Source: Eledone cirrhosa
Taxonomy: Eukaryota
Direction of reading: 5' to 3'
NCBI GenBank assembly: GCA_964016885.1
Contig: OZ024740.1
Coordinates: forward strand, 200,570,001-200,634,000
Length of the DNA: 64,000 nt
A program made the translations under genes and the position numbers. This document shows positions 1 through 64,000 of the stretch, piece by piece (within the stretch, counting starts at the first letter, position 1; each line of letters begins with the position of its first letter). Below the pieces are notes generated by a model. It did no database searches. It was not told the origin of the DNA and saw only the letters and a list, made by a program, of their open reading frames with translations.

Positions 1-3000
1 CTTTTTCGGAGAGGTTTGGATCTCGCCATACGGGCCATCTTCCTGGACCCAGAAGGTAAGTTGGTGGTGCTTAGACGTGACCAGCGGAGACTGGCAAGCT
101 TTCAGGCTAGTGGCCGTCTATGCCCCGACAGGAGCATCGGCCTGATTTCTTCCCGCGTCTGGAGACGTTTCTTGGAACGTCCCGCTCTTTAGTGTTAGTG
201 GGCGACTGGAACGGTATCTTAGATGCACGCTGGGACTGTGTGGGATTAGCGGATAGGGGAGGAGGGTGCAAGAGCCTCACCAACCTGCTCAGGCGTTTTG
301 AACTGTGTGACAGGTACCGATTGGATTTCCCGAATGTGACAATGTTGACATGGACAAATCGCATAGGGTCATCCAGATCATATCTAGATAGAGTATTTTG
401 TAGAGAAATAGATAGGTCTAACATAGGCTGTCCACAATTCAAGATAGACAGCTACACGGACCACAAATTCGTGATCTGTGTGCTCGACTTAGATAGGCTT
501 CATAGACGAGAACCTGGCTACTGGAAGCTAAACGCGTCCTTACCAGCGCGCAAGGCCTACAGAGACCGGATTAACGAACTAGTTAAGCGGGCGTTGACGG
601 GGGCCATCGTCAACAACAAGTGGTTGTTTTCTATGAAAAGAGCAATTAGAATAGAGTCCATTGGGTTTAGTAAGGCTTTAGCAATAGAGAAAAATAGAGC
701 AGTGGGAGAATTAGTTAGAAAATTAGATGAGGCGCTTAGCAAAGGCATCGCGACCGACGTACATGCGGCAAAATTGGCCCTTGACCAATTCTTCAATGCA
801 AAGCACGAAGGCTGCGTTGTCAGAGCTAGGGTGCGTGCTCTCAGAGACGAGGAGACGAAAGCCGTTCAATAGGCCCGAATGGCGGAGCCGCGTCGTGGCA
901 ACAAAGCTACGATCCTGTCTTTGGTGGACCACGACGTGCGCATGCTACTCGTTCCCGGGCAAACGTGTGAAGCTTTTCAGTGACACTTCGCTTAGATTTT
1001 TCGGGGCAGCGGTGGGCCGGATCGAGGGATGGACTTTAGTGTCTACCTCGACGGGCTGCCGCGGCACTCGGCCACTGAGGCGGAGTGTTGCGAAAAGCCG
1101 ATAACAGCCAATGAAGTAAGGGAGGAAATGACTGGCAGCACAAGGGTTAAATCGCCTGGTTTGGATCGTCTGCCCTATGAACTTTACGTACAGATGCCAG
1201 ACTTGTTCGGAGGCCTCTTGGCGGACGTCTACTGCAACTGGCAACATAATGGGAGAATTCCCAGCTCTGTGAGCCGAGGAGCGGTAGAACTGCTGAGAAA
1301 GGATCCGAACAAGGGGGATAACATAGATAATTTCAGGCCCATAACTCTGCTAAACACAGAGTTCATGATTTTGGCCAAGGTGTTAGCAAAGAGGTTGGCG
1401 CTTGTCGTTGGTGGTCTGGTGGGAGAGGCGCAGACATGCGCCATTTCCGACAGATCCATCCACGACAACCTCCACCTCATGCGATACATCGTAGAGAGGG
1501 TAGCTAGGGAACCTGGCACGGGTGGGTCCTTGATCAATTTATATCAGTCGAATGCTTTCGATAGGTAAGTCCTGAGGGCGGCTGGCTTTGGGCCCGTCTT
1601 CAGAGGCTGGATCGCTGCCATGCACAGCGACATCTGCTCTGTGGTGAGAGTGAACGGTCACCTTTCGGAACCGTTCAACATCATGCGCTCGGTCCGCCAA
1701 GGATGTCCCCTCTCGTCCCTATTGTACGTATTGACTCTCGAGCCATTACTGCACAAACTGGAGACGTTGAGGGGCGTCCCGCGCGACCTAGGATGCGGAA
1801 GATCCGTGTCAGCATATGCGGACGATGTCACCGTAGTGGTGTCGAACGCCAAACACATCGAGGCGATTGGCACTACACTAAGAGAATACGAAGCGGTGAC
1901 AGGAGCAATGATCAACCAGGAAAAGTCAGTGGGCCTGCAGCTCGGCACCTGGAGAGGCAGGTCCATGCCGTCCAAAAGCGTCGCCGGGCGCTGGACGGAC
2001 GGACCGGTTAAATTGCTAGGGGTCTGGTTCGGTCCGGGCCTCCAGACGGACAAAAACTGGGACGAGGTGACGAGCAGAGTGGCTTCTCTCACCCGGAAAT
2101 GGCGGAGAGGAAGCTATCCCTGAAAGGTCGAGTGGAGGTGACTAACGCGTACATCACGTCTGTCATCTGCTACCGCCTTACCGTCGTACCTTGTCCTAAG
2201 CCCCGTCTGACTGCTCTGGAACGTTTGCTCTTTCGCTTTTTGTGGAAGGGACGCGCTCCGATGGTCAGGCAGTCTATCTGTTGTCAACACCCGCTACGTG
2301 CAGGGCTGGGAATGCCGTGGCTGATGATGCGCAGACACGCGCTCAGGCTACGACATCTCCAGCTCTTCCTCGACGGTGATCAGGTGTGGTCGCCGTTTGC
2401 TAGACACGTATTTCCCCATCTCGTTTCCTTGACGGAGCTGCAGTCCTGGGTCAAGAGAAAACCGAGAGGGAGCGCCTGGAGACTGGAATGTCTTCAGGCG
2501 CTCACAGCCCTCGACCAATTGGGCAATGTGATCGCTGGAAACTCCACCTCGGCGTTCTATAGAGGATTAGTGGAGGGGAAGAGCGACGACGTACTTGGGG
2601 AAACTCTAGGCGTCGACGAAAATCAACTAGCCAATCTCTTCGGAAGCACTTTCGGGCCGGGGCCTATGGACAACTTCCAGAAATCTCTGGCCTGGCAGTG
2701 CTACCGAGGATCCTTGCCAGTTCGAGATAAACTCTACAGGCATGGAGGTGCCGTCAACCGGGCATGTCCGTGATGCGTGCAGGGCGACGAAACCGTCCTG
2801 CACGCATTCGTCCAGTGTCCGAAAATTGCTGACTTGTGGGTTCATGTCGAACACCTGCTGTCGCGTGTAGGACGGATCCGGCTATCATCTGAGTCCATCG
2901 TGAGGATTGCCCGGCCCTCTTCCTTTAGCCGGGAAGGGCAGGCAGTTTTTATCTGTCTGGTGACCATGGCCAAAGAGATAGTATGGTGGACACGTTTGAA

Positions 3001-3430
3001 AGGGCTGAAGACAAGCACTTACCTCTTCGGTGATGCCCTGATTGACCTTTTCAAATTTCATTTGAAAAGGAAAATCAGAGTAGAGAGGGAAGTGCTCTCT
3101 TTCCAGCATTTTGTTGAAAGATGGGTGAGAGAAGCAAGAAAGGCCCGAGTGAATGGGCCTACTCTGAGTATGTATCTGTAAATTAAACGTGGAAAACTGG
3201 GAGAAGGCACTTGCCTTGGTGGTCAGGGTCACTGTGGCCTTTTACTGGGCTTTCTTCACAAATGTCCCTCCGAAGTCTCCCCCCTATTGGGGAATTTTTC
3301 ATTGTTATTTTTTGTTACATCCTCTGTTTTTGTTTTTTATACGCAGAAATGCCCATTTGTACCGTCCTGTATTGTCCTGCACTGTCCTTAATGTCTACTT
3401 TATGTAAACACTTGTGGTTAATAAAGAAAT
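1..3430 (+). mobile_element. Tx1/L1-like non-LTR retrotransposon ORF2 (AP endonuclease, RT, C-terminal CCHC zinc finger) plus 3' UTR; decayed, runs off the window start
   Basis: ORF pieces 120-872 (LVGDWN, SYLDRVF, TDHK, GYWKLN), 1029-1568 (KSPGLD, FRPITLLN), 1620-2123 (VRQGCPLS, YADD), 2099-2773 and 2777-3181 (CPxC..ETVLHAFVQC). Several stops and frameshifts. AATAAA near 3420 runs into (ATT)n. Confidence 0.93.
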
Positions 3431-3515
3431 CATTATTATTATTATTATTATTATAATTATCATCATCATCATTATTATTATTATTATTATTATTATAATC
3501 ATCATCGTTATTATC
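3431..3515. repeat. (ATT)n/(ATC)n microsatellite at the LINE 3' end
   Basis: Visible trinucleotide runs. Confidence 0.95.
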
Positions 3516-3529
3516 AATTCGACATAGTG

Positions 3530-4911
3530 ATAAAACCACGGACGGAACAACCGTCTTTCCCCAAGAAAACTAAGGTAGGTAGCATTTCACACTTTTTTCT
3601 TCATCCAACATGATTCTTTCAAGATAGGTAGTGTAAATGCACGTGATCTGCGATCGTCTTGATAGCACGGTCACCCGCTCAACGACCTCAGGTCACTAAA
3701 CATAGATGTGGTGCTTGTCATTGAGACCAGAATATCCAACACGTGAAATTTCACGCCCATCTTCTGCGGCTACGAAGGGTAAGCAACTCGAAGCCGTCCC
3801 TGATCTGGGGATGGTTTGGCTGTGCTATTTTGGAAAGGGCTGGATCTTGCAATATGGACCACCTTCCTGGATCCAGAAAGTAAGTTGGTGGTGCTGGATG
3901 TGAGTAGCAGCGAAGGCTATGCTTTCAGCCTAGTTGCTGCCTATGCCCCGACAGGTGCGGGACGGACTGATTTCTTCAGACGCCGAGAGACCTGTTTAGG
4001 AACGTCCCGCTCTTTAGTGTTAATGGGAGACTGGAACGGTATCTTGGATGCACGCTGGGACTGTGTGGGACTAACAGATAGGGAGGGAGAGTGTAAAAAT
4101 CTTGCAAACCTGCTTAGACGCTTCCAACTGTCTGACAGGTACCGACTGGATTTCCAGAATGTGCCAACGTGGAAATGGACAAACAGCATCGGGTCATCTA
4201 GATCGTATTTAGATAGGGTATTCTGTAGATAACTCTAGTTTAAGTTGTCCACAATTCAAAGTAGTCGATTACACAGACCACAAATTTGTATTCTATGTGG
4301 TCAATCTAGATAGGCTTCATAAACAGGGAGCTGGGTACTGGAAGCTAAGCGCGTCATTCCCGGCGCGGAAAAGACTACAAAGAAGGGATCAGTATACTAT
4401 TTAGGCGAGCGTTGACGGGAGCAATCATCAACAACAACAGAAGGTTCGCCCTAAAATGCGCTGTTTGAGCAGAATTGATAAGATTTAGTAAGGCTGAAAT
4501 AATTGAGAAAACTAGAGTAGAGGGGGATCTAATTAGAAAACAAGAAGAGGCATTTACTAAAGACATTACAGCCAACGTACTCAAGGCGGGATTGACCCTG
4601 GACGAATTCTTAAATGCTAAGCACGAGGGCTGTGAGGTCAGAGCAAGGCACGTGATTTAAAACACGAGGGGACGGGAGCCGTTCAATAAGCGCAAATGGC
4701 GGGTGCGAGGCGTGGTAACAAATCCACAATACGATCTTTGGAACACCACGTCGGGTGAATGGCACTTGATCACAAGCAGATGTGCGAGGTCTTTCGGCAA
4801 CACTTCACTCAAATCTCTGGGAGCAGTGGCGAGTCAAACCGAGAGATCGATTTCAGAGCCTATCTCGATGACTTTCCGTGGCTCGCAGCAAAGGAGGTGG
4901 AGTGTTGCGAA
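3530..4911 (+). mobile_element. Second, diverged Tx1/L1-like copy, endonuclease region only, 3'-truncated
   Basis: ORF 3816-4232 (LMGDWNGILD, SYLDRVF) is collinear with 1-1095. Homology stops after GGAGTGTTGCGAAA at ~4911. Confidence 0.9.
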
Positions 4912-7360
4912 ACACAAATTCTTTAGGGATGCGCTGTGGGAATTCACTAGGGAAATTTTCCATCCAGAATTGTATTGCCTCTATACCTAGGTTGTGTGGG
5001 ATATTGGAATATAAATTGATGACATCAAAGGTTACTAGTAGGGTATGTTCATTATTGAGTGTTGTTGGGAGGTGGTTGAGCATGTCAAGGTCGTCCCTTA
5101 TGAAGCTTTTTATGTGTTTTAGGAAAGGTTTAAGCAGAATATCTAGGAAGTTGCTTAGGCGGTGGGTTTCACATGTGGTGCCTGCTATTATGGGTCTTAA
5201 TTTAAGGTCACCAGGAGGGGCTATATTGATGTAAACGTCTGTGGCTTGCTTGCGGGACCTACCTATTACTTCGCTTTTGTGTGTCTTGGGGATACCGTAG
5301 AAGAGGCTGGTTCTGCTTTTGAAATTGGTGATGTAGTTGTAATAATCTGTCTCCATAAGGACTACTGCACTCCCTTTATCTTCCTCTTTGATTGTTAGGG
5401 TTTTGTCGTTTTTTAGACTGTTAAGATCATTCCATTCTTTTTTGCTTAAGTTTGGTTTTTGTTATGTCTGTGTAAGTGGTCGTATGGGTAATTTGTAATG
5501 TGTTCACAGAATTGATCGAGGAATTTATTCTTGCCTTTTGGTGGGGTGTAGTTGATTCTATTTCTGGCTATTGAGTCATCCTCATTGTATTTGTCGTATA
5601 GTTGTTCGCTGAGTCTTAGTTTTCTACAGAATTCTGCAATATCTTCCTTCATTTCGGGGTAGTTTGGTTGTTGGGGAGTTGGTGTAAATTTAAGACCTTT
5701 GGAGAGTATGTTGATTTGGTCTATTGTTAATTCTTTAGAGGTTAAATTGACAATTTTTATAGCATTTTGTGTCTCTTGTGTTTTTTGTGTTATCTTGTAA
5801 TCCTGTGTCTGTGTGCTGTGTCTAAAAAATGATTACGGAAGTTGTGATGGCTGTTGAAGTTTGGATGTCTCTTATAGTTGTATTGGCTCCTGCTGTTGTT
5901 GTAAGACGGTGTGTAGCTGTGGTGGTTGTTGAGTTTAGGTTGTATTGAGCCCTGCTGATGTTGTTGTAGGGTCTGTAGATTTGATGGACGTGGTTATAGG
6001 GTGTGAAGTTGTGGTGGTTGTTGAAGTTGGGTTGTATCGTATGGTTGTGTTGAGCACTGCTGTTGTTGTAGGGTGTGTAGACTTGGTGGTAGTTGTAGTA
6101 GGGTTGTCTCGTGTGGTCATATTGAGTCCTGTTGTTGCTGTTATATGGTGTGTAGCTATGGTGGTTGTAGTGGTTAGGGTGTCTCGTGTGGCTGTATTGT
6201 CCCCTGCTGGTATTGTTGTAGTAGGATGTGGTTAGTGGGGGAGGGTAGATTAGAGTTTCCTTATAGCAGGTGTGTGGTTGTGAGGCCCTGTGTGACATGT
6301 GTAGTAGTTGTGTAATTTGGGTTTTATGTTGGAAGTAACGATGGTTGTGTGTTTGTTGTGTGGGAGTGTTAGGGGGGTTGTAAGTGTGGGGGATTTTATG
6401 GTTTCTACTGGTAGGAGAGAAGTTGTAGTGTCTATCTTGTAGCTGATGTTTCTCTATTACTATATTTGTTGCTTGGGAGTCCGTGTGGTAGTTGTGTGGA
6501 AGATGTAGGAGGTAGAGGCGAGGTGATGCCTTCTTTTGTTGGTATGTGGGGAGGTATTGTTCTTTTGTTGTTGTTGGTTGTTGTGTGGTGTTTGGGTGTT
6601 GAGTGAGTTTTCTTGTTATTATGGTTTTAATGAAGGGGCTCTTAGATGTGTGTTCTTTTTGGAAAAGTTTTTCATAGTTAGAGAACCAGGTTTCATTTAT
6701 TTCCAAGCTTTGAAGGGATTTTAATTCTTCCTTATTACGGTCCTCTAACCATAATTTTGAAATATTTTCTAGGGTGGTGTCTTTGGTTATATTGATAATT
6801 GCTAGATTAATCTCATCGTCGATTGATTTGATCCTATCTTCATTTGCTTGGGCTCTCAATTTAAGGAGTTCAATTTCGGTTTTTATGTTATCAAGTGCCA
6901 TTCTTTTCTTGAGGCGTCTTTGTGTCTCTGTTTCGTTTGGGATGGATTTAATTTGTAGTTTGCCGGGGATGATTAATGGGGATGAGTTAATCCATTTTTC
7001 ATAGATCTCCGCTTTGTTATTGTTTTGTATCATCTTCCAAAAGGAGAATTTCCTGTTATTAACAGATGTGTACCATTGTGGTATTAATTTGTTTTTTATT
7101 TGGTAAGTTGTAAGTGTATTAGTGTCATGTGTATTTTCATTCGTTTGAATAGGATTTGTGTTGTTATTCAGGTGTGTTTTTATTGTTTCACATAAGTTAT
7201 TGATATTGTCGTTGATTTCATAGGATGTGTATTTCGGGATTGTTTCTTCACTTATAGAGTTAAGTTTGTTGGTGCGTATTGACAAATTAGAGTTAATTTT
7301 TTATAGTTCTTGGAGTATCTCTTGATTGATGCTGATGAGAATGGAGTCTGTTTTTGTTTT
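4912..7360 (-). mobile_element. Penelope-like element with an upstream ORF1 and the N-terminal half of RT; C-terminus missing
   Basis: RT-frame motifs IVNLTSKELT..LSKGLKFTPTP (~5755-5675), FYGIPKTHK, LRPIIAG and LVTFDVINLYSNIPH (4853-5356). Upstream ORF at 5822-7285. Confidence 0.85.
5790..7285 (-). pseudogene. ORF1 of the two-ORF PLE: helical/coiled-coil-like N-terminal part, His/Tyr/Asn-rich repeats at the C-terminus
   Basis: 487-aa ORF. After QYN(L) the repeat motif continues in another frame ending RNHFLDTAHRHRITR* (TAA 5792-5790), indicating an internal indel. Confidence 0.65.
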
Positions 7361-7496
7361 AGTAGGCATTTTCTTATCTTGCGTGGGAGTGAATAATAAT
7401 AATAATAAAATGTGGAGAGGAAGCACACGAGTTAGGATATATATACAATAGAAGTAAATATATACCCAAATAAAAATGAAAAAATCAAAAATAATA

Positions 7497-7652
7497 ATTT
7501 TCTCCACTTTTGGCACAAGGCCAGCAATTATCTCATTGCATTACTGGTACTTTATTTTATCGACCTTGTAAGGATGAAAGGCAAAGTGAACCTCGGTTGG
7601 ATTTGAACTCAGAATGGAAAGGGCCGTAACTCTATGCATCAAAGCATGGCGT
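7497..7652 (-). mobile_element. tRNA-derived SINE, 5'-truncated
   Basis: Reverse complement of the family at 24398-24590 (GAGTTCAAATCC B box, GCCTTTCATCCTTAC..GTCGATAAAATAAAGTACCAG). Confidence 0.85.
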
Positions 7653-7659
7653 AATAATA

Positions 7660-7847
7660 ATTGTTTCTACTTTTGGCACAAGGCCAACACTTATCACAGT
7701 GTATTACTGGTACTTTATTTTATCGACCCTGTAAGGATGAAAGGCAAAATTAACCTCGGCGGTATTTGAACTCAGATCATAAAGGGCCGTAACTCTTTGC
7801 TGCATATCGTGGCGTCTCACCCTCTACCGATACTGCCAATCCACCGC
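7660..7847 (-). mobile_element. tRNA-derived SINE, near full length
   Basis: A box TGGCAGTATCGGTAG and B box on the minus strand; same central domain. Confidence 0.88.
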
Positions 7848-8293
7848 AATAATAATAAAGTAGAATAATACATACATATGTGCACGCGCGGAAGTTATAC
7901 ATACAATCACGTATACCCAAATGTACAAGATACACATGTGTGGGCATACTAGCGCGTTATAAATGAAACATGCTGTATCAAAACATCTATAATATTAAAG
8001 CCGTGTGTATTATGTATGTATGTATCCTACACACCTCCCTATAGTTTTTTTTAGCTTTACTCTCTCCGTCGCTCTTCCCTCTCTCTTTAATAGATCATTC
8101 CCCCTCTCTATAATTTAACTGCTTTACTCTCTCTGTCGTTCTTCACTCTCAACTATTATAAAGCTGAGCGTCGTCTCTCTCTATCTCTTTCCCTCGTTCA
8201 CTCTCTCTATAATTTAACTGCTTTACTCTCTGTCTCTCTTCACTCTCTATAAGACAACACTCTTTTACTTTCTGCAGCTACCTTCAATATATA

Positions 8294-8581
8294 CCCAGGT
8301 TCTGCTGCACGTCGGGCTGAAGGGGCCAAACTCCTCAAATACCGGTCGCTCTCCGACAGGTTTGCGGTCGTACCTCTGGCAGTGGGGACTTCTGGTGTCC
8401 TCAGACCCAGGGCTACCTCCTTACTCACCACCGTAGGCGCTGAGCTGGCCAGCCGCAGGCGTGAGCCCCGCGAGTTGGAGTGGCTTTTCCAGCGCGTCTC
8501 CCTTGGCGTCCTCTGGGGAAACGGCTTCTCCATTCTGTCCGCCGGGGCTCTAGGTGCGCCCCATTGCGTACCGTTGTAGTT
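8294..8581 (+). mobile_element. 3' fragment of the CRE-clade element (end of RLE domain)
   Basis: Near-identical to reverse complement of 19534-19825 (TSGVLxPRATSLL..WLFQRVSL.VL.GN). Confidence 0.88.
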
Positions 8582-8974
8582 GTTGTATACAGATATTAAC
8601 TCATCAATCCATTATTTATATCATATATCAACATAGAGATGAGCGTCGTATGTATGTTTATTTCAAAAGGATAACCTCCTTCAAATTCGGTCAACACACA
8701 AGCAGGTAATACTTACATCAAAACGCAACCCTCTTGAAAGACAGAGAGTGAAAGAGACAGATTAGGAAAACTACACACACACACATCTAAAGAGAAAGAG
8801 AGAGGTGAGAGGAGAGAGATAGGGAAACAGAAACAGAGGGACGGGCAAGTAGGAAATACATACATCTAAAATCATTTGGATACAAATATCATAATATAAT
8901 GGTTGCAGAACGAAAATGCAGACAGATATAATAATGTATGTATCCCACACACTTTTTCTGTCGTCGCTCTCATA

Positions 8975-8978
<4 letters not shown>

Positions 8979-9038
<60 letters not shown>

Positions 9039-9351
9039 CACACACACAGACACACACACACACATACACACAGACACGCACACACACACAAATACACATA
9101 CTTTCACACCTGATTTCGCCAATTGCCGGATAACATCAAACAAAACACACAGACACACACATGCACATACACATATACACAAACACACATACGCATACAC
9201 AAACACACACACACATATCTATACTTTATATATATGTATGTATTATGTAAGATCATACCCCCTCTCTATAATTTTTACTCTCTCTGTCGCTCTTCACTCT
9301 CTATATGACAAACACTGTTTTAGTTTCCGTATCTCCCTTCAATATATACAC

Positions 9352-9409
<58 letters not shown>

Positions 9410-9517
9410 AGGAAAACTACACATACATATCTACAGAGAGAGACAGAAAAACAGAGGGAGGGGGAAAAGACAGAGATAGGCCGTTAGACAGAGCGAGATA
9501 CAATTAAAGTGTTAGTT

Positions 9518-9567
<50 letters not shown>
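8979..9567. repeat. (CA)n and (GA)n microsatellite cluster
   Basis: Visible dinucleotide runs. Confidence 0.9.
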
Positions 9568-9571
<4 letters not shown>

Positions 9572-9635
9572 AAGGACAATGTGACATGGGAGGGTGTGTG
9601 GTATATTTGCAGTGAAGTGGTGGGGTAGGTATACC

Positions 9636-9667
9636 TAGCCGGGCGCCAGCAGGACGGGCCATCTAGT
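9636..9667 (+). mobile_element. Possible Helitron 3' terminus
   Basis: GC-rich CCG..CGG segment followed by CTAG|T; the hairpin is imperfect. Confidence 0.35.
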
Positions 9668-10206
9668 AATATAATAAAGGTGGGTCATTTAGAGAAACGA
9701 CAAGAGTCATAAAATTTAGGATTACACAAACAGAATGGGTGGATGGTCAATGGGTAATGCATTCTCATTTTGATTATCACCTAACGAGGGCTTCAAAAAT
9801 TGTGGCTTCGCAAGACAGGCAAAGAGTCCGACACACATGAATGCACGCGACGATTTGACCGGATGAAAGATAGACGTTGTTTTGTAACTAAACCAATTAT
9901 ATGACTGATAATGAACCAATGAGCGAATACCGCTGTATGCCACGTTGATGGAATGTGGTAAATATAACAAGAAATTGGGAGATATTCATCCACCATCAGA
10001 GACGAGCTTTATATTGAAGCATGTCTGGGGATCTTTCAATTCCAGAGTCAGGTTCGATCACTAATAGAACGTTCCTCGAGCATATGTAATATGTTAGTAA
10101 ATATGGTAAGATGCAACACTAATTCTTCGTTCTTTACTCTAATACTATCGATACTCTGCTCACTCGGCATACCGCCTACGGACGCAATTATCTTGCAACA
10201 CTACAC

Positions 10207-10245
<39 letters not shown>

Positions 10246-10246
<1 letters not shown>

Positions 10247-13135
10247 GTGGGAAAGCTGTACAAGATGGACGCGAGTAAGTATAAAAAATTCATCTATAAG
10301 GAACTACACAAAGACTACAAAAAGACACCCTCTAGTACCCTAAGTGACATAAATAGAGTAGGGAAGGATATAGTCACCAGCTTAGAAATAGAAAAGTACA
10401 CTAACCAGTACGTCCCTCTGACGCCTAAATTCTCTCTTAAGGATCACAAATATGACTTTAATGAAAGCCCCTCTATTAGACTAATATGCCCCTCTACATC
10501 AGGTATAGGTAAGATTAGTAAAGTGATCCTCGACAGAGTACTACTGGAGCTTAATAGAAAGGCTAAGGTCTGCCTCTGGGGCAACACCGACCAGGTCATA
10601 AATTGGTTCACCAAGTTGCCGGATAAAGCCACCCTGAAATTCATCCAGTTTGATATAGATAGTTACTACGCCTCTATCTCTCCCATACTCTTAAATAAGG
10701 CACTTATCTTAGCTAGATCTAACACTAGCCTCACTAAAAAAGAAATAGACATAATTCTAGCGGCACGTAGAACCATTATCCAGTTCGAAGGCTCCCACTG
10801 GACCAGAACCAACCGTCCTGATAACTTCGATGTCACGATGGGGTCCAGTGACTCAGCGCAAGCAACTGACCTGGTTGGGATATACCTCCTACATAAGCTT
10901 AGGGAAGAAATACCGGCCCTACAAGGAGGTATATATAGGGACGACGCCCTGTTTACCGTTAGGAACCATAGCCCCCGTAGGATAGAGAACCTTAACAAAC
11001 ATATATACAGGTTCTTTAAGTCATACGGCCTATCCGTAACTATGGACCTCAACCACAGGGTTGTCAACTTCCTGGACGTGACCCTGGAGTTGAGTACGGG
11101 CTTATACAAGCCATACCATAAGCCTAGAGAGTGCCTCTCTTATATTAATTATGCCTCCAACCACCCTAAGCAGACTCTCAACTCCATAGCCTATAGTATC
11201 TCACATAGAATCTCGAGGCTATCCGCCAATGAGGATATCTTCAACCAAGCGGCAGATTACTACAATAAGGCCCTGATAAGCGCTGGCTTTAACCGAGGAA
11301 TTTCCTACATCCCTAACGCTAGCTCTAGAAACCACCCCCTCATAAAACTAAAGTTATTGTAAGCCATACCTATAACCGATCACGCGGCGACCTCGTTGAA
11401 GTCGGATATAATAGAATAGATAACCGCACCAAAGATAACGTCCCCGGCGACGGTGAACACTGTAGATTACTCAAACTATTTCCCTATTACAAAACCAACA
11501 AAGGCGACGGCCTACTACCAACGCCTTCCAACCAACATCTTCGTGTACATAAACATGGAAGAGGTAGAAAGAGTGAACCCGAGCATAAAGTGAAAGGGGC
11601 ACCGAACGGGCGACTGCGCATTAACATACATAAGAGCGGTCACTTAGATGGAACCAGCCGTAGCAAAAGTACAAGGACACGTAATCGCCACCGTAACATC
11701 CTATGGTCCCCCCCCCCTACTCTCGGAGTGTGGCCTCCAACATACCCCGGATGTTCTTCAAAGCCTTAGAGAAGAACTTCCCGCCCAACCATAGGTATAG
11801 AAAAATTCGTAATAGGAACAATATAAAAATATCCTTCTCTACTACTCCTAACCTAGCAGACATCATAGGAACAACGAACCACAGTAAGATCACCAAGACA
11901 CAGCACATCGACACAGATGCACCTACACCTGACAATAACTATATCGGCCTTAACAACTCCCTGGCAGCATCCAATAGTGTTGGCAACGGCATCCGCAGAC
12001 GCAACCAGAATAACCGCAAAATGACTGGGGAACATGCAGAAAGTGACGTGAGGAATAACAATCGCACCGCCCCGCGTGCTGTGGGTTGTAATTGTGCTAA
12101 CGACAGCTGCAGTAGCGTAGGTAACAACGTAGGCAGCAACAATGATAGCCTTACAGTGGGAAATAGACGGAACCGCGACAGAAATTGCAACTGCCGCGAC
12201 AGAGGACGCTGCCCCCTTAGAGGATACTGCTTGACTGATAGGGTTATATATAGATGCACTATTACTAGCCACAATAGCGTTAAACATTATATAGGAGCCA
12301 CCTCCGGCCCGTTCAAAATTAGGTTTCGAACACATCTCCACTCTTTCACAAATAGAAAACTAAGGCACTCCACTTCACTAGCGGACTACATCACATCACT
12401 AAAGGACTTAAACATCAGCTTCTCCAGGCACTGGGAGATTGTCGGCAGGGCTGCACCGTACAACTTCAAGAGGAAATGCGATCTTTGCCTCATGGAGCTC
12501 TACCACATCATAACTGCACCCCACGAGCTCATCAACTGCAGAGCTGAAACAGCGATAAGTTGAACACATCGCTTAAAGATATCCTTCTTCAGATGGGTTA
12601 AGGATGAAGAGTGAAACAGTACACTGGATCTCCCTGCAACAAGTATTAACACCCCGGCGGGCAGGCGCTGCAAAATAACACCCAGGAAACAATCCTTGCA
12701 TACCAGACCCAGCTTCAGACAAACGGATGCGGCAAAAAAAAAAAAAATTGTCCGGGATAGACTGCCCTAACACCGGCCAGAGTTACCTCCCTTGACCAAT
12801 ATATTTTTGCGAGCAATGAACCTTGATGTGGATTTAACCCCCAAAACTCTTTCCGAGCAATATAAGGAACACTTGTGATTATGCTCTTGAGAAGCCCAAC
12901 TGGGCGAAACGTACGTAGGTGATATTTTAAATAAACATGTTTTAACGGTATATTCTCCGATTTTTTACTTTCCCACGTGCTCACGCTCTGCTAACTCTCT
13001 AGCCCACTAAATATTAACACTTCGAATATTTAATACTGCCGGCACTAGTATCGAGCACCTTTGGCATACGCTACTTGGCAAATAACTATATGTATCACCT
13101 ATCCCCCCTTTTTTTCCTCTTTCTCGATACGTAAA

Positions 13136-13137
<2 letters not shown>
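10246..13137 (+). mobile_element. PLE family A (RT + GIY-YIG, Hydra-clade-like), 5'-truncated, between two (TA)n tracts
   Basis: LKDHK, QFDIDSYY, MGSSDSAQ, GIYRDD, VNFLDVTL, YHKP; linker CNCRDRGRCPLRGYC; VIYRC..YIGAT..RF..H; CDLC. Frameshifts near 11335 and 11705. Confidence 0.93.
12882..12921 (+). ncRNA. Type I minimal hammerhead ribozyme, U3:A8 variant, in the family A pseudo-LTR
   Basis: TTGAGAA-gccc(aact)gggc-GAAAC-gtac-GTA-gg; palindromic stem III ACGTACGT; short stem I. Confidence 0.65.
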
Positions 13138-13180
<43 letters not shown>

Positions 13181-13183
<3 letters not shown>

Positions 13184-14060
13184 ACAAAATCTGAGACCCC
13201 CTTCGACGTTAACATGGGTGCTAGCGACTCAGCTTAAATTAGTGACCTTGTGGGTCTGTTCTCCTCCACAGGTTGAAGACCCTCTTCACAGGCCTCTCCG
13301 GTGGTCTCTACCGAGATGACGGCCTCTTTGCCCTCCACAAAATCAACCCCAGGACCACGGATGGGTTCAGGAAAAACCTTTACACCTTCTTTAAAAACTT
13401 AGGCCTTAGGATTACCTTAGATTCGAACTTAACTAAAGCTAACTTCCTAGACGTTACCCTCGACTTAGAAACTTCCCTTTACTACCCGTACCACAAACCT
13501 AATGAATCCTTTAGATATATAGACGTTAATTCTAACCACCACCCCCCAAAAAATATATTAGACAACCTAGTAAAAAGTGTCTCCATTAGGATATCTAGCC
13601 TCGCCGCCAATGAAGATATCTTTAGAGCAGCAGCCCCCTATTACAACGAGGCCCTGGCCCGCAGCGGCTTTAGAGATAAGATCACCTAGCCTAGTATAGC
13701 CCCACGCCCACCCAGGAAGAATAGGCGAAGGCACATTAGCTGGTACAACCCCCCCTTCAACCGCGAAGTTTCAACACCTGTAGCTAAAATTTGCTTCACT
13801 CTCTTACAAAAACACTTCCCCACCCAACATAGGTACTACACTATCCTTAATAAGAATACCATTAGACTCTCTTACTCTACCACACCTAATCTAGCTAGGA
13901 ACTTAGCCAACAATAACATCAAGAAGCTAAATAAGTCTACTTTTTCCGAAGCCCATCCAGCAACCGATAGCAACTGCAATTGCCCTGATATGACGACCTG
14001 CCCTCTCAACAACAACTGTCTAAAAAAGATCTCGTCTATATATGCGATGGACTCTCAGGC
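13181..14060 (+). mobile_element. PLE family B internal fragment
   Basis: GGLYRDDG, NFLDVTL, WYNPPFN; collinear with 59344-60192. Confidence 0.9.
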
Positions 14061-14712
14061 CCTATATAATATATATATATATATATATTAGTACAAAGCA
14101 AAAGAAAATGCTGACAAATTATTCCCACTGAAAAATAGTTTAATTAGGAATAAATATAAATTAGTAATAATTATTAGTTAGTATTCAGTTTTAGTTCTAA
14201 TTTGTTAACGGTTGCGCATTTCTAATGCTTTTCGAAAATAATTTTGAGATAGAGTGCTCGTGCTTTTTGCTCTAATCTGATCAGTTTTGGAAATTCTTCC
14301 TGTTTTATGTGAAAAAAGTGGCTTGGGAGGCATTAAAATTTGGTTGGTTGTTGAATGTCACGTGAATAAGCACTATAAATTTCGCGCCAATTTGTGTTGC
14401 AAAAATATTTGTAGTCAAAACAATTTTGATTGGTCGGTAGAAGTCATGTGAATGTTTAAATTGATTTTAGCGTAAGCTGGTTTCGCGCCAAATCTAGGTT
14501 TGTTGAAGAGTTGCAGTCATGTTGAGAGGTCAATAGTCAGGTGTCTATTAAGACAAATATGTGTGTGTGTGTGTAGCAAAGTGGTTCATTGTTGTTATAA
14601 TGGAAATGAATCGGTCAGTAGGAATGTCTGTGTACGGGTGTGTGTGTGAGTGGGGGGAGGGGTTATTTTAACATGTTGAAACATATTTTTCAGGTCTTGT
14701 ATTATACGAGAA

Positions 14713-14772
<60 letters not shown>

Positions 14773-15045
14773 ATCTGTGTGTGTATGTATGTCTGTATAT
14801 TAGTGGTCGCGTGTGCATGCGTGTGTGTGTGTGGAGGGACCAGTATTTTTATTAGTACCACAAAAATACTGGTCCATGCACACACAAAGACACACACACA
14901 CTCACACGCATGCACACGCGAACACTAACATATATATATATATACTATTTTCCTATTACCCACTCTACTACCCTAAGTATCGAGTACTCTGGTGCTTTAT
15001 GGTCAACCTGGGTTCTAAGGGAATCTTTCCGGGCCGTGTAATATA

Positions 15046-15320
15046 ATTGAATATATGAGAGGGATAAACACCTATACAAGTATACATGTGTTCCAATTGC
15101 AAATGACCAAGTTAGCTAGGTTGAAATTTACTAATTAAAACAATATGGTTTGCCTGTCTCGATTTAAAGTAATAAATCAATAAAAATAACAAATCTATAT
15201 TGGGCAACTGCCTTTGATACCCGTTTTAAAATAGTATTTTTTCAACCTAGCTAACTTGGTCATTTGCAATTCGAACACATCTATACTTGAATCGGTGTTC
15301 ATCCCTCTCATATATTCAAT
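15046..15320. repeat. Inverted repeat, ~80-bp arms and ~110-bp spacer, abutting (TA)n
   Basis: ATTGAATATATGAGAGGGAT..GCTAGGTTGAAA pairs with TTTCAACCTAGC..ATCCCTCTCATATATTCAAT. Confidence 0.9.
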
Positions 15321-15365
<45 letters not shown>

Positions 15366-15437
15366 TTACACATACATTCCCCCTCTCTTTTTCTCTGTAA
15401 TAAATAAATAAATAAATATATATATATATATACATAC

Positions 15438-15498
<61 letters not shown>

Positions 15499-16303
15499 TG
15501 TGTGTGTGTGCGTATATGTGTGTGTTTGTGTGTGTACGCGTATGTGCTTGTGTCTGTGAGTTTGTAAGTGTACGTATACATGTTTGCGGGAACTGCTGCT
15601 TATAATGCTTTCACTATTATTATTAAGAATAACACTCATCAAGAGATGAATCATTTTCAAGTGTCATCATCAAAAGATGTTCATGTGTGAACATACTATA
15701 TTATAAGACTTTAGACTATTGCCCATCACATAATATAGTGCCGTGGAGAAGGATGATGAAGAGGAGTAAATGAAGGAGGAAGCCTTTCGAGAATGACGGT
15801 GTCGGAAATGATAATACAACCTCGTTACTTAACTTGTTAAAGAAACTAATATGAAAGATAATACCGATACTATATAGTGTAAAATTGCTATATAGTGTAG
15901 TATTAAATTTCCATTACTACTCCTTATAGAACACAACTGAAATCGTCTTTGAAAGCTATTAATTAAACTAGTTTTATTCGTTTAAATATTTCACATGAAA
16001 GTTTTTTGTCAGCAGGAAACTTTATCAACTCTTTGAAACATTACTAAATCAGTTTAGTTTGCATTTGTGGAGACATCGACAATTGTGGAGACATCGACAC
16101 ATTACACTATCATTATAGCCACGCATTATACTATCATTAATAACGCTAGTTAATAATATACATTTACACATACACACAAACACACGTACACTCACACACA
16201 CATACACAGACACACACAGACACACACAGACACACACGCACACACATATATATATATAGTGACGAAACATAAGTCAATTGCATGAACTCATAATCCTTTA
16301 TTT

Positions 16304-16359
16304 ACTGCTATATATATTTCAATGATAGCCATTGAATTGCTATGACCTCATCAGGCAGT
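16304..16359 (-). ncRNA. Type I hammerhead ribozyme
   Basis: actgc-CTGATGA-gg..atagc/gctat..-GAAA-tatata-TA-gcagt. Confidence 0.8.
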
Positions 16360-16512
16360 TAGTCAGTTCTTAGATATGCCAGCACTGTGTTTATGGTGTT
16401 GATGGTATCAGAGCCTTGGGACATATACATATATAAACATATAAATATATATATATATATATAAACACATATATACACATACACACACACACATATATAT
16501 ATATATGTGTAT

Positions 16513-17051
16513 AAATATTTCGTATCTCCAAAGAAATAGTTTTAGGAAGCCGTAGCTATGCAGACACCCGAGGACTAACGCCCTCTGGTGATGTCCAGTA
16601 GAAGGAAAAGGGACAACCGTCTATGCATTTCAGGCTTAACTGGCCTTCGTCAGGATGGTCCCTCCCACCGCTTGCGACTGCTGGACTAGAACACAGCTGA
16701 GAATATATACTTTTCTCGTCTGTGTAAATGAGGTGATTAATCTCATTTGCATATGAAGCGAAATCCTATTTCTTTTTTATTATAATTTGAACCAACTTAT
16801 GCAGCTTCATATGCAAATGAGATTAATCACCTCATTTACACAGACGAGAAAAGTATATATTCTCGCTGTCTTCTAGACCAGCAGTCGCAAGCGGTGGGAG
16901 GGACCGTCCTGACGAAGGCCAGTTAAGCCTAAAATGCATAGACGGTTGTCCCCCTTGCTTCTACTGGACATCACCAGAGTGCGTTAGCTCCCGGGTGTCT
17001 GCATAGCTGCGGCTTCCTAAAACTGTATTTCTTTGGAGGTACGAAATATTT
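16513..17051. repeat. Fold-back repeat (~245-bp arms) with a hammerhead in each arm
   Basis: Arms 16513-16759 and 16804-17051 are reverse complements with scattered mismatches. Confidence 0.93.
16617..16658 (-). ncRNA. Type I minimal hammerhead ribozyme; mirror copy at 16904-16945 (+) has GAAA>AAAA
   Basis: ccatc-CTGACGA-aggc(cagttaa)gcct-GAAA-tgca-TA-gacgg. Confidence 0.85.
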
Positions 17052-17800
17052 CTACATATTGTATAAAGCTATGCTTGAAGCGAAATACTATTTCTTTCTT
17101 ATATATATATATATTTCTTTTTTTGGTGTTATAGTCACTTATATATTCTGAAATACTGCTGGCTTCACGCTCACAACAATTTCTATACTTTCATTTATAT
17201 TTATACTCGGAATTTCCTAGAGTGCTTAACATTATTTGTGACTAATCCCGGTCTTTTTTTTTTTTTTAAACCGCGATAATATTGCTATTTTGCTGAATCC
17301 TTACACTTGTAGAGTTTTATTTCGGAATGTTTTTTGACTGCAGTTTCCTGTAAACAGACATTTGTCTCATTCTGACGTCACCACCCATGTCTCTCCTTGT
17401 GCGTTTAGTTTTCATAATTACGTACGAGGTGAACTAGCCTGTTTTTAAATTCCCTTTTTGGCATATTCTACAGTAGTTTGGGGGTTATCGTATTTGAGCC
17501 CTGCTGATGAACGACTCCAACCGTGACCATCCCCACTGAAAGTTTCGCGAAATAGTCTTTTTAAGACTATACAGAGCATTTTAGTTTTTTCCAGATTGAT
17601 GGATGAGTATTTAGACTATATTTTATTCTGAGTTAAGGCTCTATTGATTTTTCCCTGGATTTCACAAAATTCTATGGAAAAATCTGTCTTGATTTTTTTA
17701 AAATTGAGTTTGAATTATTTTCCCACATCTTACGTTAACTATTTTTCCATTTTGACGTTATAAAATATTGTTGGCTTCACGCTCACAACAATTTCTATAC

Positions 17801-18811
<1,011 letters not shown>

Positions 18812-18825
18812 GTATATATATATTA

Positions 18826-19075
18826 CCTAGTGGTAACGGTGTTGGACTTACGATCATAATGTTGTGGGTTCGATTCCAGGGCTGCGTGTTGTGTTCTTGA
18901 ACAAAACACTTCATTTCACGTTGCTCCAGTATACTCAGCTGAAAATGAGTACCAGCAATAGCTGAATGTTTAACCCTACGATGGACTGGCGTCCTGTCCA
19001 GGGGGGAGTCTTGTACTCTCAGTCGCTTCACGCCATGAAACCGGAATAAGCACCGGCCAAATGAGCCTTCTGTCT
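18826..19075 (+). mobile_element. tRNA-derived SINE with a V-domain-like centre
   Basis: TAGTGGTAA A-box remnant, GGTTCGATTCC B box, AACCCTACGATGGACTGGCGTCCTGTCCAGGGGGAG. Confidence 0.8.
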
Positions 19076-19097
19076 TAAGACAGGCTTTAGACTTTAG

Positions 19098-19156
<59 letters not shown>

Positions 19157-19533
19157 CACACACACATATATACACAAACATATGTGTGTGTTTTTGTGTG
19201 AGTGTGTATACAGATATATTTAGATATAAATATATGTATATATAGTTCTGTGTGCATACTCTCTTTACATATATAATATTTAACTTAAGGAAAGCAAATA
19301 TAAAAAAAAAATATGACGACACTACTCGCTGCGCGAACAAAAGGTCTGGACATTTCTTCATCCGTTTTAAATTATAGATCAGCTTAAATCTTGTTGAATT
19401 GCTGGTTTGTATTCGAAGTAAGATGTCCTCATTAACAATATCTGAGAACATCAAAAGGTAAGGCAAATTGTATTGCAGTCTTGACTTTTGTTAATAGCTC
19501 TTGATTTGTTCATGAGATTAAAGAATGGTATTT

Positions 19534-22500
19534 AACTAATGTAATGGTACGCGATGAGGCACACCCACAGCCCCGGTGGACAGAATGGAGAAGGCGTTTC
19601 CCCGGAGGACGGCAAGGCAGACGTGCTGGAAAAGCCACTCCAGCTCGCGGGGCTCACACCTACGGCTGGCCAGCTCAGCGCCTATGGTGGTGAGTAAGGA
19701 GGTAGCCCTGGGACCGAGGACACCAGAAGTTTCCACTGCCTGGAGAACGACCGCAAACCTGTCGGAGAGCGACCGGTATTTGAGGAGTTTGGCCCCCTCA
19801 GCCCGACGTGCAGCAGAACCTGGGTCAGTCATAGACTGCACCAGGTTGCAGCTGCAGAAAGTGTCGGTGCAAGTGGCATCCCAGACGAGGGGTTTGCCAC
19901 CGCGGAACGGGAAGATGGTCATGCCATCTGGCCTTTTGCCGTCCCCTCTATCCAGCCCCACCGGCTCGAACTGGGAAGGAAGCCTGCAGCGCCCAAGGCA
20001 CGCTTAATGACCTCGTTGAGGGCAGTATGGCATGGAATTCGGCTGGCACTGTGGCAACAGGAAAGCGGGTGGAGGCCGAAAGCGCAGCAACATTGGTGTG
20101 GCTGGCAGATCCGGAGGCCGAGCCTCAGGGAAACGCCGTTTCGCAGGCTATGGTTGTCTAGCAGCATGCCAGTGGAGAAGGAGGGCAGAGCATGGAGCCA
20201 GGCATCACTGTGGTGTTTGGAGGCCGCACAAAAACAAGCAAGGCGGTGCTGCTCGAGCTGGCGCGTCAGCCTGTCTGAGGCCAGGCTGCACTGGATGGCA
20301 TCTCAAGTGCGTTGGGGGGACTTGACGTCAACAGAGGGAGAAGGAGGAGAGACGTCTACTGGGCTAAGTCCCAGCCGATCTCACGTCTCACAGGCGGCCA
20401 CACGTTCTCTGAACACAGAGTGTTCTGTTGTGTTTTGAAGAACCCTGCTGACGACGACGCGGCACGAGGTTACCGACGAAAGATACGCCGGCAAAGCTAG
20501 TGAGATCGGGGACCGGAGGCCTAGGCCGCCATACCTGACCGGTAAAGTGGCCTGTTGCCCCCATATGTCGTCAAACCTGACGTTGCATATCCCCTCGGCT
20601 GCTGCTCGGATACAAGTATCGAGGTCAGCGAGGAGAGATGTCTGGGTCTAGCATGGAGCGCTGCGGAATGTATAGAGGAGCTTCGGCATGGCGAAGCAGT
20701 TCCAAAGCAGAAAGAGAGCTGGGTGGCCGTCAATCAAGCCCAGTCGGCTCGTGAGAGTCTGGAGCTGTTGAAGCCTGGACCTGATGGTGGAGCGGATGGC
20801 CGGCGGGTGGATCGGTGACCCGAGGATGAGGACATCTTATTTGGGCATCACCTGAACCTGACGGAGAATGGACCGCACGTCCAAAACGGATGCTGCAAAG
20901 CTCAGAGCATCTAGGCTGACGTTCATCACCTCCGACATGGCCGAGTTGACCTGGAGGCCGATTCCCGCCAGAGCAGGAACCACCGATTGAAGGTCTTGGC
21001 AGACCGTCCGTACGGGCCCGCCCAACGTAGCATCATCCAGATACCAAACATTGAGAGGGGCCGTGATACTCCGGGCGATGTGGTCAACACCAAGGGCGAA
21101 CAGGAGGGGTCCCAAAGTGTCGCCCTGTTGGACCCCAGTAGCCGAGGGTATGACCGTATCAGCAGCTAGGAGCATGCTCGGGGCTCCATATGACAGGTAG
21201 GCCAGCGGGTAGGGAGAGGTGGCTCGGCTGAGGCAGGCCTCGAGCAGATGATCCCGGCGTAAAGAGTTAAATGCATTCCTCATGTCAAGCTTGACAATCA
21301 GGTGCATGGAGTCCCTGGATGCCGGTACCGATGGGTAGCTGCTGAAGAACTGCCTGATTGCATGAGAGGCTCCCTCACAGCCACCGGACACGCCGACAAC
21401 CAGTTGCGCCGGACCAAACTACTCACCCAGTTCATGTGTGACGAACTTGCAGATCACCATGGCAGCCAGCCTCCGAAAGACATTGCCCACAGCAATGGGG
21501 CGTATGCCACCCTCTTTCTTCCTGAGATCGGTGAAGCTGGCCGAAAAAAAGAGGCCTTGGGCGTAAGGGTCGAGGGTACCATGAATGAGCCTATTGGTGA
21601 GCGCCACAATTGCACTCAGAAGGCGGCGCCCGGCCTCAGCGGAGACGGGGGATGTCAACTCCTTGAGGTGGCCTGGTCGGAGACCATCAACACCTCTGCA
21701 GCTGCTAGCTGGGAAGGACCTGATGGGGGACATGATATCTGCATCAGTAGCCACAAGGAGCAGGTGGGGTCGGATGGGGGTATCGGTCTGAGATCAGTGG
21801 GTGGATTAGGGTGTTTGAGCCGCAGAGCAGCCAGGATCTCCTCGGTGGGTTGGAGGACAGTGTCCTCTGAGGCAACAACTCTTACTGCGGCCGAAATATC
21901 ACCCATGAGAAGCTTTGCGTTTACCTGGTCACGCAAACGCTTGGCGCTGGCCTCGGGGGTGGAGGATAGGGGGTACCTGAGGGTGGGGTGTGTGGCGTCA
22001 CTGGGCACGCTTGGAATGGGCGCTCGCCCAAATGACGAAATAGAACAGCCGCTCCCAGTCATTGGCTCAATTGGAGTCCAGGGCGCTCTCAATCGAGGAA
22101 GCGAGGGCATCGGCCACCGGCACCCGTGCCGCTCTGGGCACCCTGAGTGGGATTTTCCGCCTGAGCCGAGCGATGTTGACCAGCGAGGCTCGGGCGTCAG
22201 GCAAGCTCGCTGTCCCATCTGGTGGAGTGCTAGACGGCCGTGGCTGGGAAGACCTGGGGAAGAGCAGCTGCTGCACCTCCACGCTGCGAGGGCATTGGAA
22301 GCTCGACGAGTCAAGCCAACGCAGGTGAGGTGGTAGAAGCAGCCGCACCCCAAACAGTCCGGCCCCTCTTCCGTTTGTTAGTAGTGCCGCAAGTGCTGCA
22401 GGTGTCGATTTGGAGGGGTGGGGATGGGGCGTGGAGCCGGGGACTGGGGCACCGATCGGCATCAGGGTGGGTGGCTGGTGTGTGTGGTTGGAAGGGAAAG

Positions 22501-22700
22501 TGCTGGTAAGAGGGCAGCATAGCTCACCTATAGATAGGGAGGTGCCAGAAAACGAGAGCGAAAAGGGGCTGCATGGAGGGGGAGACACAAGAAGGTAGAA
22601 TGGCAGTAAATGAATGAGTGAATGGATGGATGTACACACAAAAAAGGGGGGAGGGGGGAACAAGGGGTTGTTCCCAGCGGAAAGACCCAGAATTCAACAC
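19534..22700 (-). mobile_element. CRE-clade non-LTR retrotransposon (PHD finger, RT, restriction-like endonuclease), frameshifted
   Basis: CSTC..CGCFYHLTCVGL..WRCSSC; GVDGLRPGHL; KKEGGIRPIAVG; KLDMRNAFNS; GVQQGDTLGPLLF; WYLDD; GLHPLSC..H; DGKRPDG..LVWDAT. Confidence 0.88.
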
Positions 22701-23529
22701 ACACACATGCGAGCAACTGAGCAGTTTGTCAAAGACGATATTTGGTATTTATTTCAAGCTGAATACGTTTGTATTTTCTTTATACAGTCTAGTATTCCAA
22801 TTTAAACGCAAATTGCTGCATTGTTGAGATGTTGACAATGAAACAGTGAATGAGTTTATAGACATTGTGAGATAGGTTTGAGAAACTGATTAGAAGGCAA
22901 GGTCAGTGACATTAGTACTTGCAGATATTTGCGGATATATTCTACATGCTGAAAGACGTTGTTGATGGAAGTTAGAATAAAATATGGCAAGAATTATGGA
23001 AGTGTAAAAACATTGCAAATAAATGAGATGCAGATTGAAAGATGTATACGAAGATTACGATATTAATAGCGTGAATACATACATAGAGAATGTAGACAGA
23101 TAAATAGAAAGAAAGAGAGCGAGAGAGTGATACAAAATAGAGTTACAGAATAGAGTTACGTAAATACGAGTGTTAAATTTAGCGAAATACCTCTTGTTGC
23201 CATTAATATTTTAGCTAATACATCATCATAAGCATCATCATCATCACCATGAAAATAACCACCACCACCATTAACGACATCATCGCCAGCATTGTCTTCA
23301 TGATCATCCTCATCATCATTATAATCATCAAGATCAACAATGTTCGATTGTAGGAGCAGAAGACCAGCATCGTTCTCCACCCATTACAACTTTCGTAATC
23401 AATTATTATCGCATGGTCGAATAATTAACAGTGGTCATGGGTTGGATGCGGACGCCTTGATGAAATTGGAACACAAAACAGAAAATATATTGTAAATTTT
23501 TTAGTTCAGCACTGTACCAACTCCATCAA

Positions 23530-23680
23530 TCCATCGTCCTGAACTGGTAGTTTACTTTATTGAACAAGAATAATGAAAGATAAGGTTAGCATTGGCGAGA
23601 TATAAATGCAGATTGTGGAATGCTGTTTGAAGCACCACAAGTTAATCTGACGTTCTTATAACTTCTAGCCACCTGCCTGG
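23530..23680 (-). mobile_element. Highly degenerate SINE remnant
   Basis: CTGGTA..TTTATTGA..ATGAAAG..AAGGTT resembles the SINE family at 7497-7847. Confidence 0.4.
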
Positions 23681-24334
23681 TTTAATATATACAGAAACAC
23701 AGAATACGACGTGTTGATAGAGGGAGACGGTAAATAATGACGCTGAGAATATTAAAATAATTATGACGCAGGAAGAATTAAGATGATTAAGTCTTTCATA
23801 AAAATATATTGGGACAGGGGATGAGCGTCCTTATTCAAAACTGCGCTACATATCAAGAATCTTTCAAACATTATTTATAAAAACTATATAAGATGTTGCT
23901 TTCCATACGACAGTATTCTTTAGTAAGTAAGAAGTAAGTGTATGTTGAAGTTGAATAGAAATCCTAAATTATGTATACAGTGCTCTTACATAGAAACAGA
24001 GTCGGGTGTGATATGATGATAGCTTTAAATATTTACATATAGTACATCTCTCAATATATGCCTTTACTCTGAGAATTGATAAAATGCGCGGAAGAAGAGA
24101 AATATTTTGTCTGTAAATGTTTACATCTTAATAACTTTAGATATTTTTTTTATTTATCTACTTATTTATTCATTTATTTATTTCCATGATCTTGATGAAA
24201 GAACATTACATATGACTTTTACAGGGCGACATTCATAGTTTTGCTGCTCTACTACATAAGCGGGCTCCTGCAGGAACTCATTACTAAGTAAATATATTGA
24301 GTTGAAGTTCATATTCACGCATATATATATATAT

Positions 24335-24680
24335 ACGATATTAAACAAATGGAAACTACATTTATAAAACCATATTTATTTCATTATATATATTTAAGGG
24401 CGGTGGATTGGCAGTATCGGTAGAGGGTCGGGACGCCATGCTTTGAAGCATAGAGTTACCTCCCTTTATGATCTGAGTTCAAATCCCGCCGAGGTTAACT
24501 TTGCCTTTCATCCTTACGGGGTCGATAAAATAAAGTACCAGTAATACACTGGGAAAATTGCTGGCCTTGCGCCAAAAGTAGAAACAATTATATATATTTC
24601 AGGGATATCATATTAAAAATATGGTATGCCCTCTTCAGACAAAATACAATATATAAACAGTTTTATAAATAAATTTGACA
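24335..24680 (-). mobile_element. PLE-type pseudo-LTR terminus with a hammerhead, interrupted by a SINE
   Basis: Reverse complement of 34290-34440; CTGAAGA..GAAA core at ~24597-24639. Confidence 0.7.
24396..24586 (+). mobile_element. Full-length tRNA-derived SINE (Meta-domain-like centre) with TSD
   Basis: A box TGGCAGTATCGGTAG, B box GAGTTCAAATCCC; TSD ATTATATATATTT at 24383-24395 and 24587-24599. Confidence 0.92.
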
Positions 24681-24892
24681 TACCTTAAAAAATTTAACAA
24701 CTTCCATTTTAAAAAGTTGTCATGGTAGTGAAAATGTTAAGGACAGTTAGAAAGAAAGACGGAGAAAAAAGAAAAAAAAAAAAAAAAAAAAGAAGGAAGA
24801 AAAAAAGAAAGAGCGGAAGGTGAAGAAGATGAAGAAATGTATGTAAAGAGAAAAACACCAAATGAGAGATTTATGAGGGAAGGGGGTACTGT

Positions 24893-24925
<33 letters not shown>

Positions 24926-25179
24926 GTGTTAAGGATACGGGGAGAAATAAAAACAGGGAGAAATAAAAAAAACAAATAAGGAGAGGTAGATCGAGTAATA
25001 TCTATTATACGAGGTGGGGGAGATAGGGGAGGGGTGAGATACAGTTTAAACAGCCGATACATAAGTCCCGTCAAATGTAGAGGGAGGAGGAGAGGAGACA
25101 TACCCAGAAATAAAAATGATAGTTTTCAAATATTATGTTTCATCAGTCTATCAATTCTTATGAATTATAATGTAAATAT

Positions 25180-27560
25180 CAAAATCTGACCTGGGTAAAC
25201 TTAGCAAAAACATTCTAGACAGGGTGATACAGCAAATTAAGAACTTGAATTGTTTACCTAACTTAAGCTTGTGGAAGGGAACTGGAGAGGTTATTGAGTG
25301 GTTTAAAGAAATTAAATATAACAATAATAATAAATTTTTTCAACTAGATATTGCTAACTACTATTCATCTATTACCCCTAACCTACTAAATAAGGCACTA
25401 AATTATGCATTCAAACATACAGACCTAACTAGCAATGAAATGCACATTATACTATCGGCAAGGAAAACATTGATAGAATTTAATAACCAACTATGGACTA
25501 GGGCAGATAGAGATAGCAATTTTGACATTACTATGGGATCATCTGACTCAGCTCAGGTAACAGACCTTGTGGGCCTATTTATAATTAATTCGCTGCATAG
25601 GAAAATACCCGGTGCTACCGGAGGATTATATCGAGATGACATGCTTTTACTTATTGAAAATAATAACTCTGAACTAAATAGAAAAAGAAAACAAATTATA
25701 CAATTTTTTAATTACCTTAATCTAAAAATAGAAATTGAGAATAACCATAGAATAGTCAATTTCCTAGATGTAACATTAAATCTAAACACATGTCTTCACT
25801 ATCCATTTCACAAGTTAAATGAAAACTTGAATTATGTCAACTTTAACTCCAACCACCCCAGATCTGTTAAAAATACTATAGTGAACTCTGTTCAAAAACG
25901 TATCTCTAGAATCTCATCTAATAAAAATATTTTCGACCAAAAAGCCCAGTATTACAATGAAGCGTTAGCTAGAGCAGGATATAGTGATAAAATTATGTAC
26001 ATCGATAATAATAGACAAACTAACCAAAATAACAACAATTTTAATTACGGTAACAACTTTAACAACTATAATAGAAAGAATTACAATAATTCCAAAAACC
26101 AGAAGAGAAATGGAACTAGAAACATAATTTGGTTTGCCCCCCCCCCCCCCCCCTTTCTCACTAAACATTAAAACCCACATCGCTAAGCTATTTTTTAATG
26201 CTCTTGACAAACGATTCCCTAGAACACATAGGTATCACTCAATTTTCAATAGACATGCTGTGGGGTTAACCTGCTCGTCCACCAAAGATTTGGCACAAGG
26301 TGTTGATAGAGTAAATGGTGGGAGTCTGGGGCCTGGCCAGGGTACCGATAGTGGCATAAACAATATTCAAGTGGACAACTGTGGCTGTGGAGATAGATCT
26401 AGATGCCCGTTAAATAACAATTGCTTAGTTAAAGATATAATGTGCAACTGTGGTGTTGGAACTGACTTAAATTCGTTTGATTATGTTGGTTCCGCCTCGA
26501 CGGAATTTGGGCTTCGCTATAGTGGTCACGGGGGTTCTTTCACGGATCCAAACAGGGGGTCTTCAACGTCACTGTCGGGCTTGCTCTGGCGGCTTGGGCA
26601 TGATGGCATTGGATATTCGACGGTTTGGAATATAGTCTCAAGGGGGATTCCTTTTGACTCCTCTTCTGGGACGTGTAACCTCTGCGCGGAGGAGATGTTT
26701 TTTATACTAAAATCTAGAAGTTCCCTTGTCTTGCGGACCAATTTGTTCGGTTGCTGCAGACATGGATTGAGCTCAGCTTTTGAGTGTAAATATAAATTTA
26801 AAGTGTAGTGTATTTACTTAAGACTCTTAATTATTTTAGAAAACTTGGCGATAGGTCTTTCGATTCCTTCAATTCCTTAAACCTTCTTCATGAGTATATA
26901 ATTAATAATATAGTTAACCTACATTAAAATGGTGATGCTCCCAGTCTATTGAATAAAATGTTTAGGCTAGATAAACTTCTATGATAAATATGGGAGCATC
27001 TGTGGAGCAACCGGGTATCCTAAAGTCTTTTTGAGGGATTTCTGCTGAATAGGTTTGGTGAATAATTTTGGTTTTGTTTGCTTTTAATTCTGATTGCTTC
27101 TGGTGAACTTGGCGGTATATTGTCGGATGGATTGGAAGGATTGATTGATATGCGGGGCACGCTGTGTTTTTGCGGCCCTAGATATTCTGGGGAGTGAAAT
27201 ATTCTTGGCGTTTTTAATATTTTAGTATATTGATGTCTGTTCTATTCTATGCTTGGGCGGTGGTCATGTGGGGGAGGGCAGGAGTATTGTTATTATTAAT
27301 GGTGTATATTTTATGTGTATATATGTATGTATGTACATGTATGTATGGTGGAATCTTTTTTGACGCAGTGAAGATTTTCGTGTGAAATAAGAATTATATA
27401 TCTTTTCTATTCTATGCTTGAACGATAATCATGTAAGAGAGGGCAAGAATATTATTGTTATTAATAATGTATATTTTATGTATATGTGTGTATGTATGTA
27501 CATATGTGTATGGTAAAATCTTTTTAGCGCAGTGAGGATTTTCATGTGAAATAAAAATTT
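25180..27560 (+). mobile_element. PLE family E (RT + GIY-YIG), 3' half A-to-G hypermutated
   Basis: ORFs 25224-26171 (QLDIANYY, MGSSDSAQ, GLYRDD, VNFLDVTL) and 26134-26808 (RCPLNNNCL, YVGS, CNLC, CRH); frameshift in poly-C at ~26140. Confidence 0.92.
27240..27559 (+). repeat. Tandem duplication of a ~155-bp unit differing only by A/G transitions and one T indel
   Basis: 27240-27395 versus 27405-27559, aligned by eye. Confidence 0.93.
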
Positions 27561-27711
27561 ACAGAGATGATCACGTAAACTCACATGTATTTATAATGTC
27601 TATTTGAGATGACCTTCTCTTTTTCTTTCTCTTTTTTCTTTTTCTCTTTTTTCATGAAAATACATATATACCTATGTATTTCAGTTTTTTTAAAGTTTTA
27701 TCTCAGATTTT

Positions 27712-28350
27712 GATAAGTTGTACACATCGCTTCAAAATATCCTTCTTCAGATGGGTTAAGGATGAGTGAAACCGTGCACCGGCGGGCAGGCGCTGCAAAA
27801 TAGCACCCAGGAAACTATCCTTGCGTACCAGACCCAGCCTCAAACGACTCACACAATCAGATGCAGGTAAAAACACACTCAAAATAAGCGTTGATTACAT
27901 GGGTATCAACAATGGTAAGGTTGTAACCTCATCTCGTAGCGGATAATAAAATTTGTCCGGGAAAGACTGCTCTAACACCGGCCAGAGTTACCTCCCTTGA
28001 CCTGCTGCAAAATCAAAACAAGCTATTTTTGCGAGCAATGCACCTTGACGTAGATTTAACCCCCAAAACTCTTTCCAAGCAATGTAAGGAACACTTTTGA
28101 TTATTTATGCCCTTCAGAAGCCCAACCGGGCGAAACGTACGTAGGTGCTGTTTTAAATAAACATGTTTTAACGGTCTATTCTCCGATTTCTGACTTTCCC
28201 ACGTCCTTACGCTCTAGCCCACTAAATATTAACACTTCGAATATTTAATACTGCCGGCACTAGTATCGAGCACCTTTGGCATACGCTACTTGGCAAATAA
28301 CTATATGTATCACCTATCCTCCCTTTTTTTTCTCTCTCTCGATACGTAAA
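27712..28350 (+). mobile_element. PLE family A 3' end / pseudo-LTR, diverged subfamily
   Basis: Collinear with 12554-13137; reads ISCTHRFKISFFRWVKDE*; hammerhead core degraded to TTCAGAA at ~28114. Confidence 0.9.
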
Positions 28351-28377
28351 TAGTGTATGTATATATATATACTACGT

Positions 28378-28431
28378 AAATTAGATTAAGGATGCCATGT
28401 TTGAGAATATCAGAAGCACGCGCCATATCAC

Positions 28432-28501
<70 letters not shown>

Positions 28502-28946
28502 AATATATATATACATACATCTATATGTGTGTGAGTGTATGTGCACATGTATCATTATTAAATATATTCAAATTATCTAATTTAATTTATTTTTCAATTT
28601 CAATTTGTATGGTTTAATATTTTATATTGTTTATTCATTATGATGTATAGGCAGTTTCGATAAGAACGTCGGACACCATGCTTCGCGGCATAGAGTTATG
28701 CCCTTTTAGGTTCTGAGTTCAAATCTCACCGAGGGTACCTTTGCTTTCATCCTTACGGGGGTTGATAAAATAAAGTTCCAGTAGCGCACTGGGGTCGATT
28801 TAATCGACTTTCCCCTCCCACCAAAATTTTAAATTATGAATGAATATTTGTACAAATAATAAGTGTACATACATATTTGCACGTATATATATATATATAT
28901 ATATATATAAATACATATACATATATATATATATATATATAAATAC

Positions 28947-28981
<35 letters not shown>

Positions 28982-29160
28982 CTACCTAAATTAGATTAAG
29001 GATGCCATGTCTGAGAATATCAGAAGCATGCGCCATATCACCTGTATATATATATATAATATATATATACATACATCTATATGTGTGTGAGTGTATGTGT
29101 ACTTGTATCATTATTAAATATATTCAAATTATCTAATTTAATCTATTTTTCAATTTCAAT
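28378..29160 (+). repeat. Direct duplication (28378-28604 and 28988-29160) flanking a SINE
   Basis: AAATTAGATTAAGGATGCCATG..TTTTCAATTTCAAT occurs twice, with different internal (TA)n lengths. Confidence 0.85.
28649..28830 (+). mobile_element. tRNA-derived SINE, related subfamily
   Basis: GAGTTCAAATCTC B box; CTTTCATCCTTACGGGGGTTGATAAAATAAAG. Confidence 0.82.
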
Positions 29161-29267
29161 AATCACCAATTGTATGTTTAGTTTAACATATGTGTTAGTT
29201 AAGTAATTGTTTTAATTTAATAGACAGTATCGTTAATCACACTCACACACATATACATATAAATGTG

Positions 29268-29340
<73 letters not shown>

Positions 29341-29552
29341 TTGCCCTTTTGTTCAACACAGACAAAGGAACGATGTACTAGTTTCAAGCTTATTAGCTAT
29401 CGTCAACACCGTTTACCTTCCTGCCAGATAGTTGAACGCCTGAAAGTATATACTTTCCTTATGCATATTAACGGCTGAGAAGCCTAATTTGCATATCGAG
29501 ATATCGAGTGAGTACTAAGAATGAGAAATGAAATTTCGTTTCATTTTTTTCC

Positions 29553-29592
<40 letters not shown>

Positions 29593-29594
<2 letters not shown>

Positions 29595-29635
29595 GTTGCT
29601 GACGATAGCTAATAAGTTTGAAACTAGTACATCGT
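29593..29635 (+). ncRNA. Type I minimal hammerhead ribozyme; mirror copy at 29370-29411 (-)
   Basis: acgttg-CTGACGA-tagct(aata)agttt-GAAAC-ta-GTA-catcgt; inverted arms ~29337-29410 and 29595-29668. Confidence 0.75.
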
Positions 29636-29939
29636 TCCTTTGTCAGTGTTGAACAAATGAGCAACGATGGTTGCTAGACACTGTACGGCTTAATTCGGGA
29701 TGTTTGTTTACAAACACACCGAACATTATAATAAATGTTCGGTGAATCCATACGTACATATATATATGTGTGCATGTATGTATATATATATATACTACTG
29801 TACGTCTGTATACATATATGTATGTACGTGTACATACTTATATTTAAGTAACAGCCGTACTAAGAGTGAGAAATGAAATTTCGTTTCATTTTTTCTGTTT
29901 ATATATATATATATGTATACATACACGCACATATATATC

Positions 29940-30050
29940 GGCTGCTTTTGCCCGTAAAATCTTTCCTGAAACATTCTAACCACATACCCATAGTATCGGA
30001 CCTGTGATTTCTCAATTCGGAGAAGCAGCGGCTTTATCTGAAGCAACTCG
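29940..30050 (-). mobile_element. RTE-clade LINE C-terminal fragment
   Basis: LRIEKSQVRYYGYVVRM..ER resembles the RTE LRWFGHVxRM..ER motif. Confidence 0.55.
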
Positions 30051-31624
30051 TCGGGCCCCTTGCCAAGTTTTCCCCTATTGCTCGCTCTCTATTTCCCATT
30101 GAATGTCTCTCTTCCCCACTCTCCATCCTCTTCCTGTCTCTCTCTTTCTCTGTGTATGCGTCTCTATCTCACTCACTCGCCCTCTCTTAAAAAATGGAAA
30201 TAATGGCCGTGTTTTAATATTAATACCAGCAAAATGACATAGTTCCAATTGTATAAAAATATGTTATATGTCTAAATATAAAGGTGCGTTACTCAGGGAT
30301 TGTGATGCTTGGATCTTAATCGTAAAGACGTGAATCAAATCCTGACGATTGCACCCTTGAGCACGTCAATTGATCTCAGCTGGCAAAATAGTGTTGTACC
30401 AGTCTTGTAACTCTGTGTCATAGTGAATTTCTATGAGAACTACTGTGGAATCCACTTCTATTTGCACGTTAATTGCATGAACGGGCTGGCACGTGAGTAC
30501 CAACACATAAACACGTGTGTATAACGTATTTGTGACCTTCAACAAGTGATACAACTTTACGGCTCTTTTTGGTAGGCATTAAGAATCAGTAGGCTTCCCA
30601 GATATTCGTTCTCTAACCTTTACCCACAAAATCACCAACACATATTACTGAAAGACCTATAAATAACCTTTACACTTCATAATGAAATGACTATGTATGT
30701 ATTATCCATGTGATCTTAAATGTCGCTGAAATTATAGGGGCAATTTTATGACAAAAGGTGTGTTAGGTAATCAAATCTGACACCCCTCTTTTGATCGGAA
30801 CACAACCAATTGTTTCCGAGGGGAAAAGAAATAGAAAAAGGAAGAGGAAGAGAGAAAGAGAATTGAAAAGTGATTCAGAGAAAGAACCGGCTTCAGCAAG
30901 TGTTTGCGTTTTGAATTCGAAAATATAAATAGTGACCTCGGTGGGATTTTACAACAGAAAGCGGAATAATTGTTGCAAATATGCCGTGTAACATTCAAAT
31001 GACCTTGCTACATCACTGCCTTGAATATGTATCCCATGTTTTTGTCAAATTTATTAAAGAAGTAACTATACCATGTCGTCAAAGAATACACATTTAAGTA
31101 TACTTTTGATTACTATGCAGAATATCACATAAAACATTTTGTCATTAATGACAAACTCTCTATAAATTCATTTCATCACATACCCCGAAGTAATTTTGTG
31201 AACGCAGGTTCTAGAGTCTAGAACCTGCTTCTAGATCTAAGAAAAAGTGCGGATGTTATATTAGGCCTCTCCTTGTCGAAATCAAGCAAGTAGGAAACAA
31301 GTCTGCTATGTTAGTACAGAGATTAGTATTTTGAATTATAGGCGGTATTATTTCAATATATAGGGAAGAAAAATAACTGACTTTCATCAATATTTCCGAT
31401 GATATCGATTTGGTAGATTTTAGATTACTTGATGAAATCTGATTGTCCAAACCAATCCATTCAAGAACTAATTTGTAAATGTCAATGCATATATTTGAAA
31501 GTCTACAATAGGATCAGTTTCAAAAGCATTATATACACACACATGCACACACACCATATATATGCATGTATATATGTATGTTTGTATATATGTATTTATA
31601 TAGTTATATGTATATATCTACGCT

Positions 31625-31673
31625 GTGTAGATTTTTAAGTATACGCATTGGTATTATATTGGTTTTAATTCAT

Positions 31674-31704
<31 letters not shown>

Positions 31705-31760
31705 AATGTATATGAATTAAAACCAATATAATACCAATGTGAATACTTAAAAATCTACAC
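31625..31760. repeat. Inverted repeat (~55-bp arms) centred on (TA)n
   Basis: GTGTAGATTTTTAAGTAT..TTCATATACAT pairs with ATGTATATGAA..ATACTTAAAAATCTACAC. Confidence 0.9.
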
Positions 31761-31792
31761 ACCGTTTTCCGCACGCACCTACACACAAGCAT

Positions 31793-31898
<106 letters not shown>

Positions 31899-32541
31899 GA
31901 TAGAGATAGTCAGATGGATATATATATATATATATAATGTAAATATGTATGCATCTTCGTATGTGTGTATATGTGTATGTATATATATATAGAGTGCATC
32001 AGCATCCAAAATGAAAAGCAATATCTAAAATGCCAATAGCGAGATAAAATCCATCATCACAACATTCTTTCTTCAAGGAAAGTTTATGTTGGATCATTCT
32101 ACTTATAGACACGCACTAACAAATTCGTTCTGAAGGAGAAAAGAAGAAGGATACAATAGTTATATTTATTGTTGAAAGAATGTAAGTAGAAAGTGTACTG
32201 GTTTGACTGTTTCGTGCACGATTAAAGTGAATATATGTGTATGTGATGGATATAACGCATCTTGAAATAACATTGAGATATTGCAATAAGTGAATACGAG
32301 TATATGATGGATAAAAAAGAATTTGAAATAACGTTGTGATATTTCAATCTATATATGACGATTGGAGAGAACAGGCAATTGGTGAATTAGTCGATTTTGA
32401 TTTAGTTGAATCAGCACGGATTCTATGTGTACATAGAATTTTTTTTTCAATCTTGTTCATCATCTTGCCTTACTAAACGAGTAAATGATTTTTTTGTACA
32501 TATGTATGTGTAGGTGTTTTTATAAAGCGTGTACTAATAAT

Positions 32542-32582
<41 letters not shown>

Positions 32583-32974
32583 CACGGTAAGAATGTACGC
32601 ATTTCTTCTAACTTTAAATGTATACCTAATTGAGTATGGTTGACGGTATATTTAGTCAATTTCTACATGCTGCTGAAATGTTGCGGTCAGCCGCAAAGGG
32701 GCCGCTTTGTTTATTTATCAAATATTTCTTCATATGAGCCTTTATTCTTATAGCTTGGTCTAATTGATATTTTATGTGGTTAATTATCCTAATTGGGAGA
32801 GGAAATAGTGTATATATTTTATCAAATGATTCTATGGACATAATTCATGATATATATATATATATATATATATATCTTACTCGATTGACTTTCGTCAAAT
32901 CGGACCGACGAAACAATGTTTCCGTTGGTCTTTCCAATTGCTAATACTATCCATCGGTCGCAACTCCAGGTAGA

Positions 32975-33090
32975 AGAGCAACGTGAAATAAAGTGTCTTG
33001 CTCAAGGACATAACGCATCGCCCTGTCCAGGAATCGAACTCACAACCTTACGAATGCGAATCCAATTCTCTAACCACTCAGCCACACGCC
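32975..33090 (-). mobile_element. tRNA-derived SINE 5' part
   Basis: Reverse complement GGCGTGTGGCTGAGTGGTTAG..GAGTTCGATTCC..TCCTTGAGCAAGACACTT. Confidence 0.85.
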
Positions 33091-33407
33091 TTTGGACATT
33101 GACTCTCCTGAGTTTCTCCACACTTTCATGGGTTTTGTTTTTCATCCCGCAGGATAACCAAATTCAACATCCTCACCAAGCATGTTTAGTGGTTTCGCCG
33201 GTTTAGTTGTCGACGACCCAACTATGCAGATGATGTTCTGGGTTACATGTTACCGGCAGTACTGAAGAGCGACCTGACATAATACATACAAAACCAGAAA
33301 CAAACATGCATATATATATACTTTTTCCTATTTCTCACACTACTACCCTAAATATTGAGTACTCTGGTGCGTTATGGTCCATCTGATTCCTTACCACAAT
33401 TCCTTTG

Positions 33408-33454
<47 letters not shown>

Positions 33455-34326
33455 GGGAAGAAAGAGGAAAACTGCATGGTTGCACATGGGTTACATATTA
33501 TAAAATTAGTTCCTCATCAGTGATTTGCCAACCATCATTGGTATTTCATCGCATTAAAAATCATATACCTCAGGTTGGTGCGAGCAATAAGTAAAATAAG
33601 CTATTGGGACAAGTGAATCGCGTAAAGCGAGTGAGACAAGTAAACAACAAGAAGGAAAAGCAAACCGAAGGTAGGAAAAAAGCAAGCAACATGATGGTTA
33701 TCCGATCAGCATAAGCTGGGTGAATTTCATGAGCGGTCAGAAAACAGACCGTTCGACGTGAATGAGATGTGAGAAAGAAAGAATCCCACTACTAACGAAC
33801 GGGAGGAAGTGAGAAGGGGAGAAACAGAGAGTGAATGAGTGAAAGTAAGAGGAAGAGGTCAGTCGAGAGAAAGTGTAACTGAATGTATATATATATACAT
33901 ATATTTTCTCTCCCTCTTTCTTTTCCTCCCAGCTCTCTCTCTCTGTTTTCTCTTTATCTCCATTTTTTCTTTCTCTCCGTCTTTTCTCTAACTGTGCTTA
34001 ACATTATAACTAAATAATTACTGTACTCTCTCTCTATATAGTACTCCCTCTCTCTTGAATCTCTCTATTTGTATGGTGAATTATTATTATTCATCTGATG
34101 CCTTCGGTTGCCTCTCTTTTTTCACCTCCTCCTTCTTTCTCTCTCCCCTATCTCTCTCTGTTTTTCTTTACATCCATTTCTTCTTTCCCTCCGTCTTTTT
34201 TCTAACTGTGCTTAACACTATAACGAAATAATTATAAACACTTCACTACCAAGCCAGCCTCCTATCGTAATGGTCGCTTATATTTATGGTACGTCAAAAT
34301 TATTTATAAAACTGTTTATATATTGT

Positions 34327-34390
34327 ATTTTATCTGACGAAGGCATGCCATATTTTTAATATGGTATCCCTGAAATATGTATAATGAAAT
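34327..34390 (+). ncRNA. Type I hammerhead ribozyme
   Basis: attttat-CTGACGA-aggcatgccatatt(ttt)aatatggtatccct-GAAA-tatgta-TA-atgaaat. Confidence 0.82.
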
Positions 34391-34500
34391 TAATATGGTT
34401 TTATAAATATAGTTTCCATTTGTTTAATATCGTATATACATATATATATATATATATATATTTATACTTGCATACATGCATACATACATATACATGGAGA

Positions 34501-34504
<4 letters not shown>

Positions 34505-34540
<36 letters not shown>

Positions 34541-35416
34541 TGTGGTTGTCTGTCTGTCTATCGATTTTTGGCACACATCTCCTCTTAGAATCTCTCACAG
34601 AATTGCACCGAAATTGCTATACTTGTACATTGAGCCCTAGCGAAGACATCGGAAAAAAACAATTTCAAATTGACCCACCCTATGTGACGAAATCGAATAT
34701 AATGTATCGATTTTTGAGCGTAAGTTATCAGTTATTTCCCTTTGTTCTGTTTACATTGAGCGTCTTACGTAAAAAATTACGCTGGCTTTCTCAGCGTTTA
34801 AAAAATATTGACCTGCAAAATTCATCAGTTCGAACACTAAGCTTCCGTTTTGCTTCATTTCCATTTAAAAGCATTTTAAAACAATATTTTTACTTGAAAA
34901 CAAGTCTATTTAAAGACTACGTAAAACAAGCAAATATTTCGTCGTTAGGCGTGCAGACAGATAGTCGTGCAGAGAGGTGATATAGGCGTGCAGACAGACA
35001 GTCGTGCAGAGAGGTGATATAGGCGTGCAGACAGACAGTCGTGCAGAGAGGTGATATAGGCGTGCAGACAGACAGTCGTGCAGAGAGGTGATATAGGCGT
35101 GCAGACAGACATAACTGATAATTTGGTTACGCTAATGTTTTTCTCTGCGTTGCAGTGTTTACATTTTCGATCTTTGTTAATAAATAACCAGTGCAGTTTT
35201 TATCCCCAGCATCCTCTTTTGTTATAACATTCGGGTTATCGTTATGTTTTCTTAACTTCATAAGGCATATTGTTGGTTGAGGGAATATTAATCAAAAACA
35301 CCACATGCAAGTCTGCACAGTAGACACTACAGTTTTTAAGCCAAAAAAGAAACTTAACATTGTAACTTTAACACAGCTACTGAGCGACCCCGAGCAACGC
35401 CGGGCTTTACTGCTAG
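34505..35416 (+). mobile_element. Non-autonomous Helitron-like element
   Basis: 5' (TA)nAAAACT..(GTCT)n; 3' hairpin CCCG..CGGG followed by CTAG|T at 35413-35417; internal minisatellite. The 5' boundary is uncertain. Confidence 0.65.
34948..35110 (+). repeat. 37-bp minisatellite, ~4.4 copies
   Basis: GGCGTGCAGACAGACAGTCGTGCAGAGAGGTGATATA starts at 34948, 34985, 35022, 35059 and 35096 with no spacers. Confidence 0.95.
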
Positions 35417-37015
35417 TATATATATATATAACAAAGGAATTGTGGTAAGGAACCAGATGGACCATAACGCACCAGAGTACTCAATATTTAGGGTAGTAGT
35501 GTGAGAAATAGGAAAAAGTATATATATATGCAGTTTGTTTCTGGTTTTGTATGTATTATGTCAGGTCGCTCTTCAGTACTGCCGGTAACATGTAACCCAG
35601 AACATCATCTGCATAGTTGGGTCGTCGACAACTAAAGCGGCGAAACCACTAAACATGATTGTGAGGATGTTGAATTTGGTTATCCTGCGGGATGAAAAAC
35701 AAAACCCATGAAAGTGTGGAGAAACTCAGGAGAGTCAATGTCCAACCAAGAAAGTTTTTATTTCTTTGTGGAGCGAGAGACTCAGAGTTTTGATTAAGAC
35801 ATCTCTCTAAGAGAAGGTCACTCTAATATAAAACCTGTGACTTGCTTTGCATCCAATGATGTAGACCAGATCTACGTTTTGGGCAAATGCATTCAATGTC
35901 CAGAGAGTGGGCTTGGCCACGTTCGAAGCCTTTTTCACTTAAAAATGCTTCAAGCACAGACATTACTTGATATGCGACATTTTAAGCGATGCATGATATT
36001 GCTGGCCATACGCAAATCCCTATAAAGACTAAAAAAGCCACGTCCATGATGTTCTTTTTTAAATATCAAGCGATACAATAACTCGAAATCAAGTTGTATG
36101 CATGTATGCATGTATGTATGTATGTATGTATGTATGTATGTATGTATGTTGTACGTATGTATGTATGTATGTATGTATGTATGTATGTGTGTCTCATGGT
36201 CGGGTCGTTGGCGACTAAACTGGCAACCCCACCAAGGTTTCTTGGTGAGGAGGGTAACTTTGGACATGATGCAGGACTAAAAACAAAACCTGTCAAAGGG
36301 CAAAGGAGCTCTTAAGAGTCAATGGCCATCCAAAATCACCAGGATAGATGACCCCTTAGCCTTTGTCATGGCAGAATTCTAGGAGAAGGAAAACTCTGAT
36401 ATAACACCTGCAACCCTGATGGTATCCAATGATGTTGACTTGTTCTTCTTTTTGGTAAATATCATCTTGGTTAAGAGAGTGGGACTGGCTTTGTGCAGTG
36501 CCTTTGCTCACTATAAAAGATTCACGGCACAGGCATTGCTTTATATCTGGAGATCTCTCTGCACTTGTCGTCACATGGTACCATGGGCCCAGCACTATGT
36601 GTCAATAATTGTCACAAGTGTAGTGTTTGTACCAGAGTTTTCAAGTCGCTGGCTGGACTAAAAAGTCGCATTCGTTCAGCGCATCAGTAGGGGTTACCTA
36701 CATGCATATAAAGTAGTGGCCGTACTCGAAAACGAGTTGGCAGCCACCATGTATGTATGTATATATATGATGATTGTCCAGCAGTCTTAATATAGTCAAT
36801 TGGTGGATGTCGATAACTGATGTATCTAGTTTTGTTCCCGGACCGCCGTTACTAGATACTGAAATGGTTTCAGTAGGGAAAGAGGTGATTTGTCGCAATT
36901 GGAGGACAGGGATACCACAAATGTTCACTAGGTAGGGCAACCATCATCCAAAGGCCAAATCTTTGTTTAGTGCCAGATAAGACTTCCAGCTATATCCTAT
37001 GCACGTTCCTCAGTA

Positions 37016-37058
<43 letters not shown>

Positions 37059-37080
37059 CACGCGTGTGTGCGTGTGTGTG

Positions 37081-37111
<31 letters not shown>

Positions 37112-37112
37112 A

Positions 37113-37199
<87 letters not shown>

Positions 37200-37202
37200 A
37201 AA

Positions 37203-37393
37203 AAACGGAGTTAAAGACCTGCAATATGAGCTCAAGGCATAAGTTACCGGCTTTTCAATAATACAGTATATAGAGAAGAAAACACAAAAGGGGGTTATGT
37301 TTTCATTTCTATATACTGTATTATTGAGAGCCGGTAATTTATTCCTTTAGCACATAAAATTTCAGGGGATTAACGCGAGTTATTAACTCCGTT
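37203..37393. repeat. Degenerate inverted repeat
   Basis: TTACCGGCTTTTCAATAATACAGTATATAGA pairs with TCTATATACTGTATTATTGAGAGCCGGTAA; outer AACGGAGTTAA pairs with TTAACTCCGTT. Confidence 0.8.
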
Positions 37394-37591
37394 GTTTCCA
37401 TTGATTTCGCTCCGAAATTCTTGCTTAGTAAAGCTTTCTAAGTTGAGTGGTTATATGCTGTCATTTGCAGCGGGTTCTTGATCCATTCATGCCAGTATGT
37501 ACTGTCTGGTGCGTTGGTTTTCCTTCTATCACTATGCGATTTATTCAGTTGTCTTAAATATCTTTAGGCGTTTTGGCTATACCTTCTCTAC

Positions 37592-37666
37592 ACCTGTTGA
37601 TAAGCCCTGAGAAGGTATGATACCAGCACGTTGGTGAAACATTCTCTTCTTTGGGAATGTCCAGGT
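37592..37666 (+). ncRNA. Type I hammerhead ribozyme, U3:A8 variant with a full stem III hairpin
   Basis: acctg-TTGATAA-gcc..ggt-GAAAC-attctc(ttcttt)gggaat-GTC-caggt. Confidence 0.8.
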
Positions 37667-37924
37667 ATGTATACTACATTTAAAGGTGGGTTTACTACAT
37701 TTTCATTTTACCTGTTAATTATTGTGTATTTTCTCCACATTTCGTAGACCTATATCCTTTACTATTGTGGTTCTCTACCCGTTGTAAATGAAAAGATAAC
37801 CACTTTTTCTGTTTTAGGTCTTCTAATAACACCTTCGTCCTTTACGACAAAACTAATAATATTTAGGAAGTCGACAACACCACTTTCCGCCACCTGGCCC
37901 ATAACGCTATTACTTATAAATATG

Positions 37925-39870
37925 AGAAATCTAACCCTATGGCCTACTACGACATTAATACAGAAGCCAAGGAACTCGCCACCGACCTTAAGGTACATAA
38001 GCAGCTACAATCTCTAGCTAAGCGGGAGGCGTTCCTCACCCTGAAAGATCACAAGGTAGACTTTACTTCTAACCCCACATGTAGACTAATAAACCCGGCA
38101 CGCACAGATATGGGACTAGTCAGTAAGGCCATACTTAGAAACATAGTTAAGACCATTAGGACCAAGTCCAACCTGCCCCAGTGGGAGAACAGCGACTCCG
38201 TAATTAAGTGGTTTAACTCCTTAAAATCCCAAAAAGCGAAGTTCACACAGTTTGACATTGTCGATTTTCACCCGTTGATCTAAGAGACCCTGTTAAACAA
38301 AGCGTTGGACTTCGCTACCACTTATACCACCGTCGATGGTTTAGACAGGGAAATCATCGCTCACTCCCGAAAACCCTCCTCTTCAACGACGAAGTAGCCT
38401 GGGCAAAGAAGTCTACATCTTCACACCTATTCGACGTCTCCATGGGATAGTTTGACTGTGCTGACATATGTGACTTGGTTGGCCTTTTTATCTTAGACAT
38501 ATTACGTGTTAGATTCCCGGACTTCCACACGGGGATATACCGTGACGATGGACTGACTTTATCGAGCCATAAAAGTGGTCACGACCTCGACCGGTTTAAA
38601 AAAGACTTAGCTTCTACCTTCAATGAGTTAGGCCTTAGGATAACAGTAGCTACCAAACTCTCTATCGCGTGGATTTCTTAGACATTAATTTAGACCTTCG
38701 CACACACACACACAGACCCTTCCATAAGCTAAACGAGAAACTTAATTACATTCACAAGGACTCATGCCACCCTCCCACTGTTTTTAGAAACTTCGTTAAG
38801 AATATCAGTACTAGAATCTCAAACCTCTCCTCTAATAAGTCTATCTTTGACAGGGTGGCACCCTACTATAACACGGCGTTGGCTAACAGCGGCTTCTCAC
38901 AACCTATCACCTACTCTCCCACTAACAACAACACCATTAAGAAAAGTAAGCGCATCAATAGACAAACTATCTGGTTCTCTCCTGCCTTCTCACTCAACGT
39001 TAAAACCAATGTAGGAAAAAACTTCTAGCCCTCTTAGATAGACACTTCTCCATAGGGCATAAATACCGCTCCATCTTTAACGGACACAAAGTTAAACTAG
39101 GATACTCCTGCGCTAAGAACATGAGCACCCACATCACCAGCAGCCCTAGGAGCAACACCCCACCAGGGTGGTCTTGCCGTAAGCCTGAAGCCTGCCCCTT
39201 TCAACAACAATGCAACAAACCAGCTGTAATCTACGAAGCTGTGGTCACTTCCAACCGACCAAACGAACCACAGGAGGTAAAATCCTATGTGGGCATGGCG
39301 GAGGGCCTATTCAAGGAGCGTTTCCTGAACCACCAGTCTACCTTCAGATACCCGGACAGACGTTCATCCACGAAACTCGAGAGCCACGTATGGTCCCTCA
39401 AGGACTCAAGTATAGGGTACTCCATTCAATGGAAAGCCATCACTAAGTCCAAGCCATACGCAAGGGGAAATCCGACGTGTGGCTTATGTATTGACGAACG
39501 AATAACTATCCTAAAGAGATTACGCAATAGTGATTGCCTAAACACGAGAAGTGAATTTTTCACACCGTGTCCACACGTCGCCAAACATCTATTGCACAAC
39601 TACAAGGCCCCGGACTGATTCTTTATAATTTTATTTTTAATTTTTTTATTTTATTTTCAACAAAAAACTTTCCGGACTTTCGCAGTTATCTCCCTTACAC
39701 GCCCCGCACACAGTCTAGTATTGCCTGTGTGAAGTGACCGAGTTTCTGCGCATGCGCGTTCGTACGGTTGTCCTTCCTGTTCCTATAACCATACACATCC
39801 CGAGCTGAAGATCCGCGAAGGTGAAACAATTGTTCTCGGTATGTTGAACTAACTGTTGTGTAACCACTTC
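37925..39870 (+). mobile_element. PLE family C (RT + GIY-YIG), decayed
   Basis: LKDHK..CRLINP, QFDIVDF, GIYRDDG, FLDINL, CPFQQQC, VIYE..YVG, CGLC..E, CPH. Confidence 0.92.
39800..39839 (+). ncRNA. Type I minimal hammerhead ribozyme in the family C 3' pseudo-LTR
   Basis: ccgag-CTGAAGA-tcc(gcgaa)ggt-GAAAC-aatt-GTT-ctcgg. Confidence 0.85.
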
Positions 39871-39999
39871 TATATATAGAATTGGTTACACAACAGTTAG
39901 TTCACCATATATATATATATATATATATATAAAATACACACATATACACATACAAAATACATACATATATACATATAATACGTATACATATATATAAAA

Positions 40000-42575
40000 T
40001 CAGGTTCAATAAAACGTGGTTTTGATGACTCCTAACCAGTAGAGGATCCGGTGGCCCATCCACCATAGGGACCACAAACTATGGGTGGTTGTTCTTGTCA
40101 ATTGGTCATTGGTACGGGATGTAGGGGACCTACAGGGGGTGGGGGGGGGGGGGCTTAAGCGGGGTTTAACCATATAGCTTGAGGAAAGTTCCCGTCCTTA
40201 GGTGTCTGCAGACACCGAATAAGTTCTGTTTAATAGCTTGGATCCGCCATGAGGTATCTCAAGTGTCTCACTAAGACAGAGGTTGCAAATACCAGACCCG
40301 CCTCTGTCTGGGGGAACCTTTCTAACCACGAACCAGACCAGAGAGTGCAGGGTCTTTTCAAGTTTGAGCTTCCAGATCAATTCAGAAAGGGCCGTACATT
40401 TCCACTTATCTATTCTGTTAAAGGAATGGCGATGGTTATACCACCGATCTTTGAAGCTCGACGCTGTGGATCCTATGTAGTGGTGCTCCGAGTTAGGGGT
40501 TGTGATCTTGCACCTGTAGACTACGTTTTTCGTCATGCATTCATTACTAAGGGGGCATAGTGATGGGTCTCTGAAATTACATGACTTCTTAAGCCCCACC
40601 GCGTGGTTACCATCATTCGGGGTTGGCTGGTTAGTCTCCGCAATAAGCACAGAGTCGTTGGGTTCCGGTGTGCTAGTTGGGCCTCTCCGGGTTCCGGTTC
40701 GTCCCGCGTGCTGTCTCTGTTTGGTGGATCCGTGGTTTACGGTGGTATTAGAGGCAGTGAGCCTATTCCTATTTATGCCAACTATGTGCTGGGCTACGGA
40801 GCGTGTGCTTGAGTAGGAATGTTTCGCCGTGTGCCTGTTGAATATTTTATGGTACTTGTGGGCCCTAGGGAAATATTTATCCAGTACTCTAAAGAATGTT
40901 CTAGCCAGGATGGTACGTAGACCCACCGAGTACGGAGGATTATACCATGTGACCTTCCTCGTCCTATTCTTGCGGGGTTGTTGGGTGTCCGCCGTGGTCC
41001 ATCGCGTGGTTGTACACAGCTCAGGTCGAGCTCGGTTGGTGTCATTCATGTGTGTGGAGCGGTCACTATCATGAGGGTTATATGGGCCCACCGTGGGGCT
41101 ATAAACCTGCGAGGTGCGGCCTCCCTGCTCAATTGGGATTCGGCGGGTGGTGGGGCCGGTGCAGGGGTGCCTATGCTCCGCAGCACAGTGGTCTTCAGCG
41201 TTGTAGGTATTAGACCGTTGGGGTATGCGGGACCTTCTACCGGGGGTGGTGACGGATAGTGTTGCTACTGGTCACCGAGGTATTAGGTGGACGACTCATG
41301 CCCCTGAGGGTATTGGTCCGGGGTACCCTTGGGTCATCTCTATCATGTCCCTTAGGGTTGTAGCTGATCCTATTGATGTGGGACGCCTTGGCTAGCGCTG
41401 AGTTATAGTAATCAGCGTTACTATTGAAGATCTCTTTATTGGCCGACAAGTTATAGATCCTGTCAGAGACACTCTTAACTACGGCCTTAACTATAGATCT
41501 AGGGTGATTGGACCCAGCGTCGATATACACCAGCTTCTCATTAGGTTTATGATATGGTTGGTGTAGCTTGGTGTTGAGGTTGAGGGTGGTATCCAGGAAA
41601 TTCACTACTTTTCTATTGGGTTCCATCTCTACTTTAAGTCCTACCTTGCTAAAGAAGTGCCTAATTCTCCACTTCATATTTTCGACCGTTGTGGTGCTGT
41701 GGTCCACTACGGTGAAGAGTGCGTCGTCTCGGTACAGCCCGCCACCCAGGTTGGGTATTTCTCTCCTGATCTTGAAGAGTATGTATATCCCAACCAAGTC
41801 CGTTAACTGCACGGAGTCACTGGAGCCCATTGTAATGTCAAAATTATTTGGCCAGTCGCTCCGGGTCGATATGTCCCCACCGAATCGGATCAGGGTCTTT
41901 CTGGCGGCGTGTATGATTCGGACCTCGTCGCGTGTTAGGTCTGTCCTATTCATCAAGAATATGAGTGCCTTGTTTAGGACTATGGGCGAGATAGAGGAGT
42001 AGTAATTGTTGATGTCTAGTTGTATGAAGCTAGTCCTATGTTTGTCAGGTAAAATGTAAACCAGTCCACCACCTGGCTGGTGCAGGACCAGAGTGTAACC
42101 TTATTTTACTCTTAAGTGTGGGCAGGATCCTATCTAAAATGCTTTTGCTAATAACCCCCTTGTCTGACCGGGAGGGGGCTATCAGTCTGACCGGCAGGTT
42201 AGACTCGAAGTTTGGTTTGTGGTCCTTAATGGTAATTCTCGGCGCTCTTGGTTGGTATGGGGCCGTCCTATCATCTATACCAAGACCAGATACGATCTCA
42301 TAAGCCTTGATGTTGATATCCTCCAGGGTAGCCTCGGGCGTTTTTTGTAGCTTTTTCTCAATTCCCTGAGGATTAGCTCATGGTAAAGTTGAACGTCCAT
42401 GCTGTAAAGGTTGTTGGTTTTGTCGGCATGGACGAGTATTCCTGTAGATTCCTTAAGCTCGGTAATTCCATTTTCCAGTCGTCTAAGGTACTCTCGACCC
42501 CGGTATGGTTGGTCGGAAAATTTGATGTCACTTTTGCATCGTTCATCAGTAGTGCTCAACACGTTAACTAAATCA
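40000..42575 (-). mobile_element. PLE family D (RT + GIY-YIG), decayed
   Basis: HADKTNNLY, IKDHK, MGSSDS, GLYRDD, VNFLDTTL, WYNPPYS, CPLSNEC, VVYRC..YIGST, CNLC. Confidence 0.92.
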
Positions 42576-44508
42576 CTGCTAAGATGCCATATAAGATGCC
42601 ATATAATACATATATATATGGATGTATATATATATATATATATATATGAGTGTGTGCATAAATAAATATATGTGTAAATATTTATACTTCTGTATGTATA
42701 TATGTATGTATATATGTTTGAATATATATATGCGTATATATTCATATATGTATGATGTGATTTCCCCATTAATTTACACAACGTTTGAAAGAAAATTATT
42801 GTGTTTCTTGAAACTTACTCCAACTTGTAACCCACATGGTATTTTCTAAAATGACTGTTTTTTTTTAAATTTCGTGTTGTCATTTGTCTCTTAACATCAG
42901 CTGCACTATAACATGAATCCGCTATCTTTTTGACAGAATTCAACTCAACATGGCAGATATTCATGTACACCTATCGGATGAGAAACTGCACGCTAACTGA
43001 CGAAATTTTACTGTCGTGCACGGAACGAAGCATACAGTGTAGCAATACAAAAACTGTCATTTACTGTAGTTAATGTAATCATGCGCCGAGGATATCAAAT
43101 AAATATATTAAATATATAAAAACAAAATCATAAATACTGGAAAAATTTTACACATTTTAGAAATAATTTTAAGGAGTAGAAATGAAAATAAAACTTTAAA
43201 AAATAGAATAATTTCAAAGCAGATGAGTGAGTCTATTAAATTCTGTATGACATCGTATGTATGATTAAATTAGCCTTAACAGACTTCATATTTGGTTGTG
43301 TTGTAATGACATCCATCTTGGCATGCACGGATAAAGTTAAGATCATAAATACATAACGGACAGAGTAACCAACGTCTCAGAGCAATTGATTGACTGGTTC
43401 TATGTTTATCGGTCTATGTCTACGTCTGTTTCTCTATTGTTGTACCTCTTTGTGCCATTCCTCCTATATGTTGGTGTGTATGTCTAACACTCTGCTTCAC
43501 AGTATGTCAATCTGTTTCTTCGTGTGTCACTTACTCTGCCTGTTTCACTATGCTAAGGCGCATACTCCAAGGAAAGTCACACCAAAAATCATATTTGAGA
43601 ATTTCTATGTGCTTTGCTTACACATACACTCGAATACACAAACACAAACGCACACATATACATACAAACACGCTTTTAACGACAGAAACACACAGATACA
43701 CAAACACATACGTGAAGACAGATGCACAGAAACAAATATTTATATAGGCTTGTAAGCTCACATGCACATACATATACGCAAACAAAAACACACAAACACA
43801 CATACGCAAACGCACGGCGCACAGACAGACATAGACGCAATCATTATAATTAGAATCATGCACATCCGGACACACTCTTACACATATGCATACACACACA
43901 TATATACACTACCAAAATCCTTACACTCAATTACATGTTTTGGGTTTTGATATCTACTTCCCCACCACACAGACAGACAAAATACATAGACACGCAGACA
44001 CATATTCACAACCACACAAGTAAGCTTTCACGCACGCATTCGCAAAAATTCACCCAAACAGACAAAAACATACACACAGCAATCAGCAACACACGCACAT
44101 ACATAAAAAGCACATGTACTAACATGTAATCAGAGACCTATAATCACATTTATAGGCTTGCAAGCACAAACATACACTCACTCTCCAACATATATACACT
44201 AACATAAACACAACGAAGCACACACGCATTGAGACACACATATATATATATTTACACTACAAAGCGTTATTCTCTGAAGTAAAGACATTTGCATTATCTG
44301 TGTACTTTACACATATATGCTGAAGTATCATATGAAAATACACATGATTGCAATCAGGCTGTCAATGAAGAACGAACCAATAAGCTAAGGGAATGAATAA
44401 TGGAATTGTATGAAAATAAGGAAATGACTGTTAGCCGAAGAAATGTCTTTGCTACTAATGAAGTGGAACTTTATATATGGATAGCCAAGTGTGTAAATAT
44501 GTATATAT

Positions 44509-44955
<447 letters not shown>

Positions 44956-44998
44956 ATCGGATAAGAAGCACTCTACAGTTTGTGGGACTGGAGTATGC

Positions 44999-47800
<2,802 letters not shown>

Positions 47801-48637
47801 CACTGATTGACCTCGATGTCACGTGATTGATTCTTTTGAATTTGCCACCGACCAAGTAGGCAGTGATTTTTTCAATGTCCTGGAATTTAGTCCTCACATG
47901 CTTTTTTCCATCCACTGAATTATTTTTGTGTAAGTTCCCTGTGTCCACGCATTGCCTGGGAACTTAGCTGAGAATAGATCTCCCTGATGAAGAAAGAATT
48001 TTTCTCCCTGTTGTTCCAATCGGAAACCATGTTTATTCCCTTTCAGAAACTAATTAGTTGGAGTGAAATTTTAGTAAGTAAGTTAATTTTTATAATTTTC
48101 TTATTTTACGTCTTTCATATAATTGTTCTGCATCCCCTTGCATTGAACCACAAAGTTACTAAGACAAAACCTATATATTTGCCAGCATACGTATATATAT
48201 GTTAGTATATATACTAATTCTTTATAATTATCTCCAAATTATTTTGTTGAGCAAAAAATTTGCCAAAACTACTACTATGGATTATAGTAATAGTCAGGCT
48301 ACTGTCTTATTAGCACCCCACTCCTCACTGATTGACCTCGATGCCACGTGATTAATTCTTTTGAATTTGCCACCGACCATGTAGGCAGTGATTTTTTCAT
48401 TGTCCTGGAATTTAGTCCTCGCTTGCTTTTTTCCATCCACTGAATTATTTTTGTATAAGTTCCCTGTGCCCACGCATTGACTTGGAACTTAGCTGAGAAT
48501 AGATCTCCCTGAGGACGAAAGGATTTTTCTCCATGTTGTTCCAATCGGAAACCATGTTTATTCCGTTTCAGAAACTAATTAGTTGGAGTGAAATTTTAGT
48601 AAGTAAGTTAAATTTCATAATTTTCATATTTTACGTC

Positions 48638-48643
<6 letters not shown>
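47801..48643 (+). repeat. ~525-bp tandem repeat (1.6 units) with one hammerhead-like motif per unit
   Basis: CACTGATTGACCTCGATG at 47801 and 48326; ends in (TA)n. Confidence 0.9.
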
Positions 48644-48725
<82 letters not shown>

Positions 48726-48804
48726 ATAGTGGTAGCCATGATGCTTCCGTAGGCGGTATGCCAAAATTAGCACTCGATATTCATCAGAGTAGAGTGTAGA
48801 TATT

Positions 48805-49137
48805 ATCAAGAAAACGAAAAATCAGTGATGCAACTGCACTAGTTTATTTCGTGTTACAAATGTTTCGCCGGCATGTAGTTCGATTCATGGTCCGTGTATG
48901 GATCTGGCTGATTCTACTTCTACTGGTTCTTTCAGACATGGCTGTCATGTCCGGAGCAAATTTTATCAGTGTGATACAATTTGCTCCGGACATAACAGCC
49001 GTGTCTGAAAGAACCCGCGGAAGTAGAATCAGCCAGATCCATACAAGGACCATGACTCGACCTACATGGCGGCGAAACATTTGTAACACGAAATAGACTA
49101 AGTCCAGATGCATCACTGATTTTTCGTTTTCTTGATA
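48805..49137. repeat. Imperfect ~330-bp fold-back with hammerhead-like motifs (49000-49090 +, ~48850-48940 -)
   Basis: Axis near 48970; cgtgt-CTGAAAGA-..ccgc/gcgg..-GAAAC-attt-GTA-acacg. Confidence 0.85.
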
Positions 49138-50925
49138 GTATATATATATATATATAAATGGAAAAATGAAATTTCATTTCTCGCTCTTAGTACGTCTAAG
49201 ATAATTATCTAATGAGTGAACAGAAAATTGGAACGTTAACTTATGTTAAGAGTTATAGGATGAAATTAAATTTTTAGAAAATTAAAGGTTTGTGTTGCTA
49301 GATTTATTTAATGAAATTACAGAGAGAGTCTTATATGAAAAAGTTTAAGTGTATTATAGGGAATCTCGATAAGTTATCAAGGTGGGATATAGAGTAAAAA
49401 TAAAAGCCTTCGATTGTAAATCCCAGCCAGTCCCACCTAACCACGTGTCAGCCAGTTTCGAGTGGTATCGTCTAGCGAAATAAATGGAAATTAATTTTTC
49501 AGAGTACTCTAGGAACATAGCTGCGATAGGCTCCGAGTGTGCTAGCGGGAAGTCAACCAGCTTCTACAGGCCATCGTCTATACCAAACGAATAATATTAA
49601 TTCACACAGGAGGGGTTTATTTACGTGCAAACAGAGGAAGGCATGATACAGCTAACCGTTATGCCTAAGCCTAGAGTTTATAGGTTTGAGTATAATGTGG
49701 CGGTCAAAACAGGCGGTGCGGCGGGCCCCGGGGTAAATCGAGCCGCTCTGAGTAGTTTCGTTTACCGAAAGAGGGGAAATTTATTTTTCCAAGCACCCAA
49801 GGAAGGCTGAACTTTCCGAGCACCCGGCGCACAGCCGGGAAATCCACCACATCAGTCGAAAGTGGTAAAACCCAATGAAAAGTGCCAATAGACTATAATT
49901 ATTTTTAAGTCCCAGTTAGTGCGGCTATAAGTAGTGTGGTTCTTTGGTGGGTAAGGAGCTATGAATGGTGCATAATGACCTGAGTAAGGGATAATAAGCA
50001 GAAAATCATAAATAAATAAAAGCAGGATACAAAGATAAAAATACAAAGATAAAAAATAAATAATAAATAATAAAAAATAAATAAAAATACATTAATAAAC
50101 ATACATTAATAAGGTAAAAAGTAAAAAGTAAAAATACATAAATAAAGCGTCGTCATAGCTAGGGTAGTGATGTAGTAAGACGGAAATATATAAGAACATA
50201 TCGCAGGAATCAAAGCAAAGGGGAAATACAAAATAGATCAAGTTGCAGTAAGATAATACAAGGTTGTACATATAGATATAGAGGATGGAAGAGAAGGAAT
50301 GGTATCAGGTGGTACCTAGTGTAAAGTTCGGGTCTCCGAATTCAGTGTGAGTCACAAAAAGTCCTGAGGTATAGAGTAGAGAATTCAGTCAATACAATAC
50401 ATGCTTAAGTATAATACGTAGAATTTTGTCGAAATCCGAATATTCCCAACAAGGAAGCAGCATTGGATAGGGTGGGCGGTAGACAAAGCACAGAGCAGCC
50501 GAAATCCGAATGGTAAGTAAATCAGTTAATCCCATGCTGGCAATAGTTGTACACTGAAGTCAGTGCCGCTGTTCAAAATTACATCTGGAGGTGCTCAACA
50601 TTATTGGAGCATTATTTCTTTAGATTTGTTGGTTCACCAATGGATAGAATTGATCATTCTGTATGGTCAATCTTGATGTAATATTATGGAGAGTACTAAA
50701 ATTAGTGCAGTTCACCCGTCTTCGTAGTGTAAATGGTGGTGCTAATACGGAGTTAATTATTACAAAGAAAATAACAGGAGGCTGTAAATCCTTGAAAAGT
50801 TTATTATACTATGATCATTTCAATGACCGGGTTCCGTATGGATCCGGTGATATCATCAGGTATGCGAAATATAACAAAGGGATATATAAAATCCATAGGT
50901 CCGAAAATCAGAGACGGAGAGGACG

Positions 50926-50997
<72 letters not shown>

Positions 50998-51186
50998 CAA
51001 ATTGTTTTATCGCTCTACATGACTCGATACAGTACTGATGAAGTGTAATCGCACAGAAAAATTAGTGTCTTCCGCTCTGATTGTACACCAACACAAGAGT
51101 AAGAATGATAAGGTCATTCCACTCACATAACTTAGCGTGACTGTTTGCATGATTGCAAACGAATCGAACATTATTATTGATATTCG

Positions 51187-51367
51187 TGGATTGGCTGTAT
51201 CGGTGGAGAGTCGGACGCCATGCTTTGAGGCATAGAGTTACGGCATTTGCCATTCTGAGTTCAAATCCCGCCGAGGTTAACTTTGCCTTTCATCCTTACG
51301 GGGTCGATAAAATAAAGTACCAGTAATGCACTGAGAAATTGCTGGCCTTGTGCCTAAAGTAGAAACA
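51187..51367 (+). mobile_element. tRNA-derived SINE with a 17-bp TSD
   Basis: A and B boxes; TSD ATTATTATTGATATTCG at 51170-51186 and 51368-51384. Confidence 0.92.
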
Positions 51368-51720
51368 ATTATTATTGATATTCGAAAAACCCAATTTACA
51401 TTTATACACACAAACACTCACACACACATACACACACACACAAACACACACAGGCATATATATGTATATATATTAAAGAGTTAAACAAGATTCAATGAGT
51501 ACATCAAAGAATAAGTTTTACAGTAGATTGGAAGCACTCTACAAAAAATATTTTCCAGAGTTATTAATATTAAAATATAAATATTAATAAAATAGATGTT
51601 ATTTTGATCAACTTAATTTTATTATACATATTTCAGAGGTACAAATGTACGTCCTCATCAGAGAAAATATAATGATACATGACATACCCTCAGATGTTAA
51701 ATGGTTAAGATTTAATAAAT

Positions 51721-52800
51721 CGTTACGGTGGCGATTACGTGTCCTTGTATTTTTGCTACGGGTGGTTCCATCTAAGTGATCGCTCTTATGTGTGTTAATG
51801 CGCTGTCGCCCGTTCGGTGCCCCTTTCACTTTATGCTCGGGTGCACTCTTTCTACCTCTTCAATGTTTATGTACACGAAGATGTTGGTTGGAGGGTGTTG
51901 GTAGTAGGCCGTCGCCTTTGTTGGTTTTGTAATAGGGGAATAGTTTGAGTAATCTACAGTATTCACCGTCGCCGGGGACGTGATCTTTGGTGCGGTTATC
52001 TATTCTATTATATCCGACTTTAACGAGGTCGCCGCGTGATCGGTTATAGGTATGGCTTACTGTAACGTTAGTTTTATGAGGCGGGGGGGTTCTAGAGCTA
52101 GCGTTAGGGATGTAGGAAATTCCTCGGTTAAAGCCGGCGCTTAGCAGGGCCCTATTGTAGTAATCAGCCGCTTGGTTGAAGATATCCTCATTGGTGGATA
52201 GCCTCGAGATTCTATGTGAGATACTATAGACTATGGAGTTGAGAGTCTGCTTAGGGTGGTTGGAGGCATAATTAATATAAGAGAGGCACTCTCCAGGCTT
52301 ATGGTATGGCTTGTATAAGCCCGTACTCAACTCCAGGGTCACGTCCAGGAAGTTGACAACCCTGTGGTTGAGGTCCATATTTACGGATAGGCCGTATGAC
52401 TTAAAGAACCTGTGTATATGTTTGTTAAGGTCTCTATCCTACGGGGGCTATGGTTCCTAACGGTAAACAGGGCGTCGTCCCTATATACACCTCCTTGTAG
52501 GGCCGGTATTTCTTCCCTAAGCTTATGTAGGAGGTATATCCCAACCAGGTCAGTTGCTTGCGCTGAGTCGCTGGACCTCATCGTGACATCGAAGTTATCA
52601 GGACGGTTGGTTCTGGTCCAGTGGGAGCCTTCGAACTGGATAATGGTTCTACGTGCCGCTAGAATTATGTCTATTTCTTTTTTGGTGAGGCTAGTGTTAG
52701 ATCTAGCTAAGATAAGTGCCTTATTTAAGAGTATGGGGGAGATAGAGCCGTAGTAGCTATCTATATCAAACTGGATGAATTTCAGGGTGGCTTTAGTTGC
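51721..52800 (-). mobile_element. PLE family A copy 3 (internal RT fragment)
   Basis: ORFs 52381-52812, 51860-52378 and 51608-51829 match family A. Confidence 0.93.
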
Positions 52801-52804
52801 GAGC

Positions 52805-64000: not shown

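What the first reader, a model, noticed from the sequence alone, without database searches (positions are those of the whole stretch)
27240..27559. Internal control: tandem copies differ by ~26 substitutions, all A/G
Seen by manual alignment: unit 1 has G at ~20 sites where unit 2 has A (e.g. CTTGGGCGGTGGTC vs CTTGAACGATAATC). Unit 2 has G at ~6 sites where unit 1 has A. There is one T indel and no C/T change or transversion. Ordinary DNA decay would not give this spectrum. Inference: two differently edited RNA segments or molecules were copied in one integration, by template jump or from a tandem pseudo-LTR.
Basis: seen in the sequence. Interest (0 to 1): 0.85.

Follow-up and report, generated by a model that had tools for sequence, protein, structure and literature searches.

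The report
RNA-edited retrotransposon fixed in genome
Two side-by-side 165-base copies at the tail of a jumping gene differ almost only by A-versus-G swaps, and the gene's protein code upstream of them shows such changes running from A to G, likely because the RNA-editing enzyme ADAR rewrote the element's RNA before it was copied into the chromosome.

Summary
Observation confirmed. Within 27240-27559 the two units differ at 26 sites, all A/G (20 G in unit 1, 6 G in unit 2), plus one T indel and no C/T. One G/T difference lies just outside, at 27239. No other repeat pair in the window looks like this. The tandem lies 3' of a 5'-truncated Hydra-clade Penelope-like retrotransposon in a probably octopod genome. 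Its endonuclease region turns G-rich abruptly at 26257. There, G-to-A back-changes restore 16 of 38 mismatches at conserved residues and A-to-G only 2, so in the ORF the direction is A-to-G on the sense strand. The 5' neighbours of the inferred edits lean towards ADAR's preference. Best explanation (0.75): ADAR-hyperedited element RNA was reverse-transcribed and integrated, and the two units come from differently edited RNA segments (about 40% versus 16% of adenosines). Not shown: an unedited copy of the family, reads across the locus, a double-stranded partner, and whether a template jump or a pre-existing tandem made the pair. Known precedents are ADAR-hit avian retroviruses and APOBEC-edited endogenous retroelements; I found no Penelope-like case in 10 literature searches.

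The parts
25179..26142 (+). 5'-truncated reverse transcriptase of a Hydra-clade Penelope-like element; little or no editing (G/(A+G) 0.25-0.27)
   Evidence: profile positions 199-492 of 704; 405 and 615 homologs, best identity 47-50%; G-to-A rescues 9 of 68 versus A-to-G 6 for the part before the change-point
26137..26153 (+). run of 17 C at which the RT frame and the endonuclease frame are out of register
   Evidence: sequence; ORFs 25224-26171 and 26134-26808 in different frames
26149..26808 (+). linker and C-terminal GIY-YIG-type endonuclease region with CxCX5C, CxxC and CxH motifs; open frame
   Evidence: profile positions 491-694; motifs; 0 stops in 183 codons after 26257; domain name from Craig 2021 section 11
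26248..26262 (+). sharp start of the A-to-G zone (best point 26257)
   Evidence: change-point: G/(A+G) 0.25 to 0.55, 0 of 200 permutations as strong; C/(C+T) control 78 of 200
26257..26805 (+). A-to-G hypermutated coding zone, about 40% of adenosines (estimate)
   Evidence: 16 of 38 conserved-column mismatches restored by G-to-A, 2 by A-to-G; 11 versus 2 of 28 with a second homolog set; Gly 15% versus at most 8.2% in 306 homologs; estimate 0.40
26809..27232 (+). inferred 3' untranslated region; G-poor in 26806-27000 (0.30), G-rich in 27001-27232 (0.59)
   Evidence: composition; no protein match on either strand; assignment to the element is inference from position
27233..27395 (+). tandem unit 1, G at 21 variable sites, about 40% of adenosines edited (inferred)
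27396..27397 (+). two-base junction between the units, inside a short TA run
   Evidence: sequence; alignment limits
27398..27559 (+). tandem unit 2, G at 6 variable sites, about 16% of adenosines edited (inferred); 0 of its G sites in the first 55 columns, against 11 for unit 1
27560..27720 (.). unassigned spacer or element tail, T/C-rich, not G-enriched (0.29)
27720..28358 (+). neighbouring 3' fragment of a different Penelope-like family, with an ordinary mixed mutation spectrum (control)
   Evidence: matches 12654-13137 and 45489-45994; 7 A/G, 9 C/T, 11 transversions against the 45489 copy

Best explanation
The tandem lies at the 3' end of a truncated Penelope-like retrotransposon copy whose endonuclease region carries dense A-to-G changes on the sense strand, likely written by ADAR into the element's double-stranded RNA and then fixed in DNA when the element's reverse transcriptase read inosine as G. 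Shown: the one-class A/G spectrum, the A-to-G direction and sense strand in the ORF, the sharp 5' boundary, and G sites private to each unit. Inferred: ADAR as the enzyme; a duplex covering only the donor RNA's last 1.3 kb, most simply from an inverted 5'-truncated copy beside the donor, a known Penelope-like layout, which would explain the boundary at 26257; integration in the germ line; and that this copy is dead (truncated, out of frame, conserved endonuclease residues changed). Because reverse transcription starts at the 3' end, unit 2 (about 16% edited) would be copied first and unit 1 with the ORF (about 40% each) second. I favour a switch to a second, more heavily edited RNA molecule (about 55%) over one unevenly edited transcript of a donor that already had the tandem (about 45%).
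For: Spectrum 27 A/G, 0 C/T, 1 G/T, 1 indel in 163 columns against mixed controls. Direction: G-to-A restores 16 of 38 mismatches, A-to-G 2 (binomial P = 0.0013); same element 5' of the boundary 9 of 68 versus 6 (Fisher P = 0.0015); endonuclease regions of the other Hydra-type copies in the window 12 of 152 versus 17 (P = 2e-6). Second set of 148 homologs: 11 versus 2 of 28, P = 0.022. The focus region ranks first of 307 endonuclease sequences for A-to-G-type residue changes (9 versus at most 6), with Gly 15% (others at most 8.2%) and Lys+Asn 8.7% (others at least 12.1%). Change-point in A/G only. The estimated edit rate is 0.40 in both the ORF zone and unit 1. 5' neighbours of 22 inferred edits: T 11, A 8, C 2, G 1, versus T 27, A 36, C 23, G 30 for 116 retained A (P = 0.005), matching ADAR's 5' A/U excess and G depletion (PMC8586724, PMC5625713). 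Octopus has one of the two strongest hyper-editing signals of 19 animals, and a lizard Penelope element is massively edited as RNA (PMC5625713). Inverted truncated copies and partial tandems are typical of these elements (PMC8557442).
Against: No unedited copy of this family was obtained (best protein identity 50%; the published Hydra-1_Obim consensus differs in the RT motifs seen), so the tandem's own direction is inferred. No reads cover the locus. No inverted partner was found in the window, and 26251-27465 folds no better than shuffles (z -1.65 on 12 shuffles, longest helix 14 bp). The neighbour preference is not significant in the tandem alone (P = 0.22), and the ORF test is confounded: conserved Tyr, Lys and Asn codons favour T/A neighbours, and unrecognised edits inflate G among the retained sites. 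With the stricter 0.7 threshold the second homolog set gives 6 versus 1, P = 0.125; that set was retrieved with the edited query. The stretch 26806-27000 is not G-rich, which is unexplained. The other 7 Hydra-type loci in the window show no such signal, so this is one event. The host being an octopod is inferred from the names of distant homologs.
Confidence: 0.75

Rival explanations
1. Assembly or base-calling artefact: the G-rich zone came from a faulty read, or from edited cDNA or RNA reads used in polishing or gap filling.
For: No reads were laid on the locus. Systematic one-class mismatch clusters exist as a sequencing error and enter low-coverage references (PMC2873906, passages). A 17-C run with a frame shift lies about 100 nt before the boundary.
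Against: The known error is G-to-A in AGA/AGG motifs; here the ORF shows A-to-G. Only 1 indel and 1 non-A/G difference in 163 columns and no stop in 183 codons, unlike a noisy read. The zone is continuous with unedited sequence and is followed by an ordinary neighbouring repeat.
Confidence: 0.1
2. A-to-G arose without ADAR: misincorporation by the element's reverse transcriptase under nucleotide imbalance, or adenine deamination of the second (sense) DNA strand during integration.
For: The sequence cannot tell an edited RNA template from damage to sense-strand DNA. No double-stranded partner was found. ADARs can deaminate DNA in hybrids in vitro (PMC12925331).
Against: Editing of the first cDNA strand would read T-to-C on the sense strand; C/T differences number 0. 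Adenine-directed RT error of the diversity-generating-retroelement kind gives A to any base (recalled), whereas here 27 of 28 substitutions are A/G. The step-like boundary and the 5' neighbour bias fit a duplex-dependent RNA enzyme.
Confidence: 0.09
3. G-to-A DNA deamination (APOBEC/AID-like, or CpG decay) of a G-rich ancestor, heavier in unit 2.
For: The tandem alone does not give direction. G-to-A hypermutated retroelements are fixed in vertebrate genomes (PMC4866542).
Against: In the ORF the G version departs from conserved residues (16 versus 2). With G taken as ancestral there is no GG/GA preference (3' neighbours T 13, G 10, C 2, A 2, versus T 10, G 6, A 5, C 3), and only 1 of 27 sites has a 5' C. 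Both TGG codons are intact and there are no stops. The published screen found this editing absent from 19 invertebrate genomes, LTR elements only.
Confidence: 0.03
4. DNA duplication followed by ordinary decay, microsatellite slippage, or a repeat-directed TpA mutator acting on both DNA strands.
For: The middle of the unit is TA/TG-rich, and 3 of the 6 unit-2 G sites lie there. Earlier scan notes describe TpA-to-TpG/CpA mutators in other genomes (unchecked).
Against: A double-strand process gives C/T as often as A/G: controls 225 versus 240, here 27 versus 0. 14 of 27 sites do not follow T. It does not explain the ORF zone.
Confidence: 0.02

Closest known systems
ADAR-type A-to-G hypermutation of avian retroviruses (RAV-1 U3 LTR, Felder 1994; avian leukosis virus, Hajjar and Linial 1995) and HTLV-2/STLV-3 in culture (Ko 2012); seen only as cited in the reviews PMC12925331 and PMC8586724
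   Same: Clustered A-to-G on a retroelement, up to about half of adenosines, tied to an LTR or inverted-repeat region and carried through reverse transcription.
   Different: Those are exogenous retroviruses. This is a Penelope-like retrotransposon in a nuclear genome assembly of an invertebrate, with two differently edited segments in one locus.
APOBEC 'DNA editing' of endogenous LTR retroelements (Knisbacher and Levanon 2016, PMC4866542; passages and two supplement passages)
   Same: A host deaminase leaves strand-specific one-class mutation clusters in a retroelement copy that is fixed in the genome.
   Different: That is G-to-A on the sense strand by cytidine deamination of cDNA, in vertebrates; their filter kept G-to-A and set A-to-G aside. 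Here it is A-to-G, pointing to adenosine deamination of RNA.
ADAR hyper-editing of repeat transcripts, including octopus and a lizard Penelope element (Porath 2017, PMC5625713, passages; Albertin 2022, PMC9068888, passages)
   Same: Same chemistry, same kind of target, 5' G depletion.
   Different: Those are RNA-versus-genome differences; here the changes stand in the genome sequence itself.
Hydra clade of Penelope-like elements (Craig 2021, PMC8557442; abstract, passages, section 11, supplement passages)
   Same: RT followed by a C-terminal endonuclease with CxCX5C linker, CxxC and CxH; under 3 kb; partial tandems.
   Different: This copy is 5'-truncated and hypermutated, the tandem is 3' of the ORF, no clear hammerhead was found, and it differs from Hydra-1_Obim in the RT motifs seen.

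Membership tests
Hydra-clade Penelope-like element | Single ORF with RT followed by a C-terminal GIY-YIG endonuclease | tested here: met
   Profile positions 199-492 then 491-694 in order on the + strand; one frame shift at the C run. The profile is built from unnamed homologs; Pfam gave no hit for either piece.
Hydra-clade Penelope-like element | Linker CxCX5C, with CxxC and CxH around the endonuclease core | tested here: met
   All three found in 26257-26805; CxCX5C in 102 of 120 homologs; definition.
Hydra-clade Penelope-like element | N-terminal RWK and DKT motifs | not testable with these tools
   This copy starts at profile position 199; RW[KR] in 91 and DK[TS] in 112 of 120 homologs.
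Hydra-clade Penelope-like element | Hammerhead ribozyme near the 3' end | tested here: inconclusive
   Rfam at E up to 10: no hammerhead in 24000-28500. One core-like match at 27100 if A-to-G is allowed, without a convincing fold; editing could have erased it.
Hydra-clade Penelope-like element | Insertion into (TA)n | tested here: inconclusive
   Only a short TA run at the unit junction; the element's ends are not defined.
Penelope-like pseudo-LTR | Truncated 3' copy placed upstream of the longer copy | tested here: not met
   Both units lie downstream of the ORF; no third copy elsewhere in the window. It is a 3' partial tandem.
ADAR hyper-editing footprint | Dense cluster of one mismatch class, A/G | tested here: met
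   27 of 28 substitutions; controls mixed.
ADAR hyper-editing footprint | Direction A-to-G on the transcribed strand | tested here: met
   Met for the ORF zone (16 versus 2; 11 versus 2); inferred, not shown, for the tandem.
ADAR hyper-editing footprint | 5' neighbour U/A favoured, G depleted | tested here: inconclusive
   ORF P = 0.005 (5' G alone P = 0.027) but confounded by codon context; tandem alone P = 0.22.
ADAR hyper-editing footprint | Long double-stranded RNA over the edited zone | tested here: inconclusive
   No inverted partner in the window and no strong self-fold; the donor locus, where it would be needed, is not held.
ADAR hyper-editing footprint | The same sites edited in transcripts of the family | not tested
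   No RNA reads were examined.
APOBEC DNA-editing footprint | G-to-A on the sense strand | tested here: not met
   ORF direction is the opposite.
APOBEC DNA-editing footprint | GG, GA or GxA motif | tested here: not met
   No GG or GA excess with G taken as ancestral; GxA was not counted.

The most novel reading that the evidence does not exclude
In octopods, ADAR hyper-editing of Penelope-like RNA in the germ line is a recurrent route from RNA editing to inherited DNA change and kills new insertions, an RNA-level counterpart of APOBEC restriction; and the private edits of the two units are molecular barcodes showing that the element's reverse transcriptase jumps between separate RNA molecules in one integration, which is how its partial tandems arise.
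Probability: 0.3. Interest if true: 0.85.

Novelty: new variant of a known kind. Interest (0 to 1): 0.63.

Why it matters
RNA editing is normally not inherited. A retrotransposon copy that carries about 40% A-to-G over its 3' part would be a direct genomic record that ADAR acts on transposition-competent RNA in the germ line, and it makes a genome-wide test easy: count sense-strand A-to-G clusters in Penelope-like copies against their consensus. The main published screen for edited retroelements kept G-to-A clusters in LTR elements and would have set such copies aside. Edits also label individual RNA molecules, so loci like this one can test how Penelope-like tandems form, which Craig 2021 describe as undefined. 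Such copies would also distort divergence-based ages of repeats.

Tried and rejected
No whole genome is held, so no genome-wide family search. Sequencing runs: 7 listed, 3 contig sets of one sample hold 0.28-0.31 of the words of 25200-27600 and one holds 0.11; 0.43 of the words lie wholly 5' of the boundary. That would fit unedited family copies matching only the RT part, but no reads were laid (one search returned no data), so it is not evidence. Protein searches for a same-family relative: 405 hits, best 47%; 0 of 204 candidates for the endonuclease piece; 615 hits, best 50%; 2874 hits, top hit 39% and at most 41% among the 150 listed. Metagenome scan: 1 of 304 stretches, 40% over 50 residues. 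Craig 2021 supplement: one octopus Hydra consensus, not this family by eye; I saw places 1-11 of 16 for that name. Inverted partner or hairpin: none. Rfam: 8 weak matches, none at gathering score. Idea that 26806-27400 is an antisense piece of another element: no profile, BLASTP or window match. Other hyperedited copies: none among 7 other Hydra-type loci and none clearly among 240 and then 306 homolog proteins. Literature: 10 searches listed no report of an ADAR-hyperedited Penelope-like or other retrotransposon copy fixed in a genome; I saw listings and abstract starts only for most hits, the library lacks most subscription papers, and one supplement file of PMC4866542 was not searched. Earlier scan notes: nothing near this place or sequence, and nothing with all words.

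Full report
Observation. The window is animal-like DNA rich in (TA)n arrays and retroelement fragments. A 165-base tandem lies at 27233-27559. A plain aligner prefers 24 A/G, 1 T/A and a gap; I used that lower count for the test.

Chance. Twenty-one other repeat pairs of the window, picked by hand, give 225 A/G, 240 C/T and 326 transversions; at that share, at least 24 A/G of 25 has P = 1.4e-12, and the longest A/G run in the controls is 5 against 21 here. All 70 self-BLAST rows give an A/G share of 0.225 and a longest one-class run of 6. In a collapsed-alphabet search this tandem is the only one-class pair, 1 of 125 A/G and 0 of 123 C/T alignments.

What the tandem belongs to. Upstream on the same strand lies a 5'-truncated retrotransposon: reverse transcriptase at 25179-26142, a 17-C run that shifts the frame, and a C-terminal endonuclease region to 26808. 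Homologs are at most 50% identical; the few named ones include Argonauta hians and Octopus sinensis, so an octopod host is likely but only inferred. The CxCX5C linker, CxxC and CxH motifs match the Hydra clade of Penelope-like elements as defined in section 11 of PMC8557442. That the 425 bases between the stop and unit 1 are the element's 3' UTR is inferred from position; they match no protein on either strand.

Direction. The tandem alone cannot tell A-to-G from G-to-A, and I found no unedited copy of the family. The ORF can. G/(A+G) jumps from 0.25 to 0.55 at 26257 (range 26248-26262; 0 of 200 permutations), while C/(C+T) shows no such step (78 of 200). After the step, changing G back to A restores the conserved residue at 16 of 38 mismatched columns and A-to-G at 2 (P = 0.0013). 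Before the step the counts are 9 and 6 of 68, and in the endonuclease regions of the window's other Hydra-type copies 12 and 17 of 152. A second set of 148 homologs gives 11 versus 2 of 28 (P = 0.022), and 6 versus 1 of 13 at a stricter threshold (P = 0.125). Among 307 endonuclease sequences this one has the most A-to-G-type residue changes, the most Gly and the least Lys+Asn. So the ORF was changed A-to-G on the sense strand. The estimated rate, 0.40, equals that of unit 1, 0.40, while unit 2 has 0.16; both tandem estimates assume A was ancestral and edits were independent.

Enzyme. The 5' neighbours of 22 inferred edits are T 11, A 8, C 2, G 1, against T 27, A 36, C 23, G 30 for 116 retained adenosines (P = 0.005). 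This is ADAR's known bias (PMC8586724 and PMC5625713, passages), but the test is confounded by codon context and is not significant in the tandem alone (P = 0.22). ADAR needs double-stranded RNA, and I found no inverted partner in the window and no strong self-fold. The partner is needed at the donor locus, not here; these elements often carry an inverted 5'-truncated copy (PMC8557442), which would pair with the 3' part only and give a sharp boundary. That step is inference.

Why two edit patterns. Each unit has G sites that the other lacks, so neither a DNA duplication after insertion nor copying one RNA segment twice fits. Either the reverse transcriptase copied unit 2 from a lightly edited RNA and jumped to a second, heavily edited one, or the donor already had the tandem and one transcript was edited unevenly. 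For a jump: the rate drops sharply at the junction (11 versus 0 in the first 55 columns), the junction sits in a short TA run, and partial tandems occur elsewhere in the window. For one transcript: 26806-27000 is not G-rich although it lies inside the zone, so editing may be patchy along one molecule. I put these at about 55 to 45. Three of the six unit-2 G sites lie in TA/TG-rich sequence and are weaker evidence.

Rivals. G-to-A deamination contradicts the ORF direction and shows no GG/GA motif. Ordinary decay or a two-strand TpA mutator would give C/T as well. Reverse-transcriptase error or sense-strand DNA deamination cannot be excluded from sequence alone. An assembly artefact is unlikely, given one indel in 163 columns and no stop in 183 codons, but no reads were laid on the locus, so it keeps about 0.1.

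Comparison with what is known. A-to-G hypermutation carried through reverse transcription is on record for avian retroviruses and for HTLV-2/STLV-3 in culture (seen as cited in PMC12925331 and PMC8586724). Deaminase footprints fixed in endogenous retroelements are known as APOBEC G-to-A editing, reported absent from 19 invertebrate genomes in a screen that kept only G-to-A in LTR elements (PMC4866542, passages). Penelope RNA is heavily edited in a lizard, and octopus has among the highest hyper-editing levels (PMC5625713); a recent Octopus vulgaris repeat annotation has no occurrence of 'editing' or 'ADAR' (PMC13282606, term search). Ten searches listed no fixed ADAR-edited retrotransposon copy; the library is incomplete. 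Two unchecked notes of this scan report like patterns in an L1 and an endogenous retrovirus of other genomes; they are leads, not support.

Verdict. A real and highly non-random feature, best read as an ADAR-hyperedited Penelope-like RNA written into the genome (0.75). It is a new variant of a known kind, seen here as a single event, with the family comparison and read check still to do. Interest 0.63.

Noticed in passing
window 10253-12588 (+), 13184-14044 (+), 37813-39604 (+), 40224-42526 (-), 46060-47800 (-), 52066-52803 (-), 58651-60527 (+): Seven further Hydra-type Penelope-like loci of several families in 64 kb, none with the A-to-G signal.
   Followed up: partly
window 47799-48646 and 52805-53613: Two separate truncated minus-strand copies of one Hydra-type family are each joined head to head to partial tandems of the same other sequence, which carries hammerhead-core-like motifs (47984, 48509, 52848, 53372). 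They may have moved together.
   Followed up: no
window 25124-25146 (-): A hammerhead-core-like motif on the minus strand just 5' of the point where the focus element is truncated; 24930-25178 matches nothing else in the window.
   Followed up: no
window 26806-27000: A 195-base stretch inside the G-rich zone that is not G-rich (0.30 versus 0.54 and 0.59 on either side); unexplained without an unedited copy.
   Followed up: partly
window 7490-7800, with copies near 24400-24591, 28644-28793, 51186-51376: A short dispersed repeat, SINE-like by my recall, forms another tandem of period 163; its units differ mainly by transversions (13 of 22).
   Followed up: partly
whole window: Repeat pairs are transversion-rich: 326 transversions to 465 transitions in 21 pairs.
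   Followed up: no
window 57761-58575 and 60782-63003: Very long degenerate TA-type arrays (0.8 and 2.2 kb) flank the Hydra-type copy at 58651-60527.
   Followed up: no
window 120-1568, 3825-4912, 20837-21391, 54965-55630: LINE-like endonuclease and RT fragments and a Pif1 helicase 2B fragment (Pfam; 3825-4912 by similarity to 1-1095).
   Followed up: no
window 5822-7285 (-): A 487-codon ORF with a 72-base internal tandem and no Pfam hit; possibly part of another retroelement.
   Followed up: no
window 15041-15325, 44994-45345, 48797-49144: Long palindromic elements (72-99% arm identity), which would be double-stranded RNA if transcribed.
   Followed up: no
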